From positions 29,545 through 93,544 of the forward strand of contig JARIGK010000002.1 in NCBI GenBank assembly GCA_029288895.1: a stretch of DNA of 64,000 nt, in the 5' to 3' direction. The notes under the pieces are model-generated. The model was not told the origin of the DNA and made no database searches. It saw nothing but the letters and a program-made list of their open reading frames with translations. Shown piece by piece: positions 1 to 64,000 of this stretch (positions within the stretch are counted from its first letter, which is position 1; every line of letters starts with the position of its first letter). The translations under genes were made by a program, and so were the position numbers. This DNA comes from Candidatus Adlerbacteria bacterium. GTDB taxonomy: Bacteria > Patescibacteriota > Minisyncoccia > Phycocordibacterales > SBAW01.

Positions 1-762
1 GTGTGGAGTACTGATGCGCCACCCGACATGTCCATGTGCATCTCGTACATGTGGTCGCCAGTTTTGATATTCAAACCTCCTGAATCAAACGTGACACCCT
101 TCCCTACAAGGACGACAGGCTTCTGAGATTTCGATGCGCCCCAATATTCGGCAATAACAAACTGTGGCTCGTTGTCGCTCCCTTTACCTATACCCACAAC
201 GCCGCCCATGCCGAGCTTCTCCATTTCTTTGCGGCCAAGCACAGTCACTTTCGTATTAGCACCTTTGATTGTGTTCTTTGCGAGCGCAGCAAATTGCTTC
301 GGGGTGAGGTCGCCGCCTGGTGTGTTTGCCAACTCGCGGCAGGCGTTTACTTCGTCGCCAATAGCGTGGCCGCGCTTTGCGCCCTCGATACCTTCTTTCG
401 AGATTCCAGACATGCAGACAACGTCTACATGTGCGAAGCCGTCTTTGGGTGCACGTTTGTAGGTGTTGTGCTCGTAGTCGGCCATCACAAACGATGTTGC
501 AGCAATCTGTGCTGCCTCAGCATCCGAGCAGCCTTGAGGTGCCAGCGCCTTCAATTCTTTAAAATCAATCGCAATAGATTTAATGCGGTTTGCTTTTGCA
601 ACGCTCACCACCTTGCGAGTAAACAATACAAACTTACGTCGGTTGAGCGGCTTTTCTTTTCCGTACCCTATCGACAATGCCTTGCCATCAAAACGATTTA
701 AACTTCCTTCAATAAGCTCAACAGTAACAGCGCCCTTATCAGGGGTAGTCTGGAATTTCATA
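1..762 (-). CDS. pepA: Leucyl aminopeptidase (M17 family). The C-terminus is cut by the window edge; the start codon is at about 760-762.
   Basis: The reverse-strand translation begins MKFQTTPDKG... and contains the M17 motif VGKGVTFDSGGLNIK. The reading frame is open to position 1. It is absent from the ORF track because there is no stop inside the window. Confidence 0.8.
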
Positions 763-801
763 GCTAAATTATAGCTCTATTTTGAGCCTATTTCAGCTAC
801 C

Positions 802-829
802 TTGACTTTTTACTTAAATAAAGTATAAT
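802..829 (+). promoter_or_regulatory. Near-consensus sigma70-type promoter, TTGACT-16 nt-TATAAT.
   Basis: TTGACT at about 802-807 and TATAAT at about 824-829 with a 16-nt spacer. The predicted TSS is about 836, roughly 65 nt upstream of the ORF at 901, which has a GGGAGAG SD. Confidence 0.5.
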
Positions 830-900
830 TTAAAACGGATCTAGCCAATGCTAGCCTAGAGGCGAAACCTCTATAACACTCTTTCAAATGGGAGAGTCTG

Positions 901-1311
901 ATGTTTAAAAATTACGGTGTCGTCACCGCTGCTCGTTCTGAAGTAATGGAAAAGATTCGTCTCGCGGCCGAGGTCTATACTGGCAAGCGTGTGCGCATCA
1001 AGCACATCAATTTCGACAAAGGCGGGGTGTCCCTGTACTTAGGGAGCGGGCCGGAACAAGTCGAAATAGAAGCTGCTTTCTACTGCGTCAGAAGCGACGA
1101 CCTCTCTCTTCGCCTCGGTGATGAAACCCAGCCGTTTCTTTCGTGCCGCTTTAACGACGAAGGAGACGTGCAGGTCTCGAATTCGAACGAAGACAGAGGC
1201 GCTCCGATTGGTAGCCCTGAGCGCTTGCCACCGATGGTGTGGATTGGCTCCGGCTACTCGAAGCATGAACGGCACCGCGTTCCTTTGTACCCGAGCCGTA
1301 AGTTAATTTAA
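901..1311 (+). CDS. Hypothetical protein (136 aa) with no recognisable family.
   Basis: ORF with a GGAG SD 6 nt upstream and codon usage similar to neighbouring genes. It has its own promoter and a downstream structured terminator. Confidence 0.4.
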   Translation: MFKNYGVVTAARSEVMEKIRLAAEVYTGKRVRIKHINFDKGGVSLYLGSGPEQVEIEAAFYCVRSDDLSLRLGDETQPFLSCRFNDEGDVQVSNSNEDRGAPIGSPERLPPMVWIGSGYSKHERHRVPLYPSRKLI

Positions 1312-1364
1312 CCCACCTGGGTTGCGGAAAATCTACCGCACTCCGGTGGGTTTTCTGTTTTTTA
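1312..1364 (+). terminator. Structured hairpin (CCCACC...GGTGGG with an inner GCGG/CCGC stem) followed by TTTTCTGTTTTTTA.
   Basis: Seen directly. It lies between the ORF ending at 1311 and the convergent aspS-like gene that ends at 1362. Confidence 0.45.
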
Positions 1365-2693
1365 TTTATTGGTTTCGCCTTCCGAAAGCGGGAGGTCGAT
1401 GCGGTGCATGTCGCGCGGGAAGAGTGTTGCTTCACGGATGTTTTTGAGGCCAAGGATCTGCATGGTCATGCGCTCGGCGCCCAAGGCAAAGCCACCTTCA
1501 GGTGGGGCGCCATAGCGGAAGGCTTCAAGGAACATCTCGATTTTCTTCGGGTCCATGTTCCATTTCTCGACATGAGAAAGGAGCTGCTGGTAGTCGTTGA
1601 TACGGCGGCCGCCCGAGAGCCATTCGATACCGCGGCATAGCAAGTCCATGCCTTCGTTAAACTCTGGGTTCTCTGGGTTTGGGTACACATAAAACGGCTT
1701 CTTCATTGTTGGGTAGCCGTAGACGTACACAAAGTCTGAACCTGTTTCTTCTTTTACTACTTCGCAGAGTTTGCGTTCCTGTTCTGGGTTTAGGTCTTTA
1801 TCTTCTGGTACACCCAACTTCGCAAACGCTTCTGTCAGCGAATAGGTGGGCGTCTTGTCGATCATTGTCGGCAACGTTGCGCCCAAGACTTCCAACTCAT
1901 GCGCACACTTCTGCTGTACTTGTTCAAGCACGTAGCGCACGGTTGCTTCTGACATATCGCGGACATCGGTCCACGAATCAATGAACGCCATTTCAGCATC
2001 CAACGAAACAATTTCTGTGATGTGGCGGGTGGTTGCAGACGGCTCTGCGCGGAAGACTTTGTTTACCGAGAAGACGCGCTCAAACGCGGTCATAACAATT
2101 TGTTTGTAGAGCTGCGGCGATTGCGTAAGGTATGCTTTTTTGTCGAAGTAGTTTACCTGGAAGACCTCTGCCCCACCCTCGGCTGTAGCTGGCGTAATTG
2201 CCGGCGCCTGGAATTCCATAAAGCCTTGCGACTTCATATATTCGCGGAAGGAGTCGATAATAACAGCCTGCACTTTAAAGATTGCCTGCAAGCGCGGATG
2301 GCGCAGCGTAAGCGCGCGGTGGTCCAACTCGGTGTTCAATTCCAAATTGTAGCCATCGGCCGACATGTCGAACGGAAGCGGCTCTGCCTTTGCCAATACT
2401 TCGATGCCGGTGACTTCTAGTTCGATATCGCCATTCTGCACTTTTGCGTTGACGTTCTTTTCTGGGCGGGCGTTTACTTTGCCGGTGATAGAAACGACAT
2501 ATTCGTTGCGCACTTCTTTTGCAGTTTCAATGGCGGCCGAACTCGGCAACACAACGCCCTGCACCGTGCCAGTGCGGTCGCGGAAATCAAAAAATACCAT
2601 CTTGCCCTGGTCACGGCGTACGCTTACCCAGCCTTTAATGGTTACCTCTTCATTTTTATGCGCACTTAAATCGCCAATTAACGTTCGCTGCAT
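1362..2693 (-). CDS. aspS: Class IIb aminoacyl-tRNA synthetase, most likely an archaeal/eukaryal-type (possibly non-discriminating) aspartyl-tRNA synthetase.
   Basis: 443 aa. Motif 2 reads FRAEPSATTRHITEIVSLDAEMAF, with the D..EMAF typical of AspRS type 2. GLG.ERM.M motif 3 is present, as is an N-terminal OB anticodon-binding region. An AsnRS cannot be fully excluded. Confidence 0.75.
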   Translation of the reverse strand: MQRTLIGDLSAHKNEEVTIKGWVSVRRDQGKMVFFDFRDRTGTVQGVVLPSSAAIETAKEVRNEYVVSITGKVNARPEKNVNAKVQNGDIELEVTGIEVLAKAEPLPFDMSADGYNLELNTELDHRALTLRHPRLQAIFKVQAVIIDSFREYMKSQGFMEFQAPAITPATAEGGAEVFQVNYFDKKAYLTQSPQLYKQIVMTAFERVFSVNKVFRAEPSATTRHITEIVSLDAEMAFIDSWTDVRDMSEATVRYVLEQVQQKCAHELEVLGATLPTMIDKTPTYSLTEAFAKLGVPEDKDLNPEQERKLCEVVKEETGSDFVYVYGYPTMKKPFYVYPNPENPEFNEGMDLLCRGIEWLSGGRRINDYQQLLSHVEKWNMDPKKIEMFLEAFRYGAPPEGGFALGAERMTMQILGLKNIREATLFPRDMHRIDLPLSEGETNK

Positions 2694-2744
2694 GATTGCT
2701 CTACTGTACCAAAAAAATCCTTATTTCGCGCTCTTTATATAAAC

Positions 2745-2774
2745 TTGACAAAACTGCATAATATAGTATATAAT
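2745..2774 (+). promoter_or_regulatory. Promoter-like TTGACA-18 nt-TATAAT upstream of a small ORF.
   Basis: TTGACA at about 2745-2750 and TATAAT at about 2769-2774. The spacer is 18 nt, slightly long. Confidence 0.4.
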
Positions 2775-2824
2775 TATAGGCGTAGTTCGCTAGTTCCCCT
2801 ACATGTGAAAAGAAGGAGTTGTTA

Positions 2825-3043
2825 ATGTCTGCGACTATCAAAGGTATCGACCCAAAGACCTATCCCGAAGCCCTCTGGGGTACGCAAGGTGGCGGCTTGG
2901 CTCGCCAGGTCGGTACCGGCAACCACTACGTGTTTGTCGAGGCGCCAGGCCATTCTGGTCTGAACGTCGGCGACGCTGTGCCAGGCGACTGGGACATCCA
3001 GCCCGCCAACCAGCTGGCACGTGAACAAATGCCGGGCTTCTAA
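2825..3043 (+). CDS. Small hypothetical protein (72 aa).
   Basis: AAGGAG SD 7 nt upstream of the ATG at 2825. The ORF-track start at 2819 is a TTG in the same frame. A terminator follows. Confidence 0.5.
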   Translation: MSATIKGIDPKTYPEALWGTQGGGLARQVGTGNHYVFVEAPGHSGLNVGDAVPGDWDIQPANQLAREQMPGF

Positions 3044-3055
3044 AAGCCCTCCCTC

Positions 3056-3112
3056 GCCCATCGAAAACGGAACCGCTCATCGGGTCTATTTCGATGGGCG
3101 ATTCTGTTTTTT
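3056..3112 (+). terminator. Rho-independent terminator: GCCCATCGAAA...TTTCGATGGGCG stem plus ATTCTGTTTTTT.
   Basis: 12-bp stem with an internal sub-hairpin, then a U-tract. It sits between the small ORF and the convergent trpS. Confidence 0.5.
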
Positions 3113-3121
3113 ATATAGCTT

Positions 3122-4066
3122 TTATATCGCTACGCCTACCTTCTGTCGCACGTCTTCCATTTTTGCTGATGCGACTGCTTTTGCTTTTGCTGCGCCGTCT
3201 GCCAAGATCTTCTTTACATCATCATTGCTGATCGAGTTTCTCTTCTCGCGCATTGGGCCAATGACGTTTTCGATATCTTCTACCAACGCATCTTTCAAGT
3301 TTTTATACTTGCCTGCATTTTCTGCATAGAGTGTCTCAAGTTCTGCCTCTGTGCGGAAGAGTTTGTGTATCGCGTACACATTTTCTGGTTTCTGGCCCGA
3401 CGAGTCTGTCACGATGCTCATCACTGCTTTTTGTATTTCTTCTTTTGTGCCAAAGAGCGGGATAGTGTTACCATAGCTCTTGCTCATTTTTTTGCCATCG
3501 GTGCCCGGGATGGTTCCTACCGCTTTAACGATATGTTCCTTCGGCTCGATAAATGTTTGACCGTAGGTGTTGTTGAATTTGGCAGCTGCCTCGCGTGCGT
3601 ATTCGATATGCTGGCGCTGATCTTCCCCCACCGGCACGATAACGGTGTCGTACAACAAAATGTCTGCGGCCATAAGCATCGGGTAGGTAAAGAGGCCGGC
3701 GTTTGCCTCAAGCCCCTTCGCAACTTTGTCTTTGTATGCGTGGCCAAGTTCCAAAAATGGCACGGTTACCAAGCAGTCAAAGATCCATGCGAGTTCGGTG
3801 TGCTCTTGTACGTCGGATTGTTTAAAGATGACAGCTTTGGACGGGTCGACGCCTGCTGCAACGAAATCTTTTACAGAATTATAGATGCATTCCTGCACCA
3901 ACTTTGGGTCTTTAAGAGATGTGAGTGCGTGATAGTCTGCGACCATCAAAAAACTTTCGTACCCCTCGTACATATCGACGAAAGGCTTGATCGAGCCAAA
4001 ATAGTTGCCGATATGCAACGCGCCACTGCTCTGTAGCCCGGTCAAAAGCCGTTTCTTTTCTGTCAT
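3122..4066 (-). CDS. trpS: Tryptophanyl-tRNA synthetase.
   Basis: 314 aa class I aaRS with HIGN (HIGH) and KMSKS motifs; the size is typical for TrpRS. Confidence 0.9.
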   Translation of the reverse strand: MTEKKRLLTGLQSSGALHIGNYFGSIKPFVDMYEGYESFLMVADYHALTSLKDPKLVQECIYNSVKDFVAAGVDPSKAVIFKQSDVQEHTELAWIFDCLVTVPFLELGHAYKDKVAKGLEANAGLFTYPMLMAADILLYDTVIVPVGEDQRQHIEYAREAAAKFNNTYGQTFIEPKEHIVKAVGTIPGTDGKKMSKSYGNTIPLFGTKEEIQKAVMSIVTDSSGQKPENVYAIHKLFRTEAELETLYAENAGKYKNLKDALVEDIENVIGPMREKRNSISNDDVKKILADGAAKAKAVASAKMEDVRQKVGVAI

Positions 4067-4073
4067 ACGCGTA

Positions 4074-5141
4074 TTATATCCCCTCTTCTTTGAGTTTCTC
4101 GACTAGACCCTTTGCCGTGCGGGAGAGTTTTTGCGGCAAGTTTATTTTGACGCGTACAAAGAGGTCGCCGCGTTTGCCGTGGCCTGTGGGCACACCTTTG
4201 TTTTTGATGCGGAGCAATTCGCCATGAGTGACACCGCCATGGACGGTGACAGTTTCCTCGCCATCGAGCGTTGCGACTTTGTAGTCGGCGCCAAGCAATG
4301 CATCGGAGAGTTTTACTGAAAGGTCGGTCAAGATATTGTGGCCATCCTTTTTAAAGCGCGAGTCTGGTGTGACATGTACTTTGACGTACAAGTCGCCGGA
4401 GGCGCCGCCCTGGATTGCCTCGCCAGCGCCAGAAAGACGGATCATTTCGCCACCTTCAATACCTGCGGGTACCGCGATATCAATTTCTTCTTGTTTTTTG
4501 TAGACGCCAGCGCCGCGGCAGGTGTGGCACTTTTCTTCTGGGATCTTGCCTGTGGCATGGCAGTGGCGGCACGGGCTCTGCATCGTGATCTGGCCAAAGA
4601 TCGAGTTGTTTGTTTCGTGGATCTTACCTGTGCCGTTGCAGTAGGTGCAGGTGTTCATCTTGGTGCCCGGCTCGGCGCCGTTGCCTTTGCATGTTTCGCA
4701 CTGCGCTGTCTTTGCCAAGAGTACGTGGCGCGTCACACCGAAGACACTCTCTTTAAATGTAAGTTCGAGGTCGATAGAAATATCGCGGCCGCGGCGTTGG
4801 CGTCCGCCGCCATTAAAGACATCACCGAAGATGTCGCCGAAGTCGAAGCCGGCAAACCCGCCCTGGTTAAATGCCTGCTGGAATTGTGAGAAGTCGAAGC
4901 CTGCGCCACCAAAGCCACCAGCGCCGCCGCCAAATGTCTGGCCGTAGCTGTCATACTCGGCACGCTTTTTGTCGTCCGAAAGCACGCTATATGCCTCGCT
5001 TACCTCTTTGAATTTTGCATCATCACCTGATGCTTTGTCGGGGTGATATTTATGGGCGAGCTTGTGGAACGCCTTCTTTATCTCATCCTTGGAAGCACCT
5101 TTCTCGACCCCAAGCACGTCGTAGTAGTTTTTAGATGCCAT
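4074..5141 (-). CDS. dnaJ: Chaperone DnaJ.
   Basis: J domain (HPD in KYHPDK), a Gly/Phe-rich linker, four CxxCxGxG zinc-finger repeats and a C-terminal domain. Confidence 0.9.
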
Positions 5142-5153
5142 CGTTTTTCTATC

Positions 5154-6989
5154 TTACGCCTCGCGTTCCTCCTCTGCAACTTCTGGACCCATTTCGTCGT
5201 CTTGGAGGAAGCCGCCTGCCTGGATGCTCCACAGTTTGTGATAGAGGCCTTTGTGTTCGATCAATTCTTGGTGCGTACCTTGTGCCGCAACGCGGCCGTT
5301 TTCAATCACGATGATGCGGTCCATATTCATGATGGTCGAGAGGCGGTGCGCGATAACGATGACCGTTTTGCCTTCCATCAAATTTTTCAGTGCGTCTTGG
5401 ATGAGTGCTTCCGATTCAGAATCCAAACTCGACGTTGCTTCGTCGAGCACAAGTATCGGCGAGTTCTTTAATATCGCGCGGGCAATGGCAACACGCTGCC
5501 GCTCGCCGCCCGAGAGTTTGATGCCGCGCTCGCCCACGTACGTTTCGTACCCATCTTTCAATTTCGAAATAAACTCGTGGCAATGCGCTTTTTTTGCAGC
5601 TTCTATCACTTCAGCTTGTGTCGCATCGCGTTTGCCGTAGCGAATGTTTTCGAACAACGTGCGATGGAAGAGTATCGGTTCTTGCGGTACAAAGCTAATC
5701 GCCTCACGCAAGCTGTCCTGGGTCACCTGTGCAATATTCTGCCCATCTATCTCAATGGCACCTCCTTTAATATCAAACATGCGCAGCAAGAGGCGCGTTG
5801 TTGTTGATTTGCCTGCGCCAGATGGGCCAACAAACGCCACCTTCTCAGCACCTTTAATAGAGAGATTGAAATCGGAAAGAATACTTTTGTCGTCAGCGAA
5901 TGAGAACGAAACATTGGCGAAATTTATATTTGCCTTCTCTACTGCGAGAGGTTTCGCATCTTGTGCATCACGTATTTCGTGCGGTGTTTTCAATATCTCG
6001 ACCATCTCGCCCGCGTCAGCAAATGCATCATAGAAACGGCGTAGCTGGCCGCCGATACCCATCAATTGGTTGAAGGTGCCAAGCAGGTACGATTGGATAA
6101 GCACGAAATCGCCAACCGTCAGCAACCCGCGTTCCCAATAAATAATCGCACCGTAGAGAAGCCCGCCTTGGATGCACAGCACGAAGAGGCCAATAATCCC
6201 CCAGGTCCATCCGTCGATAAGCCATGAGCGCAGCGTTGCTTTGTGCCAGAAACGCACAACGTCGCTCAGGATGCTTTGTTCGTGTATAACACCGGCAAAT
6301 TGCATCACGGTGGGCTGGTTAGAAATGGCGTCAGCGATCGTACCGGTAACTTTTGTTTCTGCTTCAGCACGGGATGTGCGTGATGCTTGCCGAAGTTTTG
6401 CGATATATACCTGGCAGACAATAAAGAGAATTGCCCATGCGGCCAAAATACTGCCGAGCATATGATTGCGGGTATACAGCACAAATATTGCACCCGACAC
6501 GAACAATAGCGCAGGGAAAAACTGCGTAAGGATCGTATCCGAGATCATTTCAAACGAGCGGACAAGGCGGCTGATGCGATGCGTAAGCGTGCCCGCAAAG
6601 TTTGAGATAAAGAAGCTGTATGAGTGGCCAAGCAAATAGCCAAATGAGTCGTTGTATAGGTCATGCATCACATCTGCCACGTAGAAGATGTTTGCGGTGT
6701 CCTGGAGGCGCTGCATAAGCCAACTGATAAACCACATCAGGCCAACAAGCGCGAGCGTCATCACAAGTGCGTGGATGGTCGTGGGTGTAGGTGTCTCAAG
6801 TGCAAGCAGGTTAAAGAATTTACGCAAGAAAAGAGGCGCCGCCAAGTTGCTTGCCTGGAGGAATATACCGGTAAGGAAAATGGCGAGGAGCCACTTCCAT
6901 TGGCGCCGTACGTACGGGAGGTACACACGCAATATTTCGCCGGCCGGAACCGACTTTTTAGGCTTATGTTCGGACATTTTTTCTATCAT
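5154..6989 (-). CDS. ABC exporter with fused TMD and NBD, MsbA/multidrug-like.
   Basis: 611 aa. Walker A GPSGAGKST, signature LSGGERQRVAIARA, Walker B ILVLDEATS and an N-terminal 6-TM domain. Confidence 0.85.
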   Translation of the reverse strand: MIEKMSEHKPKKSVPAGEILRVYLPYVRRQWKWLLAIFLTGIFLQASNLAAPLFLRKFFNLLALETPTPTTIHALVMTLALVGLMWFISWLMQRLQDTANIFYVADVMHDLYNDSFGYLLGHSYSFFISNFAGTLTHRISRLVRSFEMISDTILTQFFPALLFVSGAIFVLYTRNHMLGSILAAWAILFIVCQVYIAKLRQASRTSRAEAETKVTGTIADAISNQPTVMQFAGVIHEQSILSDVVRFWHKATLRSWLIDGWTWGIIGLFVLCIQGGLLYGAIIYWERGLLTVGDFVLIQSYLLGTFNQLMGIGGQLRRFYDAFADAGEMVEILKTPHEIRDAQDAKPLAVEKANINFANVSFSFADDKSILSDFNLSIKGAEKVAFVGPSGAGKSTTTRLLLRMFDIKGGAIEIDGQNIAQVTQDSLREAISFVPQEPILFHRTLFENIRYGKRDATQAEVIEAAKKAHCHEFISKLKDGYETYVGERGIKLSGGERQRVAIARAILKNSPILVLDEATSSLDSESEALIQDALKNLMEGKTVIVIAHRLSTIMNMDRIIVIENGRVAAQGTHQELIEHKGLYHKLWSIQAGGFLQDDEMGPEVAEEEREA

Positions 6990-7096
6990 ATCATAATATT
7001 GACAAATTTTAAATCTTTGGTTTATTGAGTGACGATGAGTTCGGCTAAGGCATCCCGCCTTTGACGATTAATGAATATCGTTCATGGAGGATATGA

Positions 7097-7903
7097 TTGA
7101 GCGACCTAGCGTCTATGCTTCTCAGTCGGGAAGCTTTCGACGTCCTGAAGGACGTGTTTGTTGCCGAGATTGGCGACAAAACCATGATGGTAACCTTGGG
7201 CCTTGCCGAGGTGTTCGCCATCCGACTCGTGCTTGCGGGCGTCACGCCCGCTTGCTTCGTGGTCCCGGCCGTCGGCGTCCTTATCGGTATCGGCCTGAAA
7301 GGGATCATTCCTATTGCTGCGCTGAACTATAGCTGCGCCGTCCTCTTCCTGGGGCTGGCCTGGTGGTCTATCAAAGAAGGCCAAGAGGACGGCGAGGAGG
7401 ACGAAGAAGAGAAACCGCTCTCGGAATGGTTCTTCATCCGCGCCTTCCAGATTTTCCTCCGCACGCTGAACCAGCTGACCCATTGGCTCAAGCACAAGGC
7501 GCGGCATAGCGGAGGGTGGGCAGTCGCCCTTGCCTTCACCATCTTCTCCATCGCCGAGATGGCGGACCGGACGCAGTTGGTCACGATTACCAAGACGGTC
7601 GAAGGCTCGAACTGGGTCACCGATCTGGTGGCCTCGGGCCTCGGCCTGCTGTTCGCAAACGTGGCGGCGCTGATCATCTTCTACTTCGCCCGTTCGCTGT
7701 TGAAACGACGGGTTCTGATGTACGCTGCTGCCACGCTCTTCCTGCTCTCGGCGGCCCGGATTATCCTCCAGGGCTGGGGCTATGACCCATCATGGTATCT
7801 GCTGGCGTCGGTTTTCTTTGCCTTGTTGGCCACCTACCCTATCGGGTCTCGGGTGTTCAATTTCCCAACAGGCCCTGAAAAGCCAAAACAGATCTACGCC
7901 TAA
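7097..7903 (+). CDS. UPF0016/GDT1/TMEM165-family cation (Ca2+/Mn2+ : H+) transporter-like membrane protein. The gene is high-GC and probably foreign.
   Basis: Two E-x-G-D-(K/R)-T repeats (AEIGDKTMM and AEMADRTQL) separated by an acidic loop (EDGEEDEEE). It may start with TTG at 7097 (SD GGAGG) or with ATG at 7115. Confidence 0.7.
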   Translation: MSDLASMLLSREAFDVLKDVFVAEIGDKTMMVTLGLAEVFAIRLVLAGVTPACFVVPAVGVLIGIGLKGIIPIAALNYSCAVLFLGLAWWSIKEGQEDGEEDEEEKPLSEWFFIRAFQIFLRTLNQLTHWLKHKARHSGGWAVALAFTIFSIAEMADRTQLVTITKTVEGSNWVTDLVASGLGLLFANVAALIIFYFARSLLKRRVLMYAAATLFLLSAARIILQGWGYDPSWYLLASVFFALLATYPIGSRVFNFPTGPEKPKQIYA

Positions 7904-7912
7904 GGCGCGTCG

Positions 7913-7946
7913 CCGGATGATGACTTCCATCATCCGGTTTTTTCTT
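7913..7946 (+). terminator. Rho-independent terminator CCGGATGATG-ACTTC-CATCATCCGG plus TTTTTTCTTT.
   Basis: Perfect 10-bp stem and a U-tract immediately after the stop of the GDT1-like gene. Confidence 0.65.
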
Positions 7947-7961
7947 TGGTACACTACAGTC

Positions 7962-8267
7962 ATGATTGATTCATTGAGAAGAGTCACAACGGCCGTATTT
8001 TTTGTTGCGCTTGTCGGCGTGATTGGAGGTGCTTCCTCCACATTTCTTACGTGCACCAACGCATCGGAATGTGCAGCTTCAGCTATTCTCTCATCTTCCA
8101 ATTTCACATCGCTCGATAACACCTCTGAGCTTTTTATAATCAGCGCAGCAATCTGGGTAGTGTCGCTTTATACCCTCGGTGTAAGTGTTGGCCTTCTTGT
8201 AGCCCTAGAAATCTTTAAGCCAAAACTCTTCAGACGTCATACAAGACGCGTGCATCGTCGCAGATAG
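7962..8267 (+). CDS. Small hypothetical membrane protein (about 101 aa, 2 predicted TM).
   Basis: The ATG follows the terminator. Hydrophobic segments and a basic C-terminus (RRHTRRVHRRR). The ORF-track extension to 7782 overlaps the upstream gene and is probably spurious. Confidence 0.35.
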   Translation: MIDSLRRVTTAVFFVALVGVIGGASSTFLTCTNASECAASAILSSSNFTSLDNTSELFIISAAIWVVSLYTLGVSVGLLVALEIFKPKLFRRHTRRVHRRR

Positions 8268-8270
8268 TTT

Positions 8271-10145
8271 TTACTGCTGCGGAGGGGTGTCGCCTGCTGG
8301 CGGTGTGTCGGTGTTTTCTTGCGTAGGTGGAGTTTGTGTACCGCCTGCTTTCTGAACCGCTTCGTAGACCTTGGAGAGTTCTTTCGAGAGCTCTTCTGTT
8401 GCAGCTTTGATGTCCGCCGCGTTTTCTGATGTCTTCTTTGCCTCGACGTTCTTGATCTTCTCTTCTATCGCAGCCTTCAAGTCTGCTGGGACTTTATCTT
8501 TATTGTCATCAAGCGACTTCTTTGCAGCGTACGCTGCCTGCTCTGCCATGTTGCGCGCCTCGGCCAACTCTGCCTTTTGTTTGTCGGCATCAGCATTTGC
8601 CTCGGCATCTTTGCGCATCTTTTCGATATCGGCATCCGAGAGGCCCGACGATGCTTCAATGCGGATGCTTTGCTCTTTGTTTGTTGCTTTGTCTTTTGCT
8701 TTGACCGAGAGGATGCCGTTTGCATCAACATCGAAGGTCACTTCTACTTGCGGCAAGCCGCGCGGTGCCGGCGGGATGCCATCGAGCACAAAGCGGCCAA
8801 GCGACTTATTGTCTGCGGCCATCGCGCGCTCGCCCTGAGTGATGTGGATCTCTACGGATGTCTGGTTGTCTGCTGCCGTGGAGAAGACCTGGCTGCGGCT
8901 TGTTGGGATTGTTGTGTTGCGGTCGATCAATTTTGTTGCAACGCCGCCCATGGTCTCGATACCCAAGGAAAGCGGAATAACGTCGAGCAAGAGCACGTCG
9001 CGTACTTCCCCGCCCAAGATGCCACCCTGGATGGCTGCGCCAATCGCAACAACCTCATCAGGGTTGACGGACATGTTCGGCTTCTTGCCGAAGTATGCTT
9101 CCACTGCTGCTTGCAATGCCGGCATGCGGGTCTGGCCGCCGACCAAGATCACTTCGTTGATGTCAGTAACCTTAAATGGCGATGCTTCCATTGCACGCTT
9201 GGTAATCATAAGCGCGCGATCTATGAATTCTTGTGAAAGTTCTTCGAGCTTTGCGCGCGAAAGCTTCAACAGCAAGTGGCGCGGACCCGATGCGTCCGAG
9301 GTAATGAACGGGATGTTGATTTCAGTCTCAACGGCAGTCGAAAGCTCGATCTTTGCCTTTTCTGCGGCCTCATCCAAGCGCTGGCGGCCAAGCGGGTCAA
9401 GGCGCACATCAATGCCGCTTTCTTTCTGGAATTCCGTAGCGAGCCAGTCGATTATTTTCTGATCCAAGTCTTTGCCGCCCAAGTGTGCGTCGCCGTCGGT
9501 CGACTTTACTTCGATGACATCATCGCCTACCTCAAGTACCGAGATGTCGAAGGTACCGCCGCCGAAGTCGAAGACGACGATCTTTTCATTCTTCTTTTTA
9601 TCAAAGCCATATGCAAGCGCGGCCGCAGTTGGCTCGTTAATGATGCGCTTAACGTCGAGGCCGGCGATCTTGCCTGCATCGCGCGTTGCTGCGCGCTGGG
9701 CGTCGTTAAAGTAGGCAGGGACGGTAATGACAGCTTCGGTGATTGTTTCGCCCAGGCGCTTTTCAGCATCCTGCTTCAATTTTTGCAGGATCATCGCTGA
9801 GATTTCTTCTGGGCGATACCACTGGCCGCCCATCTCTACCTCGATGCCGCCGTTTGCGGACTTGCGCATCTCAAACGGTACAGCAGCTTTGTCCTTCTGG
9901 ACCATCTCTTCTTCAAAGTTATGGCCGATGAAGCGCTTTATTTGGTAGACCGTGTTCTTGGGGTTGGTGACTGCCTGGCGGCGTGCGATAAGACCGACGA
10001 GTTTTTCGCCCGTCTTTGATGACGCAACAATAGACGGCGTCGTGCGTGCGCCTTCTGCATTCTCCAAAATCTGCGGCTCACCTCCGCGCATGACTGCCAT
10101 TGCAGAGTTTGTCGTACCCAAGTCGATACCAAGAATCTTTCCCAT
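8271..10145 (-). CDS. dnaK: Chaperone DnaK (Hsp70).
   Basis: IDLGTTNS and DLGGGTFD motifs. Full-length Hsp70 with an acidic/Pro-rich C-terminal tail. Confidence 0.95.
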
Positions 10146-10176
10146 ACTTCTATATAGTTAGCTCGTAAACTTGCTG

Positions 10177-10656
10177 TTAAATAATCACTTGCGCTGGTCT
10201 GATAACTTTGTCTCCTACTTTATATCCGCTGCGTTGCACTTCTACTATTGTGTCTCCATTGCCCTGCTGCGCTATTGCTTCGTGTTTGTAGTGGTCGTAT
10301 GCATCGCCCTTGTCTCCAAATTTTTCTACGCCCATCTTTTTTAAGGAATCCATCAGCTGCTTTTCTACCATCTTGAGCTCGTCTGAGGGGTTATGCTTTT
10401 GCGCCATCTCAAACGAGTCGAGTGCGGGCAGAATATTCTCGACGAATTCGGCTTTGATGCGAGCCTCTTTCTCGCCGAGCATCGCCGCTTCCTCCTTCTT
10501 AAAATTGACGAAATCGGCGCGGGTCCGCTGCCATCCGTCCAAATACTCCTGTTTTTCCTTCACTGCCTGATTTAGCTTTTCGCGGAGCTTTTTGACGGCT
10601 GCGGGACTCTGTTCTTCCTCTTCCTCAATAAATTCTTCATCAGAGTCGTTCAACAT
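10177..10656 (-). CDS. grpE: Nucleotide exchange factor GrpE.
   Basis: 159 aa. Acidic N-terminus, a coiled coil, and a GrpE C-terminal beta domain (VGDKVIRPAQVI). Confidence 0.85.
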   Translation of the reverse strand: MLNDSDEEFIEEEEEQSPAAVKKLREKLNQAVKEKQEYLDGWQRTRADFVNFKKEEAAMLGEKEARIKAEFVENILPALDSFEMAQKHNPSDELKMVEKQLMDSLKKMGVEKFGDKGDAYDHYKHEAIAQQGNGDTIVEVQRSGYKVGDKVIRPAQVII

Positions 10657-10662
10657 TGCACC

Positions 10663-10701
10663 ATTCTACCGAAAAAAAGCTAGCAGTCAAATTCTGCTAG
10701 C
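10663..10701 (-). promoter_or_regulatory. Candidate leaderless grpE promoter (TTGACT-16-TAGAAT, with the -10 6 nt from the ATG). It overlaps an 8-bp inverted repeat GCTAGCAG-N7-CTGCTAGC, which is also the terminator of the upstream DUF1993 gene.
   Basis: Seen on the minus strand. The inverted repeat is followed by T7 (terminator). The -35 lies inside the repeat and TAGAAT is at 10663-10668. The half-sites weakly resemble CIRCE (TTAGCACTC). Confidence 0.4.
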
Positions 10702-10726
10702 CTTTTCCCTCCAACGCTTCCTGCTC

Positions 10727-11230
10727 CTAGAGGTCCTGCAATGGGAGGCCGTTGATGTAGTCGGCTTTGCCGATTTGGACGCCATTTTTGCGGACTATTG
10801 CGTACGCAGTTGCGACATGGAAGAAGAAGTTCGGGATTGCATACTCGCGAGCGTAGTCAAAGCCTGTCATAAACTTGCCTGGGAAGTATTTTATTTCCAC
10901 GCGAGTATCAGCAGCATTTTTGAATGACTCTTTTGAGATTGTTTGCAGATACGCAATTGTTCTATCGATGCGGGCATCGAGCTCTGCAAAGGTAGTCTCG
11001 GTGTCTTCGTAGCTCGGGGTCTCTGTGCCAGAAAGGCGTGAAGCCAAACCTTTGGCATTGTCTGTCGCAACTTGCACCTGCTTTACCAGTGGGAACATGT
11101 CGGGCGCCAAACGGTCGTTTAACAATGTTGTCTCATCTAGCCCGTGCTCTTTGGCCTTCTGTAACACACCCTTCAAACCGCCAAGCATTTTAATAAAAAC
11201 TGGGATCGTAAATTCGTAGATTGATTCCAT
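10727..11230 (-). CDS. DUF1993-family protein (uncharacterised).
   Basis: 167 aa, beginning MESIYEFTIPVFIKMLGGL... with LAPDMFPLVKQVQ. This matches my memory of the DUF1993 consensus. Confidence 0.5.
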   Translation of the reverse strand: MESIYEFTIPVFIKMLGGLKGVLQKAKEHGLDETTLLNDRLAPDMFPLVKQVQVATDNAKGLASRLSGTETPSYEDTETTFAELDARIDRTIAYLQTISKESFKNAADTRVEIKYFPGKFMTGFDYAREYAIPNFFFHVATAYAIVRKNGVQIGKADYINGLPLQDL

Positions 11231-11293
11231 AGGTCGTTCAGTATAGCAGAATTCTTCAGCAAACCTTAAGTTAGAAGAGAGTATGGTCGAGAG

Positions 11294-12451
11294 ATGTGGC
11301 CTGTGGGCATTTTTTTGTTGTGCGCTTCCATTGTGTTGCGGGTCATTTCCTACCCAGTCATTACCTCCGACTACACATACTTCTTAAAGGAATGGTTCAA
11401 CGCCCTTTCCACGCCTGGCCTTTCCGCCTTTACCAGCCCCTTTGCCGACTACGCGCCTCTCTACCTTTACCTAATCAAGTTCTTGACCCTCTTCCCTGTT
11501 TCGAGCCTCTATAGCATCAAGACACTCTCTGTCGTGTTTGATGTTGGTATCACGGCGCTTACATGCCTCATCCTCTATATGCTTGGTATTACAGATAGGG
11601 CGCGGTTGTTCCTTTCATTTGCGATTGTATTCATCACGCCAACCTTCTTGGTGAATAGCGCGCTCTGGGGTCAGTCCGACTCGCCATACGCGTTCTTTGT
11701 ATTACTTTCGTTTTACTTTTTACTGAGAGACAAACCGTCGTTTGCAACGCTCTCGTTTTCCGTGGCTCTGTGTCTCAAGGTACAGGCGATATTCTTCCTG
11801 CCTATTCTTGCAGGCTACCTCTTCCGCCGCAGAGAAGACTTGCCCTACATTGTGCTTGTGCCGATTGTTTTTTTGGCGAGCATCTTGCCTGCGTGGGTTG
11901 CGGGCGGCTCGTTCTCATATTGGTTTATGATCTACGCAAAACAGTCGGGCGAATATACGAGCCTTTCTGTCTCGGCGCAGAGTCTATTGTCGTACGCACA
12001 AGCGCTCTACTTCCCCGGACCTGTACAGAACGCACTTTTTTGGATATCGATCATCGCTTCGCTTTTGGCGGCGCTTTATATATTCGTCCTTGTTGCACGC
12101 GCAGGCCTCTCGGGCCCCGAGCGTATGATGCTGCTCACACTTTTGTGCGTCGCGCTTCTCCCGTACCTCCTTCCGCGCATGCACGAACGGTATTTCTACT
12201 TGGCTGATGTCTTTGCCGTACTCTTCGCACTGTGGCGGCCGCGCGCGTGGTACATTGCGGTGCTTGTGGTGCTCTCGTCGCTTCTTTCGTATCAACCATT
12301 TCTCTCACAACTCTCATTTGTAAAAGCACTTCCCTACGTCGACTTGCGCATGCCTGCGACCATACTTCTCTTTGCAATTATTTTTATCGTGGCCGAAGTT
12401 CGACGCACTCCTGAAATTGAGCATGAAGACGCGCGCTTCAGTCTGCCTTAA
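11294..12451 (+). CDS. GT-C fold integral-membrane glycosyltransferase (DUF2029/GT87-like).
   Basis: 385 aa polytopic membrane protein. It has the HERYFY-type motif typical of DUF2029 mannosyl/glycosyltransferases. It is the first gene of the plus-strand polysaccharide cluster. Confidence 0.55.
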   Translation: MWPVGIFLLCASIVLRVISYPVITSDYTYFLKEWFNALSTPGLSAFTSPFADYAPLYLYLIKFLTLFPVSSLYSIKTLSVVFDVGITALTCLILYMLGITDRARLFLSFAIVFITPTFLVNSALWGQSDSPYAFFVLLSFYFLLRDKPSFATLSFSVALCLKVQAIFFLPILAGYLFRRREDLPYIVLVPIVFLASILPAWVAGGSFSYWFMIYAKQSGEYTSLSVSAQSLLSYAQALYFPGPVQNALFWISIIASLLAALYIFVLVARAGLSGPERMMLLTLLCVALLPYLLPRMHERYFYLADVFAVLFALWRPRAWYIAVLVVLSSLLSYQPFLSQLSFVKALPYVDLRMPATILLFAIIFIVAEVRRTPEIEHEDARFSLP

Positions 12452-12570
12452 TGGTTGCCCGCGTATGGTGGCATTACACGAGGCCCTAAAACAGTTTTTG
12501 GACCCGTTGCAATCTGTAGAACTTATGAGCCCTTTAGTCAGAGCTTCGCTCCAAGCTCGTCCACATACAT

Positions 12571-13698
12571 ATGACCAAACCCATATCGCTGTCGATTTTC
12601 TTCCCCACCTACAATGAGGAAGACAACATTCGCGAAACTGTGCTGCGCACCATTGATGTAGTTGAAGGCTCACCCTACGTTGATGAGTACGAAATTCTCG
12701 TCGTAAACGACGGCAGTAAAGACAAAACTCTCGAGATCGCGCGCGAACTTGAGCGTGACTACCCCGGCGTGCGCGTGGTAAACCACGAACAAAACAAAGG
12801 CTATGGCGCTGCGCTTAAAAGCGGCATGGCTGCAGCAACGAAAGACTACGTCTTTTTTACCGATGCCGACTTACAGTTCGATATTAAAGAATTGCAAAAC
12901 TTGCTGGTGCACTTGGACACGCACCCTGTTGTCATTGGCTATCGCGCGCCCCGCCGCGACAGTGCGATGCGCCTTTTTAATGCGTGGGGGTGGAACAAGC
13001 TCAACCGTTTATTGTTTGGCCTGCGTATCCGCGATATCGACTGCGCATTTAAACTCTTCCGTCGCAGCGAACTGCAGAAAATAAAATTGAAATCAAAAGG
13101 CGCAATGATCAGTGCCGAAACATTGATCCGCCTCACACGCCGCAATGTGGCCGTCAAAGAGGTACCGGTCTCTCACTTGCCGCGTACCGCGGGCTCGCCC
13201 ACGGGCGCCAAGCCGTCGGTTATTTTGCGCGCGTTCCAGGAAATGATTGAACTCTATCGTGGCGAATTAGGTGGTGCAACACAAAAAGAAGCGTTGCGTT
13301 TTATGTCGGTCGGCGTCATCAACACACTGCTTGATGCTGCGATCTACATCATGCTCACGCGTGGTATGGAATTCTTCGCTGTGCACCTGACGGTCGCAAA
13401 GTTTGTCTCATTCTTGGGCGGCACGCTCTCAAGTTTGCTCTTAAACCGCAGTTGGACCTTTGGTATCCGTACGCCTCTTACAACCGGCGAAGTTGTGCGT
13501 TTCTACACGACGACCTCGGCTGCAATTGTCGTCAACGTACTCGTGATGAATGCACTCGTTGGTGCGGGTATGTACGACTTGCTGGCGCTTGCAGTCACTA
13601 CCGTCTTTACTTTCGCGGTTAACTTCACCCTCTCGAAATTCTGGGTCTTCCGCCAAAAGGATGCCCCATCTGCTCAACAAAAAGGCTATGCGATTTAA
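12571..13698 (+). CDS. GT2 glycosyltransferase (polyprenyl-phosphate sugar synthase-like, DPM1/GtrB-type) fused to a C-terminal GtrA-like 4-TM domain.
   Basis: IFFPTYNEEDNI and VVNDGSKDKT GT2-A motifs. The C-terminal 120 aa carry GtrA-like TM helices (MSVGVINTLLDAAIYIML..., KFWVFRQ). Confidence 0.8.
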   Translation: MTKPISLSIFFPTYNEEDNIRETVLRTIDVVEGSPYVDEYEILVVNDGSKDKTLEIARELERDYPGVRVVNHEQNKGYGAALKSGMAAATKDYVFFTDADLQFDIKELQNLLVHLDTHPVVIGYRAPRRDSAMRLFNAWGWNKLNRLLFGLRIRDIDCAFKLFRRSELQKIKLKSKGAMISAETLIRLTRRNVAVKEVPVSHLPRTAGSPTGAKPSVILRAFQEMIELYRGELGGATQKEALRFMSVGVINTLLDAAIYIMLTRGMEFFAVHLTVAKFVSFLGGTLSSLLLNRSWTFGIRTPLTTGEVVRFYTTTSAAIVVNVLVMNALVGAGMYDLLALAVTTVFTFAVNFTLSKFWVFRQKDAPSAQQKGYAI

Positions 13699-14179
13699 CT
13701 CACTTCTTACATCACCCATATTCCACGCCGTAGCGAAAAAGCCCGCTAAGACTGAAAAGCAACACGCTACTTCTACAACTCCAGCGCCTGTACAAGCAAC
13801 GCCTGTGGTTGTAGCGACCAGCACACATCCCGTGCCACCTCCGGCGGCTCATACAGCAACGACGAGTGCGGCGACATCGTCTGCTCCTGTCGCGGCAACA
13901 ACTGTGGGGGGCAAACAATCATCAGCGCAAACACGAACACTCTCTACCAGCGTTGGCGTAGTTTCGGCGCCAGAACATAGCACACTCCTTAACCCCTATG
14001 CGGGCGCAGGCGGCCTTACGCCTGTGGGTACGGCAAGCCTCGTGCTTGGTGCCGCGGTGATGGCAAGCCTCGGCCTCCTCTTTGTGCGCGGAGAAACGCT
14101 CGGAAACTCGTACGAGCGCCTGGTGCGATTTATTGGGGTCAAGGCCCCGCCCCGTGCTGTGCGTTCACGTCACGCATAA
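13688..14179 (+). CDS. Ala/Thr/Pro-rich low-complexity protein with a C-terminal hydrophobic anchor (hypothetical).
   Basis: Same frame as ORF-track 13550..14179, with the probable start at the ATG overlapping the GT2 stop. The sequence reads ATSTTPAPVQATPVVVATSTHPVPPPAAHTATTSAATSSAPVAATT... followed by LVLGAAVMASLGLLFV. Confidence 0.4.
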   Translation: MRFNSLLTSPIFHAVAKKPAKTEKQHATSTTPAPVQATPVVVATSTHPVPPPAAHTATTSAATSSAPVAATTVGGKQSSAQTRTLSTSVGVVSAPEHSTLLNPYAGAGGLTPVGTASLVLGAAVMASLGLLFVRGETLGNSYERLVRFIGVKAPPRAVRSRHA

Positions 14180-14191
14180 ACAAACACATAT

Positions 14192-15409
14192 ATGGTGTCG
14201 CGATTGCTGGGCTACATATTGCTCCTGTGTGCAGCTGTGCTCATAGGCGTGGCAATTTATCGCAACTCGACCAAGAGCGAAGTGCCGCTTACCTTTGCGC
14301 CCAACCAAGTGCTTGACGCAACGTGGGTTGCGTACAAAAAAACTTTCATCGAGGCAGGAACCTTCCGCACCTTAGATAAACAGCGCGGCGACATTACCAC
14401 ATCGGAAGGCCAGAGCTACACGATGCTGCGCGCAGTGTGGATGGGCGATAAAGATACCTTCGATGGTGCATGGAAGTGGACCGGGAGCTATCTCCATCGA
14501 AATGATGATCATTTGTTTTCGTGGCTGTGGGGCCAGCGCCCGGGTGGTGCATACGGCGTGATCACAGAACAGAGCGGTCAAAACACCGCGTCGGATGCCG
14601 ATGAAAATATTGCGCTTGCACTTATCTTCGCCTACGCACGCTGGCAAGACCCCGCATATCTGGCGAGTGCGCGCGACATAGTGGGCGACATCTGGGATAA
14701 GGAGGTGATCGTCATTGGCGGCGTCCCCTACCTCACCGCAGACAACTTAGAAAAAACATCCGCGAGCCAAACTGCAGTGCTCAACCCGTCCTACATGGAG
14801 CCTGCGGCGTACAAAATCTTTGCCGCTATCGACCCGACGCATCCGTGGAACAAACTCGCCGACAGTTCGTACATCGTTCTGCAAAAAAGCATGAACGCAG
14901 AACTGGGGAGCGGTGCATCTGCTGGCCTTCCGCCCAACTGGGTTGGGATCGACAAAACATCAGGGAGCCTTGTGCCGCTGCCTGGCACAAACGACACCAA
15001 CTATAGCTACGACGCGATGCGCGTGCCATGGAATATCGCGCTCGACTGGCAATGGTTTGGCGACAAACGTGCACAGACCCTCCTTTCGAAGATGTCGTTC
15101 TTGGGGGCGCAGTGGGACAAGAACCACGCACTTGCAAGCGTCTACAACCACGCAGGCGGTACGGTCACTCCGGAAGAATCGCCGGCCATCTACGGAGGCG
15201 ACCTCGGCTACTTCCTTGTTGCGCAACCGGTAAAGGCAAAAGACGTGTACGAACAAAAGCTCCTCTTCCTCTACAACCCTGGCCTTAACGACTGGAAGCA
15301 ACAACTTTCCTACTACGACGCAAATTGGGTGTGGTTTGGCATCGGGCTCTACAACAATTTGCTCCCCAACTTAGCAAACGACGTACCAAAGACCGCGATT
15401 ACTCATTAA
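14192..15409 (+). CDS. Glycoside hydrolase family 8 endo-beta-1,4-glucanase (BcsZ/CelA-like) with an N-terminal signal anchor.
   Basis: TTSEGQSYTM (the GH8 catalytic-acid region SEGQ.Y), ASDADENIALALIF and an aromatic-rich C-terminus. The size is 405 aa. Confidence 0.8.
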   Translation: MVSRLLGYILLLCAAVLIGVAIYRNSTKSEVPLTFAPNQVLDATWVAYKKTFIEAGTFRTLDKQRGDITTSEGQSYTMLRAVWMGDKDTFDGAWKWTGSYLHRNDDHLFSWLWGQRPGGAYGVITEQSGQNTASDADENIALALIFAYARWQDPAYLASARDIVGDIWDKEVIVIGGVPYLTADNLEKTSASQTAVLNPSYMEPAAYKIFAAIDPTHPWNKLADSSYIVLQKSMNAELGSGASAGLPPNWVGIDKTSGSLVPLPGTNDTNYSYDAMRVPWNIALDWQWFGDKRAQTLLSKMSFLGAQWDKNHALASVYNHAGGTVTPEESPAIYGGDLGYFLVAQPVKAKDVYEQKLLFLYNPGLNDWKQQLSYYDANWVWFGIGLYNNLLPNLANDVPKTAITH

Positions 15410-15419
15410 CAAAACGCGT

Positions 15420-16979
15420 ATGAACACGAACTACGATCACACACCACACGACCTCCGCACCGACTTTTTGGAAACAAAGACGCCTAAGATGCTGTTTGTC
15501 ATAAACGCAGTGCTTGCGGTGGCATATTTTGCCGTACTCGTGTTCTTCTTCCCTATCGGCAACAAGCTATTGTTTGCGTTGCTTATCGCAGGCGAAATAT
15601 TCCACCTGTGGCAGGTGCTCACCTTCCTCTATACGGTGTGGGATACAGAATATGAGGCACCGCGGAACCCATCATTCCATCCGCCTGTCGATGTGTTTAT
15701 TACCGTGGCAGGCGAACCTGTCGAGCTCGTACAAAAAACAGTGGCCGCTGCGCGCGCAATGAACTACCCGAACTTTGATGTCTATATATTGAATGACGGC
15801 TACGTTGCGGGCAAAGACAACTGGCGCGACATCGAAGCGCTCGCGAGCCGCATGGCGGTCAATTGCATTACACGCACAGTGCCTGGTGGTGCCAAAGCCG
15901 GCAACATTAACAATGCACTCAAATTAACGAAGAGCCCGCTTGTAGCAATATTTGACGCCGACCATGTGCCGCGCGGCGACTTCTTGCGCGCAACGGCTGC
16001 CTACTTTGCCGACCCTACGGTGGCCTTTGTGCAGACGCCGCAGTTCTACAAAAACTATAGCGAAAACTTCATCACCAAAAGCTCGTGGGAACAGCAAGAA
16101 CTTTTCTTCGGGCCCATCTGCAAAGGTAAAAATCGGTTAAACGCAGCGACCATGTGCGGCACCAACATGTTGATTTCGCGCGAGGCACTTGTTGATGTGG
16201 GCGGTATGTGTACCGAGTCGATCGCGGAAGATTTTATCACCGGCCTTATGATCCACGCGCGCGGGTGGCGTTCTGTCTACCATGGAGAAGTGTTGGCCGA
16301 AGGGTTGGCTACAGAAGATCTTCTGTCATATTCAAAGCAACAGTTCCGCTGGGCACGCGGCGCGCTTGATGTTATCTTCCGCTACAACCCGCTTTTTATG
16401 CGTGGGTTGTCATGGGCGCAAAAAATACAGTACTTGGCGTCGGCGAGCTTCTACCTCTCTGGATTGTTCGTGGTGCTTGATGCACTTCTCCCCGTTATTT
16501 ACTTCTACACCGGCACTGTGCCTGTGATCATCTCCGGCATGCTCTTGGCCTCCTTCTTTTTGCCGTACCTCTTCTTTACGTTCTACGTCATTCAACGCAC
16601 CAGTAACTCAACCTTTACCTTCCCGAGCCTTGGCTTCTCGATGGGCAGCTTCAATATCCAATTGCAAGCGCTCTACTCGGCAGCGACATTCCAACGTTCA
16701 GCATTCGGCATCACGCAAAAGAAAAAACTTGAAGGTAATTTCGTTGGGCTGGTCAAATGGCACATTGCTTATGCGGCACTGGTCGTGGGCGGCATCGTTG
16801 TGGCCTTCCTACGCGAAGGGTTCTCGGCGTCGCTCTTCAATAACATTGCGTGGGGCGCATTGAATATCATCATCTTCCTGCCGTTTATCCGTGCCGCATT
16901 CCCTGAACGTACACGCAATCAGTCTGTACCGCTCGGGACACCTGTAGCACAGAGAACATATGCCGTACGAAAACACTAA
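15420..16979 (+). CDS. Processive family-2 beta-glycosyltransferase (cellulose synthase/BcsA-like catalytic core) with no PilZ domain.
   Basis: DAD (IFDADHVP), TED-like (AEDFITG) and QxxRW (QQFRWARG) motifs. It has 2 N-terminal and about 4-5 C-terminal TM helices and is 519 aa. Confidence 0.8.
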   Translation: MNTNYDHTPHDLRTDFLETKTPKMLFVINAVLAVAYFAVLVFFFPIGNKLLFALLIAGEIFHLWQVLTFLYTVWDTEYEAPRNPSFHPPVDVFITVAGEPVELVQKTVAAARAMNYPNFDVYILNDGYVAGKDNWRDIEALASRMAVNCITRTVPGGAKAGNINNALKLTKSPLVAIFDADHVPRGDFLRATAAYFADPTVAFVQTPQFYKNYSENFITKSSWEQQELFFGPICKGKNRLNAATMCGTNMLISREALVDVGGMCTESIAEDFITGLMIHARGWRSVYHGEVLAEGLATEDLLSYSKQQFRWARGALDVIFRYNPLFMRGLSWAQKIQYLASASFYLSGLFVVLDALLPVIYFYTGTVPVIISGMLLASFFLPYLFFTFYVIQRTSNSTFTFPSLGFSMGSFNIQLQALYSAATFQRSAFGITQKKKLEGNFVGLVKWHIAYAALVVGGIVVAFLREGFSASLFNNIAWGALNIIIFLPFIRAAFPERTRNQSVPLGTPVAQRTYAVRKH

Positions 16980-18498
16980 AACACCAACAAGAGATATAGT
17001 GCTGCTCGTATGCATTATGCTCATTCCGCTTGCCTTGTCCGCCTTCTTCTTTATGGGGCAGAGCTTGCGGCTCGACGAAGCACAGAGCCTCTGGCAAACC
17101 AGCCGCAGCGTGTCAGCTATCTTCAAGCAAGTGGGCAGCGATGTGCACGTCCCCTTCTACCACCTATTACTGCACTTCTGGCAGATATATTTTGGCGCGA
17201 CAATTGTCTCGGCGCGCCTGATGTCGCTGCTGTTTTACGAACTCTCGATCCCTGCGCTCTACCTGCTTGGGCGAACAAGCTTTAACCGCCGCATTGGGCT
17301 GTATGCTGCATTTCTCTTTGCACTCTCGCCGTTTATGAATTGGTATGGCAACGAGATACGCATGTACACGCTGTTTACGTTCTTCACTATTTTGAACCAA
17401 TACTTCTTTGTACGTATATGGAAAGCGCGCACGAGCCTTGCGGGCGAAGAGCAGCGGCAGTCGCATATATGGGCTGGATACATTCTCACCGCCGTGTTTG
17501 GCGTCTTCTCGCACTACTTTTTCTTCCTCAACCTGCTTGCACAAGTTGTATTTTATTTTGTGCGATGGAAGACATTCCCCGAGGGATCGTTCCGCCGGTT
17601 TCTCTTTTCTGCGGGGGTTGTCGTCGCGGCATTTGTGCCGTGGGTGCTGTATGTGCTGCGCTTGGGAACCATTGGTTTCCAAGAGCCGCTGCTTACGCCG
17701 CCCACATCAGTGAATCTCTTTAGCACGTTTGCACAATTTCTCTTTGGTTTCCAAAACGACAACATTAACACCTTCTTCTTGGCGCTGTGGCCATTGGTTG
17801 TAGTGTTGGCGCTCTTAGCGCTGCGGCGCAAACGTCGTGCGCTGCCCGAGACAGAATATTTCTTGGCGACCATTATTCTTTCCTTTGCGGTGGCGTTCGT
17901 AGTGAGCTTGGCCATAGCGCCTGTATTCGTAAGCCGCTACCTTATCTTTACGATCCCCTCCTTTTACCTATTGCTCGGCAGTTTGTTTGTCACGTATGAA
18001 GCGCGGTTTGCGGTATTTCTTCAGCGTTCGCTCGCATTGCTCATGGTGGTGATGTTGGCGGTCGAGATTGCGAGCCCAAGTACGCCGGTGAAGGAAAATT
18101 ACGAGCAAGCGACTGCCTACATCAGCGCGCATGCGACACCGCAAGATGTGATTGTGTTGTCGGCGCCGTTTACGCTCTACCCAGTGCAGTACTACTACCG
18201 CGGCGCGTCGCCTATCGAGACTCTGCCGCTGTGGGATAGATACGATTTTGGCCCCATCCCGCCGTTTGTTGCTGCAAACTTAGAGAGTGAGGCCAAAACT
18301 GCCGTAGGAAGCAGCCAGAATGTGTATTTGTTGTTGTCGTACGACCAGGGCTACGAGAAGACAGTGTATGACTACTTCAACTCACACTACCAGATGGTCG
18401 ACAAGGAGCATTTCTCGGATGACCTTAACTTGTACGTGTACAAGTTGCGCTACGACACGGCCAAAACGAGTCAGGCGACAACAACGGCTCTGCGCTAA
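16960..18498 (+). CDS. GT-C fold membrane glycosyltransferase, PMT_2/ArnT-like (GT39/GT83-like).
   Basis: 512 aa with more than 10 TM helices and an ArnT-like N-terminal region (SARLMSLLFYELSIPALYLLGR). It overlaps the upstream gene by 20 nt. Confidence 0.6.
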   Translation: MPYENTKTPTRDIVLLVCIMLIPLALSAFFFMGQSLRLDEAQSLWQTSRSVSAIFKQVGSDVHVPFYHLLLHFWQIYFGATIVSARLMSLLFYELSIPALYLLGRTSFNRRIGLYAAFLFALSPFMNWYGNEIRMYTLFTFFTILNQYFFVRIWKARTSLAGEEQRQSHIWAGYILTAVFGVFSHYFFFLNLLAQVVFYFVRWKTFPEGSFRRFLFSAGVVVAAFVPWVLYVLRLGTIGFQEPLLTPPTSVNLFSTFAQFLFGFQNDNINTFFLALWPLVVVLALLALRRKRRALPETEYFLATIILSFAVAFVVSLAIAPVFVSRYLIFTIPSFYLLLGSLFVTYEARFAVFLQRSLALLMVVMLAVEIASPSTPVKENYEQATAYISAHATPQDVIVLSAPFTLYPVQYYYRGASPIETLPLWDRYDFGPIPPFVAANLESEAKTAVGSSQNVYLLLSYDQGYEKTVYDYFNSHYQMVDKEHFSDDLNLYVYKLRYDTAKTSQATTTALR

Positions 18499-19800
18499 TT
18501 AGTGCGCGTTTTGCGCCAAGCCTTGTGCGTACTGCTGCCACCAGGTACCTGCTGAGGGGCCGCCATTGCAGTAGCCATCGCTTTCTCCTGGGGTTTTGAC
18601 CCACAAGTAGGCGTCAACAAGTGCGTTGCCCGTTGATGTGGTTGGGGCTTGGCCAATTGCGCGGCCAGATGGGTTGCACCAGTCGCCGTTTGAACCATTG
18701 CCGTTGCGGCTTGTGTCGATAATGAAGTGCGATGTTTTACCAATTTTCTGCTGGAGGGCTGCGCTAATCTGCGAGCCGTACGATGCTTCGCTTGCAGTGC
18801 CGTCGAAGTTGGAGACATTCAACGAGAAGCCATCCGCTTGCGCAATATTTGCAGCTGCGAGACGGCCTGCCATAACAGATGGGTCGTTCCATCCAGAGTG
18901 GCCGGCATCAAGGTAGACCTTTGTGTTTCCGTTTTGCTTCAAGATCTGCACCGCTTGGCTCAAAAGCGAGTAGCGCGTGCTTTGGTCGCCTGAGGAGAGG
19001 CACGTGATATTTGCGAGCGCGTCAGGCTCCAAGATAACGGTTGCAGGAGATGAGCCAATGCCTGAAGCAAGAGAGCGGATCCAATTTATATAGTTTGATT
19101 GGCTTGTGCCGCCCGATGAATACCCACCGCAGTCGCGGCCTGGGATGTCGTAGGCAACCATCACGGCATTTTTACCTCCTGCGTTTGCGACAAGCGAGTG
19201 GGCATCGTTTTGGATATTCGAATTCCAATCACCAAACCATGTTGCAACTGGTTGCGATGCCAATGCTTGGATGCCGCTCTTCGCTACGCTTGTATTCGGG
19301 TTTACATAGAAACCGTTTGTAGAGAATTGAACAGGGCTCTGCAGCGTAAAAGTCTGCGTAGGCTGAACAGCAGTTACTGTTGGAAACGATGCTGGCGCCA
19401 CAGTTGCTGGTTGGTCGATGTAGATCTGCTCAGACTGCTGAGCGATAACCGCGCCGTTTTTGCGCTCGATAAAGTTAATAGTATATGGGCCTGAGCCGCG
19501 CCAGTTCCATCCGGAGACATTTACGCTTGCCTCTTTGTGCTGGTAGTCGGTGTAGTTGTTGTCCATGGGGACCCACTGCCCGCCGTCGACTTGCCAAAAC
19601 ATGTCGTACTGGGAGACGTCGGTGCCCGGCACCATTGCCTTAAATGGCTGCGTGCCGGTAACATGGGCGCCATTGGTTGGCCACCAGACGTTAACGTCCG
19701 ACGCAGCAGTCACAAGCGGCAAGCCATAGAGATAGATTGATAACGCTATTGTTAAGAGTGTGAGAACTCGCACCTTCTTCACGTTATGTACAGTTTTCAT
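18499..19800 (-). CDS. Secreted glycoside hydrolase family 6 (cellulase/cellobiohydrolase-like) with a novel ~95-aa N-terminal module.
   Basis: Signal peptide MKTVHNVKKVRVLTLLTIALSIYLYGLPLVTAAS. GH6 motifs ILEPDALANI and DAYLWVKTPGESDG. The ORF track extends to 19905; the internal start at 19800 is preferred because of the signal peptide. Confidence 0.75.
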   Translation of the reverse strand: MKTVHNVKKVRVLTLLTIALSIYLYGLPLVTAASDVNVWWPTNGAHVTGTQPFKAMVPGTDVSQYDMFWQVDGGQWVPMDNNYTDYQHKEASVNVSGWNWRGSGPYTINFIERKNGAVIAQQSEQIYIDQPATVAPASFPTVTAVQPTQTFTLQSPVQFSTNGFYVNPNTSVAKSGIQALASQPVATWFGDWNSNIQNDAHSLVANAGGKNAVMVAYDIPGRDCGGYSSGGTSQSNYINWIRSLASGIGSSPATVILEPDALANITCLSSGDQSTRYSLLSQAVQILKQNGNTKVYLDAGHSGWNDPSVMAGRLAAANIAQADGFSLNVSNFDGTASEASYGSQISAALQQKIGKTSHFIIDTSRNGNGSNGDWCNPSGRAIGQAPTTSTGNALVDAYLWVKTPGESDGYCNGGPSAGTWWQQYAQGLAQNAH

Positions 19801-19977
19801 AACTTCACGAGTATAAAGATCTCGTTCCCTTGACCGCAACGCACTTCCTATCCCACAGTCAAAAATTTTCAAATCGTTGTTCTCTGTAATGCTCAAAAAC
19901 TTCATGAACCAACATGACGTTTTAACAATAGCGCATTAGCAATTCATCATCTGTGGATGAGATTTTCTTGCGTTATA

Positions 19978-20012
19978 AAAAATCCCCTGAGCGGGGATTT
20001 TTCTTGTATGTT
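19978..20012 (-). terminator. Rho-independent terminator (AAAATCCCC-TGAGC-GGGGATTTT) for the minus gene ending at 20021.
   Basis: 9-bp GC-rich stem followed by TTTTTTAT on the minus strand. Confidence 0.55.
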
Positions 20013-20020
20013 CTCTTTTT

Positions 20021-20407
20021 TTACTGCGCGCGCTTCCCTGCTTCCATGATAGGGATGTTCGCTTCTGTGGGCACGTAGATGACAGAGCTTTCTGGGCGCT
20101 CTTCCATCATTTTGATCCACTGCCATTTTAGGTAGAGATCGTGCTGTGTAAGCGTTTTGCCTATTGTTTCTATCTGGGTAGCCACAGCTTCTGCCTCGAT
20201 AATTGCGGCTTGCTTGTTGATGGTTGCAGCGTCCAAACGGCCTTGGGCTTTCGACACCTGAATTTGCTGTTCCTTATGAGCCTGCTGCAAATCAGCCTCG
20301 CCCTGCTTTTGCTGTGCCCATACGCGCCACACCGGTGCGCCAAACAACGCCCACAAAATAAGAACGGCGACTAACACTACCGGCCAAAATACAATTGAAA
20401 TATCCAT
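20021..20407 (-). CDS. Hypothetical membrane-anchored coiled-coil protein (128 aa).
   Basis: N-terminal TM (ISIVFWPVVLVAVLILWALFGA), then a Q/A-rich coiled coil. No family recognised. Confidence 0.45.
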   Translation of the reverse strand: MDISIVFWPVVLVAVLILWALFGAPVWRVWAQQKQGEADLQQAHKEQQIQVSKAQGRLDAATINKQAAIIEAEAVATQIETIGKTLTQHDLYLKWQWIKMMEERPESSVIYVPTEANIPIMEAGKRAQ

Positions 20408-20510
20408 ATAAAGAGTGAGTAATTATTGGTACGGCTCTATTGTACCAAACTGCTAATTTTTAAAACAAAAAACTCCCTGAAGGGAGCCTTTTGAATTGAA
20501 TGTGAGAGAT

Positions 20511-20924
20511 TTAGCGCTTCGACCACTGCTTGCGCTTGCGAGCTTTGACGAGGCCTGGCTTCTTGCGCTCCTTTGCACGTGGGTCGCGCTTGAGGAAGCC
20601 TTCCTTTTTAAGGGTGCCGCGGAGGTTTTTGTCGTAGTCGATGAGTGCGCGCGAGATTGCGTGGCGAACTGCTGTTGCCTGGCCAGCGATACCGCCGCCC
20701 GAAACAACAACTGTTACATCAAACTGCGTGCCCAATGCCACTTTGAGGAATGCCTCAAGTGCCACCGTGCGGAGTGCGTCGGTATCAAAATACTTGTTGA
20801 TGTCCTTGCCGTTGATGACAACAGAAGTCTTTGCCGACGGCGTGATGCGTGCGCGTGCAATAGCTGTCTTGCGGCGGCCGACTGCTTCAATGTATTTTTC
20901 TGCTGTTTTTGTTGCGGTTGCCAT
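20511..20924 (-). CDS. rpsI: 30S ribosomal protein S9.
   Basis: C-terminal GGGIAGQATAVRHAISRAL...KRDPRAKERKKPG..KARKR..SKR is diagnostic. Confidence 0.9.
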   Translation of the reverse strand: MATATKTAEKYIEAVGRRKTAIARARITPSAKTSVVINGKDINKYFDTDALRTVALEAFLKVALGTQFDVTVVVSGGGIAGQATAVRHAISRALIDYDKNLRGTLKKEGFLKRDPRAKERKKPGLVKARKRKQWSKR

Positions 20925-20925
20925 A

Positions 20926-21285
20926 TTACTTTTCTATCGTGAGGTTCTTGATGCGCTTTGCCTGGAGGCGGTTCTTCGGCAACATGCCGAGGACTGCGCG
21001 GCGGATAGCTTCTTCCTGGCCACGGCGCGCCGTGAGCATAGCATAGCTTTCCTCCTTCTGCCCACCCGGGTAGCCCGAGTAGCGGACGTAGGTCTTGTCG
21101 CCTTCCTTTGCGCCCGAAATTTTTACTTTCGAGGCATTGATGATGCTGACCTTTTCATCAGCAACAAGGTTCTTTGCGAACGATGCCGAGTGTTTGCCGA
21201 GCAGCGCCTTAGCCGCAGCTGATGCTACGCGTCCAAGAGTTTTGCCGTTTGCGTCGATGGTAATCATAAATTTATACGAACTCAA
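20926..21285 (-). CDS. rplM: 50S ribosomal protein L13.
   Basis: IDANGKTLGRVAS...LLGKH...YSGYPGG motifs. The start overlaps the 3' end of rplQ by about 14 nt. Confidence 0.9.
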   Translation of the reverse strand: MSSYKFMITIDANGKTLGRVASAAAKALLGKHSASFAKNLVADEKVSIINASKVKISGAKEGDKTYVRYSGYPGGQKEESYAMLTARRGQEEAIRRAVLGMLPKNRLQAKRIKNLTIEK

Positions 21286-21619
21286 TTACTGCCATAGCTG
21301 CGCCATCCCCTTTGCGTGGGCCCATCTTTGTGATGCGGAGATAGCCGCCGTTGCGCTCTGTGTAGTTTTCTGCGGTCTTGATGAGCTTGGTTGCAGTTGA
21401 TGCATCGCCAAGGGCCGAAATAAGCATGCGGCGATTTGCCACAGATGCTACTTTGCCGCGGGTGATCATCTTTTCGACGAGCGGGCGAATTTCCTTCGCA
21501 CGAGCCTCAGTCGTTTTGATTTTGCCCTTGATGACGAGCGAACGCGCCAAAGACTTCAGCAATGCAGAGCGCTGATTGGTGGGGCGACCGAATTTTCTGA
21601 CGTTGTTTCCGTGGCGCAT
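21272..21619 (-). CDS. rplQ: 50S ribosomal protein L17.
   Basis: MRHGNNVRKFGRPTNQRSALLKSLARSLV... is the typical L17 N-terminus. Confidence 0.9.
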   Translation of the reverse strand: MRHGNNVRKFGRPTNQRSALLKSLARSLVIKGKIKTTEARAKEIRPLVEKMITRGKVASVANRRMLISALGDASTATKLIKTAENYTERNGGYLRITKMGPRKGDGAAMAVIEFV

Positions 21620-21637
21620 AATACTGACTTACTTCTA

Positions 21638-22603
21638 TTACTTAAGGATGATGCCGAAGTTTGCGAGTGCGCGCTTGACCTCCTGGATCGATTTTGGACC
21701 CAAGCCGTCAATTTCGAGCAAATCTGCCTCCTTCTTGCGTGCCAAACCGCCGACAGTGCGGATGTTTGCCTTCTCGAGTGCCGAGATAGTGCGTGCCGAG
21801 AAGTCCAAATCTTCGATGCGGGTCTTCAATGCATCTGCATTTGCCTCGCTCGGAGCTTCTGCACTCTGCGGTGCGACCATTGCAGCTGATGTCGGAAGTT
21901 CTTCCTCACGGAAGCCAACAACCGCTTTAAGCTGTGTGATCATCACCTCGATCGACTGCTCCAATGCTGCGCGAGGAGTAATGGTGCCGTCGGTCTCAAT
22001 AGAAATGCGGAGGCGGTTAAAGTCGGTGCGGTCGCCAACGCGCATGTTTTCCACCTCGTAGTTTACGCGGCGGATAGGAGAAAAGATTGCATCAACAGAG
22101 ATCTCGCCGATTTCGACGCGCTCTTTCTTAAGCGCTTCGCGCGGGACGTAGCCCAAACCGCGTTCGATGCGGAATTCTGCTTCAAGCGATGCATTCTTGT
22201 CGGTAAGCTCGCAGATGTATGAGTTCGGGTTAAGCAAGCGGACCTGGCCAGGAACATTCAAATCTGCACCTGATACTTTCTTCGGGCCTTTTGCCGAGAT
22301 GGTAACCGTCTGCGGCTCGCCGGTGAGCATTTCAAAGCGGAGCTTCTTCAAGTTCAAAAGGATAGTAACGACATCTTCGCGGACGCCGTCCATAGTCGAG
22401 AACTCATGTTCGACGCCATCGATCTTAACCGAGGTAATAGCTGCGCCCGGGAGTGACGAAAGGATGATGCGGCGGAGGCTGTTGCCCAAGGTATGACCGT
22501 AGCCCGGATAGAGACCATCTATCTCATACGTGCCCGAATGCTCCTCTTCGGAGGTGATGCGAGGCTTGCTCGGCAGTGTGATTGAATATTCCATCATAGA
22601 CAA
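21638..22603 (-). CDS. rpoA: DNA-directed RNA polymerase alpha subunit.
   Basis: 321 aa with N-terminal dimerisation/assembly domains and a C-terminal domain (DLDFSARTISALEKANIRTVGGL). Confidence 0.92.
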   Translation of the reverse strand: MSMMEYSITLPSKPRITSEEEHSGTYEIDGLYPGYGHTLGNSLRRIILSSLPGAAITSVKIDGVEHEFSTMDGVREDVVTILLNLKKLRFEMLTGEPQTVTISAKGPKKVSGADLNVPGQVRLLNPNSYICELTDKNASLEAEFRIERGLGYVPREALKKERVEIGEISVDAIFSPIRRVNYEVENMRVGDRTDFNRLRISIETDGTITPRAALEQSIEVMITQLKAVVGFREEELPTSAAMVAPQSAEAPSEANADALKTRIEDLDFSARTISALEKANIRTVGGLARKKEADLLEIDGLGPKSIQEVKRALANFGIILK

Positions 22604-22642
22604 TACAAAATTACTGGGTAATTAATAAAACAAAATAAAATG

Positions 22643-23257
22643 TTAGCGGCTGTAGAACTGGATGATGACTGCCGGGTTGAATGGGCTCTCCGTTTCGCCT
22701 ACTGAAGGGGTGGCAATAACCTTGAACGAAAGGCCACCCTCTTCAAACTGCATCCATACTGGAGTCTTCTGTTCTGCCATCTGCTCGCTGCGATTTGCGA
22801 AAAGTGCGCTGCCACGGCTTTCCTGGCGGATAGCGACGGTATCACCTTCCATCACTTTGTGCGAAGGGATAGTCATACGCTTGCCATTAACGGTAACGTG
22901 GCCGTGGCTTACAAGCTGGCGTGCTGCGCGGCGAGTCTTGGTGAGGCCTGCGCGCCACACAACGTTGTCGAGGCGGCTTTCGAGGCGCGACATAAGTGCC
23001 ATAGTGCTCTGTGCACCTTTCTTCTCCATCGCTTCGTGTACGTAGCGAGAGAACTGGCTTTCAGTAAGGCCGTACGTAAAACGAGCCTTCTGCTTTTCCA
23101 AAAGCTGTGCGCCGAAGTCAGTACCACCGCCACGCTTTGGGCGTGCCGAGCGGCGCGGTGCGCGTGCTTCCGCGGTCTGGAACTTCGCAGTCTGGCATTT
23201 TTCAAATACCGATGCTCCGAGGCGCTTGCAGATTTTGTACTTAGGTCCTACCAACAT
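22643..23257 (-). CDS. rpsD: 30S ribosomal protein S4.
   Basis: N-terminal KYKICKRLG and a C-terminal S4 RNA-binding domain. Confidence 0.9.
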   Translation of the reverse strand: MLVGPKYKICKRLGASVFEKCQTAKFQTAEARAPRRSARPKRGGGTDFGAQLLEKQKARFTYGLTESQFSRYVHEAMEKKGAQSTMALMSRLESRLDNVVWRAGLTKTRRAARQLVSHGHVTVNGKRMTIPSHKVMEGDTVAIRQESRGSALFANRSEQMAEQKTPVWMQFEEGGLSFKVIATPSVGETESPFNPAVIIQFYSR

Positions 23258-23284
23258 AAATGAAATAATTTAGATAACTAGAAA

Positions 23285-23710
23285 TTAGACGCGGCGAGGC
23301 TTCGGCGGGCGTGGGCCGTTGTGCGGAACTGGGGTGGTGTCTTTGATGCTCGTGATGTGGATGCCCTTGCTTGCAAATGCGCGAATAGCAGACTCGCGGC
23401 CAGAACCAACGCCTGACACAACGACAGCTACTTCTTTGAGGCCCATTGCAGCGCCTTTGTCGGCGAGCAATTCGCCTACTTTTGCAGCTGCAAACGGAGT
23501 GCCTTTCTTTGCACCAGCAAAGCCAAGGCTGCCCGACGATGACCATGCGACGATATTGCCGCGGTCATCAGTAATAGAGACCTTGGTGTTGTTGTAGGTT
23601 GCTTCGACGTAGAGCTTGCCCGAGTCCAATTTGCGGCGTGATGACGCGCGCGAAGAGCCGCCCTTTGCGGAATCGTCCCCACCCTTTTTGACTATTCGTT
23701 TCTTACCCAT
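23285..23710 (-). CDS. rpsK: 30S ribosomal protein S11.
   Basis: The conserved S11 core is present, ending in the ...PHNGPRPPKPRR tail. Confidence 0.9.
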   Translation of the reverse strand: MGKKRIVKKGGDDSAKGGSSRASSRRKLDSGKLYVEATYNNTKVSITDDRGNIVAWSSSGSLGFAGAKKGTPFAAAKVGELLADKGAAMGLKEVAVVVSGVGSGRESAIRAFASKGIHITSIKDTTPVPHNGPRPPKPRRV

Positions 23711-23739
23711 AGGATTAAGTCAGTATATTACAATATATT

Positions 23740-24117
23740 TTAAGTCTTTTCAACCTTGCGACGACCCGAGCCCATGGTCTTGCGGACGTTGCCACGAACA
23801 GTGCGGGAGTTAGTTTTGGTGCGCTGGCCGCGAACTGGGAGCTTCTTTGAGTGGCGGTAGCCGCGGTTTGAGCCGATATCCTTCAAGCGTTTGATGTTGC
23901 CTGCGACTTCGCGCTTCAAATCACCTTCCAATTTAAAGGTCTCGATGATTGCGCGGAGCTTGTTTTCTTCCTCTGCAGTAAGTTCGTCTGCTTTTTTGAC
24001 AGGGTCAACCTTTGCATCTGCACAAATATTCTTTGCGCGTGAAATACCAATACCGTAGAGCGCCGTAAGAGCGTACTGAGTTTGTTTATTCGGAAGTGTG
24101 ATACCTGATATACGCAT
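23740..24117 (-). CDS. rpsM: 30S ribosomal protein S13.
   Basis: MRISGITLP...ALTALYGIG...RGYRH are typical S13 motifs. Confidence 0.9.
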   Translation of the reverse strand: MRISGITLPNKQTQYALTALYGIGISRAKNICADAKVDPVKKADELTAEEENKLRAIIETFKLEGDLKREVAGNIKRLKDIGSNRGYRHSKKLPVRGQRTKTNSRTVRGNVRKTMGSGRRKVEKT

Positions 24118-24129
24118 ATAAAAAATGAG

Positions 24130-24243
24130 TTAGCCCTGGCGCTGCTTGTGGCGCGGGTTGCTGCATACAACATACACCCGCCCTTTCCGGCGGAGCATTT
24201 TGCAGTTCGCACAACGTACTTTTAGGGATGCTTTGATCTTCAC
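24130..24243 (-). CDS. rpmJ: 50S ribosomal protein L36 (GTG start).
   Basis: Manual translation gives [37 protein letters not shown] (37 aa, C..C..C..H zinc ribbon). It is not in the ORF track because it is below the length cutoff. Confidence 0.75.
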
Positions 24244-24249
24244 GTGTGT

Positions 24250-24459
24250 TTACAGTCGGCGCGTGATACGTGCCTTGCCGCCGTAGGGGTCGAGTTTCAT
24301 AAGTACTTTGTCCCCGACTAGCACTTTGATGCGATGTAAACGCATCTTGCCAGCCAGGTATGCAAGCACCACCTCACCTGAATCAAGCGACACGCGGAAA
24401 AGCGTGTTTGGTAGAGCTTCTTCTACCGTGCCCTGTGTTTCTGGTGTAGCGTTCTCCAT
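24250..24459 (-). CDS. infA: Translation initiation factor IF-1.
   Basis: 69 aa S1-like OB fold (GTVEEALPNTLFRVSLDSGEVVLAYLAGKMR...), at the canonical position next to rpmJ. Confidence 0.85.
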   Translation of the reverse strand: MENATPETQGTVEEALPNTLFRVSLDSGEVVLAYLAGKMRLHRIKVLVGDKVLMKLDPYGGKARITRRL

Positions 24460-24494
24460 TACCCTGCGGTGTGAAAGCTATAGTAGCAGATACC

Positions 24495-25766
24495 CTATTC
24501 TGCGTCAACGGTGACCTGAAGTTTGGAGGAATCAGTTGGGAAGGTTGTCTTCCAGAAGGGGCGGATGCTTGCCTGGGCCTTCTCTATCGCAGGCGAGAAT
24601 TGCTGGACTACAGACTGAAAGGCGCTTTTGTCTTTACCAAGGAGTGCTGTTTTGAGGGCGTCCTGGTCAAATTGCCATACCAAGGTTGGGCTGCCCTGGA
24701 GCAAAAGGGTCAACGGTCCAGTATTTACAGGGGTTTTTGAGGTGCTTGTTGCAAGCTGGAGGATAAGCGGGTTTGGGGTCGCAAAATCGACATTCTCCCC
24801 GGCGTAGCCTTGGACGAGCAGCTTTGCGAGTGCAGATGCCAGGTCGGCGCTTTTTACAATTGCCAAGGTTGCGTTGGCTGTTTGCGTAAGGCTAACTTTT
24901 CCGCCATCAACAGGGCTCTGGGCAATTGCGCTGTAGGTAATCGCAAGCGAGCCTTGGACGGGCAAAAAGTTTTCGGGTACCGAGTTGCCGGACGCAGAGC
25001 TCAATGCTGCATCAAGTTGGCTCTTGAGTGTGTCCTCTGCTTTTTGCATATCAGCATCGGTGATGCCAGCCTGGTCGCCGACAAACCCGCCCGTGATATC
25101 TGCTGTCGACTGAGCTGTAATTTTGGTGTAACGCGCATCGCCCTTAAAACCTGGGATAGTAAACGATGTTGGGCCTGTGCGGTTATAGTCTGCCCCTGGC
25201 GCATCGGCGTAGATAGTTGCGACAACGGTGCCTGCGGTGAAGGTTCCGTCAGCCTTTTTCTTGCCGCCGGGGACAGTTACTGCGCTGTGGATGCGGTAGA
25301 TCTTGCCGTCTGCTGCTGCAAAACGAGTGTTTGCGATAAGTGCCTGCGGCGCTGCGCTAAAGGTATTGGAAATAGTGACGGCGCCGCTCGCCTGTTTCGA
25401 GATATGCTGCGTGCCTGATGCCGAAACGGCCGTCGTTGCCGACTGCGAAAGAGACACTGTTTGGTAGCCAAGGCTGCCGCTTGGCGCATTTGGTGCCGCG
25501 GTGAGATTTGCTGGCGGGTTTACGCTCTGCATCTTAGGCGTAATGGTTACTGTCGCGCCTGCAAAGAGTGTCGAAAGCAAAAGGCCCGCAATAGCGCAAA
25601 CTACAACAACCGCAACTGTTATCCAGAGCCAACGGCGCGAGCGCTTTCTTCGTTTAGGCAAAGGGATGTCGCCTGGGAAGCGTTCTGGGTTGGAACGGCG
25701 GTGGCTGCCGCCCGAAACAGGGATGTTGCGGATCGAGCGTTCGCCCGGTGGAGTCATGTCTTTCAT
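24495..25766 (-). CDS. Hypothetical bitopic membrane protein (423 aa): basic cytoplasmic N-terminus, one TM, large Ala/Thr/Ser-rich extracytoplasmic domain. It may be a PilN/PilO-like partner of the upstream PilM-like gene.
   Basis: N-terminal KRRKRSRRWLWITVAVVVVCAIAGLLL, and no enzymatic motifs. Its position directly downstream of the actin-like ATPase is the only support for the PilN/O idea. Confidence 0.45.
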   Translation of the reverse strand: MKDMTPPGERSIRNIPVSGGSHRRSNPERFPGDIPLPKRRKRSRRWLWITVAVVVVCAIAGLLLSTLFAGATVTITPKMQSVNPPANLTAAPNAPSGSLGYQTVSLSQSATTAVSASGTQHISKQASGAVTISNTFSAAPQALIANTRFAAADGKIYRIHSAVTVPGGKKKADGTFTAGTVVATIYADAPGADYNRTGPTSFTIPGFKGDARYTKITAQSTADITGGFVGDQAGITDADMQKAEDTLKSQLDAALSSASGNSVPENFLPVQGSLAITYSAIAQSPVDGGKVSLTQTANATLAIVKSADLASALAKLLVQGYAGENVDFATPNPLILQLATSTSKTPVNTGPLTLLLQGSPTLVWQFDQDALKTALLGKDKSAFQSVVQQFSPAIEKAQASIRPFWKTTFPTDSSKLQVTVDAE

Positions 25767-25784
25767 ATATTCAATATATCACTT

Positions 25785-26771
25785 CTAAATACCATCGATA
25801 AAAAGGGCTTCTATCATGCATGCAAGGTCGGGTTTTGTTGCGTGTGCCGCCAAGTGCGGTGCCAAGTGGTGCGTGTGGAGGGCCTGGATCGTGGTGCCTT
25901 CATCAAAGGTGGAGGAAAGGTCGTTTGTCCCGAGGTTTTGTGCTACCCATTCCCCCACTGGCTCGCGGGCAATAACGAGGATGCCGCCCACAGGCGTGTG
26001 TGCAACAAGCGGCTTAGCTGCCGTATTAAACATCGAGGCAAACTCGTTGCTTGATGCATACAAGGCTTCTTCGGCTGGCGTTTCGTGGCGCGTCATGCGC
26101 GAAAGGCGCAAAAGCGACTGTGCTTCTGCGGGGCTGTAGCCTCCGTGCGTACGCAATGTGCGGGTAAACAAATTGGAACCAAGCGGCATGGTTGCGTGTG
26201 CAAGCACCTGGCCGCCATCAACAATAGACAGTTCGCTTACTTCGCCGTGTACTGCACACAACAAAAGTGGTGGAATATTTTGGAAAAGCTTGCCTGTTGC
26301 GTGTGCAGATGCAACGCCTGCTGCATGGAAGGAGGCTGGCGTTGTGCCAAACGTGTCGAGCAGCGCTTTACGCACTTCGTCTTGCAGTGCTTTTTCAATT
26401 GTCCAGTTCAATGTGTGGCCCGAGATACTTGGCAGCGCCCACGGCGATGCGACAAATACGGAAATTGCACTCACCTCGCCTACGGGCGCCAACTTTTGGT
26501 GGTTGCGCATGCGTGCGGCCACAATGGCGGTGCGCGAAAGTGCTTCGCGGAGGGCTTTATCAGTTTCTTTAAGTAATTTCTCGGCAGAGAGGGTCTGTAT
26601 GTTCGAAAATGCAACGCGTGTTTCAGCAAAAAGCTTCGGTTGTTTGCCGGGCGTAATTCGCACCAGCCCCGCGCCAACGGAGCCGTTTTCAATATCAACA
26701 ATGAGCACTGTCTTTTCAGCGGGAACTTTTTTTGTCCCGAACAGCCCTGCCATATAAATAAAAGTATACAC
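25785..26771 (-). CDS. Actin/HSP70-fold ATPase-like protein, PilM/FtsA-like (putative type IV pilus assembly protein PilM).
   Basis: N-terminal phosphate-1 region TVLIVDIENGSVGAGLVRI, about 320 aa, followed by a bitopic membrane gene. Similarity to PilM rather than FtsA is not proven. Confidence 0.4.
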   Translation of the reverse strand: MYTFIYMAGLFGTKKVPAEKTVLIVDIENGSVGAGLVRITPGKQPKLFAETRVAFSNIQTLSAEKLLKETDKALREALSRTAIVAARMRNHQKLAPVGEVSAISVFVASPWALPSISGHTLNWTIEKALQDEVRKALLDTFGTTPASFHAAGVASAHATGKLFQNIPPLLLCAVHGEVSELSIVDGGQVLAHATMPLGSNLFTRTLRTHGGYSPAEAQSLLRLSRMTRHETPAEEALYASSNEFASMFNTAAKPLVAHTPVGGILVIAREPVGEWVAQNLGTNDLSSTFDEGTTIQALHTHHLAPHLAAHATKPDLACMIEALFIDGI

Positions 26772-26852
26772 CCGTAAAAATCACAGAGGCCGCACATTTG
26801 ACAAATGCTCTAATTTATCATAAAAACAATACAGAAATGGAGGACGTGTTCG

Positions 26853-27287
26853 ATGGTTTACAGAATCAAGCTGCGTGAGGATAAGGCGATCGAGGGATAT
26901 CGATACATCAACCGACACCCTACCACTGTGGCTGTCAGCAAGACTGGTGAAGTGTATGCTGCCGGGCATAAGTTTGCTTTTGGCAGAGTGGTGATTGTTG
27001 TTTTCGAGCGGCACAGCACCCTTGCGCTGCTTGGAGACGCTGGCCGTCTTGTTTTGGTAAATGATGTGAGCTCGAAGGCAGACGACATCATGCGGGACTT
27101 CGAAGAGCTCTACAAAACCTACGTCGCGCAGACGCGCAAGACGCGGGAGAATGCCAAAGCTGCGCTCGAGGCTTTCTGGGTGAAGAGGCTGGCGCCAGAG
27201 TTGCATCAGCATCTCTATCCAGGATTTACACAGCCCTCGCCGGAGGTGAGCTTCGCCAAAATGACTACCTTCGTCCTCCAGAGGTAG
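26853..27287 (+). CDS. Hypothetical protein (144 aa).
   Basis: GGAGG SD 9 nt upstream, and the terminator below follows. No family recognised. Confidence 0.5.
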   Translation: MVYRIKLREDKAIEGYRYINRHPTTVAVSKTGEVYAAGHKFAFGRVVIVVFERHSTLALLGDAGRLVLVNDVSSKADDIMRDFEELYKTYVAQTRKTRENAKAALEAFWVKRLAPELHQHLYPGFTQPSPEVSFAKMTTFVLQR

Positions 27288-27295
27288 GACGACCG

Positions 27296-27335
27296 TCCCG
27301 CGCACAACCTGCGCGGGTTTTTTCTTTTTATTCCA
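27296..27335 (+). terminator. Rho-independent terminator CCCGCGCACAACCTGCGCGGG plus TTTTTTCTTTTT.
   Basis: 7-bp GC stem and a U-tract. It also lies at the 3' end of the convergent alaS. Confidence 0.55.
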
Positions 27336-29202
27336 AGACCGCTTTAATGCGGCGGACGCCTTGCGCGACGGCTTCTTCTTTTTGGATTTTGAAATGTTTG
27401 CCACCAGTTGCCAACTCACCCGTGTGTCCGACGTGCGGGCCGCCGCAGAATTCAATTGAGAATGCGTTGTCGACAGGGCCGACAGAGTAGACAGAGACCA
27501 TATCTGGGTATTTAGCACCAAATTCGTGCTCTGCACCCAAACGCTCTGCCTCGTCTTTGCTCATTTCGGTGCGGACAACCGTAATGTCTTCGTTGATTTT
27601 TTCGTTGACGATGCGCTCAACTTCTTTTTTCTGCTCATCGGTCATCTTCGCACCGTAGTTAAAGTCGATACGCAAACGCTCTTGCGTGATGTTCGAGCCG
27701 CGCTGGTGAACTTCTGGCCCAAGCACGATCTGCAGCGCTTTAAGCAGCAAGTGGTGTGCGGTGTGGAGGCGGACGGTCTTTTCTTCCGTATCTGCCAAAC
27801 CGCCTTTAAATTTCTGCTCGGAACCCGAACGCGAAAGATCCTGATGCTTCTTGAGTAATTCCTTAAAGCCCTCAATATCGATTTGTTTGATGCCACGCTC
27901 CCCTGCCTCTTCGATAATCAATTCGAGCGGGAAACCAAACGTTGTCACAAGCTGGAATGCATCCTGTGCAGACACAGAACCGTTGCCAGTAAACCGCTCA
28001 AGCTCTTTCTTGCCGCGGGCAAGTGTTTTGCGGAACTTCTCTTCTTCACCAGAAATCGAAGCTTCGATCTCTTGGATCTTTTCAACAAGTTCTGGGTACT
28101 GGTCTTTGTACATATCGACAACCGGCTGCACAACCTGTGCAAACCCTGCCTCTGCGATGCCAAGTTTGTCTGCGTAGCGCACAGAGCGGCGGATAAGGCG
28201 GCGCACAAAGTAGCCTTGGTCTGCAGCGCCTGGTTTTACACCGTCGGCAATCAAAAAGACCGCTGCCTTCATGTGGTCGGCAATGATGCGGAAGGAACGT
28301 ACGTCGTCTTTGTATGACTTGCCCGATGCTTTTTCCAAATACTCGATGATAGGAGCATGATTGGATGTGATGATGTCTGGGCTGTTTGTTGCAGCCATAA
28401 CAATGCGCTCCAAACCGCCGCCGAAGTCGACGTTTTGTTTTGGAAGCAATGCAAATGTGCCATCATCTTGCTTGATGTACTGCATAAACACTGAGTTACC
28501 GATTTCGAGGAAGCGGCCGCAATCGCAGTTAGGGTGGCAGTGTTCGCCAAACTTCGTGTCGTGCGGCGTGCCAAAGTCGTAAAAGACTTCAGAGTCTGGG
28601 CCGCCTGGCTCGCCTGCCGGCATTTTGTCGGGCGTACCTGCGCGCGACCACCAGTTTTTCTTTGCGTCGTAGTAGAAGATGCGCTCGCCCTCTTTAATAC
28701 CCTTTATGTACCCATCTTCTTCCGAACCTATTTCTGCAACTTTTGCATCAATGCCTTTTCCTGCAAACAACTTCTGCCAGAGTTCTGCAGATTCTGTGTC
28801 TTTAGGCACGTTGTTTTTCTCATCACCTAAAAAGACAGTAACGTAGAGGTTCTTCGGGTCGAGACCAACCTCATCAACTAAAAACTCAAAAAACCACGGC
28901 AGCTGTTCTTGTTTAAAATAGTCACCAAGCGACCAGTTACCGAGCATCTCAAAGAAAGTCGTGTGGCGATTATCGCCCACTTCTTCAATATCGCCCGAGC
29001 GGAAGCACTTTTGGCTGTCGCAGATTCGAGCGCCCGCAGGGTGATTTTTGCCCAAAAGGTATGGCACCAACGGCTGCATACCTGAGCCGGTAAAGAGCGT
29101 TGTCGGGTCGTTCTGTGGTACGAGCGGCGACGACGGTATAACCGCATGCCCGCGCGCTTCATAGAACTTTAAATACTTTTGTCTAACCTCAGTAGGGGTC
29201 AT
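27328..29202 (-). CDS. alaS: Alanyl-tRNA synthetase, a short form lacking the C-terminal C-Ala domain.
   Basis: Class II AlaRS catalytic core (FTGSGMQP..., GNWSLGDYFK), editing-domain HxxxH (HTAHHLL) and CGGPHVGHTGE. It is 624 aa, versus about 870 in typical bacteria. Confidence 0.9.
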   Translation of the reverse strand: MTPTEVRQKYLKFYEARGHAVIPSSPLVPQNDPTTLFTGSGMQPLVPYLLGKNHPAGARICDSQKCFRSGDIEEVGDNRHTTFFEMLGNWSLGDYFKQEQLPWFFEFLVDEVGLDPKNLYVTVFLGDEKNNVPKDTESAELWQKLFAGKGIDAKVAEIGSEEDGYIKGIKEGERIFYYDAKKNWWSRAGTPDKMPAGEPGGPDSEVFYDFGTPHDTKFGEHCHPNCDCGRFLEIGNSVFMQYIKQDDGTFALLPKQNVDFGGGLERIVMAATNSPDIITSNHAPIIEYLEKASGKSYKDDVRSFRIIADHMKAAVFLIADGVKPGAADQGYFVRRLIRRSVRYADKLGIAEAGFAQVVQPVVDMYKDQYPELVEKIQEIEASISGEEEKFRKTLARGKKELERFTGNGSVSAQDAFQLVTTFGFPLELIIEEAGERGIKQIDIEGFKELLKKHQDLSRSGSEQKFKGGLADTEEKTVRLHTAHHLLLKALQIVLGPEVHQRGSNITQERLRIDFNYGAKMTDEQKKEVERIVNEKINEDITVVRTEMSKDEAERLGAEHEFGAKYPDMVSVYSVGPVDNAFSIEFCGGPHVGHTGELATGGKHFKIQKEEAVAQGVRRIKAVLE

Positions 29203-29250
29203 GCTGGGTATCGTACCAATTTTTTTGGCATTAGGGTATCATCAACATCT

Positions 29251-31197
29251 ATGAAGACTTCTCACAACCACTGGGGCTTTGACGTTAAAAATATGGACAA
29301 AACCGTCCGCCCGCAGGACGATTTTTACAATTACGCCAATGGCACGTGGATCAAGAAATCAAAAATCCCTCCAGAAGAGGCACAAGTCGGTAGTTTTTAT
29401 GATTTGCGCATAGATACTGAAAAGCAGCTCAAAGCGATTATGGATACGCTGCTTTTGAAGAAGCACAAAGCTGGCACCGCAGAACAAATGGTCTCCGACT
29501 ACTACCGTGCTGCAACAGACATGGATCGTCGAAACGCCCTGGGTATGTCGCCGCTTGCGCCGTTTCAAAAAAAGATTACGGACATCTCCAACCACATCGA
29601 GTTGTTTGAGACGCTCGCCTATTTACATAAAGAAGGAGTGTCTGGGGTGTGGAGTTGGTTCGTCGACCAAGACTCAAAAAACAGCACGGCCTACATTATG
29701 CACCTGTGGCAAGGCGGCTTGGGGCTTCCCGAGCGAGACTACTACTTGAAAGATGAGCCCGAGCAAAAGCGTGTCCGCGATGCATACATCGTACACGTCG
29801 AAAAGCTTCTCAAGTTGGCCTCCTTTTCTAAAAAGGATATTGAACGCGCTCAAGACATTGTGATGCGTATCGAAACTCGCCTCGCCCGCGCGTCGATGAA
29901 GAAGGAAGATGTCCGCGACCCAGAAAAGGTGTACCACAAAGTCTCACTTTCGCCGTTTTGGAAAACGTACTTTGCACGCGTTGGCGCCAAAAATATACAA
30001 AAGATGATTATGGGCCAGCCAGACTTCTTCAAGGAGGTCATGGTGATGTTTAAAGAAATCCCGCTCGATGAATGGAAGGTCTATTTGGAATGGCACCTCA
30101 TTAACGATTTTGCGGGCGCGCTGTCCGACCCGTTTGTAAAAGAAAATTTCCGTTTCTACAGCCAGGTGATGTATGGCACCAAAAAAATGAAGCCGCTCTG
30201 GCGCCGCGGACTTTCGGCGACCAATGGCGCACTTGGCGAGCCGTTTGGCACCCTCTACGTCAAAGCCTACTTCCCTGAGAGCGCAAAGAAGAAGATGGAC
30301 GCGCTCGTGAGCGACCTCTTTGATGTGTATGCGGAGCGCATGCAGAAGCTCGACTGGATGAGCCCTGCAACCAAGAAAAAAGCAATCACTAAACTTCGCG
30401 CTATCAGCCGCAAAATCGGCTATCCAAAAAAGTGGGACATGTACAAAGGCGTTGTCATTAAAGCTGACGACTATTTTGGCAACATCGAACGAGTCCACGT
30501 GCATGCGCACAACAAAACGATGCGGAAGCTGAGCAAAAGCGTCGACCGCAACGAATGGTTTATGTCGCCGCAGACAGTGAACGCATACTGCAGCCAGACG
30601 CTCAACGACATCGCCTTCCCTGCAGCAATCTTGCAGTGGCCGTTCTTTGACCCTAACGCCGATGACGCGCTCAACTACGCAGCTATTGGTTCGGTCATTG
30701 GCCACGAGATGACGCACGCGTTTGATGACAATGGCGCCAAGTTCGACATCAACGGCAATATGAAAAACTGGTGGACGCCTGCCGACAAAAAGAAATTTGA
30801 AGCAAAAGGAAAATTAGTCGTGCAGCAAGCAGATGCGTACGAGGTGCAGCCAGGTGTACGTATGAGCGGCAAACTTACGCTCGGCGAGAACATTGCCGAT
30901 TTGGGAGGCCTCGTTATTGGCTGGGATGCGTATCAAAAACGCCTTGAAAAAACCGGACGTAAAGATATTGATGGATTCTCGCCCGAACAGCGCTTCTTTT
31001 TGGCATTTGCACAGATGGAGCGTGCGAAATACCGCCCAGAAATTATTAAAGTTCGTGCGCTGACAGACCCGCACGCCGCAGCGCCGTTCCGTATCAATAT
31101 GCCAGTTGCAAACTTCGACCCGTTCTACGAAGTCTTTAATGTGCAAAAAGGCGACAAACTCTGGCGCGAGCCAAAAATGCGCGCACGCATCTGGTAA
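29251..31197 (+). CDS. pepO: M13-family zinc metalloendopeptidase (PepO/neprilysin-like).
   Basis: HEMTHAF zincin motif, GENIADLGG (ENxADxGG) and N-terminal DDFYNYANGTW. No signal peptide or TM is evident. The start at 29251 is preferred over 29179, which overlaps alaS. Confidence 0.85.
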   Translation: MKTSHNHWGFDVKNMDKTVRPQDDFYNYANGTWIKKSKIPPEEAQVGSFYDLRIDTEKQLKAIMDTLLLKKHKAGTAEQMVSDYYRAATDMDRRNALGMSPLAPFQKKITDISNHIELFETLAYLHKEGVSGVWSWFVDQDSKNSTAYIMHLWQGGLGLPERDYYLKDEPEQKRVRDAYIVHVEKLLKLASFSKKDIERAQDIVMRIETRLARASMKKEDVRDPEKVYHKVSLSPFWKTYFARVGAKNIQKMIMGQPDFFKEVMVMFKEIPLDEWKVYLEWHLINDFAGALSDPFVKENFRFYSQVMYGTKKMKPLWRRGLSATNGALGEPFGTLYVKAYFPESAKKKMDALVSDLFDVYAERMQKLDWMSPATKKKAITKLRAISRKIGYPKKWDMYKGVVIKADDYFGNIERVHVHAHNKTMRKLSKSVDRNEWFMSPQTVNAYCSQTLNDIAFPAAILQWPFFDPNADDALNYAAIGSVIGHEMTHAFDDNGAKFDINGNMKNWWTPADKKKFEAKGKLVVQQADAYEVQPGVRMSGKLTLGENIADLGGLVIGWDAYQKRLEKTGRKDIDGFSPEQRFFLAFAQMERAKYRPEIIKVRALTDPHAAAPFRINMPVANFDPFYEVFNVQKGDKLWREPKMRARIW

Positions 31198-31207
31198 AAG
31201 AAGGACC

Positions 31208-31438
31208 CTATTCGTCTAGGGTCCGATGGCTTCTGGGCCGCTCTATCATGAGCGTGGCGGTAATAACGATATCAGCACAGTACGCAGCACTTCCAAATGC
31301 TTGTCGAGCTGCTTGTCTGATAGCCTTCTGTTGCAATTCTTCTTCTGTCGAGGCGTACATTTCGAATGCGCCTCCCGTGATCGTATGGCTCAGTCGTGTA
31401 CCCTCTTTTACCCTCCAGGTAATTTTGTACCAACTCAT
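31208..31438 (-). CDS. Small hypothetical protein (76 aa).
   Basis: GGAGGG SD 6 nt upstream. The hairpin GGACCCTA-TTCGTC-TAGGGTCC plus T-rich tract at its 3' end acts as a terminator. It is antisense to the spurious 5' extension of the ung ORF. Confidence 0.4.
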   Translation of the reverse strand: MSWYKITWRVKEGTRLSHTITGGAFEMYASTEEELQQKAIRQAARQAFGSAAYCADIVITATLMIERPRSHRTLDE

Positions 31439-31469
31439 CCCTGGCCCTCCAATTTGTTACACTGCTGCT

Positions 31470-32156
31470 ATGGCCGAGCGCGACAGCAGTGCTGTAAAGA
31501 TCCCACCACTGTGGAAGGAGCTTGTCGTCGACGAGCTATCTAAACCGTATTTTACGGAGCTGACAAAAAGGGTGCGTGAAGAGTATCTGCATGAGGTAGT
31601 CTTTCCTCATCCGTCAAACATATTTCGCGCGTTCAATTATTTCGAACCACAAGACACCAAAGTGGTGATTTTGGGGCAAGACCCGTACCACACACCAGGT
31701 GTCGCGCACGGGCTCTCGTTTTCGACAGAAAGTTCAAACCCTATTCCCCCGTCGCTCCTCAATATCTTTAAAGAAATAGAGTTAGAGTACGGACAAAAAA
31801 TAAATCGCGACCCAGACTTAACTCGCTGGGCCAAGCAGGGTGTGTTGCTATTAAATGCATCGCTCACAGTAAAAGCAGGGCTTGCGAATTCTCATGCCGA
31901 CTATGGCTGGCACATATTTACAGACGCTGTCATACAAGCTCTTTCAGAAAAACACGAGCATATCGTCTTTTTACTCTGGGGCGCATTTGCTGGCAAAAAA
32001 GAAGCAGAGATAGATTCTTCAAAACATCTGATTTTAAAATCAGTGCACCCGTCGCCTCTCTCTGCCCACCGCGGCTTCTTTGGTTCGAACCATTTCAAAC
32101 TCGCGAACGACTACCTCAAACAAAACGGCCGCACTGAAATAGATTGGGTTTCATAA
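31470..32156 (+). CDS. ung: Uracil-DNA glycosylase (family 1).
   Basis: GQDPYH water-activating loop, HPSPLS leucine loop and LLLN motifs. The start is at the internal Met (MAERD...); the upstream extension is spurious. Confidence 0.9.
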   Translation: MAERDSSAVKIPPLWKELVVDELSKPYFTELTKRVREEYLHEVVFPHPSNIFRAFNYFEPQDTKVVILGQDPYHTPGVAHGLSFSTESSNPIPPSLLNIFKEIELEYGQKINRDPDLTRWAKQGVLLLNASLTVKAGLANSHADYGWHIFTDAVIQALSEKHEHIVFLLWGAFAGKKEAEIDSSKHLILKSVHPSPLSAHRGFFGSNHFKLANDYLKQNGRTEIDWVS

Positions 32157-32169
32157 AAGAAAAAAGCCG

Positions 32170-32577
32170 TTACTCATAACGGCCAGTCCGATTGAACGTA
32201 TCTTTTTTCTTTAATTGTTCAAGCTTTGTACATTCAAAACAGCGATCCTGACTATTCACAGGATTCCGAACTGCTTTTGTAGATCGGAGCTCGTAATCAC
32301 CACAACTGCACCGGACTACCCAGCGACCATTCGCTCCCCCATTTTTTATTTTCTTTTCCTGACGTCTGTATTTGCCGATGACAGTAAATCTTCCAAAAAT
32401 CGTCCCTGTAAGATTTGGCATACCAAAAGGAACGGGTTCGGTTTTTGGAGGTGCTTTCCAGTGCCTTTCATTTTCTGGAATATTCACCTCAAAATGAGCT
32501 CCTCTGCCTAAGACTTTTCCTGCATTAGTGTCGATTGGAACTGAGGTCGGCGAGTTGTATATCTTACTTATTTTCAA
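32170..32577 (-). CDS. Hypothetical protein with a C-terminal zinc-ribbon-like Cys cluster (135 aa, TTG start).
   Basis: CSCG...(17)...CFEC motif. GGGAG SD 7 nt upstream of the TTG. It lies in an AT-rich patch. A hairpin plus T-tract terminator sits at its 3' end, on the minus strand. Confidence 0.4.
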   Translation of the reverse strand: MKISKIYNSPTSVPIDTNAGKVLGRGAHFEVNIPENERHWKAPPKTEPVPFGMPNLTGTIFGRFTVIGKYRRQEKKIKNGGANGRWVVRCSCGDYELRSTKAVRNPVNSQDRCFECTKLEQLKKKDTFNRTGRYE

Positions 32578-32628
32578 CTGGAACTCCCTTGTATCTGTAT
32601 CTATAAAAACACAGAGTCATGTAACAAA

Positions 32629-33075
32629 TCAAGCGTGGTGGTATTTGCCACCGTCCAATATTGAAGTGGCGCGGTAGAGTTGCTCGGTGATGATGAGGCG
32701 CGCGAGCATGTGCGGAAAGACGAGCGATGAAAGTTTAAGTGTGAGGTCGGCGCGAGCTTTCACCTCATCTGCAGCGCCAAATGCTCCGCCGATTATGATG
32801 GCAAGCCTCTTGGTAGACTGCTGTTCAAGCTTTGAAATTAATTTTGCCAAGCCAGGGCTGTCTATGTCATTCCCCCGCTCATCAAGGAGGACGACGAAAT
32901 CATCGTCTTTAAGAGCTTTCAAAATCGCTTTTGCCTCAGTTTCTTTGTCGGACGGTTTTGGCAGCAACCACTCTATAGGCAAACGCTTTGAAAGGCGTTT
33001 TTCATACTCACCAATCGCATCTTTGAGTGATGCGTCGTGATTCTTGCCCGGTGAGATAATTAAAACTTTCATCAT
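32629..33075 (-). CDS. rlmH: 23S rRNA (pseudouridine1915-N3)-methyltransferase RlmH (SPOUT).
   Basis: 148 aa. Motifs LAIIIGGAFG and LSSLVFPHMLARLIITEQLYRA are typical of RlmH. Confidence 0.85.
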   Translation of the reverse strand: MMKVLIISPGKNHDASLKDAIGEYEKRLSKRLPIEWLLPKPSDKETEAKAILKALKDDDFVVLLDERGNDIDSPGLAKLISKLEQQSTKRLAIIIGGAFGAADEVKARADLTLKLSSLVFPHMLARLIITEQLYRATSILDGGKYHHA

Positions 33076-33383
33076 CTGCGGGTCTTTTTTACTGCATTCT
33101 CAGCGCGAATGGCGCCCTCTTCTTCCAAGAGTTTTAATTTGCGCGCAGCACCGCCACGGTTGTAGTCGCCCATTTTACCGTCCGAGCGGATAACACGGTG
33201 ACACGGCACCGTAGGATCGTAGTTCATCGACATGATATAGCCCACAGCGCGCGCGGCGCCTGACTTTCCAGCCTTTTTGGCAACCTCGCCGTAGGTCATG
33301 GTTTTACCTTTTGCGATCTTACGCACCACTGCACGCACATCGTTTGCAAATTTAGAAGAGGGTGGAGTTTTCAGTGTTCTCAT
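33072..33383 (-). CDS. Methylated-DNA-protein-cysteine methyltransferase C-terminal (DNA-binding/active-site) domain only.
   Basis: TYGEVAKKAG...AARAVGYIMSMN...PCHRVI shows the active-site PCHR motif. It is 103 aa with no N-terminal MGMT domain. Confidence 0.8.
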   Translation of the reverse strand: MRTLKTPPSSKFANDVRAVVRKIAKGKTMTYGEVAKKAGKSGAARAVGYIMSMNYDPTVPCHRVIRSDGKMGDYNRGGAARKLKLLEEEGAIRAENAVKKTRR

Positions 33384-34221
33384 ACGAGTCAGCTATCTTT
33401 TTGCTTTTAATGGCTGGGGCTTGTGGGATGGTTGGTGCGGCAGAGGCAGCGGATGGTTTGGGCATATATGGCTGCAGCGCCTGGCCTACCGCTTCTCTAT
33501 AGGTGCAGTAGTCGCAGTCTGCGCCTGGCTTTGGAAGCGCATCGCTGTCGAGGCATGCTTTCAAATCAATAAGCGTGCCTTCGATCCAGTCGGTATTACC
33601 TTTGTACGGCACGAGTGTGAGTTCGAAATCAAGTTGGCCGTCGAACGCCTCGCGGTCTTTGGTGGCATTCGCATAAAACCAATATCCCATATCAGATACT
33701 TTGAAGCCGTTTTTGCGAAGAAGCCACTGATACACTTCCAACTGGCGTTTATAGCCGCGATGCCATTCTTCGTCCAATGATTCGATGCGAGCATCTTTGC
33801 TGGTTGCTTTGTAGTCGATCACGATAAGCTCACCATCGCTGTTGACCCAAATATCGTCGACACCGCCGCGCACCGTGAGCCCCGTCTCTGGGTGCACGTA
33901 CTTAACACCTTGGCTGAGTGCGTTGCGCCATTCATCCATCTTTTCGTGATTGAACGGAATAGCATCCAAGCCGTACTCTTTCGCGAGCGGGTGCTGCGTC
34001 CCTTGTGCGCGGTGTGTATCGAGTTCTTTTTTGAGCAATGCGTCGACCGCGGAGTTTAAGTTAAATGGGAAGCCCGGCGGACGCGCCGTACCCAATTTAT
34101 TGTCGATGTAAAAACATCGAGCACACTCCATGAAGAGGTCGATTTTGGAGCGGGACAGCGTCCATTTGGGGCCGCCGTAGTTATAGTCGGGCCTGCGATG
34201 TGGTTTGTAGTAGGAGCTCAT
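33352..34221 (-). CDS. PD-(D/E)xK nuclease-superfamily protein, Cas4/RecB-like, with Fe-S-type cysteines.
   Basis: Motifs GGVDDIWV...LIVIDYKATS (D..D-x-K) and QLEVYQWLL (QxxxY). An N-terminal C-A-R-C and a C-terminal C...C-D-Y-C give a 4-Cys pattern like the Cas4/AddB iron-sulfur module. It is standalone, with no cas genes nearby. Confidence 0.6.
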   Translation of the reverse strand: MSSYYKPHRRPDYNYGGPKWTLSRSKIDLFMECARCFYIDNKLGTARPPGFPFNLNSAVDALLKKELDTHRAQGTQHPLAKEYGLDAIPFNHEKMDEWRNALSQGVKYVHPETGLTVRGGVDDIWVNSDGELIVIDYKATSKDARIESLDEEWHRGYKRQLEVYQWLLRKNGFKVSDMGYWFYANATKDREAFDGQLDFELTLVPYKGNTDWIEGTLIDLKACLDSDALPKPGADCDYCTYREAVGQALQPYMPKPSAASAAPTIPQAPAIKSKKIADSYENTENSTLF

Positions 34222-34245
34222 AGAATAGGATTTCCCTATTCTACC

Positions 34246-34695
34246 TTACTTAGGCTCTACGCCCCAACGTGCGCGAACTTTACGTTCCAAACGCGAGAAG
34301 AGCGTAAATATCAGGAGAGAAATCACAGCAGTAGCGACAGCTAAAATATAGAAACCAAAGCCGCATGCCATACCAACAGCCGAGACAACCCAAATACCCG
34401 ACGCGGTAGTCAGTTCAAGATGGTCGCCGCGATAGATAGCCAAACCGCTGCCGATAAAGCCGATCCCAACAACAATAGAACCAGCAATTTGGAGTGGGTT
34501 TACGCCAGAGAAGATCGAGAGGCTATATGCCGCGAGTGTGCCCACGAGTACAAACAACGCCGAACCAAGCGACACCATCGCGTACGTGCGCATGCCTGCG
34601 TGTTTACCGGCGACAGAACGCTCGAGCCCCATGGCCATACCAAGGATGGCTGCGACAACCAAACGGACAGCGAACGTCATTTCAATACCTGTCAT
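34246..34695 (-). CDS. mgtC: MgtC/SapB family membrane protein.
   Basis: 149 aa. AAILGMAMGLER and 4 TM helices are typical of the MgtC N-terminal domain. Confidence 0.8.
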   Translation of the reverse strand: MTGIEMTFAVRLVVAAILGMAMGLERSVAGKHAGMRTYAMVSLGSALFVLVGTLAAYSLSIFSGVNPLQIAGSIVVGIGFIGSGLAIYRGDHLELTTASGIWVVSAVGMACGFGFYILAVATAVISLLIFTLFSRLERKVRARWGVEPK

Positions 34696-34720
34696 ATGCC
34701 TTGTAGTATACGGCTAGTTT

Positions 34721-35356
34721 TTACTTCGTCTCGAACTTCACCCACAACGGATTGCCGTTTGCATCACGAACAGCAGGGTCATTTGCCATTGAGAATTTGT
34801 GATCGCCGTCATCGCGCGCTTCGCCGACAAAATATGTCTGGCCTGGCAATGTGCCACGCAGAAGGTCGACTGCGCCGCTTGTGCGGCCGGACGTAAAGAG
34901 TGCTGCGCCCAAGACATTCCCTGGCTGGCCATTGTAATTTTCGTAGACAACAATCCAGGTTGGTACAGAGACGCGCACGTTTGCAACTGTGATTTCAAGC
35001 CCTGCGTCTTGCGGCGATGGAATAGTGACGCTGCCATCCTGAAGCGAGGATCCTGTTGTAGTGCCCGCTGCGTTTCCGCTATTGTTCCACGCTGCGGCGG
35101 TCTTTTCAGTTTCCGGAGCTTTACTCTTGCTTGCAAAGGTTGCCCAGCCGATTCCCACAACTGCAAGGAGCGCAACAATGATACCTACGTTACGAAATGT
35201 GTTGCTTTTCTGTACAGGAGCCTGCGATTTTTTTGTTGAGCTTGGAGTAAAACCTGGTTTATTCTGCGGTTCTGTTTTCTGAGTTGAGGTTGTCAGCGGT
35301 TGCGACCATGACAACTGTGCCTTCTTTTCGCCCCCGTTCTGATTATTCGCATCCAT
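34721..35356 (-). CDS. Hypothetical membrane-anchored extracytoplasmic protein (211 aa).
   Basis: N-terminal low-complexity region, one TM (VGIIVALLAVVGIGWA) and a C-terminal beta-rich domain. Confidence 0.45.
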   Translation of the reverse strand: MDANNQNGGEKKAQLSWSQPLTTSTQKTEPQNKPGFTPSSTKKSQAPVQKSNTFRNVGIIVALLAVVGIGWATFASKSKAPETEKTAAAWNNSGNAAGTTTGSSLQDGSVTIPSPQDAGLEITVANVRVSVPTWIVVYENYNGQPGNVLGAALFTSGRTSGAVDLLRGTLPGQTYFVGEARDDGDHKFSMANDPAVRDANGNPLWVKFETK

Positions 35357-35390
35357 ACGTATGAGTCCTGATTTATCTAAGTAAAAAGCG

Positions 35391-36236
35391 CTACGGCTTA
35401 ATCATACTCAGGGGGGTTCTCGCACACAAGGCAGCGGCTTCGTGGAGGACATCTTCAACACGCTTCCCCGCAATACCAACCCCTTCAAGGATGTCAGGGT
35501 GGCCCAAAAGGTCGCGGCAGAGCACTAATTTTTGGCTTAGAAGGGCGATTTTTTCGTGTTTGGTGAGTGTTGTGAGCGCCGTTGTCGGGTACATCCTGTG
35601 GGTTTCAATCCTGGAGTGCAAATTGCTTTTGTTCGGGTAGTCCCAGCCCAAAAGTTCGAGACCTTGGCATGACGCATACTCGATAGCCCTGCCGGTAAAT
35701 TTAGTGTTAGTGACGATAAGGCCCGCTACTGTTTCGTGCGGCTTTGCGTTCCGTATATCATCGATGCGGGCTTTGACATAGAGCGCAACTTTCAAATCGC
35801 TTTTGAGCGCCGCAGTATTGTGGAATTTTGCCTCAACGAAATAGTTGATGCCGTCCTTCTCCATAACCACGTCAACTTCGTGTTCGACGCAGCCGCCTTG
35901 CACTATTTGGTCGGTTTTGACGTGCTCATACCCTTCTGCACGGAACAGCTCGCCTAGAAATGTTTCAAACGGGAAGCCTGTGGGGCCAAATTCAAGCAGA
36001 GCGCGCTTCAATGAGTAATGTGCAGCGGCTTCGCGTCGATGTTCGCGGAGCAATGCAAACGCGTGATGATAAATTTTTTCGGTTGGAATGCCGTCGTAAA
36101 GCTCACTCTGAACCTTTTCAACAATGTGGACGGTTGCTTCTTCGTCGGCGCCTGCTTTATGGAGTGATGTGCGGAGCTTCAGTGGGTCAAATGGTTCTGT
36201 CGTACCGTCGGCCTTCGCAACAAGTATTGTTGGCAT
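35391..36236 (-). CDS. ATP-cone domain fused to a restriction-endonuclease-like (PD-(D/E)xK, Mrr-like) domain.
   Basis: N-terminal MPTILVAKADGTTEPFDPLKLRTSLHKAG... is an ATP-cone. The following region GYEHVKTDQIVQGGCVEHEVDVVMEKDGINYFVEAKFH has an E..D..E.K nuclease core. The start at the internal Met abuts the upstream stop codon. Confidence 0.6.
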   Translation of the reverse strand: MPTILVAKADGTTEPFDPLKLRTSLHKAGADEEATVHIVEKVQSELYDGIPTEKIYHHAFALLREHRREAAAHYSLKRALLEFGPTGFPFETFLGELFRAEGYEHVKTDQIVQGGCVEHEVDVVMEKDGINYFVEAKFHNTAALKSDLKVALYVKARIDDIRNAKPHETVAGLIVTNTKFTGRAIEYASCQGLELLGWDYPNKSNLHSRIETHRMYPTTALTTLTKHEKIALLSQKLVLCRDLLGHPDILEGVGIAGKRVEDVLHEAAALCARTPLSMIKP

Positions 36237-36237
36237 A

Positions 36238-36678
36238 CTACTTTTTCTCGACAACGGCGTAGTGGACGGCCTGGCCGTTGAGCATGACGGTATCGAGAAC
36301 TGGCGCCCCAGTGCCAGAACCTTTAAATGACACTTCGAACATACTTTGCGATGTTGTTGCCGTGTTTTCGCACGCGCCCGATGACGTCTCAAGCATTAAC
36401 GTGACATGGACGGGGTTTTCTCCTGTTGTTGTAATACCGCTTGAGCGGACGCCGCACGCAGTGTTGGAAGCGAGTGCGCCTTCGTATGTATGTACGCCTT
36501 GAGAGAGTGAGTGTTGGAGAGTTATTGGAAGTGTAAAGGTTGTCTTGTTTGAAGGTGCGGTATTTTGCGCCGCATCTGTGTGAGGCACAGGCGACGTGTG
36601 CATGTTTTGCAAGAGCCACCACCCACCCACAAGCAGCATGATAAGTACAAGGAGGAGCAGGATCCCGTGGCGCTTCAT
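36238..36678 (-). CDS. Hypothetical secreted/membrane-anchored protein (146 aa).
   Basis: N-terminal signal anchor (MKRHGILLLLVLIMLLVGGWWLL); no family recognised. Confidence 0.45.
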   Translation of the reverse strand: MKRHGILLLLVLIMLLVGGWWLLQNMHTSPVPHTDAAQNTAPSNKTTFTLPITLQHSLSQGVHTYEGALASNTACGVRSSGITTTGENPVHVTLMLETSSGACENTATTSQSMFEVSFKGSGTGAPVLDTVMLNGQAVHYAVVEKK

Positions 36679-36701
36679 ATCTCTAGTATAGGCTGCTTAG
36701 C

Positions 36702-37811
36702 TTATGTAAACGATGACTTGTCAACAATCCCGCCGCCCAAGCATTGGGCAGCTTCGGTATAGAGCACAAGCGACTGCCCAAGTGGCACATAATGAGGCAT
36801 TTTGAGCACCACTTCTGCCCCATCTTTCAAAACCTCTGCGGGTATCAGTGTCTGGTGGTAGCGATACCGGGCCATGCAAGTTGCTGGCAATTCGCCGGTC
36901 CAGTTTGTCTCTACAAGAGATAGTCTGGTGAGAGAAGCCTTCTTAGGGAAACGCTCAGTCGAAACAGTGATCGTGTTTTTTTCAATATCTTTGCCAATAA
37001 CGAAGTGGGGTTTTGTTTCTGGATTTTGCGCAAACAATACAAAACCATGGCGCTGACCCATGGTGTACAACAAAGCGCCGTCGTGTACGCCAACGATATT
37101 CCCCTCCTCATCAACTACATTGCCGGGTTCTGGCTTTAGTTCTTTATGCAGCATGTCATCGAGCGATATATCGCCTAAAAAGCACAACCCTTGGCTGTCG
37201 CGGCGGCGTGAGTTTGGCAGCTCAAATTTCTCAGCCAATGTTCGCACCTCTGTTTTGTGCATATGGCCAATTGGAAAGATAGTCTTTTTCAAGATCTCTT
37301 TTTTAACCATCCACAAAAAGTAGCTTTGATCTTTTGATGCATCGGGTGCGGCAAACAACTCACCATCTTTTACTTGCGCGTAATGGCCGGTTGCAACAAA
37401 GTCGGCACCTTTTTGCAGCGCAAACTCAAAGAATGCACCAAACTTTATTTCGCGGTTGCAGAGCGTGTCGGGGTTAGGAGTTCTCCCCTTTGTAAATTCA
37501 CTAAGTGACTCTTTAAACACACCCTCTTCGTAATTCTTCGACAAATCGAGTTCCAAAAACGGGATTTCTAAATGCGCCGCAACACGCATGGCGTCGAGCT
37601 TATCTACCCCAGCCGAGCATGGGTACCCAGGCAGTGCAATGCGTATAAACACACCCGTAACGTCGTAGCCCTGCTTCTTCAAGAGTGCAGCCGACACAGC
37701 CGAATCGACCCCTCCCGAGAGGCCAACAAAGACTTTTGTATTCTTTTTATTTCCAAACCCAAACATAAATCGAGAGTACCACACCGTTTCAGCAAAAGAA
37801 AAAGATGGCAT
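36702..37811 (-). CDS. mnmA: tRNA-specific 2-thiouridylase MnmA.
   Basis: PP-loop VGLSGGVDS, catalytic Cys motifs, 369 aa. Confidence 0.9.
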   Translation of the reverse strand: MPSFSFAETVWYSRFMFGFGNKKNTKVFVGLSGGVDSAVSAALLKKQGYDVTGVFIRIALPGYPCSAGVDKLDAMRVAAHLEIPFLELDLSKNYEEGVFKESLSEFTKGRTPNPDTLCNREIKFGAFFEFALQKGADFVATGHYAQVKDGELFAAPDASKDQSYFLWMVKKEILKKTIFPIGHMHKTEVRTLAEKFELPNSRRRDSQGLCFLGDISLDDMLHKELKPEPGNVVDEEGNIVGVHDGALLYTMGQRHGFVLFAQNPETKPHFVIGKDIEKNTITVSTERFPKKASLTRLSLVETNWTGELPATCMARYRYHQTLIPAEVLKDGAEVVLKMPHYVPLGQSLVLYTEAAQCLGGGIVDKSSFT

Positions 37812-37820
37812 TAAGCCATC

Positions 37821-38135
37821 TTAGTTGTGAGGCCGAAGCGCTCCCCTCATAACCTGCCGGAAAGTCAGATGGCCATTCCCTCGGCCATAGACACCTTCCT
37901 TCGGGTCATTCAAAAACTTGGCGACCACTCTGCAGAGTTCTTCACCTCCGACAGCGCGGGCGTTCCGAATCATTTGGTCGACATCGTCACGGTCTGCTTT
38001 TATCCTGGTGAGGCCATTCTTCAGTATTTCTTTTTTGAAGAGTGTGGGGCCAAGCTCATTTGTATTGATGCAAACACAAAAGAGCTCGACAAGAAAATCC
38101 ACCGCTTCTTCGGGGATAGCCACAGTATTCGTCAT
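37821..38135 (-). CDS. Hypothetical protein (104 aa).
   Basis: ORF only. It sits in a co-directional gene string with 10-nt spacing to mnmA. Confidence 0.35.
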   Translation of the reverse strand: MTNTVAIPEEAVDFLVELFCVCINTNELGPTLFKKEILKNGLTRIKADRDDVDQMIRNARAVGGEELCRVVAKFLNDPKEGVYGRGNGHLTFRQVMRGALRPHN

Positions 38136-38180
38136 TTCTACCTCCAGAACTTTCTTTGCTAGTCTAGATAAGAAACAATC

Positions 38181-39065
38181 TTAGTGCAAATACTTCTTTT
38201 CGTTTGCGAGCTGTTGCGCGTACGTTTGGCTATAGTGGAAATTCCCTTGTTTGTCAGATATGTAGTAGAGGTACGGCGTTGAGGTCGGGGTTGCGGCGGC
38301 AATGATGGCGTCGAGGCCTGGGTTTGCAATTGGCACTGCTGGGAGGCCAACTGTGGCGTACGTTGCGCGGTCGACATCAACTTGCAGAGGCATGCCCATC
38401 GACAAGCGTTTCCACAAAATGCCAGAAATGATGAGGCGGTTTTGCGTATCAGGTGCTTCTTTTTCTATAAGCGACGCCATCGTGATGATGTTCGCAAACG
38501 ATTGGTTTGATGATGTAATCGCCTGCTGCACTCGGGGCGCTGCAACCTGCGAATTAAAATTGTCGCGCATCGTTTTGACGATGTCGGTCATACTCTCGCC
38601 CGGGTAGAAGAAGTACGTATCCGGAAAGAGATACCCTTCTTGTGGTTTTGCCACATACAAAAATGTTTGCTTGTCGAAGGTTGGAAGCGATTGCGCAAGT
38701 ATGGCTGCTATCTCTTCAGAATCGAGCCCTTCCGGCACTGTAACTTTGACAGGCTCAATATTGAAATTACCTATGCGTAGGCGCCACGCGATAGCAAAGG
38801 CATTGGTTGGCTCGGCAAAATAATATGTGCCTGTCTTTATATGTGTTTGGCCGCCATAGAGGCGCAGCAATACGCGGAACAAAAATTGCGAACGGACGGC
38901 GTGGTCGATGGTAAGTGCCTCTGCAATATCTTGCCCTGTTTCGCCGCTATGCACGGGCAAGAGAAGTTGTTTTGGAAAGTCGCGCGGTGCCGAAAACAGA
39001 ACGACATAGAGCACAAAGCCCAGCACAAGCCCTGCTATGATGCTGGCGCGGATATAAAGACCCAT
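38181..39065 (-). CDS. mltG: Endolytic murein transglycosylase MltG (YceG-like).
   Basis: N-terminal TM, a YceG domain and the C-terminal YYISDKQGNFHYSQTYAQQ. Confidence 0.8.
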   Translation of the reverse strand: MGLYIRASIIAGLVLGFVLYVVLFSAPRDFPKQLLLPVHSGETGQDIAEALTIDHAVRSQFLFRVLLRLYGGQTHIKTGTYYFAEPTNAFAIAWRLRIGNFNIEPVKVTVPEGLDSEEIAAILAQSLPTFDKQTFLYVAKPQEGYLFPDTYFFYPGESMTDIVKTMRDNFNSQVAAPRVQQAITSSNQSFANIITMASLIEKEAPDTQNRLIISGILWKRLSMGMPLQVDVDRATYATVGLPAVPIANPGLDAIIAAATPTSTPYLYYISDKQGNFHYSQTYAQQLANEKKYLH

Positions 39066-39066
39066 A

Positions 39067-40434
39067 CTACTGAGGCAAGGTCGGCAAATTGGTAGGCGCC
39101 TCTGATGTGCGCGACGGCACGCGGTTCAAACCTGGGGTCTTTACGCTCGAGTATGGGAAGTGCCACAGCGTCGCAACCTCTTCTGGGCTCATGATCGATG
39201 GCACTTGGTCGTATGGCACGCCAAAGTATGCGCGGTATTTGTAGTGGAAGAAGAGCAAACGTTTAACGATACGTTCTCGTATACCCATGAAGTCTTCCCA
39301 TGGATAGTCGAATTGCACCATGCCGCGCATAGGCTTACCGCCAAGGCCATTGCCTCGAGATTTAAACACTTGGAATATACGGAAGAGGTATGCGCCCCAA
39401 ATGCCATGAAACTTTTCTTTCTTGGCGATATACAGGATACGTATACCAATTTCAAATGGGTTTTTCGAAAGAGAATTCTCAATTCCTTTTACAATTTCGC
39501 GTTCGCCGTCGGTGAGCGACATCGTTGGCGAACCGCCGTTCGTACCCTCTTCTTTCAGCGCCCCCTGTATACCTTTGCTACGCTTCGCCGCATCAGACAT
39601 TATTTTTTCTATTTGGGCTTTCCCTGCGTCTCTATACCGACTAGTTTTCTCAGGGAAACCATACCATTCAAATTGATTGTGTGGTTTGAGCATCAGCTGG
39701 TACCACAAATACTGGTCTTTACCGACATTATTCATCAACTCAAAAATGTTGGTGAGTGGGTCAGTTTTTGTTTCCGGCACATCAGGGTTTTTGTCGAGTT
39801 CAAAGTCAACATAGGTTCGAATAGGCACGGGGCTAAGCGGGTCACTTTTCATGTACTCAGCACCCCAAATTTCGTACTCGTCCATATTAAAATTTATTTT
39901 AGGCACATAGTCTTCCGCAGCCGTAACTTTTGCTTCTGGGAATTGGCCGTAAATACGCGCCTCAATAGCTGGATGCCACACTTTCAGTGCGTGGATATAG
40001 AAACTAATTTGACCTTCGTTTGAGGCAATTTCAAGCGTCCACACTGCTTTGTAGCCGCCGCGCAGGATACGATCGAGGAATGTTGTTTCGCTGCCCGTCG
40101 TCCAAATAGAGTTAAGGAAAATTTCCATCGCAGCCGGTGATTTGGTTACCTCGGCAGGAAGCTGCACCTCAAGAAGCCCGCGTTCGCGCGAGAACCAAAA
40201 CTTGTAGCGCGCGTAGTGGATCCACGTAATGTAGAGGATCGTAAAAAGGAAAACCGGCAGCCACAGAGGAGAAAAAGCGACCGTCATCGCGAGTGTCGAC
40301 GTAACGGTGTCGGGGTCAACAATAGAGGCAAAAATAACTATCAGAAGGAGCGCCAACGACATAAATATCGGAGGGCTTAATTTCCAATCGGTAAGCCAGT
40401 TACGAACCTCGTGCGCCTCGTGGTATAGAAGCAT
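39067..40434 (-). CDS. Hypothetical polytopic membrane protein (about 455 aa) with a large soluble domain.
   Basis: The start is taken at MLLYHEAHEV..., because the further upstream extension overlaps the divergent gene. TM helices are followed by a hydrophilic domain with no known motifs. Confidence 0.45.
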   Translation of the reverse strand: MLLYHEAHEVRNWLTDWKLSPPIFMSLALLLIVIFASIVDPDTVTSTLAMTVAFSPLWLPVFLFTILYITWIHYARYKFWFSRERGLLEVQLPAEVTKSPAAMEIFLNSIWTTGSETTFLDRILRGGYKAVWTLEIASNEGQISFYIHALKVWHPAIEARIYGQFPEAKVTAAEDYVPKINFNMDEYEIWGAEYMKSDPLSPVPIRTYVDFELDKNPDVPETKTDPLTNIFELMNNVGKDQYLWYQLMLKPHNQFEWYGFPEKTSRYRDAGKAQIEKIMSDAAKRSKGIQGALKEEGTNGGSPTMSLTDGEREIVKGIENSLSKNPFEIGIRILYIAKKEKFHGIWGAYLFRIFQVFKSRGNGLGGKPMRGMVQFDYPWEDFMGIRERIVKRLLFFHYKYRAYFGVPYDQVPSIMSPEEVATLWHFPYSSVKTPGLNRVPSRTSEAPTNLPTLPQ

Positions 40435-40460
40435 GTGGTATAGTATACCGCACGTAACGT

Positions 40461-40856
40461 ATGTACCCCGTGTACTCCACCGACTCCTTATTGTCGTTTT
40501 GGCAATCAATGCTTGCCGCTCCGCTGCATTATGTGGAGATGGTGTTTGCCTTTTTGGCGACACTCGCCTTCCTTCTATATCTGCGCGGATTCCTTGGTAG
40601 CATAGGCAATATTTTCAAGCTGAATGCCCATGAAGAACATTTAGAGCACGCGCAGGTTCGCGCAGTGCACGGCATACTATTTCTTTTGATGCTTTTTGCA
40701 GTATGGGAGATGGTCCGCACCATCGCTATTTGGGTGGGGCTTTTAACCGGCAGCCCCGTACTCGGCCTTTATATTTTCTGCCTTATTCTGCTTGTTTACG
40801 CGTACAGGTTTGTTGCAAAAAATCTCTTCTCCGGTGGTGGCGGAGGCGGCCACTAA
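40461..40856 (+). CDS. Small hypothetical membrane protein (131 aa) with a C-terminal GGGGGGH tail.
   Basis: 3-4 TM helices and a perfect terminator immediately downstream. It is divergent from the 39067..40434 gene. Confidence 0.4.
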   Translation: MYPVYSTDSLLSFWQSMLAAPLHYVEMVFAFLATLAFLLYLRGFLGSIGNIFKLNAHEEHLEHAQVRAVHGILFLLMLFAVWEMVRTIAIWVGLLTGSPVLGLYIFCLILLVYAYRFVAKNLFSGGGGGGH

Positions 40857-40858
40857 GT

Positions 40859-40888
40859 AAAAATCCCCCAATTGGGGGATTTTTTTGG
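40859..40888 (+). terminator. Rho-independent terminator AAATCCCCC-AATT-GGGGGATTT plus TTTTGG (bidirectional-looking).
   Basis: Perfect 9-bp stem with U-tracts on both strands. It separates the plus-strand gene from the convergent sigma-like gene. Confidence 0.6.
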
Positions 40889-40889
40889 T

Positions 40890-41945
40890 TTATTTTACGA
40901 GCGAGAAGCGATTGTCTTTGCCGCGTTTGAAGTATTTCTGGTTCTGGAGGTTTACCACAATGGTGCCTGGTTTGACGTGGCGCTCCTTCATCACCTTCTC
41001 GACGATTTCGTCTTTGGTAAGCGGACCGTTGTCGCGGAGCACTTCGCGGATCACATCGCGCACGACACCCGAGGTGTAGCCCCACTCCTTAAGCGCGTAC
41101 ATACCGCGGCCAACGAGCACGAAGCGGTCGTCTTTGATGAGTTCGTTGTGGGTCGTTGCCACATGCGCTGCGCGGTCGAACATTTTTTCAATAAGTTCTG
41201 CAACTTCGCGGAAGTGCAACGGCGAGCCGTGCTTTTTGACAGCCAAGTATGCGTAGTCACGGACACCCTTTGTCTTAACATTCGGCGATGCCGACGGGCC
41301 CCACTCGCCAAGCGGGTTTTTACCGATATTCTTCGAGATCGCCAACCAGCGTCTCAGAATTTCTTCGTTGCGGTGTTTGTCGTTGATGTTCTGGAGTTCC
41401 TTCAAGAAGCGGTCGATCATCTCGCCTTCCGGGATAAGGTCTTCGTCTGAGAGCCCAGAATAGAGGTTCGAAAGTGCAGACTCAACCTGCTTTGCCAAGT
41501 CTGGGTCAACGTACCAGCAGCGGTTTACTTCGTCATCTTCCTTGCGGAATTTGAATGGGTCGCCAAGTACTAAAAGGAAGTAGATGTGGTTCTGCATCGC
41601 CTTGTCTTTGGTGATGAAGTTCAAAAGGTCGTCTTCGCAGACGATGCCACCCAAGCTGTCGATGATGCGTTCGAGTTCGTTAAATGCCGCGTGTGCGTCC
41701 GCAAATGCAGGCGACTTCTTCAACGCTGCAAGTGCATGATTTTCGATCTGGCGAACGCGTTCGCGGGTAATAGAGTAGCGCTGGCCGATAGCTTCCAAGG
41801 TAACGCGCTCAGGATTTTGGCCCAAACCAAAGCGTTGTTCCAAGACAATGCGAGAACGCTCCGGGAGCGAGGAGAGAAGGCGCTTTACGATCGCCTTTGG
41901 CTTAAAACCTGTTTTGTCTGCTGTTTTCTCGTTTACTGTGGCCAT
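40890..41945 (-). CDS. Sigma-70 region-4-like HTH protein with a C-terminal HARE-HTH-like domain; it is not a complete sigma factor.
   Basis: Residues about 25-80, LPERSRIVLEQRFGL...TLEAIGQRYSITRERVRQIENHALAALK, form a sigma70 region 4.2. The C-terminal HFREVAELIEKMF...DDRFVLVGRGMYALKEWGY matches the HARE-HTH pattern (D.RF..VGRG.Y.L..W). No region 2 or 3 is present. Confidence 0.55.
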   Translation of the reverse strand: MATVNEKTADKTGFKPKAIVKRLLSSLPERSRIVLEQRFGLGQNPERVTLEAIGQRYSITRERVRQIENHALAALKKSPAFADAHAAFNELERIIDSLGGIVCEDDLLNFITKDKAMQNHIYFLLVLGDPFKFRKEDDEVNRCWYVDPDLAKQVESALSNLYSGLSDEDLIPEGEMIDRFLKELQNINDKHRNEEILRRWLAISKNIGKNPLGEWGPSASPNVKTKGVRDYAYLAVKKHGSPLHFREVAELIEKMFDRAAHVATTHNELIKDDRFVLVGRGMYALKEWGYTSGVVRDVIREVLRDNGPLTKDEIVEKVMKERHVKPGTIVVNLQNQKYFKRGKDNRFSLVK

Positions 41946-41997
41946 ATATTCGATGTGTTCTAATATATCACACTCTATCTAATAGGTCAAACCAGCC

Positions 41998-44823
41998 CTA
42001 GACAACGACAAAATTGATGATTTTACCGGGCACATAAATAGCCTTTTGCTCCTTCCCTTCTGCCAAATACTTAGCAACTGCCTCTACAGCACGGGCTGCC
42101 GTTAACGCTTCATCTTCTGTTGCACCCTTGCCAAGCTCTATCGAACCGCGGACTTTACCATTGATCTGTATTGCCACTGTAACGGTGTCGGCGACGAGCT
42201 TCGACTCATCGTACGAAGGCCAGGTAGATGCGTGAATAGAGTCCGTGTGGCCGAGCTTCTCCCATAACTCGTCTGTGATGTGTGGCGCAAACGGTGCCAA
42301 CACTTGCAAAAACATCTCGAGCTGATTCTTGCCAATGCCGCCTTCTTTTTCTGCAGCGTTGAGGAAAATCATCATCTGGCTCACGGCCGTGTTGAATTTG
42401 AATGCTTCAATATCTTCAGTGACTTTTTTGATGGTCTGGTGGAGCACGACATCAAGTGCCGGGATATCATTACCTACCTTTTCTGCCAAGCGCCAGACGC
42501 GTTCCATAAAACGGGCAGTGCCAGCGATAGAAGCGGTGCTCCATGCAACGGTATTTTCGAACGGACCCATAAACATTTCGTAGGTACGGAAGGCGTCTGC
42601 GCCGTAGTTGTTCACTACATCTGTTGGGTTTATGACATTGCCGTAGCGTTTGCTCATCTTGCGGCCGTCTTCTGCCAAGATAAAGCCCAAGAATTCGAGG
42701 CGTGCGAATGGTTCGATGGTAGAAACAGCGCCAATGTCGTACAAGAATTTGTGCCAGAAGCGCGCATAGATTAAGTGGCGTACGGCGTGGTCGCCGCCGA
42801 CGTAAACGTCAACAGGCGCCCAGTACTTTTCTTTCTCTTTCGATACAAGCGCTGCGTTGTTGTCCGGATCCATAAAGCGGAGGTAGTACCACGAAGAACC
42901 TGCCCATTGCGGCATGGTGTTTGTTTCGCGTTTTGCTGGACCGCCACAGGTTGGGCACGTTGTGTTTACCCAGTCGGTAATATTTGCCAACGGCGACTCG
43001 CCCGTGCCCGACGGCTCGTATGACTCAACGTCCGGCAACAGCACAGGTAACTGATCTTCTGGCACCGCAACTGCGCCATCCTTTTCGCAATGAATAATCG
43101 GAATGGGTTCGCCCCAATATCGCTGGCGGCTAAACACCCAGTCTTTAATTTTGTATGTGGTGGTCAACTTCCCCCCAACCTTTTCTGTGATTGCTTTACG
43201 TGCTTCTTCCGACGTCATCCCATCAAACTCCCCGGAATTAACAAGCACGCCATCATCCGCAAATAGCTTTTGGTTCAAATACTGTTCGAATATATGTCTA
43301 TGGTGTGGCCAGGTGATAGTTTCAAGTACTTTATCTTTAGGAACTTTTACAAGTTCATGTTTTCCATCTTCGACTTCTGAATGGACACGAGTATCTGAAT
43401 TTAAAATAACCTCGTAGGCGTATCCAACAGAGCGTTGATTCCTATTTTTTGTGTGTCGATATGCCCACACCGTAGAATTTGGGAGAATTTTCCTCCCAAT
43501 TGTGAAATCGGTAAAGCCTGTTTCTTCCGTAATCTCGCGTGCGAGCGTTTGCTCATCAGTCTCGCCCTCCTCAACGCCACCGCCTGCAAAATGGACATGT
43601 TCCGGACCTTCTTTTACGAGATAAAAGTTATTATCTTTATCCCTCAAAATTGGGTCTACTACTTTGCGATGTACTGTCTCTACACCAGGACGCTCAGCAC
43701 TAATACCATTGAGTTCGAATTTCTCTGATATAACATCGCGGATTTCAATGTTGTATTTCTTGGCAAAGGCACCATCACGTTCGTCGTGGGCAGGGACAGC
43801 CATGATGGCCCCGGTGCCATAGCCGCTCAAGACATAGTCGGCAACGAACATTGGGATTTCTTCGCCGTTTGCCGGATTGATTGCTTTAATGCCCTTTAAT
43901 TCAACACCGGTTTTTTCTTTATCGGCATTCGTGCGCTCTATCTCAGTCTTTGCTGCAGCTGCGGCAACATACTTCTCTACCTCATCTTTATTTTCTATCT
44001 GCGCCGACAACTCTTTTACAAGTTCGTGTTCTGGCGCCAACACCAAAAACGTTGCACCAAACAACGTATCTGCGCGCGTGGTAAATACTCTGACTGTTTT
44101 ATCAGTACCTATGAGTTTGAAATCAATTTCTGAGCCTTCCGAGCGGCCAATCCAGTTGCGCTGGGCAGTTTTAATGTGTTCTGGCCAGCGTAATGTGTCC
44201 AAATCAGTAAGCATGCGGTCGGCATATGCGGTAATTTTGAGCACCCACTGTGGAAGTGCGCGCTTTTCTACAACGCTGCCGCAGCGCTCACACACATTGC
44301 CGTCCAAGTCTTCGTTGGCCAACCCTGTCATGCACGACGGGCACCAGTTAATCGGTTCGTTGCTCTGGTACGCCAACCCTTTCTTAAAAAGCTGCAAGAA
44401 AATCCACTGCGTCCATTTGTAGTACGCAGGGTCGGTGGTATTTATCTCACGCGACCAGTCGTAGTTAAACCCAATGACAGAAAGCTGCTCTTTAAACGTC
44501 GCAATGTTTTTTTCGACTGCAACACGCGGATGTACTTTGTTTTTAAGCGCGAAGTTTTCGGCAGGCAACCCAAACGCATCCCACCCCATTGGGTGCAACA
44601 CGTTGTGGCCCTGCATGCGCTTGGTGCGCGAGTAGATATCAGTGGCAATGTAGCCTTTCGGATGGCCAACATGGAGCCCTTCACCAGACGGGTACGGGAA
44701 CATGTCGAGCACGTAGCTCTTAGGCTTCCCTGAATCTTCCGTAGTTTTATACAAACCAGAATCCGCCCAGCGTTTCTGCCACTTTGCTTCTATCTCTTTG
44801 TGGTCGTATCTCTCCCCTGACAT
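41998..44823 (-). CDS. leuS: Leucyl-tRNA synthetase with an inserted NUDIX-hydrolase-like domain.
   Basis: HVGHPKGY (HIGH), KMSKRYGN (KMSKS) and a CP1 editing domain. A Nudix box GGGVEEGETDEQTLAREITEETGF (Gx5Ex7REx2EExG) lies in an insertion of about 140 aa between the VPAHDERD and LVNSGEF landmarks. Confidence 0.92.
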   Translation of the reverse strand: MSGERYDHKEIEAKWQKRWADSGLYKTTEDSGKPKSYVLDMFPYPSGEGLHVGHPKGYIATDIYSRTKRMQGHNVLHPMGWDAFGLPAENFALKNKVHPRVAVEKNIATFKEQLSVIGFNYDWSREINTTDPAYYKWTQWIFLQLFKKGLAYQSNEPINWCPSCMTGLANEDLDGNVCERCGSVVEKRALPQWVLKITAYADRMLTDLDTLRWPEHIKTAQRNWIGRSEGSEIDFKLIGTDKTVRVFTTRADTLFGATFLVLAPEHELVKELSAQIENKDEVEKYVAAAAAKTEIERTNADKEKTGVELKGIKAINPANGEEIPMFVADYVLSGYGTGAIMAVPAHDERDGAFAKKYNIEIRDVISEKFELNGISAERPGVETVHRKVVDPILRDKDNNFYLVKEGPEHVHFAGGGVEEGETDEQTLAREITEETGFTDFTIGRKILPNSTVWAYRHTKNRNQRSVGYAYEVILNSDTRVHSEVEDGKHELVKVPKDKVLETITWPHHRHIFEQYLNQKLFADDGVLVNSGEFDGMTSEEARKAITEKVGGKLTTTYKIKDWVFSRQRYWGEPIPIIHCEKDGAVAVPEDQLPVLLPDVESYEPSGTGESPLANITDWVNTTCPTCGGPAKRETNTMPQWAGSSWYYLRFMDPDNNAALVSKEKEKYWAPVDVYVGGDHAVRHLIYARFWHKFLYDIGAVSTIEPFARLEFLGFILAEDGRKMSKRYGNVINPTDVVNNYGADAFRTYEMFMGPFENTVAWSTASIAGTARFMERVWRLAEKVGNDIPALDVVLHQTIKKVTEDIEAFKFNTAVSQMMIFLNAAEKEGGIGKNQLEMFLQVLAPFAPHITDELWEKLGHTDSIHASTWPSYDESKLVADTVTVAIQINGKVRGSIELGKGATEDEALTAARAVEAVAKYLAEGKEQKAIYVPGKIINFVVV

Positions 44824-44871
44824 TCACTACAGAATGCCACAGAGTCGTGAGTTTGGGTAGTGCGGCCGATT

Positions 44872-45408
44872 TTATTTGAACCGGCGGGCGCCGAACCAAA
44901 TGAGGGCTGCCAAAGCGACAGCGAGGATGATGACCTGGAGGAGAGTCTGTGCGTGCGACCAGTAGCGAGCCGATGCGACAATCAGCGAGAGTACGCCGCC
45001 CCACGAAAGGCCTGCAGCAACGACTGGAGCTGAGCCAAAGAGGAAGCTTACGCCAAGCGCTGCGACGCCAAGGACGACGAGTGCGATAAAGACATTACGT
45101 GCGTACGTGTCAGTTGCATGCTGGTAGTTGGTATTGCAGGTGTAGTCAGGGTTGCAGTAGCCAGCCGGAGCCGGAGTGCCGTCAGAGAATGATTTAGGGC
45201 CGGCATTCGTATTCCACTGGCCGTCTGCAGCAACGCACGAGGCCTGCGTAGTGTACGTTGGCGGTACCTGCACTTGCGGACAGAACGTGTCGTACTGCGG
45301 TTCTGGGTAGACCAAAAAGATCGAGTAATTGAAAAAGAGATTCAGCACAACGACGATACCGATAATAAATGCTGCGCGAAGCCAGCGTGAGCCGTGTGGG
45401 TTATCCAT
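44872..45408 (-). CDS. Hypothetical membrane protein (178 aa).
   Basis: An N-terminal TM and two C-terminal TM helices flank a Cys/Tyr/Thr-rich extracytoplasmic segment. It overlaps the ychF stop. Confidence 0.45.
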   Translation of the reverse strand: MDNPHGSRWLRAAFIIGIVVVLNLFFNYSIFLVYPEPQYDTFCPQVQVPPTYTTQASCVAADGQWNTNAGPKSFSDGTPAPAGYCNPDYTCNTNYQHATDTYARNVFIALVVLGVAALGVSFLFGSAPVVAAGLSWGGVLSLIVASARYWSHAQTLLQVIILAVALAALIWFGARRFK

Positions 45409-46501
45409 GTAAAAATTCTATCACGTCACCATTTTTGACGATATAATCCTTTCCTTCTGTGCGAACTAAGCCCTTTGCGCGTGCTTCTGCGTACGAGCCC
45501 GCCTCCAAAAGCGCATCCCAGGCAATAACTTCAGCGCGGATGAATTTATTGAAGAAATCGGTATGAATTGCGGCACCAGCCTCGGGCGCCGAGGAGCCTA
45601 CCGGCACCGTCCAAGCGCGGGTTTCGTCGGCACCTGTCGTGAAGAAGCTCATAAGCCCGAGCAACTGATAGCCTGCGCGAATAAGGCCGTTTACGCCATC
45701 ATCAAACACACCATACTCCTGGCGGAAGGATGCTTTGTCGTCTGCATGCAAATCGCGCAATTCGCTTTCGACGTTTGCGTCCACAAACACATACGAGCTT
45801 GCAGTTTTTTGGATAAATTCTTTAAGCAATGCAAAGCGGCCGTCGTTTAATTCGTCCAAGTTGTGACCTCCCGCCTCTTTGTTCAATACATAGAGCACCG
45901 GCTTCATCGTAAGAAGATGTAGCCCTTTGAGCGCATTGCGTTCTTCGTCGGTATAGTCAGCCTCGATAGCAAGGCGGCTGTCGCGCAAACACGCAAGCGC
46001 TTTTTCAACTGCGGAATGTTCTGCAATCGCCTCCTTTTTGCCCTGCTTTACATCGCGCGAAAGCGAATCGACGCGTTTGTTGGCAGTTTCTAAATCGGCC
46101 AAGATAAGCTCCAGGTTAATGGTTTCGATATCGCGGAGCGGATTGACCTCGCCGTCGACGTGCAAAATATTTGGATTGTCGAAGAGGCGCACCACGTGTG
46201 CAATCGCATCCACTTCGCGAATGTGTGAAAGAAATTTGTTGCCGAGCCCCTCGCCTTCTGACGCACCTTTTACCAAGCCCGCGATGTCGACGAATTCGAC
46301 AGCAGCTGGCACAACGTTTATAGAGTTGGAGAGTGCCGCGAGTTTATCCAAGCGCTCGTCGGGCACCGACACGACGCCGACTGAGGGGTCGATAGTCGCA
46401 AACGGATAATTTGCCGCCAACACGCTCTTTTTCGTGAGCGCGTTAAATAGCGTACTTTTGCCTACGTTTGGCAGGCCAACGATACCAATTGATAACCCCA
46501 T
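45401..46501 (-). CDS. ychF: Ribosome-binding ATPase YchF (Obg-family GTPase).
   Basis: G1 GLPNVGKST, a TGS domain and the typical YchF length of 366 aa. Confidence 0.9.
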   Translation of the reverse strand: MGLSIGIVGLPNVGKSTLFNALTKKSVLAANYPFATIDPSVGVVSVPDERLDKLAALSNSINVVPAAVEFVDIAGLVKGASEGEGLGNKFLSHIREVDAIAHVVRLFDNPNILHVDGEVNPLRDIETINLELILADLETANKRVDSLSRDVKQGKKEAIAEHSAVEKALACLRDSRLAIEADYTDEERNALKGLHLLTMKPVLYVLNKEAGGHNLDELNDGRFALLKEFIQKTASSYVFVDANVESELRDLHADDKASFRQEYGVFDDGVNGLIRAGYQLLGLMSFFTTGADETRAWTVPVGSSAPEAGAAIHTDFFNKFIRAEVIAWDALLEAGSYAEARAKGLVRTEGKDYIVKNGDVIEFLHG

Positions 46502-46580
46502 AGATTCAATCGTTATAGCAAATATTACTCAAAATAAAAACCCTCGGATTGCTCCAAGGGCTCTCGTCTTCGTTTCGATT

Positions 46581-46946
46581 TTACCAACGACGATGATGCC
46601 AGCTGTGCCAGCCACCGTATCCGCGGCCAATATTCAGCCGGACAGACGCAGCGACTGGTGCGCCGACAACGACGCCAGGGCCGCCCGAGTAGACGTATCC
46701 GTAGGTCGGATGCGGTCGGACGCAAACGGGCCCATTGTACGTGTCGTAGTAGTACGCGCAGTTGTATTGCGTGTAGTACGGGTAGGGGGAAACGTACGTG
46801 GTTGTTGTTGACGCTGGTGCTGGCACGTACGCAGGTGCTGGTGCCGGCGCTGCAGCGTAGTAGCCTGAGGCTGGGTATACTGTACAGCCACCAAGCAACG
46901 TTAGAGCCAAGACTCCAAGAACTGAGAGCTTCATCCTCTTCTCCAT
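46581..46946 (-). CDS. Tyr/Pro-rich putative lipoprotein (121 aa).
   Basis: Signal peptide with lipobox LLGGC, then low complexity rich in Y, P, A and G. A hairpin plus T-tract terminator lies downstream at about 46540-46575. Confidence 0.45.
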   Translation of the reverse strand: MEKRMKLSVLGVLALTLLGGCTVYPASGYYAAAPAPAPAYVPAPASTTTTYVSPYPYYTQYNCAYYYDTYNGPVCVRPHPTYGYVYSGGPGVVVGAPVAASVRLNIGRGYGGWHSWHHRRW

Positions 46947-47029
46947 CGATTAGAACAAAAGACGTCAGTTGTTCAGGAAGTGCTCCCCAACCGTATAGTG
47001 TGCACAATCTCTGCTGAACAGCGGATGAA

Positions 47030-47644
47030 TTACTCTGCAGTATGGCCTAACCGAGCCACTTTCCGGCGCCACTCGTTGAGCTTCCACTCCGGCGCGTGTT
47101 CGGACGGGCCCAACCGCGTAAGTTTTGTCTTGAACCCAGCAAACCATAAAATGCCGCGGCCGATTTCGTTCGTGTAGTCGCCAAAGAAGAGGTGGATCAG
47201 CATCGGGTGTGTGCCAGAGATAACAATGACGCGCGCCGTTCTCCCCTTCAGCAATTTGTGCCAACCCATTTTTTGCTGACCCTGCTCATTCTTAATCATA
47301 TGGAAGCAAAACCCTGGCAACCAGATGCGGTCGAAGAGGCCTTTTAAGAGCGCCGGCATCGTGCACCACCAATTTGGATAGATGATTACGAAGTGGTCGC
47401 TCCACTTAATTGCATCTTGGAGTTTGATCAAATCAGGTTCGAGCGGTTGGATCGATTTGTAACCTTTGTGGAGTATTGGGTCGAAGCTTATTTCGCCCAA
47501 GTTAAAACGTTTGACTTCGTGCCCTGCTTTTTTTGCAGCAGTTTCATAGAGCAATGCCAACTCGCCCGACAAGGTTTGCGATGTGTCAGGGTGCCCAAGC
47601 AAGAGTACGATCTTTTTCTTTTTTCTTTCAGAAAATAGCGACAT
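47030..47644 (-). CDS. Flavodoxin-like fold NAD(P)H-dependent oxidoreductase (Flavodoxin_2 / NAD(P)H dehydrogenase (quinone)-like).
   Basis: [20 protein letters not shown]...[24 protein letters not shown] is typical of the KefG/MdaB-type family. Confidence 0.7.
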
Positions 47645-47647
47645 ACA

Positions 47648-48643
47648 TTATTGAGTGGCTCGGCGCTGCTGGACTTCTTCCATGGTGCGCGGCATCACAT
47701 GGAGGCCGGGCATCTTTTCTGGCTGCGCCGGAGGCGCTGTATACGTTGGCTTCGGTGCTGGTGGCGGTACTGGCGCTGCAGGCGGTGGTGGTGGAGGGAC
47801 CGGTGCAGCCGCAGGTTGAGGAGAAGAAGGTACTGGAGCTGGTGCCGGAGGTGGCGGTACCGGTATAGCAACAGGTGGTTTTGGAGGAGGTGTTGGAACA
47901 ATAGACGGTTTCGGCGGAGGTGGCGTAGGTACAGGCGCCACAACTTTTACCGGTGCAGGTGCCGGTTTTGGGACTACAGGAACTGGAGCTGGTGCTGGCG
48001 TCGGTTTAGGAGTAGATGGCGTGATAACCACTGTTGGAGGGACCGGCGCAGCTGATGCCGAAGCCCCGACGCTAACGGTCGGGGTCCCGACTTTTGACGT
48101 CGGGACAAAACTTTGCGCAGGCTTGCTCACCTTCTTCCCTCTTAAGGCGAAGATAAGAAGCGTCCAGCACAGGGTAAACCCGAGCATCCATACGGCGTAG
48201 AGTTCGCCCAGTTCGTACCATGCAGCATCTGGCGCCAATATATGCACCACAAACAATGCGTACCAGGTGCCTGCAGCAACGCCTTGCAGCAATTCATTTG
48301 CAAACGAAAAGCCTCTGTTGGTGAGGGAGAAAAACAGAACGATTAATATAAGCGCCCACTTAAAAAGAAATGGCGTCGAAAACGTAAACTCTACATTCCC
48401 TGCTAAGAAGCTTGTTGCGATAACGCCGAGGCCAGAGATAACAATAAAGAAAAGGCCCCAGTCCATCGTGCGGCGCACTGCGCGGGCAAACCCTTGTTCT
48501 TTTTCGTCGACGACGCCATCGCGCATCGATTGGATGTAGGCGGCCAACAACACAGTCTCGGCACCAACGCCAAGCATGACGCCAAGCTGTTGCATGCAAT
48601 ACAACAGCAAATTGAGCAGCGATAACCCAATCGCAAAGGACAT
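47648..48643 (-). CDS. Hypothetical polytopic membrane protein with a ~130-aa proline-rich (PxP/PPPP) C-terminal tail.
   Basis: 6 TM helices in the first 190 aa, then a low-complexity P/A/V/T tail (...PPPPPPAAPVPPPAPKP...). Confidence 0.5.
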   Translation of the reverse strand: MSFAIGLSLLNLLLYCMQQLGVMLGVGAETVLLAAYIQSMRDGVVDEKEQGFARAVRRTMDWGLFFIVISGLGVIATSFLAGNVEFTFSTPFLFKWALILIVLFFSLTNRGFSFANELLQGVAAGTWYALFVVHILAPDAAWYELGELYAVWMLGFTLCWTLLIFALRGKKVSKPAQSFVPTSKVGTPTVSVGASASAAPVPPTVVITPSTPKPTPAPAPVPVVPKPAPAPVKVVAPVPTPPPPKPSIVPTPPPKPPVAIPVPPPPAPAPVPSSPQPAAAPVPPPPPPAAPVPPPAPKPTYTAPPAQPEKMPGLHVMPRTMEEVQQRRATQ

Positions 48644-49086
48644 ATAAAAATTTTAGCATAAGAAAAAACGCCGCAGATCAAAATCAACGGCGCAATAGGT
48701 TTAGGCAACGCACGGATGCGTGTTAGTCGTCTCCGATCGCTTCAGCAACTTCTGTCGTAGTCCTATTTCGCAGGCGGCGGAACAAGGCCAGGACAACCAT
48801 CGCTGTTTTGTACCAGAACCAGAGCTCCGGATGATCGAACTTGTAGAGGGGTAGCATTTTCTGCCACCATTATTGCAGAAACGAAGAGTCAAACCTTCTT
48901 TTGTTTTGATGGTTTTGTGGTTATTAAGACCGATGATCTTTTCGCATTGCACACATTGAGCCACGCTACTCTCCCCTAAAAACCAAAAGGACACACTCTT
49001 TTTCTTTATAACACTGACGAGTCAGCATAGTAAAAGTTACGCACAGTTTCAGTGCATTTTGCTAAACCGTTCATCAAACAATGAAT

Positions 49087-49323
49087 TTACAAAAGTATAA
49101 TTGCGCCGTCGTGGCGAACTTCGAGCATGCCGCCTGAGATGGGGATTTGGAGAGGTTCCACATCAGCAAGCTGGCGCACAACAATCGTACCTGCGCGCAG
49201 CGTTGTAATGAGCGGCTCGTGGCCGCCTAATACCGTCATCTCCCCTGCGGCGCCTGGTACAGTCACAGACTTTGCTTCGCCGTCGAAAAGATTTTCGTTA
49301 ACTTTTGCAATAACTAAGTGCAT
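49087..49323 (-). CDS. atpC: ATP synthase F1 epsilon subunit, beta-sandwich domain only (78 aa).
   Basis: MHLVIAKVNENLFDGEAKSVTVPGAAGEMTVLGGHEPLITTL... is an epsilon N-terminal domain. There is no C-terminal helical hairpin. The ORF-track upstream extension overlaps atpD. Confidence 0.8.
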   Translation of the reverse strand: MHLVIAKVNENLFDGEAKSVTVPGAAGEMTVLGGHEPLITTLRAGTIVVRQLADVEPLQIPISGGMLEVRHDGAIILL

Positions 49324-49324
49324 T

Positions 49325-50719
<1,395 letters not shown>

Positions 50720-51631
50720 CTAATTGGCCATTGCCTCCATACCACCGATAATTTCTGACACTTCGCGCGTAATTGCTGCCTGGCGTGCTTTGTTGTACTC
50801 CAAGGTCAACTCTTCTTCTTTCTCGCCCGCTTTGTCCGACGCCGACTTCATCGACACCATGCGCGCCGAGTGCTCGGACGCCTGGCTTTCCAAGAGCGCG
50901 TGATAGACAAAGATTGCGGCCAGTTTGGGAAGAAGAGCTTCGAGCACCGCCTCGTCCGACGGCTCGACAGTGTAAGCATTGGGCACTTCAAGTTCGTTTG
51001 ATGGTTCGCTAAATGCGCCTTTGGATGGAGCGATACCATCAACAACTTTCGAAAGTTCGCCGAGCGAGAGCGGCAGCATCGTGTAGAGAGCCGGCTTCTG
51101 TTCCAACGTTGATATAAAGTTTTGGAATGCAATTTTGACCGTACCAACTTCGCCCATCGAGAAACGGTTCATCGCTTCGCGGACAATCTGCTCGACCATG
51201 TCGGCCGTGATTTTGTCGTTATTGTTGTGGAATGCTTCCACGCGGAAGCCGCGGGTCGAGAAAAAGTCATTTGCCTTCTTCCCTATTGCAATGACAGACA
51301 CTGCATCGCGCTTGAGGCCAAGCGAATTGATATCAGCCAACGTTGCACGCAACACAGAGCTATTCAATGCGCCTGCCAAACCCTTATCTGACGTGATCAC
51401 AACATAGAGCGCGTTTGTATTTGAGCCATTCGAAAAGTTTTGCGAAAGCTCTTTCATACCTGATACTCTCGCCAAGATAGAAACAGCGGCTTTTGCATAC
51501 GGTCGGCCGGCAAGTGCCGTCACCTGCGCTTTGCGCATCTTGGCAGCAGAAACAGCCTCCATCGCTTTGGTGACGGTCTGAGTTTTTTCGTACGAACGAA
51601 TTTGCGATTTTATCTGCTTAAGGCCTGCCAT
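50720..51631 (-). CDS. atpG: ATP synthase F1 gamma subunit.
   Basis: MAGLKQIKSQIRSYEKTQTVTKAMEAVSAAKMRKAQ is the typical gamma N-terminus. Confidence 0.9.
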   Translation of the reverse strand: MAGLKQIKSQIRSYEKTQTVTKAMEAVSAAKMRKAQVTALAGRPYAKAAVSILARVSGMKELSQNFSNGSNTNALYVVITSDKGLAGALNSSVLRATLADINSLGLKRDAVSVIAIGKKANDFFSTRGFRVEAFHNNNDKITADMVEQIVREAMNRFSMGEVGTVKIAFQNFISTLEQKPALYTMLPLSLGELSKVVDGIAPSKGAFSEPSNELEVPNAYTVEPSDEAVLEALLPKLAAIFVYHALLESQASEHSARMVSMKSASDKAGEKEEELTLEYNKARQAAITREVSEIIGGMEAMAN

Positions 51632-51638
51632 GTCTGTG

Positions 51639-53198
51639 TTATGCGACGAACAAGTCTTTGTGCGTATCCTGGAATTTCTCCAATGACTTTTTCAATTCTT
51701 CTTCGAACTCCGCGGTGATTTCGCGAGACTTCTCAATACCTGGAAGCAAATTCTTTGCATTTGCCTCAAGGAACGACACAAGCTTTTCTTCAAACTCACC
51801 AACACGCTCGACAGGCACCTTCGAAAGGTAGCCGTTTACTGCCGAATAGATAACCACTGCCTGCACCTGGAACGGAAGCGGCGATGCATTTTTCTGGCGA
51901 AGGACTGCCATCATGCGCTGGCCTGAGTCGATACGCTTCTTGGTGTCGGCATCCAAGTCCTGCGAGAACTGCATAAAGGCTTCAAGTTCGCGGAACTGCG
52001 CCAACTCGAGCTTGATGCGGCCCGACACTTTCTTCATTGCTTTGGTTTGTGCCGACGAACCCACGCGAGACACCGAGATACCTGCGTTGATTGCTGGACG
52101 CACACCTTTGTTAAAGAGTTCAGTTTCAAGGAAGATCTGGCCGTCGGTAATTGAGATAACGTTCGTTGGGATGTAGCCCGACACGTCGCCTTCTTGCGTT
52201 TCGATAATTGGGAGCGCGGTCAATGAACCACCACCCTTTTCTTTCGAAAGCTTTGCTGCGCGTTCAAGCAAGCGTGAGTGCAAGTAGAAAACGTCGCCTG
52301 GGTATGCTTCGCGGCCCGGCGGGCGGCGGAGCAAGAGCGAAAGTTCGCGGTATGCAACAGCGTGCTTGGAAAGGTCATCGTAGATGATGAGCGCATCCTG
52401 ACCTTTGTCCATGAAGTACTCGCCGATTGCCGCACCTGCAAACGGTGCCAAGTACTGGAGGGCTGCCGGCGCCGAAGCGCCTGCGTCAACAATAATGGTG
52501 TATTCAAGCGCGCCGCGTTCGCGGAGCATCTGCACCAAGCGTGCGGTTTTTGACTCCTTCTGGCCGACAGACACATAAATACAAATTGGACGAGTTTCTT
52601 TCGGTTCCGACTTTTGGTTCAAGATCGTATCCATCGCGACGGTCGTTTTACCGGTGTAGCGGTCGCCAATGATAAGCTCGCGCTGGCCACGGCCGATTGG
52701 GATCATTGAGTCGATAGCTTTGATGCCAGTGTGCAGAGGCTGATTCACGCTCTGGCGGTCCATAACGCCGTACGCTTCGCGTTCGATCGGGTTGCGCTGT
52801 GAGGTAACAATCGGGCCCTGGCCGTCCAACACTTCGCCAAGCGGCGAAACAACACGGCCAAGCAATGCTTCACCGACAGGAATAGAGAGCACTTCGCCGG
52901 TCGATTCTACCTTCATGCCTTCTGAAACTGCTGCAGTGTCGCCCAAAATAACGACACGAACTGATTCTTCTTCGAGGTTAAGCACGAGGCCGAAAACTTC
53001 GGGCGTTCCAATCGCATCTTCAAGCTTTTTATTGCCAGCAGTTTCGAAACGCACCATTTCGGACATCACGGCACCTGGCAACCCTTCCACTTCTGCAACG
53101 CCGTCGCCCACGCGCGTCACAACACCCGCTTTCTTGGTGCGAGGTGCAGGAGAAAAGTTCTCTATTTCTTTTTTAAATTGTTCGATGAAGTTGTTCAT
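51639..53198 (-). CDS. atpA: ATP synthase F1 alpha subunit.
   Basis: Walker A GDRYTGKT; 519 aa. Confidence 0.95.
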
Positions 53199-53452
53199 GC
53201 CGTTTTCGTTAGTTTCCTATAGAGCTCAAGTAGTGTTCTCGTGCGCTCCTGTTCTGGTGATTCCTGCTGGTACTTTTCGCTTCTCTCTTTTGCCATTTGG
53301 AGTTTTTGGAACTCACTAAATATTTTAGGCAAAAGTTTTTGATGGCCTCTGCTTTTTAGTACGCCATCCAAATTATGCAGATACGTCGCAGCTTTCTTGG
53401 GGCTTTCTTCTATGAGCGCGAATAGTGCGCGTGCGTAGTAAGAAGCATTCAT
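53195..53452 (-). CDS. atpH: ATP synthase delta (OSCP) subunit, N-terminal domain only (85 aa).
   Basis: [15 protein letters not shown] resembles the delta N-terminal helix. The operon position between atpF and atpA fits. The length is about half of a normal delta. Confidence 0.55.
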
Positions 53453-53454
53453 GG

Positions 53455-53898
53455 CTACTTCTGTTTAGCGAGCTTTTCCATGCCAAGCACAATAAGCTTC
53501 GCGACCTCTTGCTTACTTTCTGCAATAGCCCGCGCCTTCATTTCCGACGCTTGCGCTTCTGCAGCTTTCAAGATGTTTGCTGCCGAAGTTTCGCCTTGAG
53601 CGACAAGCTCGCGCTCTTTTGCAGAACCAGCGGCACGCGCGTCAGCGACAAGTTTGTCTGCTTCTTTGCCTGCATCGGAAAGGAGCCCTGCGCGTGCGTT
53701 CTGCACATCACGGAGTTCTTGCGCAGCATTCTCTGCATCTTCGACACCCTGTGCAATTTTTTGGCGGCGTGCTTCAAGCGTCCGCGTCAGCGGGCCATAG
53801 AGGAAATACCACAATGCCGCGAGCAAAAGCCCGAAGTTAATGCAGTTTACGACCAGCAAATGCCAGTCGAGGCCGAAAGCAGAAAATAGTTCGCTCAT
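53455..53898 (-). CDS. atpF: ATP synthase Fo subunit b.
   Basis: An N-terminal TM and a long Ala/Glu/Lys-rich helix. Confidence 0.8.
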   Translation of the reverse strand: MSELFSAFGLDWHLLVVNCINFGLLLAALWYFLYGPLTRTLEARRQKIAQGVEDAENAAQELRDVQNARAGLLSDAGKEADKLVADARAAGSAKERELVAQGETSAANILKAAEAQASEMKARAIAESKQEVAKLIVLGMEKLAKQK

Positions 53899-53916
53899 GC
53901 GAGTGCGAGAATCGGC

Positions 53917-54147
53917 TTAGCCGACGAATTTGATAATGAAGGAAACGACGAGCGCCAAGATGCCGAGCGCTTCGGTGAAGACGATAGCCAAGATCATGTT
54001 CGAAACGACCTTGTCCGATGCTTCTGGGTTGCGACCAATAGCGTCCATCGCGCGGCCACCAATGAGGCCAATGCCGATACCCGGGCCCAAAACGCCGAGG
54101 CCTGCTGCAATTGCCATAGCGATCAAACGTGCTGCATCAATATCCAT
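53917..54147 (-). CDS. atpE: ATP synthase Fo subunit c.
   Basis: 76 aa hairpin with the GxGxGxG-like motif and a conserved carboxylate (E in FTEALG). Confidence 0.85.
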   Translation of the reverse strand: MDIDAARLIAMAIAAGLGVLGPGIGIGLIGGRAMDAIGRNPEASDKVVSNMILAIVFTEALGILALVVSFIIKFVG

Positions 54148-54251
54148 ATATCTAACGGTAGAATTACCTAACTACTTATATAATCGCCCAAAGGAAGATA
54201 GCACTACTCTAACATAAAGCTACCCCTCTTCCTACCCCTCCTTGAGCCTCC

Positions 54252-55034
54252 TTAGTGGGCGGCGTGGGGCTCGGTCATCGCGAGCTTGAGGAAGAACAAG
54301 GTGAGCATGGCAAACACGGCTGCCTGGACGATACCGACGAAGGTTTCAAAGCCCATAAGCGGCACCGGCAATACGTACGGCATAAAGTAGGAAATCACGG
54401 CCAACAACACCTCACCGGCGAAGATGTTGCCAAAGAGACGGAAGGAAAACGAGATAAAGCGCGACATTTCAGACACAAATTCGATAAGGCCCACAGTCAT
54501 ATTGAGAAAGCGCTCACCTATCGTGTGGCCGCGGAAGGTAAAGAATTTGCCGAGGTAGGTCCAGAAGCCAAGCGCTACAACGCCGGCCACTTCGATAGAA
54601 ATAACGCAGATGATTGCTAATGCGAGCGTAACGTTCAAGTCGGTGTTAACAGGATGGAAGAGCGGCACAAACTTTCCCGCCTCAGTAAAGCCGACGCTGC
54701 CAAAGAACGGTAAGAAGTCGAAGAGATTTGATGTTGCGATAAACAAAAAGATGGTTGCGATGAATGGGAAAAACTGGAGGGCGCGCTTTCGGCTTCCAAA
54801 AATGTCGGACATGTAGCCGATAACGAACTCGAAGATCATCTCAAAGAAGTTCTGTACTTTGCCAGGTACGAGCGTCGGTTTTTTGCCGACAATCACTGCC
54901 ACAACAATAAGTACGATCATGACGAACCAGGCCGTCAAAAGGGTGTTGGTGATGGGCAAACCAAAAACATTGCCCAGCCGCTCTGCCGAGAGCGATATGT
55001 CCAGACCTGATTTCTCCATTGCGTTAGTAGGCAT
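54252..55034 (-). CDS. atpB: ATP synthase Fo subunit a.
   Basis: 260 aa with 5-6 TM helices and the conserved Arg region (SFSFRLFGNIFAGEVLL). Confidence 0.85.
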   Translation of the reverse strand: MPTNAMEKSGLDISLSAERLGNVFGLPITNTLLTAWFVMIVLIVVAVIVGKKPTLVPGKVQNFFEMIFEFVIGYMSDIFGSRKRALQFFPFIATIFLFIATSNLFDFLPFFGSVGFTEAGKFVPLFHPVNTDLNVTLALAIICVISIEVAGVVALGFWTYLGKFFTFRGHTIGERFLNMTVGLIEFVSEMSRFISFSFRLFGNIFAGEVLLAVISYFMPYVLPVPLMGFETFVGIVQAAVFAMLTLFFLKLAMTEPHAAH

Positions 55035-55072
55035 GATAGCATAGAGGTGTACTCGGGAAAAGATTTCTATTT

Positions 55073-55558
55073 ATGGCGCGCATTACTATTTCGCTCGTCC
55101 TCATAGCAGCCATCGCTGGCATGGTTGCCAATAATGCCAGTGCCGCAGTGCCGGGCCAGATGCTCTACCCCTTCAAAACCAATGTAAACGAAAGTTTGGG
55201 CCGCCTTTTTTCTGTAACTGATGCATCAAAAGCCCGTTTTGCGGCCGACCTAGCGCACCAGCGTCTGCTCGAGCTCCAGACACTGACAGAAAACGGCTCT
55301 CTCACGCCAGATACAAAAAAAGAGCTTATGGATTCGTTTGATACCGAGGTTAAAGACATGACCGACGCGGTTAATTTTATGCAAACCGAATATGCCTATG
55401 GCAGTGCGCTCGATATCGTCACACAATTCCAAAAAACGCTCAGTGACCACATCGCAATCCTTACTGCGCTCCACTCGGACACTCTTCCCCACCTGCAGCA
55501 AACCCTCGACGCAACATCGCAAATGATGAGCGTCCTTTCGCAGCAGATTGTGAAATAA
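55073..55558 (+). CDS. Hypothetical secreted helical protein (161 aa).
   Basis: Signal peptide (MARITISLVLIAAIAGMVANNASA), followed by an alpha-helical Q/L/T-rich sequence. Confidence 0.45.
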   Translation: MARITISLVLIAAIAGMVANNASAAVPGQMLYPFKTNVNESLGRLFSVTDASKARFAADLAHQRLLELQTLTENGSLTPDTKKELMDSFDTEVKDMTDAVNFMQTEYAYGSALDIVTQFQKTLSDHIAILTALHSDTLPHLQQTLDATSQMMSVLSQQIVK

Positions 55559-55569
55559 AACTTGTTTTG

Positions 55570-55640
55570 TGGACCCGGCGAGAATCGAACTCGCGCCTCT
55601 GCAATGCGAATGCAGCGTTGTACCACTTAACTACGGGCCC
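55570..55640 (-). tRNA. tRNA-Ala (anticodon CGC).
   Basis: Manual fold: acceptor GGGCCCG/CGGGUCC with G3:U70 (the Ala identity element), anticodon loop UUCGCAU and T-arm GGUUCGAUUCC. CCA is not encoded. Confidence 0.8.
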
Positions 55641-55670
55641 ATCGCTCAATATATAGAGCGGGAAACTGGT

Positions 55671-55739
55671 CGGGATGCCGAGAATCGAACTCGGGTCTTA
55701 CGCACCCGAAGCGTACATAATGCCACTATACGACATCCC
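55671..55739 (-). tRNA. tRNA-Pro (anticodon CGG).
   Basis: Manual fold: 5' GGGATGT..., anticodon stem-loop UACGC-UUCGGGU-GCGUA and T-arm GAGUUCGAUUCUC. Confidence 0.7.
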
Positions 55740-55788
55740 GTACTCCTCAAACCGCTCCGCGCATATCGGGTTTGCATCGCGAAGCGTG

Positions 55789-55862
55789 TGCACCTTGTAG
55801 GGCTCGAACCTACGACCTCACCCGTGTGAAGGGTGCGCTCTAGCCAACTGAGCTAAAGGTGC
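55789..55862 (-). tRNA. tRNA-Val (anticodon CAC).
   Basis: Manual fold: D-arm AGCUCAGUUGGCUAGAGC, anticodon loop UUCACAC and T-arm GGUUCGAGCCC. Confidence 0.8.
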
Positions 55863-55909
55863 AATAAAAGGCATCCTACCATATAGTTGTGTCAGAAGGG
55901 AGATGTTCC

Positions 55910-56032
55910 ATGCAACCAGTTCCCGACCGCAGTCCCTCGACACGAGTTTCACTTTTCTTTGCCGCAATTGTAATTGTGGCTCTGGTGTTGGTTATCCGCT
56001 TCTGTGCAGTGACAGGTAGTCATGGTGGGTAA
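55910..56032 (+). CDS. Tiny ORF (about 40 aa) encoding a single-TM peptide.
   Basis: GGGAG SD 6 nt upstream. It encodes MQPVPDRSPSTRVSLFFAAIVIVALVLVIRFCAVTGSHGG and is below the ORF-track cutoff. Confidence 0.3.
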   Translation: MQPVPDRSPSTRVSLFFAAIVIVALVLVIRFCAVTGSHGG

Positions 56033-56161
56033 AATCCTCATCCTCTGCCTGCTTCTGACAGGCTGTGCAGATTCCAACTGCTTTGTTGCAGTCGCTGGAT
56101 ACAAAATCGCTGCAGTACATGATCTGAACTGTAGAAAAGGCTACACACCACCTCGCTGAGG
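56021..56161 (+). CDS. Tiny ORF (about 46 aa) with a lipoprotein-like signal (LLLTGC lipobox).
   Basis: Its ATG overlaps the stop of the previous tiny ORF (ATGGTGGGTAA). It encodes MVGKILILCLLLTGCADSNCFVAVAGYKIAAVHDLNCRKGYTPPR. Confidence 0.3.
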
Positions 56162-56178
56162 CTAGCAAGGAGATTAGC

Positions 56179-56334
56179 ATGGCGCAGAAAGAGAAACTCG
56201 ACCTCACGAAAATGCTTAACGAAAAGCTCGATGAGGTCGCAGAAGAAAAAGGTATCTCAAAAGAAGAGATCTTGAAAAAGATCAAAAAGGGTACCGGCTC
56301 AAGCAAAGGCCAGAAAGTAATCCTCTTGAACTAA
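56179..56334 (+). CDS. Tiny ORF (51 aa), a hydrophilic Lys/Glu-rich helical peptide.
   Basis: AAGGAG SD 6 nt upstream. It encodes MAQKEKLDLTKMLNEKLDEVAEEKGISKEEILKKIKKGTGSSKGQKVILLN and is followed by a terminator. Confidence 0.4.
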   Translation: MAQKEKLDLTKMLNEKLDEVAEEKGISKEEILKKIKKGTGSSKGQKVILLN

Positions 56335-56335
56335 G

Positions 56336-56372
56336 CACCTCCGCCACCTCGGCGGAGTTTTCTTTTACTGCG
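56336..56372 (+). terminator. Rho-independent terminator CTCCGCC-ACCTC-GGCGGAG plus TTTTCTTTT.
   Basis: 7-bp GC stem and a U-tract immediately after the third tiny ORF. Confidence 0.55.
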
Positions 56373-58101
56373 TGTAGATATTTATTGATTTGGTGGAGAT
56401 TGCAGTACCGCTTGAGTTCGTGCTGGTAAAGGTTATGGTGTACGGCCCTGCACCCTTCCAGTGCCAACCACTAAGGTCGACGAGCGCTTCTTTGTGTGGA
56501 TAGTCTTGCGAGCTGTTGTACATCTGCACGCGCGCACCTCCGTCGACAGACCAGTACATGGTGTATTGCGAGACATCAAGTCCACTGACCATTGCCTTAA
56601 ATGGTTGCGTGCCAGTTACATGCGAGCCGTCGGATGGCCACCAAATGTTGGTTACGCTGCTGCCCGATGGTGGCGGTGTGCTTGGCGGAGGCTGCGAGCC
56701 TGCACTCACCGTTATAGTTGCAGCGCTGTCGTTCCAGCTGTAGGTCTTGGACCAGTCACCCGTAAAGACACCAATCTTAAACGTGTAGGTGCCCGCACTA
56801 TTTGGCATAAAGCTTCCGCCAAACGTTTTTGTTTGCCCTTGGCTAAAGTTTTGCCCACCTTGGAAGGTTTGATACACGCGTGTGCCGCCTTGGTACACCT
56901 CCAAGTCAACCAGTGTGCCGCTCGTGCTGCCCGCAGTCTCTGTAACATTTGCCGAAATTTGCACTGTCTGCCCCACAGTTGCAGTGGCTGGCGCACCGGC
57001 GCTTGTACTAAACGTTACCGAACTTGGCGGCGGGTTTGATGGCGTCGTGCCACTAAGCCACCACTGTTTAAGCGTCTGCTCTGCCGGTTTGTTTTGCGGC
57101 GTGTAGTCAGTGTCGCCAGCTCCGCCCGCATTTGGATTGCTCTTCCACCACCACATATCGACACCTGTCATGTACGAATATTTGTTCCAGTAATCAAACA
57201 GCGCGGTATAGTCATTTATCTGTTCTTGCGAATTATAGTTGCCGCTCATGCCAGAGTCCCAGGGGAAGCTGTGAGCATTGTCGACGCTTCTATATCCAAT
57301 TTCGGTAAAGATAATTGGCTTTGTTGGATACTTTTGGTGGATTGGGTTGATGTCGTAATCGTTCATCCCCTGCCAGTCGCTTTCAAGGGAGGCAACCGAA
57401 CCGTCGCCAAACAATCCGTAGTAGCCCGACACGCCGATCAAATCGAGCTTATCCCAAAAGCCAATATTTGGAAGTTCTGCGCCCCACGCGGTGTGATCTT
57501 GCTCGCCACGGTTGGCGCTATAGCTAAGCGCACCGCTATATACCGCGCGTACATTTGCGATCATCGTATTCCATCGCTGCGTGTTGTCACTATTTGTATT
57601 GGCCGACGCCATACTAATGAGTTCGGCACCCAAGACAAACTGCTCCACTCCATACTGCTGGCCCAGCCTGCCGTAGTACACGAGCGTGTTGCCATAGTTT
57701 CGGTACCACGTGTCGCGATCGCCCGGGTTAATCACGGCGCGCCACTCGCCCGAATATGTTTCCAAATAGAGCGCAATACTTACGTGGAGCCCAATCGAGT
57801 GCGCGTATTGGATGGCAGAAATAAGCGACGAGTCGGACGGCGTGTTCCATCCGCGGCCAATGTCAGTACTGCCCGAGTTCGATTGATAGTACGGGATGAT
57901 CAGGTTTACATAGTTCGCACCATCGGCTTTTAAATTTCGCAGCGATTGCTGGAACGAGGCCGAACTATAATCTTCTGTCCCTTGCGGGATGATGCTAAAA
58001 CTTTTCTGCCAACTGCTTACCGCCGCCTCTGCGTGTGGCACATATCCAAATTGCCCAATAAAAAGACCCACTAGTGCAACTATTGAAATAGCCTTTTTCA
58101 T
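56365..58101 (-). CDS. Secreted multidomain glycoside hydrolase. It has an N-terminal TIM-barrel GH-A-clan-like catalytic domain (mannanase/glucanase-like), a middle Ig/CBM-like domain, and a C-terminal ~95-aa module shared with the GH6 at 18499..19800.
   Basis: Signal peptide MKKAISIVALVGLFIGQFGYVPHAEA, candidate nucleophile motif IIFTEIGY, and Thr/Pro linkers. The C-terminus reads WWPSDGSHVTGTQPFKAMVSGLDVSQY...GPYTITF. Exact GH family is not resolved. Confidence 0.65.
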   Translation of the reverse strand: MKKAISIVALVGLFIGQFGYVPHAEAAVSSWQKSFSIIPQGTEDYSSASFQQSLRNLKADGANYVNLIIPYYQSNSGSTDIGRGWNTPSDSSLISAIQYAHSIGLHVSIALYLETYSGEWRAVINPGDRDTWYRNYGNTLVYYGRLGQQYGVEQFVLGAELISMASANTNSDNTQRWNTMIANVRAVYSGALSYSANRGEQDHTAWGAELPNIGFWDKLDLIGVSGYYGLFGDGSVASLESDWQGMNDYDINPIHQKYPTKPIIFTEIGYRSVDNAHSFPWDSGMSGNYNSQEQINDYTALFDYWNKYSYMTGVDMWWWKSNPNAGGAGDTDYTPQNKPAEQTLKQWWLSGTTPSNPPPSSVTFSTSAGAPATATVGQTVQISANVTETAGSTSGTLVDLEVYQGGTRVYQTFQGGQNFSQGQTKTFGGSFMPNSAGTYTFKIGVFTGDWSKTYSWNDSAATITVSAGSQPPPSTPPPSGSSVTNIWWPSDGSHVTGTQPFKAMVSGLDVSQYTMYWSVDGGARVQMYNSSQDYPHKEALVDLSGWHWKGAGPYTITFTSTNSSGTAISTKSINIYTQ

Positions 58102-58331
58102 TCCACAACCCTATCTCATCGGCACTGTAGCAGAGGTGAATTAAGAAGAGTTTATGAAACAAGCAATTGCTATTTTTGACAAATAGAAATTTTATGCTAG
58201 ATTACTACCGCTGTTCTTTATATATCAGATCGGACCTCCGACCCAGTAAATACAACGTTTATTGGCCCGGAGGTCTGATGACCTGTCCTGCTTTTGGCGT
58301 CCGCCACAAGCATCTCAAGGAGAGACTGCAA

Positions 58332-59306
58332 ATGAAGCATCGTATCCTGGCCTTCGCGGCCGTCGCCATGGTGGCGGGATTCGCTCCCCTCACCTCGGCT
58401 TTCGCCCAGAACCAGTCGGTCGGTTGCCCGGCCGGCGGCACCTGTCTGATGACAGGCGGTGAAAAGGGCGACTACTACAAGTACTTCGGCAAACCCGTTG
58501 CCGAAGTCTTGGCGAAGGTCGCCTGGGACGACGTGACCGTGTCGACGTCCAAGGGAACGCCGGACAACATGACGTCCGTGGCCGCCAACCCGGGCAACTA
58601 TGGCCTCGGCCAGGCCAACGTCGTCGCCAAACTGATCAACACCGAGCCGTACAAGGGCAAGGTGCAGATCGTCAACACCCAGTCGATCGGCCAGGAGCTC
58701 GTGTTTCTTGTCGTCTCGCCGAAGCTCTACGAGCGGGCGTCGTTCTATGGCACGATCGCCAACAACGCGGCCAACGTGAAGTTCGTGATGCCGGGCAAGG
58801 ATACTGGCCCCGGCGTGACGTTCGACCAGCTCACCGAGCTCGATCCGCGGCTGCAGAAGGCCAAGAGCGTCGAGCGCGTCAATTCGGTGGACGATGCCAT
58901 CGACGTGGTGGCCAGCGGCCAGGCGCAGGCGACTCTCGTGGTCCAGTTCGCCAACCCGAACAACGATCGCTTCAAGATCATCAAGGAGAAGGGCCTCCGG
59001 ATCGTCCCGGTGCGCCATCTCCCGATGCTCAGCGTGAAGCTGCCGGGCGGCCAGTCGGCCTTCGTGGCCTGCGGCGGCCAGGAAGTCGGCGACAAGGAGC
59101 CCACCTCGGGCGTCTGCACGCCCATCGTGCTGATGACGGGTGTCGCCAATACGAACCCGAAGATCGCCGATTTGGCGAACGTGCCGAGCGACCAGTTCGC
59201 GCCGAAGGATGTGTCCTTCGCCGCCTTCTGGAAGAAGGCCAAGGCGGCAGCCGCCAAGGCCACGGCCGAGGCAGCAACCTGGGCTAACGAGAAGATCGGC
59301 GGGTAA
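58332..59306 (+). CDS. Secreted periplasmic-type solute-binding protein (TAXI-TRAP/PhnD-like type-2 PBP fold). The gene is high-GC and probably horizontally acquired.
   Basis: AAGGAGAG SD and signal peptide MKHRILAFAAVAMVAGFAPLTSAFA. The GGTCLMTGGEKGDYYKYFG motif resembles the TAXI TGGTGG.YY motif. GC is above 60 %, with GCC/GGC/CTC/CCG codon bias unlike the neighbours. The ORF-track start at 58167 is a spurious extension. Confidence 0.65.
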   Translation: MKHRILAFAAVAMVAGFAPLTSAFAQNQSVGCPAGGTCLMTGGEKGDYYKYFGKPVAEVLAKVAWDDVTVSTSKGTPDNMTSVAANPGNYGLGQANVVAKLINTEPYKGKVQIVNTQSIGQELVFLVVSPKLYERASFYGTIANNAANVKFVMPGKDTGPGVTFDQLTELDPRLQKAKSVERVNSVDDAIDVVASGQAQATLVVQFANPNNDRFKIIKEKGLRIVPVRHLPMLSVKLPGGQSAFVACGGQEVGDKEPTSGVCTPIVLMTGVANTNPKIADLANVPSDQFAPKDVSFAAFWKKAKAAAAKATAEAATWANEKIGG

Positions 59307-59312
59307 CTCCTC

Positions 59313-59352
59313 TGGTCTGACAGATACCGACCCCCACGCGAGCAATTGCTTG
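59313..59352 (+). terminator. Terminator hairpin CCCCCACGCGAGCAATTGCTTGTGTGGGGG plus TTATTTTTTA.
   Basis: Long GC stem with G-U pairs, then a U-tract after the PBP gene. Confidence 0.5.
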
Positions 59353-59384
59353 TGTGGGGGTTATTTTTTATACAAAATTGCTCA

Positions 59385-59418
59385 AACAAAAAACCTCCCT
59401 AAGGAGGTTTTTTGTTAT
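59385..59418 (-). terminator. Bidirectional hairpin AACCTCC-CTAA-GGAGGTT with U-tracts on both sides, downstream of tRNA-Ala(UGC).
   Basis: 7-bp stem flanked by A6 and T6. Confidence 0.5.
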
Positions 59419-59421
59419 TTG

Positions 59422-59494
59422 TGGACCCTACCGGGATCGAACCGGTCGCCTCCTCATTGCAAATGAGGCGCTCTACCAAATGAGCTAAGGGCCC
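59422..59494 (-). tRNA. tRNA-Ala (anticodon UGC).
   Basis: Manual fold: acceptor with G3:U70, D-arm AGCUCAUUUGGUAGAGC, anticodon loop UUUGCAA and T-arm GGUUCGAUCCC. Confidence 0.85.
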
Positions 59495-59610
59495 GTATAC
59501 GGACGAACCAATAATACAATAGACGCCTAAAAAATGGTAGTCCAGTTGCCCCGTTGACTTTAGAGGCCAATTTGATTGACTGAGACCAGAACAGAACCGA
59601 GGGATATCCG

Positions 59611-59940
59611 ATGGAAAAGTGTCTGTGTTGTATGGTTTCGAAGGGACTCCTCGAAGTGACAGAAGTACCTTTGCAATCGAATAACGTAGTTTGCTTTATG
59701 CATCCAGAGCCGAAGCGGCCAGTCCATGCAGTGGTCATCCTGCGCGACGCCACATCGATGCCAGAGGTCATGCGCACAAAATCCACGTTGCTTATGGAAC
59801 TTGGCATGATTGCGCAAAAGATCATGGCCCAGTTGAAAATGGATCATCCGGGGCTTCGCTTCAGCGTTGTAATAGAAGGAGCGAATCCTGATGTTCATCT
59901 GATGATGAACATTGTTGGGTCAGAAAAGCCGGAGCTGTAA
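59611..59940 (+). CDS. HIT-superfamily-like protein with a degenerate histidine triad (109 aa).
   Basis: N-terminal C-x-C-C..., then VCFMHPEPKRPVHAVVILRD resembling the HIT alpha/beta core. The expected HxHxHxx motif is replaced by DVHLMMN. Confidence 0.45.
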   Translation: MEKCLCCMVSKGLLEVTEVPLQSNNVVCFMHPEPKRPVHAVVILRDATSMPEVMRTKSTLLMELGMIAQKIMAQLKMDHPGLRFSVVIEGANPDVHLMMNIVGSEKPEL

Positions 59941-59964
59941 GCCTAGGGGTAACCCCGGGCTTTT

Positions 59965-60297
59965 TTATTTTATTTCGTCTATCTTCGCCGCCAATATGAA
60001 GTCGTTTTCGGAAAGGCCGCCGATAGCATGGGTCATGAGTTCTATACCGACGTTGTCGTACGAAACGGTCATGTCTGGGTGATGCTGTTCTTCTTCAGCA
60101 ATCGCGGCAACTTTGTTTACAAACTCCATCGTCTTTTTAAAGTTGGGGAATTCGAAGCTGCGTGCAAGCAAACCTCCGCCGTCGACAAGCTGCCACTCTT
60201 CGTTAAGTTCCGGCATCAATTTTTCTGCCTCTGCTTGGGTGAGCGGTTCCACGCCACCTTCGCACGGGATGCATCGTTTTTCTGAAAGTTTTGCCAT
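59965..60297 (-). CDS. Pterin-4a-carbinolamine dehydratase (PCD/DCoH).
   Basis: The EEQHHPD motif with the [EDKH]-x(3)-H-[HN]-P pattern; 110 aa. Confidence 0.85.
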   Translation of the reverse strand: MAKLSEKRCIPCEGGVEPLTQAEAEKLMPELNEEWQLVDGGGLLARSFEFPNFKKTMEFVNKVAAIAEEEQHHPDMTVSYDNVGIELMTHAIGGLSENDFILAAKIDEIK

Positions 60298-60308
60298 ATA
60301 AAAGAAGA

Positions 60309-61292
60309 TTAGCTTCTGCGCCCCGCTCTCGCAAGTTCGACAACATGGCTCAAAAAGTCGGAGAGTTTGGCACCCACGGCACCAATCGCTTTGGGGAACA
60401 ACGACTCTTTTGTCATACCAACGCCCGCCGCGTTGTTTACTTCAAGGAAGTAAATGCCGCGCTTGGCAATAATAAAGTCGCTGCGCGAATAGTGCGAAAG
60501 GCCCATCGCCTCGTGCACCATGCGGGCCTGGGTCATCAATTCTTGTTTTTCGTCTGGCGTAAAGTTGCCGGGCACGCGCTCGATTGTTTCGCCGCTGTAC
60601 TTTGCGTCGTACGAAAAGAAGCCGTGTTTTTTTGGCGGGATGATTTCGACAGGCAACAGTGCGTACGTCTTTTCGCCGCGGAAGCCGTCGATGACGCCCA
60701 CCGTCGCTTCCCTGCCCGGCACAAACTCTTCAATCAAAATCTTGGGCGATATTGCAAACGCTTTGTGGAGCGCAGGTTCGAGCGCGTGGAAGTTGTGCAC
60801 TACTGTTGCACCAACAGACGAGCCGCCAATCGCCGGCTTTACAATCGCCGGGTGTGGGAAGGTGCGGAAAAGGTCGAATGCTGTCTTTTCGATATTATCT
60901 GTCGAGTCTTTGTCGAGCATGACGCCATGCGCGACTTTGATGCCAAGCTTCGACACGACATCTTTAGTGCTTTGTTTGTTAAAGGCCAAGGCCGATGCAA
61001 ATGCGTCCGAGCCTGTGTACGGAACAGCGACTGCGTCCAAGATTCGCTGCAGCTGGCCATCTTCGCCGTACTCGCCGTGGATCACGTTAAACGCGACGTC
61101 CACGCCGCGCAGTGCGCGTTCAGGCAACATCGGCGTGCCATGCACATGCCACTGACCATCTTTTCCGATAAAAATATCGCGCGCATCGTAGCGCTCTTTG
61201 TCGAGCGCCTCGAGCACCGTCGCGCCGCTCTTAAGCGACACTTCGTATTCGCTTGAAGGCCCGCCCCTCAACACTCCAACGACCGTTTTCAT
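60309..61292 (-). CDS. ddl: D-alanine--D-alanine ligase.
   Basis: ATP-grasp fold with an N-terminal VGVLRGGPSSEYEVSLKSG and the typical Ddl length of 327 aa. Confidence 0.88.
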   Translation of the reverse strand: MKTVVGVLRGGPSSEYEVSLKSGATVLEALDKERYDARDIFIGKDGQWHVHGTPMLPERALRGVDVAFNVIHGEYGEDGQLQRILDAVAVPYTGSDAFASALAFNKQSTKDVVSKLGIKVAHGVMLDKDSTDNIEKTAFDLFRTFPHPAIVKPAIGGSSVGATVVHNFHALEPALHKAFAISPKILIEEFVPGREATVGVIDGFRGEKTYALLPVEIIPPKKHGFFSYDAKYSGETIERVPGNFTPDEKQELMTQARMVHEAMGLSHYSRSDFIIAKRGIYFLEVNNAAGVGMTKESLFPKAIGAVGAKLSDFLSHVVELARAGRRS

Positions 61293-61304
61293 ACTTCCAT
61301 TGTA

Positions 61305-61340
61305 ACAAAGAAAAAACGCCGGAGGTTATCCGGCGCTGCT
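61305..61340 (-). terminator. Rho-independent terminator (CGCCGGATAACCTCCGGCG plus TTTTTTCTTTG on the minus strand) after the 61345..61785 gene.
   Basis: 7-bp GC stem and a U-tract. Confidence 0.5.
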
Positions 61341-61344
61341 TTTG

Positions 61345-61785
61345 TCACAGACTTTCACGGTATGGGCTATCGTACGGAACGCGTTGGCTCCCTTCCCCAT
61401 CTTCCTTTTTCTTCTTTTCGCGAGGGATGTATCCCCGTTTGCCTTCGATCACAGGGGCAAAAAACAACGTTCCGCACTCGCTACCATAGTACGTATGGTT
61501 CACTTTACTGGGCAGCGGAGCTTCTTGTACTTGGCCAATACGCAGCGGGCCAGAGTAAAGCGACTGAGCGTAATGTGGCTTTGCCAAATCACGAATCATG
61601 CAAGCTTCGTTACCGCAATGGCAGTGAAGAGCCGTGTTGAAGTCGCCGATGTACTTCTTGCGAAACTCTTCCAGACGATACTCCGGGGTAGTTCTGTAAA
61701 GCGCCTCTTCAACGCGCTTTGGGTCATAGGTTTTCGGCAGGGTGCTAGCGTCGGTGACAACGACTGTTTTCCCTTTTTCAATCAT
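61345..61785 (-). CDS. Hypothetical Cys/His-containing protein (146 aa).
   Basis: HCHCGNEAC and GSECG patterns suggest metal binding. A terminator lies downstream. Confidence 0.45.
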   Translation of the reverse strand: MIEKGKTVVVTDASTLPKTYDPKRVEEALYRTTPEYRLEEFRKKYIGDFNTALHCHCGNEACMIRDLAKPHYAQSLYSGPLRIGQVQEAPLPSKVNHTYYGSECGTLFFAPVIEGKRGYIPREKKKKEDGEGSQRVPYDSPYRESL

Positions 61786-61838
61786 GACGACTCCTTTCGA
61801 GCAGGACAGGTACGAAACTTGCTACATGGTAGCAGTGA

Positions 61839-63083
61839 TTACATCCCGCGCAATGGGTTACGAAGTTTTTTGTGATAGCCAATTGCGAAACGGTGGGCTT
61901 CGGCGTTTGCCAAGAGGATGTCGCGTTCGCGGCCCGCGATGACGTCACGCTCGCCTTGGATTTTGCGCGGACGATGCTTTTCGTCTTTGACGACACCAAT
62001 CACGGGTATCGCCATACCAAACTCTTCCAACACTTTCTTTGCTGTATTGATTTGCGCCGTGCTTCCGTCGACAGCCACAATGCGCGGCAGCGGCCACTCG
62101 TCGTGGCCCAAACGGCGCGTAAGTACTTCGCGGAGTGAGCCCGAATCATCACCACCCTTAGCAGTTTTTATTTTAAATTTACGGTACTGGTCTTTGTTGG
62201 CCTGTCCGTCTTCGACAACAACCATAACGCCCACAACATCTTTACCGCTCATATGCGCAATGTCATACGCTTCAATACGCGTATTTCCTACCGTCGCGCT
62301 CGCCGGGCCGCGGTACTCATCTTTAATAAGCGACACGTCGTGGATATGCTGCAATGCAAACACCTGGCCGCGTAGTTGTGCCGCCTCTTCGAAATTTTCT
62401 GCTTTTGCAGCCGCCTTCATATCGCGCTCCAAACTTTTGATAAGCTCTGCTTTTTTGCCCTGGAAAAGCATCGCAATGCGACGCACTATTTTTTTGTAGT
62501 CAGTTTTAGAAATTTCACCGGTACATACACCCGGGCACAACCCAATGTGGCGGTTAAAGCATGCCTTACCCATGTTTGGGATGCATTTGTCGTCGCGGTA
62601 CGGGAAAATTTTGCGAATTATTTTGAGCGCTTCTTTGAGCTGAAGCCCGTGTGGAAAAGGCCCAAACTCGTACAAAAACTCCCCTGCTTCGCGCATGGCC
62701 AATTCTCTTCCACGGATCAGCGAGATGCGCGGGAAATCTTCTTTGGTAATAACGACGTAGTTAAAGCTTTTGTCGTCTTTTAAGTCGGTGTTGTGTTTGG
62801 GTTTGTGGGTGCGGATAAGGTTTGCTTCCAACAGCAACGCCTCAAGCACTGAGTCGGTCTCGCGCCAGTCGATCGACTTCGCCTTTTCGACCATACCGGT
62901 AATCACCGGCCCACGGGTATGGATCAAATCGGGCGAGAAATAGCTACGCACACGGCTGCGCAGCGACGTCGCTTTGCCGATGTAGAGCACCTCTTTATTT
63001 TTTCCTAAAAAGAAATACACCCCGGGGCCGTCCGGAATCTTCGGCATTTTCTTTTTAAATTGCTCGAGGAGCATATTTGACAT
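61839..63083 (-). CDS. uvrC: UvrC-like excinuclease lacking the C-terminal (HhH)2 domain (about 414 aa).
   Basis: GIY-YIG (PGVYFFLGKNKEVLYIGKATSLRSRVRSYF), a UVR domain (ENFEEAAQLRGQVFALQ) and an RNase-H-like endonuclease domain (EAYDIAHMSG...). The start is at the internal Met; the upstream extension overlaps the divergent gene. Confidence 0.8.
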   Translation of the reverse strand: MSNMLLEQFKKKMPKIPDGPGVYFFLGKNKEVLYIGKATSLRSRVRSYFSPDLIHTRGPVITGMVEKAKSIDWRETDSVLEALLLEANLIRTHKPKHNTDLKDDKSFNYVVITKEDFPRISLIRGRELAMREAGEFLYEFGPFPHGLQLKEALKIIRKIFPYRDDKCIPNMGKACFNRHIGLCPGVCTGEISKTDYKKIVRRIAMLFQGKKAELIKSLERDMKAAAKAENFEEAAQLRGQVFALQHIHDVSLIKDEYRGPASATVGNTRIEAYDIAHMSGKDVVGVMVVVEDGQANKDQYRKFKIKTAKGGDDSGSLREVLTRRLGHDEWPLPRIVAVDGSTAQINTAKKVLEEFGMAIPVIGVVKDEKHRPRKIQGERDVIAGRERDILLANAEAHRFAIGYHKKLRNPLRGM

Positions 63084-63138
63084 TATAGCATTATAATGAT
63101 ATTCGTGAATTGAATCGGTCTTAATTTCGGAGGGGCTC

Positions 63139-63432
63139 ATGGGCGTTAAAAGCCGTCAGCGGCATATTGACCATATCATCAACTTGCTGCCTGGGCCTGA
63201 GCGGACCAGCAGAGAACTCGCTACAATCCGTGAAAGATTCCAAAAGCTTCCTACAAGCGAGCTCAGGGACGTGCACAACGCACTGCAAGAGCTGGCTACG
63301 AAAGGCACGAGCGAGAAATTCAAGAACGCTAATACCCGCGCCCGCGATCTCAGTTCTCTCAAACCTTTGTTAGCTAAATTTGCAGAGTTCAACGAGACTG
63401 CTCGAAAATTCCTGCACGAAGCAGGGCTCTAG
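63139..63432 (+). CDS. Hypothetical protein (97 aa) encoded between uvrC and uvrA on the opposite strand.
   Basis: GGAGG SD 7 nt upstream and a strong terminator immediately downstream. Confidence 0.5.
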   Translation: MGVKSRQRHIDHIINLLPGPERTSRELATIRERFQKLPTSELRDVHNALQELATKGTSEKFKNANTRARDLSSLKPLLAKFAEFNETARKFLHEAGL

Positions 63433-63437
63433 AACAG

Positions 63438-63470
63438 AGGCCGGATGAAATATTCCGGCCTTTTTATTTT
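63438..63470 (+). terminator. Rho-independent terminator AGGCCGGATGAAATATTCCGGCCT plus TTTTATTTT.
   Basis: 7-bp GC stem and a U-tract. The U-tract overlaps the uvrA stop codon on the other strand. Confidence 0.55.
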
Positions 63471-64000
63471 CCTTTGAGCACACGCTTCAAGTATTTGCCG
63501 GTGTGGGAGTTTTTGTTGTTTGCGACGTCTTCTGGCGTGCCCTTCGCAATAAGCTGGCCGCCGCCGATACCTCCTTCAGGACCAAAGTCCAACAGGTAGT
63601 CCGAGCATTTAATCACATCCATGTTGTGCTCGATAAGCACGACACTGTTCCCTGCTTGTACCAAGCGATTCAAGATATCGATCAACTTGCGAACGTCTTC
63701 GTAGTGCAAGCCGACCGTTGGCTCATCCAACAAATAGATCGTCTTCTGCAAATGCGGGCGGTAGAGTTCTGCCGAAATTTTGACGCGCTGTGCCTCGCCG
63801 CCCGAAAGCGTTGTTGCAGACTGTCCAAGTTCCAAGTACCCCAAGCCCACTTCGCCAAGCGTCTTCAAACGGTCGTGGATTGCAGGGATGTCGTTAAAGA
63901 ATTCAAGCGCCTCTTCTACTGTCATTTTTAAGACATCGTAGATGCTTTTCTTTTTATATTTCACCTCCAAGGTCTCCTTCATAAAGCGCTTGCCGTCGCA
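63464..64000 (-). CDS. uvrA: UvrA excinuclease ABC subunit A, C-terminal part only; the gene continues beyond the window end.
   Basis: The second ABC module end: [46 protein letters not shown] and [21 protein letters not shown]. The reading frame is open to position 64000. Confidence 0.85.

Follow-up and report, generated by a model that had tools for sequence, protein, structure and literature searches.

The window, by which we mean the whole 64,000 nucleotide stretch of DNA analyzed here, carries on its minus strand the gene for a 578-residue protein that joins a catalytic domain of glycoside hydrolase family 113 (GH113) to two beta-sandwich domains, the second of which, a module of about 95 residues, recurs on a GH6 protein encoded in the same window. 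On balance we favor an explanation in which the protein is a secreted GH113 glycanase that works with a CelA-like synthase system. The family call in itself is not new, as relatives are already labeled "glycoside hydrolase family 113" by NCBI; what the gene by itself gains is a correct and sharper annotation, that of a GH113 enzyme, predicted to be secreted, whose catalytic residues can be identified. Descriptions of GH113 present a family in which almost all members have a single domain and none of the characterized ones is from Patescibacteria; in the clade studied here a three-domain architecture is fixed throughout. The gene and its parts are located as follows:

56365..58101, minus strand: complete gene for the GH113 protein, 578 residues (ORF list; ATG start; stop codon 56365-56367)
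58024..58101, minus strand: predicted Sec signal peptide, residues 1-26, expected to be cut behind AEA (hydrophobic core plus preserved A-x-A site; heuristic)
57046..58023, minus strand: GH113 catalytic domain, residues 27-352 (PF22612; Pfam envelope residues 43-337)
57622..57624, minus strand: codon of E160, predicted general acid/base, motif VLGAE (alignment; codon checked)
57301..57303, minus strand: codon of E267, predicted nucleophile, motif IIFTEIGY (alignment; codon checked)
57016..57045, minus strand: linker 1, TPSNPPPSSV (sequence; weakly conserved alignment columns)
56692..57015, minus strand: middle Ig-like beta-sandwich domain of CARDB/Wzt_C type, residues 363-470 (structure model)
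56653..56691, minus strand: linker 2, PPPSTPPPSGSSV (sequence)
56368..56652, minus strand: shared Ig-like module, C-terminal, residues 484-578 (about 95 residues)
19420..19719, minus strand: partner copy of the module, at the N-terminus of the GH6 protein (tblastn)

The protein matches exactly a 578-residue GH113 protein in NCBI-derived data (P0001), and alignments with its homologs cover 96-100% of its length. Those homologs that are named come from Patescibacteria only (Parcubacteria, Kaiserbacteria, Adlerbacteria, Paceibacterota, Saccharibacteria and Minisyncoccia). A scan of GTDB representatives gave just three relatives. The N-terminus, MKKAISIVALVGLFIGQFGYVPHAEA followed after the predicted cut by AVSS, has a basic n-region and a hydrophobic core (Kyte-Doolittle value of 2.24 over 15 residues), and the A-x-A site is well preserved, with A24 found in 65 of 80 homologs and A26 in 79. 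Neither a Cys, as in a lipobox, nor a second hydrophobic or transmembrane segment occurs in the sequence, from which we infer secretion of the protein via Sec. Behind the signal peptide come the catalytic domain, a Pro/Ser linker, the Ig-like middle domain, a second linker and the C-terminal module; among the best 120 homologs every one (120/120) has GH113, then between zero and two middle domains, then the shared module. The original prediction of a secreted 578-residue hydrolase of GH-A type, with two linkers, a beta-sandwich middle domain and a shared C-terminal module, thus holds in its layout.

The GH-A assignment can be narrowed to GH113, with a retaining mechanism, at a level that we regard as close to certain. 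PF22612 matches with an E value of 6.9e-47 and a score of 160.6 bits (cutoff 27) over profile positions 10-288 of 289, so that a GH-clan fold is detected by HMM. A phmmer search with the single sequence finds the solved GH113 structures 5ylh (2.2e-25), 4cd6/3civ (2e-21) and 7dv7 (7e-18), and the family profile reaches 5ylh at 1.9e-49. These structures, of AxMan113A (5YLH), BaMan113A (7DV7) and AaManA (3CIV/4CD6), match the same family HMM and can be aligned over the whole (beta/alpha)8 domain; judged by this end-to-end alignment with solved barrels, the domain would itself be a (beta/alpha)8 barrel of clan GH-A. The glutamate in IIFTEIGY that had been proposed as nucleophile, E267, aligns with Glu223 of 5ylh, a position that is Ala in chain 5yli, and E160 falls opposite Glu143 of chain 5ylh and Glu176 of chain 7dv7, the residue that PMC10992819 numbers E152. 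Glu is present at both positions in 80 of 80 homologs. The window protein shares with the three mannanases not only this catalytic pair but also the Trp, Arg and Tyr residues that bind substrate, namely W120, R121, Y227, W317, W319 and Y333; W120, Y227 and W317 are found in all 80 homologs and R121 and Y333 in 78. The mannanases differ in being single-domain, intracellular Firmicutes enzymes with no signal peptide, in contrast to the predicted secretion and the two additional beta-sandwich domains of the protein studied here.

Three residues, E114, N197 and W318, depart from N98, D183 and D283, which have been described as strictly conserved (PMC10992819), and we considered whether they signal a new specificity. 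They were rejected as evidence of this kind because an acidic residue paired with Asn at the first two positions is the majority state in 63 distant module-less GH113s (50 of these having D...N), because AaManA too has Asn at the D183 position, and because position 318 varies even within the clade. The Glu/Asn state at N98/D183 is instead a mark of the family outside Firmicutes, being the majority state in distant environmental GH113s. Wherever an activity has been assigned to a GH113 enzyme, it is directed at beta-mannan or manno-oligosaccharides; the secreted clades 2-4 are endo-mannanases on polymers, and characterized members prefer konjac glucomannan. Many tested GH113 proteins showed no activity, however, and activity cannot be assumed from membership since the large clade 5 showed none on any mannan. 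The members of clade 5 are mostly from Bacteroidetes, mostly secreted, retain the catalytic residues and often lie near GT2 genes, and a role in biofilm or storage glycan, in the building or remodeling of a self-made polysaccharide, has been suggested for them (Couturier et al. 2022, PMC9032380). That clade belongs to another phylum, is essentially single-domain and has no reported shared accessory module; our comparison of the CPR (Patescibacteria) clade with it is by description only.

The middle domain, residues 363-470, gives a confident beta-sandwich model (pLDDT 94.6) and can be likened to both CARDB (PF07705; 3IDU) and the C-terminal carbohydrate-binding domain of Wzt (PF14524; 6O14), although it falls just under every Pfam cutoff. 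As a CARDB-type Ig domain it would act as a spacer; as a CBM it is at most a candidate.

The C-terminal module has a confident model as well, a seven-to-eight-stranded beta-sandwich of Ig-like/E-set type. A tblastn search of the window with residues 476-576 returned positions 19719..19420 of the minus strand, inside the GH6 ORF, with 56% identity over 101 residues and an E value of 7e-31. The sharing of the module with a GH6 protein, as had been predicted, is by its sequence similarity far above chance. A recent duplication within the genome was considered and rejected, because each copy is nearer to modules that other genomes carry on the same enzyme family (57-72% identity) than to its partner; for the GH6 copy the closest relatives are GH6-borne modules elsewhere, in that same 57-72% range. 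No Pfam match better than an E value of about 0.002 was obtained for 31 module members, and none recurred; NCBIfam gave no match to the whole GH113 protein, nor did a sequence search of the PDB with the module, which by sequence belongs to no described CBM family. The module family comprises 435 protein clusters, with all source-named matches from Patescibacteria. Its fusion partners are GH113, GH6, GH8, GH5, GH12, M23, CHAP and S8 peptidases, and it is present in one to five copies per protein, at either terminus, including tandem arrays of up to five. Within the protein its conservation is the highest (61%, compared with 55% and 42% for the other parts), above that of the catalytic domain, with invariant Trp, Tyr and His residues and aromatics that include a W-x-W in a loop. 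This unclassified, narrowly distributed Ig-like domain joins five families of glycanases with peptidoglycan hydrolases and so hints at a targeting device that the secreted enzymes of these bacteria have in common. We think it probable that the module targets the enzyme, holding it on a polysaccharide or at the cell surface.

The GH6 and GH8 enzymes that had been noted alongside are indeed present in the window (PF01341, 4.5e-65, and PF01270, 7.4e-40, respectively), where they belong to a cluster with the following parts:

18499..19905, minus strand: GH6 gene with the partner module (PF01341, E 4.5e-65)
14192..18498, plus strand: GH8 (BcsZ-like), CelA/BcsA-like GT2 without PilZ, and PMT_2 glycosyltransferase (Pfam, NCBIfam)

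The true start of the GH6 protein is likely to be the Met at 19800, a choice based on the sequence that provides a signal peptide. In the window the cluster is 36 kb from the GH113 gene, which counts against a role of GH113 as a partner of the synthase. Elsewhere the two are often together: GH113 lies beside GH8, CelA-like GT2, PMT_2 or GH6 genes at 10 of 19 ortholog loci (each flanked by 8 kb or more of sequence) and shows no such linkage at the other 9. In two loci (L017 and L036) all four genes point the same way, in the order GH8, GT2, PMT_2, GH113, and roughly 160-180 bp separate the PMT_2 match from the GH113 match. Taking the chance of linkage as roughly 3-14% per locus, a binomial calculation gives P below 1e-4, a value in which independence is overstated since the 19 loci are from related genomes. 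Distant module-less GH113s likewise lie near GH8 and GT2 genes (L033, L051).

An arrangement in which the gene of a secreted beta-1,4-glycanase adjoins that of a processive GT2 synthase is familiar from BcsZ (GH8) in bcs operons and from CslZ (GH6) and LpmP beside Streptomyces cslA-glxA, and the window cluster resembles these systems in its BcsZ-like GH8 and CelA-like GT2. In Streptomyces, which lacks an outer membrane, the GH6 beside the cellulose-synthase-like gene aids deposition of glycan through peptidoglycan (PMC9040799). There are differences, however: neither the bcs nor the Streptomyces csl systems have a known GH113, the CPR cluster is without PilZ, BcsB and GlxA and has additional PMT_2, GT87-like and GT2-GtrA genes, and the hydrolase gene that adjoins the synthase in bcs and csl systems contrasts with the distant GH113 gene of the window. 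A literature search for cellulose synthase or cellulase in Parcubacteria, Patescibacteria or CPR returned nothing relevant.

In the explanation that we favor the GH113 enzyme would cut a beta-1,4-linked glycan by retaining double displacement, with E267 as nucleophile and E160 as acid/base, and the terminal module, restricted to proteins of Patescibacteria type, would tether it to a polysaccharide or to the cell surface. GH113 would then be part of a conserved gene set around the CelA/BcsA-like synthase (GH8, GT2 synthase, PMT_2, GH6 and GH113), and it would trim a self-made beta-glycan of the cell envelope, release it or clear a path for it. For this last component, the role as synthase partner, we see the case as evenly balanced. 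Since the assigned GH113 activity is on mannan and the synthase is cellulose (glucan)-like, substrate and partner polymer have no obvious match; the substrate may be mannan, glucomannan or the self-made glycan. The linkage to a cellulose-synthase-like cluster leads to a testable idea of what organisms with reduced genomes build on their surface, and it also offers a rationale for those parts of GH113 that have no substrate.

It is possible, though in our view doubtful, that the protein serves nutrition instead, as an extracellular endo-beta-1,4-mannanase feeding on environmental or host mannan or glucomannan, with the module a CBM and the GH6 and GH8 enzymes companion cellulases that scavenge plant or algal wall. 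The mannan-directed activities of the family, the secreted endo-mannanase clades and the preference for konjac glucomannan are all in keeping with such a role, as are the position of the module at the place usually taken by a CBM in GH6 cellulases of other bacteria, its strong enrichment on GH5, GH6, GH8, GH12 and GH113 proteins (one member has a CBM_2 as well) and the lack of linkage between the GH113 and synthase genes in this window. Pure foraging would not, however, be expected to place GH113 recurrently, in operon-like fashion, right after GH8, CelA-like synthase and PMT_2, and sugar transporter or mannose-catabolism genes are beside GH113 in none of 9 annotated loci. A CBM specific for mannan or cellulose leaves the presence of the module on M23/CHAP hydrolases and proteases unexplained, and clade 5, inactive on any mannan, argues in the same direction.

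Another reading, along the lines of the original suggestion of an epibiotic lifestyle with remodeling of a host or partner polysaccharide, is that GH113, GH6 and GH8 join the module-bearing M23/CHAP proteins in attacking or remodeling the surface polysaccharides and wall of a host cell to which the module would bind. Patescibacteria include episymbionts, the named module-family matches are from this group, all of the proteins concerned are predicted to be secreted, and a domain common to glycanases and to peptidoglycan hydrolases or proteases is what one would look for in common targeting. The tight linkage to a biosynthetic cluster of GT2, PMT_2 and GT2-GtrA genes points rather to a self-made polymer, and the strong conservation that the module keeps in Patescibacteria of very different lineages and habitats to a conserved ligand and not to diverse host surfaces. 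Evidence from gene neighborhoods speaks at least as strongly for the organism's own cellulose-synthase-like system, and we regard a host-directed function as quite unlikely. Unlikely as well is that the module is a mere spacer or stabilizer, spread by domain shuffling with no shared ligand, in the manner of the X1/Fn3-like and Ig-like domains found in CbhA, CfMan26A and TpMan. Its closest structural relatives, Ig-like/X1 domains, are indeed spacers or stabilizers in the literature and not proven CBMs, but the TpMan central domain (6TN6), the Ig-like domain of C. fimi Man26A (2BVT) and the X1 domain of C. thermocellum CbhA (3PDD/3PDG) have only 11-19% identity to the module, with no match at the sequence level, and are internal linkers. 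The module, in contrast, stands at one end of its protein in all cases (the C-terminus in GH113, the N-terminus in GH6) and never between domains, and a CARDB-like domain already occupies the spacer position; its invariant residues, its tandem arrays, its sharing with peptidases and the long separate maintenance of the GH113 and GH6 fusions are further points against such a role. That the barrel is an inactive, lectin-like pseudo-enzyme that only binds glycan was considered in view of the many inactive GH113 proteins; nothing specific speaks for it, and with both catalytic Glu residues and the sugar-binding aromatics invariant or nearly so in 80 homologs it is very improbable.

Returning to the secreted glycanase that would work with a synthase, we put forward tentatively a broader possibility, that the module-bearing Patescibacteria GH113s are not plant-mannan degraders but one arm of an undescribed, CPR-wide envelope-glycan system. 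Its parts would be a PilZ-less CelA-like synthase, glycosyltransferases of PMT_2/GT87 type and the hydrolases GH8, GH6 and GH113, with the Ig-like module tethering secreted glycanases, peptidoglycan hydrolases and proteases to the self-made beta-glycan or cell wall. If true, this would mean a new physiological role for GH113, possibly with a non-mannan specificity, and a new family of wall- or glycan-anchoring domains in ultra-small bacteria.

Downstream of the GH113 gene the terminator scan, together with the sequence and the ORF list, gives one further feature:

56339..56357, no strand assigned: GC-rich hairpin

This hairpin lies 7 nt past the GH113 stop and 4 nt past the stop of a convergent 51-residue ORF, and it is probably a bidirectional terminator, with a T-run that is good on the plus strand only. 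A promoter scan upstream of the GH113 gene found no convincing sigma-70-type promoter; its sole minus-strand match was inside the coding region, and total matches were at the level of shuffled sequence. Near the gene Rfam detects four tRNAs and nothing else. The gene is apparently monocistronic here, with the ATP synthase operon and several tRNA genes as neighbors; this setting, which like the 36 kb distance counts against the role as synthase partner, is common to loci L007 and L009.

The open reading frame at 56365..58101 (minus strand) in the ORF list begins with ATG and encodes 578 residues; plus-strand ORFs overlapping it are unsupported. The N-terminus, MKKAISIVALVGLFIGQFGYVPHAEA followed by AVSS, combines a basic n-region, a hydrophobic core and an A-x-A site that is kept across homologs (A24 in 65/80, A26 in 79/80), the features on which our heuristic signal peptide call is based (n-region, hydrophobicity and A-x-A conservation). 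A scan of the whole sequence found neither Cys nor a second hydrophobic segment and the simplest reading is thus of a soluble protein, predicted to be secreted after cleavage of a Sec signal. The ORF, secretion signal, linkers and domain order of the original prediction are all confirmed, as is its structural interpretation overall, with domain boundaries that were checked by translation.

Domain layout of the GH113 protein
aa 27-352, catalytic domain
aa 353-362, linker TPSNPPPSSV
aa 363-470, middle domain
aa 471-483, linker PPPSTPPPSGSSV
aa 484-578, C-terminal module

The proposed GH-A-type hydrolase proves to be one: the suggested HMM check of its family, run with Pfam, assigns residues 43-337 to GH113 (PF22612, E 6.9e-47, 160.6 bits vs a cutoff of 27), while an NCBIfam search of the protein gave no matching model. 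The only significant PDB matches are the three structurally characterized GH113 β-1,4-mannanases, AxMan113A (5ylh, 2.2e-25), AaManA (4cd6/3civ, about 2e-21) and BaMan113A (7dv7, 7e-18), aligned over the whole domain, and an 80-homolog profile improves the matches to the solved enzymes to between 1e-43 and 2e-49. E160 (VLGAE) lies opposite their acid/base Glu and E267, in the IIFTEIGY motif rightly singled out as holding the candidate nucleophile, lies opposite the nucleophile, a position occupied by Ala in chain 5yli. All 80 homologs have Glu at both positions and share W120, Y227 and W317, with R121 and Y333 kept in 78/80. Judged by sequence and catalytic residues the protein is a clear family member. 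Clan GH-A enzymes use a retaining double displacement mechanism, which is predicted here from clan membership.

An identical protein is already present, nameless, in NCBI-derived data, and the architecture is common to all 120 best matches, with named homologs from Parcubacteria, Patescibacteria, Kaiserbacteria, Adlerbacteria, Paceibacterota, Magasanikbacteria, Saccharibacteria and Minisyncoccia. NCBI names two of the homologs "glycoside hydrolase family 113", so that the family call has already been made by public pipelines; as an enzyme the protein adds one more member to a known family, and what deserves follow-up is its module and the conserved association of genes. Paralogs occur as well: at locus L004, on a 981-kb Patescibacteria contig, a longer module-ended GH113 gene (5383-7875, 830 aa) lies directly upstream of the ortholog, and five further loci (L013, L076, L077, L079, L088) have two or three GH113 genes each.

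Three of the eight substrate-binding residues listed as strictly conserved in GH113 (PMC10992819) are changed here (N98 to E114, D183 to N197 and D283 to W318), and the first two changes are clade-wide, with E/D at the E114 position in 73/80 homologs and N at the N197 position in 80/80. We rejected these substitutions as a sign of new specificity after comparison with 63 distant module-less metagenomic GH113s and the PDB enzymes, since the acid...Asn state is the majority among the distant proteins too (D...N in 50/63) and Asn also occupies the second position in AaManA. The pattern therefore sets the Firmicutes clade apart from all other GH113s, and nothing in it is specific to the protein studied here. 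"Strictly conserved" also fails for the published list, given the AaManA Asn at D183 and the Asp/Glu at N98 in most non-Firmicutes GH113s. Chain 7dv7 is BaMan113A, the template of the PcMan113 model, and the published numbering is off by one relative to this chain beyond about residue 250.

The module was correctly described as a shared one: a tblastn search with the GH113 protein finds only one other copy in the window, at 19719..19420 (minus strand; 56% identity over 101 aa, E 7e-31), where it follows the signal peptide of the GH6 protein (ORF 18499..19905, PF01341, 4.5e-65). It is the best conserved segment of the GH113 protein, with a mean identity to the query of 61% vs 55% for the catalytic and 42% for the middle domain; invariant residues comprise W-W-P, G, Q-P, Y, M, W, V-D, M, H, E, W-x-W and Y, the W-x-W sitting in a loop of the predicted structure. 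No Pfam family or PDB chain matched the module at the sequence level. Precomputed annotation places Pfam PF28202.1, possibly a more recent family describing one of the GH113 accessory domains, on 8 of the 120 homologs (P0009, P0010, P0011, P0015, P0034, P0091, P0107, P0116).

Searched against 1.84 billion representative proteins, the module profile matched no more than 435 clusters at E <= 1e-3, of which 162 reach E <= 1e-30. The best 150 matches include about 47 GH113 proteins with a C-terminal module, about 29 GH6 proteins whose N-terminus bears one to three copies in tandem, four GH8 proteins and many short fragments. A Pfam scan of 40 members with unassigned partner domains added GH5 (3) and GH12 (2) cellulases, Peptidase_M23 (6), CHAP, Peptidase_S8, Peptidase_C14, PA14, NPCBM, Malectin, CBM_2 and CBM_6. 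From the M23 and CHAP peptidoglycan hydrolases we infer that an envelope-located function would fit. The largest tandem array, of five copies, is in P0121 (1018 aa); partial matches number 14-17 in two giant proteins, P0205 (4287 aa) and P0244 (2864 aa). Each window copy is less similar to its in-genome partner (56%) than to modules that other genomes carry on enzymes of its own family (57-63% for GH113, 57-72% for GH6), indicating that the two fusions are old and separately maintained.

The GH6 gene closes a cluster in the window that is conserved in Patescibacteria, to the rest of which it is convergent:
11294-19905, GT87-like membrane glycosyltransferase, GT2-GtrA fusion, BcsZ-like GH8, CelA/BcsA-like GT2 without PilZ, PMT_2, GH6 with module

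Orthologs 46-74% identical are found in the same order in L004, L012, L017, L024 and L036, and the GH113 gene is located within such a cluster or adjoining it in many related genomes.

Arrangement at homolog loci carrying GH113 genes
L004, GH6, two GH113 genes, PMT_2, GT2 and GH8 within 17 kb
L002, L003, GH8 directly upstream of GH113
L006, GH6 and PMT_2 about 6 kb downstream
L017, L036, co-directional GH8 > GT2 > PMT_2 > GH113, PMT_2-GH113 match gaps roughly 160-180 bp
L012, window's cluster order (GT2, PMT_2, reversed GH6), GH113 adjacent to GH6
L024, window's cluster order (GT2, PMT_2, reversed GH6), GH113 about 3 kb from GH8

Among ortholog loci flanked by 8 kb or more, 10 of 19 show linkage, and a crude chance expectation of 3-14% per locus gives P below 1e-4, a value that overstates independence because the loci are from related genomes. 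Distant module-less GH113s (30-40% identity) at L033, L051, L054 and L087, probably from other phyla, have GH8 and/or cellulose-synthase-like GT2 genes within 10 kb (both at L033 and L051), which suggests an association wider than Patescibacteria-type bacteria.

Nearly all GH113 proteins have a single domain, and those found to be active are endo-mannanases or reducing-end mannosidases (Couturier et al., PMC9032380); the protein here stands apart by its predicted secretion, its three domains and the linkage of its ortholog loci to a synthase cluster. That study, which included no Patescibacteria enzyme, describes a large, secreted, substrate-less clade 5, often beside GT2 genes, and suggests a role on self-made polysaccharide. 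The nearest known parallels for the linkage are BcsZ (GH8) in bcs operons, to which the window GH8 is similar by NCBIfam, and Streptomyces cslA-glxA-cslZ with lpmP. In Streptomyces, deposition of the glycan outside the peptidoglycan requires a GH6 and an LPMO whose genes neighbor a cellulose-synthase-like gene, and the study calls CslZ a promiscuous hydrolase (PMC9040799).

A serious rival is that the enzyme serves purely as a catabolic mannanase, since every assigned GH113 activity is on mannans and the GH113 gene is unlinked to the cluster in this genome. The best-supported reading is nonetheless of a GH113 β-1,4-glycanase that, once secreted, would cleave its glycan by a retaining mechanism, would be tethered by the apparently Patescibacteria-restricted Ig-like module, and may act together with GH6 and GH8, tied to a cellulose-synthase-like envelope-glycan system.

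The GH113 gene of the window looks monocistronic. Its upstream neighbors are a TAXI-like gene in divergent orientation and a tRNA-Ala; downstream come a GC-rich hairpin that it has in common with a small convergent ORF, then three tRNAs, a DUF5667 gene and the ATP synthase operon:
55569-55862, minus, tRNAs Ala-CGC, Pro-CGG and Val-CAC
56179-56334, plus, convergent 51-aa Lys/Glu-rich ORF
56339-56357, 7-bp GC-rich hairpin between both stop codons, T-run on the plus strand only
59421-59494, minus, tRNA Ala-TGC

The hairpin is probably a terminator for both the GH113 gene and the 51-aa ORF. L007 repeats the order Ddl, Pterin_4a, variable spot, GH113, ATP synthase, and in L009 GH113 adjoins the ATP synthase operon, so in this lineage the gene occupies a stable place in the core genome. 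The variable spot, between Pterin_4a/tRNA-Ala and GH113, is filled here by a gene at 58329-59306 (plus strand, inside ORF 58167-59306) that lies in a stretch of higher GC (0.55) and encodes a 325-aa secreted protein with signal MKHRILAFAAVAMVAGFAPLTSAFA, for which a Pfam search gave no match and a TRAP-TAXI solute-binding match was sub-threshold (24.5 bits vs a cutoff of 84). A strong terminator (59329-59362) lies behind it. Since the spot is variable, with four different small genes in L007, this gene may be a horizontally acquired insert.

Follow-up and report, generated by a model that had tools for sequence, protein, structure and literature searches.

A GC-rich gene for a putatively exported TAXI-fold binding protein beside tRNA-Ala(UGC) in Candidatus Adlerbacteria: a probable horizontally acquired cassette with a structured leader

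Patescibacteria have a minimal metabolism and rely on scavenging, and for this reason foreign genes related to uptake can hint at the substrates that are scavenged and possibly at the sources of the genes. The window considered here (the whole stretch of DNA analysed, 64,000 nucleotides) contains a GC-rich gene for a solute-binding protein close to a tRNA gene. The question is where this gene came from, how it is expressed and what its product may do for the cell. The original prediction regarded it as a horizontally acquired island encoding an orphan binding protein at a tRNA hotspot. Judged by its sequence, the host is a Candidatus Adlerbacteria-like Patescibacterium: the Ddl protein of the window is 81–85% identical to those of Adlerbacteria metagenome-assembled genomes, and the order UvrC-Ddl-PCD is kept in related genomes.

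The features of the locus, in window coordinates, are as follows.

55569–55640, minus strand: tRNA-Ala(CGC) (ARAGORN)
55667–55740, minus strand: tRNA-Pro(CGG) (ARAGORN)
55788–55862, minus strand: tRNA-Val(CAC) (ARAGORN)
56365–58101, minus strand: secreted GH113 glycoside hydrolase (PF22612, E 6.9e-47)
58159–58171, no strand: 13-nt palindrome-containing repeat ACAAGCAATTGCT (repeat search)
58176–58203, plus strand: sigma-70-type promoter-like site TTGACA-16-TGcTAGATT with an extended -10 (scan, 10/12 matches plus TG)
58209–58331, plus strand: structured 5' leader (folding, covariation, alignment)
58218–59345, minus strand: spurious antisense ORF of 375 aa (ORF list; homologues and fold back the plus frame)
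58278–58331, plus strand: upstream ATG in frame with the coding sequence, following GGAGG and located in the 3' hairpin arm (translated by eye)
58332–59306, plus strand: binding-protein coding sequence, 324 aa, from ATG to stop
59329–59362, plus strand: intrinsic terminator of the binding-protein gene (15-pair stem and T-run)
59385–59416, no strand: bidirectional hairpin with perfect 14-nt arms and A- and T-run flanks (repeat search)
59421–59494, minus strand: tRNA-Ala(UGC) (ARAGORN; Rfam tRNA, 65.8 bits)

The region 55863–59420 holds only the GH113 gene and the binding-protein gene, which are divergently oriented, and the neighbouring genes encode ATP synthase, DUF5667, GH113, HIT, PCD, Ddl, UvrC and UvrA products. 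A Shine-Dalgarno sequence, AAGGAG (58317–58322), lies 9 nt before ATG 58332. The coding sequence had been placed correctly, whereas position 58167, given as the start of the island, is merely the TTG start of the maximal ORF.

The coding sequence has a GC content of 0.641, with GC1 of 0.600, GC2 of 0.437 and GC3 of 0.886. Against the remaining non-overlapping ORFs of the window with a length of 100 aa or more (n = 59; GC 0.519 ± 0.027; GC3 0.582 ± 0.051, maximum 0.764) it lies at z = 4.5 for GC and z = 6.0 for GC3, in agreement with the predicted GC of over 60% and strong GC3 bias in surroundings of about 50%. The codon check that had been proposed also separates the gene clearly from the other ORFs of the window. 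In codon usage it lies 0.362 from the background of the window, the greatest distance of any ORF there, compared with 0.180 ± 0.051 for the others (z 3.5); AAG is used in 92% of cases versus 41% in the window, GCC in 64% versus 18% and ATC in 100% versus 50%. The distance to Hyphomicrobiaceae genes is 0.115, a tighter fit than that of a typical window gene to its own genome (mean 0.18). In a 200-nt GC profile the GC-rich block extends from about 58230 to 59360, comprising the coding sequence, the 5' hairpin and the terminator, and the flanking non-coding DNA is AT-rich and host-like. The long minus-strand ORF at 58218–59345 exists as described and is spurious because it mirrors the GC3-rich sense frame.

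Comparison with related genomes reveals a variable site at this position. tRNA-Ala(UGC) is present in all 10 related loci scanned for tRNAs, and the binding-protein gene was found by tblastn in 0 of 21 related loci fetched. The tRNA gene is identical across eight genomes bar one position, and the sequence downstream of it diverges at once. The downstream segment varies from about 0.1 to 5.5 kb across relatives and carries unrelated cargo; its other edge is tRNA-Pro(CGG), in some loci also with tRNA-Val(CAC) and tRNA-Ala(CGC), and here the tRNA cluster at 55569–55862 forms that far edge. Large serine recombinases abut tRNA-Ala(UGC) in two relatives (L011 and L014). The predicted tRNA hotspot is thus upheld by the variable length and cargo after this tRNA and by the recombinases found at it. 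The 3' end of tRNA-Ala(UGC) anchors the hotspot and faces the binding-protein gene, the terminator of which ends 58 nt away. The GH113 gene has a GC content of 0.52, a native composition, and no tblastn match in 21 related loci; by these comparisons it is likewise variable cargo. The description of the gene as tRNA-bounded accordingly holds on one side only: the GC-rich block adjoins tRNA-Ala(UGC), but the GH113 gene separates it from the tRNA cluster. Similarly, both of the supposed tandem terminators exist, but the second (59385–59416) most probably ends the minus-strand tRNA-Ala(UGC) transcript. Several relatives (L003, L005, L006 and L007, by inspection) have a hairpin-like inverted repeat of their own after this tRNA.

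Traces of mobility had been proposed for the borders, and neither integrase remnants nor repeats of the tRNA 3' end were found. The 64-kb window contains no integrase or remnant of one, the 3' end of the tRNA does not recur in it (last 14 nt with up to 2 mismatches, last 22 nt with up to 3), and the repeat search returned no family of att-type border repeats of this end. The 13-nt repeat ACAAGCAATTGCT has a perfect partner at 59341–59353, in the terminator loop, and the pair brackets the cassette; by the authors' estimate about 0.1 such pairs are expected by chance in 4.3 kb, and the significance of the pair is unproven. The locus resembles tRNA-adjacent genomic islands in that cargo of deviant composition immediately follows the 3' end of a tRNA gene and is absent from relatives, some of which have recombinases beside this tRNA. 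It differs from them in having no integrase, no tRNA 3'-end repeat and a single foreign gene, next to a variable GH113 neighbour of native composition. Events of this kind, in which one foreign gene arrives next to a tRNA, are well known, and the gene transfer itself is ordinary.

Horizontal acquisition, as originally predicted, is favoured by the GC3 z-score of 6, the Hyphomicrobiaceae-like codons and the absence from 21 related loci, and the donor would have been a high-GC, alphaproteobacterium-like organism. A native gene whose GC3 was raised by selection on its own codons, for instance to allow strong expression, would agree with the strong consensus promoter, the good Shine-Dalgarno sequence and the AT-rich, host-like DNA on both flanks. 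Such an origin is nonetheless very improbable, given that the gene is absent from all syntenic related loci fetched, that the named members of its family are Alphaproteobacteria, and that its codons fit Hyphomicrobiaceae more closely than window genes on average fit their own genome. The putatively highly expressed genes of the window also lack this bias, the GC3 of the ribosomal-protein and ATP-synthase genes being 0.50–0.64.

The closest relative of the protein, 47.7% identical and grouped with it at 100% bootstrap, is encoded in another genome, of the lineage GCA_943359535.1. The promoter and leader of this sister cassette are homologous to those of the window. The promoter is kept there as TTGACA-17-TGCTA(G/A)TTT (alignment with L031 and L038), the two leaders share blocks of 100% identity, and the sister terminator is an analogous hairpin with the same ATTTTTTATA tail. 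The leader consists, in order, of a 5' block GCUGUUCUUU, a long hairpin (58229–58279), a block GGAGGUCUGAUGACCUGUCC (58269–58288), a second hairpin and AAGGAG, which is base-paired in the minimum-free-energy fold. Folding z-scores range from -5.2 to -6.8. The alignment fold contains 34 pairs, eight of them with compensatory double changes, and 92% of its cells are paired, compared with 26–50% when the alignment is slid. Rfam 15 gave no leader match in 58200–58331 at E ≤ 1, and a scan of 57900–59700 yielded tRNA only. A covariance model of the leader scored 119.8 bits at this site and detected no further copy in the window and 32 loci, and the exact leader motif was absent from JGI metagenome contigs and IMG/VR. 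The upstream ATG at 58278 is the start of the 342-aa NCBI gene call (P0001); the corresponding ATG of the sister lineage begins a short uORF of its own, MTCPFG... (translated by eye).

Two other identities of the 5' hairpin were considered and rejected. It is not an integron attC site, as it lacks an integron-type core, has no integrase in its vicinity and follows a conserved promoter, and it is not a leftover donor terminator, as it has no U-run and is conserved along with the promoter. From its sequence and predicted folding, the leader probably gates translation of the binding-protein gene: the conserved 5' blocks would pair with the Shine-Dalgarno sequence, and the short upstream frame would start inside the main hairpin. 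Leaders that sequester the Shine-Dalgarno sequence, including translational riboswitches, RNA thermometers and uORF-coupled leaders, are alike in that the site of the main gene is paired within a structured, conserved leader and a short upstream frame overlaps the sequestering helices. Unlike them, the present leader has no Rfam match and is known from two lineages.

At least 19 contigs (NCBI, JGI, ENA and Logan samples) contain the sister cassette, embedded in the same low-GC surroundings. This bears on the possibility that the gene is an assembly chimera or contaminant, a piece of a high-GC genome having been spliced into the Patescibacteria contig. The contig comes from a metagenome-assembled genome, and the exact protein is known from one contig only in public collections, as would be expected of such an artefact. 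The 1.1-kb block is, however, flanked on both sides by host-type syntenic sequence, so that two precise joins would be needed, and homologues of its AT-rich promoter and leader occur in the sister cassette in its low-GC context. A chimera can be regarded as extremely improbable.

The sister gene is also GC-rich, and its genome has about 52% GC, the two genomes together lying at about 51–52%. A tblastx search yielded no housekeeping gene shared with the sister lineage by which its relatedness could be gauged. At the sister locus the binding-protein gene and a DUF6524 gene have a GC3 of 0.80, compared with a host-like 0.54 for hyp309, whose homologue lies next to the L035 copy (E 7e-19). A 189-aa call in L038 carries PF20134 (DUF6524); a truncated 151-aa ORF in L031 was considered as a DUF6524 homologue and discarded, the match not being significant. 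Synonymous sites between the window and sister genes are saturated (0.543 observed versus 0.518 expected, z 0.6), and the history is therefore not one simple recent event. The sister copy, this saturation and the neighbour of host-like GC there complicate a single recent transfer.

An alternative is one ancient acquisition by the common ancestor with the GCA_943359535.1 lineage, or circulation of the gene, with GC-rich codons kept by a non-mutational force such as mRNA or codon selection. The high GC3 would then be no sign of a recent event. The fully supported sister grouping, the homologous promoter and leader, the similar GC of the two genomes, the long branches of both proteins (identity matrix) and the contrast at the sister locus between hyp309 and the two GC3-rich genes all agree with this history. 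At saturated synonymous sites, however, neutral drift should have lowered GC3 to about 0.58, and the ribosomal-protein and ATP-synthase genes display no such codon preference. In addition, closer relatives lack the gene although the locus is conserved, and its two copies lie at unrelated sites. This alternative merits consideration but is unlikely.

The product itself has a putative signal peptide, read by inspection as MKHR / ILAFAAVAMVAGFAPL / TSAFA followed by QN (residues 1–25; 58332–58406), and export is probably of the Sec type with cleavage after AFA25. This is the single hydrophobic segment of the protein, and residues 1–30 have low pLDDT. Cysteines occur at positions 32, 38, 247 and 262, and the protein sequence contains no canonical lipobox. 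A lipoprotein anchor was rejected because SVGC32 is not a lipobox and lies seven residues past the predicted cleavage site, and a C-terminal amphipathic membrane anchor because the hydrophobic moment is low and the helix weakly amphipathic. The host cell is presumably monoderm. An AF2 model (pLDDT 87) has a two-lobed type II periplasmic-binding fold, and the nearest solved folds in a structure comparison are all ligand-binding TAXI receptors. The predicted TAXI-like fold and motif were both recovered, the motif as TGGEKGDYY at residues 41–49, of which T41, G46 and Y48 never vary across the 57 sequences aligned for the family. Two conserved motifs, TGGxxGxY and S-x-G, coincide with the region matched by TAXI models.

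The family assignments suggested earlier, PF16868 and PF12974 (PhnD-type), were not obtained. Pfam returned no family at E ≤ 0.1 nor at E ≤ 10, and TIGR02122 scored 24.5 bits over residues 1–105 only, below its curated cut-off of 84.35; a distant family member, P0124, just passes PF16868 (28.6 versus 27 bits). Neither the protein alone nor the family profile gave a usable match in sequence searches of the PDB, the best being a TAXI protein at E 0.066 (profile). An indexed search recovered 79 relatives and an exhaustive search 388 clusters, and among 1.84 billion cluster representatives only the protein itself exceeded 50% identity. Named members belong to Hyphomicrobiaceae, Hyphomicrobiales and Xanthobacteraceae, which are high-GC Alphaproteobacteria. 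No tblastn match was obtained in PLSDB plasmids or INPHARED phages, and a subfamily search yielded two fragments in metagenome contigs and none in viral contigs. On these sequence and model comparisons the protein is a member of an unnamed, Pfam-less sister family of TAXI. It is an orphan in the sense that no partner is encoded nearby, but not in sequence space, where its family has about 390 clusters.

The absence of a permease or transport ATPase, as had been predicted, was confirmed for the neighbouring genes and the scanned ORFs of the window. No TRAP or binding-protein-dependent permease occurs among the membrane proteins of the 64-kb window, and no fused TRAP (DctQM-type) membrane gene is adjacent or among the scanned ORFs. 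Compared with known TAXI proteins (TIGR02122/PF16868; VcGluP 8S4J, Thermus 1US4/1US5, VCA0144 9IBP and Ehrlichia 4DDD) the identity is 11–15%, the curated HMM cut-offs are missed, the host is a Patescibacterium, a fused TRAP-QM gene is adjacent neither here nor beside examined homologues, and the protein carries an additional C-terminal helix, which most family members have in a longer form rich in Ala, Lys and Glu. TRAP binding proteins that are orphans, and TAXI proteins whose partner (GltS) is not of the TRAP type, have been documented (PMC12344293). In Bordetella pertussis, BP0403 is a three-domain dimeric lipoprotein translationally coupled to gltS, and it is likewise a TAXI-fold receptor without a TRAP membrane component, providing a precedent for such receptors serving other carriers or standing alone (PMC12344293). 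The present protein differs from BP0403 in having no adjacent carrier, no lipobox and a single domain.

A protein with this fold could alternatively be no transport receptor at all, acting instead as a surface sensor, an adhesin or 'immunogenic protein', or a PBP-fold enzyme. Permeases are absent beside the gene here and beside five examined homologues, TRAP genes likewise being absent in L001, L024, L026, L028 and L030, the Hyphomicrobiaceae copies lie in a housekeeping cvpA-(purF)-X-SDR context, and the closest subfamily is linked to the small DUF6524 membrane protein, not to a transporter. In Vibrio cholerae, a TAXI protein specific for glutamate is reported to shape the assembly of the biofilm matrix and growth (PMC12718363). 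These observations are weighed against the nearest solved folds, the TGGxxGxY and S-x-G motifs where TAXI models match, and the documented orphan and GltS-partnered receptors, which make a non-transport role rather unlikely.

Overall, the locus is probably best explained as a horizontally acquired, self-contained cassette for an exported TAXI-fold binding protein with leader-gated translation. The segment from about 58172 to 59365, with promoter, leader, coding sequence and terminator, would have been inserted as an expression cassette into the hypervariable region that directly follows tRNA-Ala(UGC). Its product, presumably exported by a Sec-type signal peptide and folded as a two-lobed 'Venus flytrap' in the model, most likely serves to capture a small extracellular ligand, since it appears to be exported and has a TAXI-type fold. 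By analogy with solved TAXI proteins the ligand is probably an organic or amino acid, which could be passed to an unlinked transporter, or the protein may be a free scavenger or sensor. A more far-reaching reading, which is speculative and decidedly doubtful, is that a portable promoter-leader-binding-protein module has repeatedly passed from high-GC, alphaproteobacterium-like donors to Patescibacteria and that its leader is a new class of translational riboregulator. If so, these episymbionts could be physically hosted by the donors themselves, and the gene would mark a host-symbiont pairing. The leader, fully conserved in blocks although synonymous sites are saturated, would combine sequestering of the Shine-Dalgarno sequence with a uORF, MTCP(A)FG, and might respond to the ligand of the binding protein.

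The case does not overturn current understanding. It adds a documented tRNA-Ala(UGC) integration hotspot in Adlerbacteria and a candidate new cis-regulatory leader conserved far beyond the coding sequence. Saturated synonymous sites together with retained GC3 make the gene a useful test case for the amelioration-based dating of transfers. In addition, the family itself, a divergent TAXI-fold group that has neither a Pfam model nor a TRAP partner, broadens the view of non-TRAP TAXI receptors.

The horizontal acquisition of a TAXI-fold binding-protein gene without a partner at a tRNA hotspot of this Adlerbacteria-like genome is real, and the claim stands on composition, on absence from relatives and on the hotspot itself. 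The gene and its surroundings are arranged as follows.

Binding-protein gene and bordering features in the window
55569-55862, minus strand: tRNA-Ala(CGC), tRNA-Pro(CGG) and tRNA-Val(CAC), by ARAGORN
56365-58101, minus strand: GH113 hydrolase gene, native in composition; it separates the tRNA cluster from the GC-rich gene
58332 (ATG) to 59306 (stop), plus strand: binding-protein coding sequence, 324 aa, with AAGGAG 9 nt upstream of the ATG
59421-59494, minus strand: tRNA-Ala(UGC), by ARAGORN

The high GC and GC3 bias ascribed to 58332..59306 by the original prediction were borne out. The coding sequence has a GC of 0.641 and a GC3 of 0.886, versus 0.519 +/- 0.027 and 0.582 +/- 0.051 (top GC3 0.764) in the 59 other non-overlapping window ORFs of at least 100 aa (z = 4.5 and 6.0, respectively). 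Its codon-usage distance to the window background, 0.362 versus 0.180 +/- 0.051 for other ORFs, is the window maximum. By composition the gene stands out in the window. A 200-nt profile bounds the GC-rich block at about 58230-59360. The minus-strand ORF given at 58218..59345 is present (375 aa) as a side effect of the GC3-rich sense frame. Next after the binding-protein gene in GC3 (0.764, with a GC of 0.587) comes a GDT1-family cation/proton antiporter gene (7115-7903, plus strand), which may be another foreign gene.

The island had been described as tRNA-bounded, with two tandem terminators. On one side tRNA-Ala(UGC) adjoins it; on the other the GH113 gene separates it from the tRNA cluster, so a tRNA borders it directly on the Ala(UGC) side alone. 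Both hairpins are real (59329-59362 and 59385-59416), but the second is most probably that of the tRNA, given that several relatives have their own hairpin-like repeat after tRNA-Ala(UGC). The suggested search for integration traces turned up neither a recombinase nor another copy of the tRNA-Ala(UGC) 3' end in the window, nor any other repeat that would convincingly mark a border. A perfect 13-nt repeat built around AGCAATTGCT, a palindrome, and present just upstream of the -35 box (58159-58171) and in the terminator loop (59341-59353), brackets the cassette of promoter, leader, coding sequence and terminator. It is the sole border-repeat candidate in the window; chance, an operator function or a scar of recombination could each account for it.

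The evidence for a hotspot comes from related genomes. The window Ddl is 81-85% identical to Ddl from Candidatus Adlerbacteria MAGs (Patescibacteria, Parcubacteria group), and the order UvrC-Ddl-pterin-4a-carbinolamine dehydratase is kept in relatives. tRNA-Ala(UGC) is present in all 10 related loci scanned for tRNAs and is identical across eight genomes bar one position, with homology ending right after it. Neither the binding-protein gene nor the GH113 gene was found in any of 21 related loci. The gap to the next tRNA spans about 100 nt in L020, some 0.5-1 kb in L004 and L003, and as much as about 5.5 kb in L007 and L008, and the cargo is unrelated among relatives, examples being CopC-type proteins, F420 ligase and AdoMet synthetase. 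In addition, large serine recombinases (Resolvase and Recombinase domains) abut or overlap the tRNA in two of these loci.

Serine recombinases whose coding end overlaps tRNA-Ala(UGC)
L011, 11701-13110, minus strand
L014, 18019-19572, plus strand

Because of the variable length, the unrelated cargo and the recombinases, the segment after tRNA-Ala(UGC) is a real integration hotspot of the lineage, as had been proposed. In L014, about 3 kb from the recombinase, the same region also holds an AAA_13/AAA_21 ATPase gene. A related locus, L010, carries directly beside the same tRNA a 205-aa ORF without Pfam match (13351-13968, minus strand; GC 0.61, GC3 0.80); it is the hotspot's second compositional outlier. 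The window GH113 protein is secreted, with a C-terminal Ig-like region, and its gene has native GC yet is missing from the 21 related loci, so the variable segment carries two unrelated accessory genes. Between the PCD gene and tRNA-Ala(UGC) lies a gene for a small HIT-like protein (59611-59940, plus strand). Searched by tblastn, it had no match in the related loci, where other small ORFs occupy its place; the opposite side of the tRNA therefore varies as well.

The predicted lack of a permease or ATPase partner nearby extends to the whole window, in which no transporter partner qualifies. The neighbours are an F-type ATP synthase operon, a DUF5667 protein, GH113, HIT-like, PCD, Ddl, UvrC and the UvrA C-terminus, and the multi-span membrane proteins are glycosyltransferases, an ABC exporter, GDT1 and MgtC. 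No TRAP genes lie beside the family members whose contexts were examined elsewhere. Hyphomicrobiaceae copies occupy a conserved housekeeping context with a radA-like gene, dnaB-radA-cvpA-(purF)-X-SDR, where X is the family member (L024 5480-10006, with purF between cvpA and X; L026 7363-9817). This context suggests a role not tied to an adjacent transporter. The remaining examined homologues adjoin unrelated genes. Orphan TRAP binding proteins have been documented, and one TAXI protein pairs with GltS rather than TRAP-QM (PMC12344293; PMC11574862).

The description of the product as a TAXI-like secreted binding protein holds for fold and motif, but not for curated membership. Pfam, where PF16868 and PF12974 had been named, gave no match, and NCBIfam TIGR02122 (TRAP_TAXI) matched residues 1-105 at E 1.1e-5 with 24.5 bits, well short of the cut-off of 84.35. 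An indexed search returned, besides the query, a single protein (29% identity); a profile built from the two led to 79 relatives. An exhaustive HMMER scan of 1.84 billion representatives yielded 388 clusters at E<=0.001, none of them with a functionally assigned Pfam domain; those with names are Hyphomicrobiaceae, Hyphomicrobiales, Filomicrobium and Xanthobacteraceae MAGs. The AlphaFold2 model (57 family sequences) has a pLDDT of 87.3 and a pTM of 0.84, and solved TAXI proteins rank first with it in Foldseek. By inspection, the N-terminus reads as a putative signal of the classical n-h-c type ending AFA/QN, and of the cysteines (32, 38, 247, 262) the pair 247/262 is invariant in the subfamily. 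The protein is treated here, in the light of its predicted fold, as a putative secreted member of a sister family of TAXI; that family is distinct and without a name.

Among the retrieved representatives, the closer relatives by BLASTP are P0094 (47%), P0095 (44%) and P0102 (42%), and the window protein pairs with P0094 as its sister in 100% of 300 NJ bootstraps. P0094 and P0255 were found in at least 19 contigs from NCBI (GCA_943359535.1), JGI, ENA and Logan, always in one and the same genome, of about 52% GC, as part of an insert between housekeeping genes.

Order of the sister locus
Upstream: SMC
Insert: hyp309 (minus strand), binding protein, DUF6524, 88-aa ORF
Downstream: RNase R, S16, KH, TrmD

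The sister gene is also a compositional outlier (GC3 0.80 versus about 0.55 for its flanks). In L038, a locus with the sister cassette (8848-12087), its neighbours on either side are genes for a membrane-like protein of 309 aa and for DUF6524, a four-helix membrane protein whose gene has a promoter to itself; neither hyp309 nor DUF6524 was found in the window. The same locus encodes RpoB and RpoC Pfam domains in a single product of at least 2277 aa (18643-20954, genome of about 52% GC), an apparent rpoB-rpoC fusion. The DUF6524 linkage is seen again in contig L035, where the hyp309 homologue is 25% identical. This contig (1-6193) has 60% GC, is crowded with ORFs of 58-99 aa, has a single firm PHROG match (phrog_18407, E 2.8e-27), and carries hyp301, a 42%-identical homologue of the binding protein, an 80-aa ORF and DUF6524; it may be a phage-borne form of the module.

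The upstream regions of the window gene and its sister are homologous and share the promoter element TTGACA-16/17-TGCTA(G/A)NTT, followed by a leader not annotated before.

Structured 5' leader
Window 58209-58331; L031 (sister cassette) 7876-8003; L038 9875-10003

The leader is common to two cassettes whose coding sequences are 47.7% identical with saturated synonymous sites, and its blocks GCTGTTCTTT, ATCGGACCTCC and CGGAGGTCTGATGACCTGTCC are 100% identical, block for block. Differences at the hairpin apex and in the second hairpin are compensatory. The alignment fold has 34 consensus pairs, 8 changed on both sides, with 92% of cells paired versus 26-50% when partners are slid; 0-1 of 500 shuffles equalled the observed values, and, at z -5.2 to -6.8, both leaders fold far more stably than their shuffled versions. 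In both predicted folds a conserved 5' block, CUUU or GUUCUU, pairs with the Shine-Dalgarno sequence, as does CCU of GACCUGUCC in the window. GGAGG-N4-ATG is conserved in the hairpin 3' arm (window 58278-58331; L031 7949-7984; L038 9948-9995). The frame from this upstream ATG (MTCPAFG...) is in frame with the window gene and is the NCBI 342-aa start; in the sister lineage the same ATG opens a separate uORF of 11 or 15 codons (MTCPFG...). No Rfam family matches the leader, a covariance model found no further copy in about 494 kb scanned, and the exact motif had no match in JGI metagenome and IMG/VR collections.

Synonymous codon agreement at residues conserved between the sisters is 0.543, versus 0.518 by chance (z 0.6), and dS and dN (NG86) are 1.14 and 0.47. 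That leader blocks are identical despite such randomised codons shows strong selection on the leader. Since synonymous sites are randomised while a GC3 of 0.80-0.89 is kept in both genes, most of the divergence between them took place in a GC-rich setting. The favoured history is one of two independent and rather recent transfers, from high-GC donors related to each other and already equipped with this promoter and leader, in agreement with the codon distance of only 0.115 between the window gene and Hyphomicrobiaceae genes. Long residence, with GC-rich codons upheld non-neutrally, is possible, as the sister-locus hyp309 is homologous to the gene beside the copy on phage-like L035 and its GC3 is nevertheless host-like. 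A foreign gene beside a tRNA is a familiar kind of event; what refines the original prediction is the separate protein family, the lack of integrase or att scars, and the existence of a sister copy that shares the strongly conserved, structured leader.
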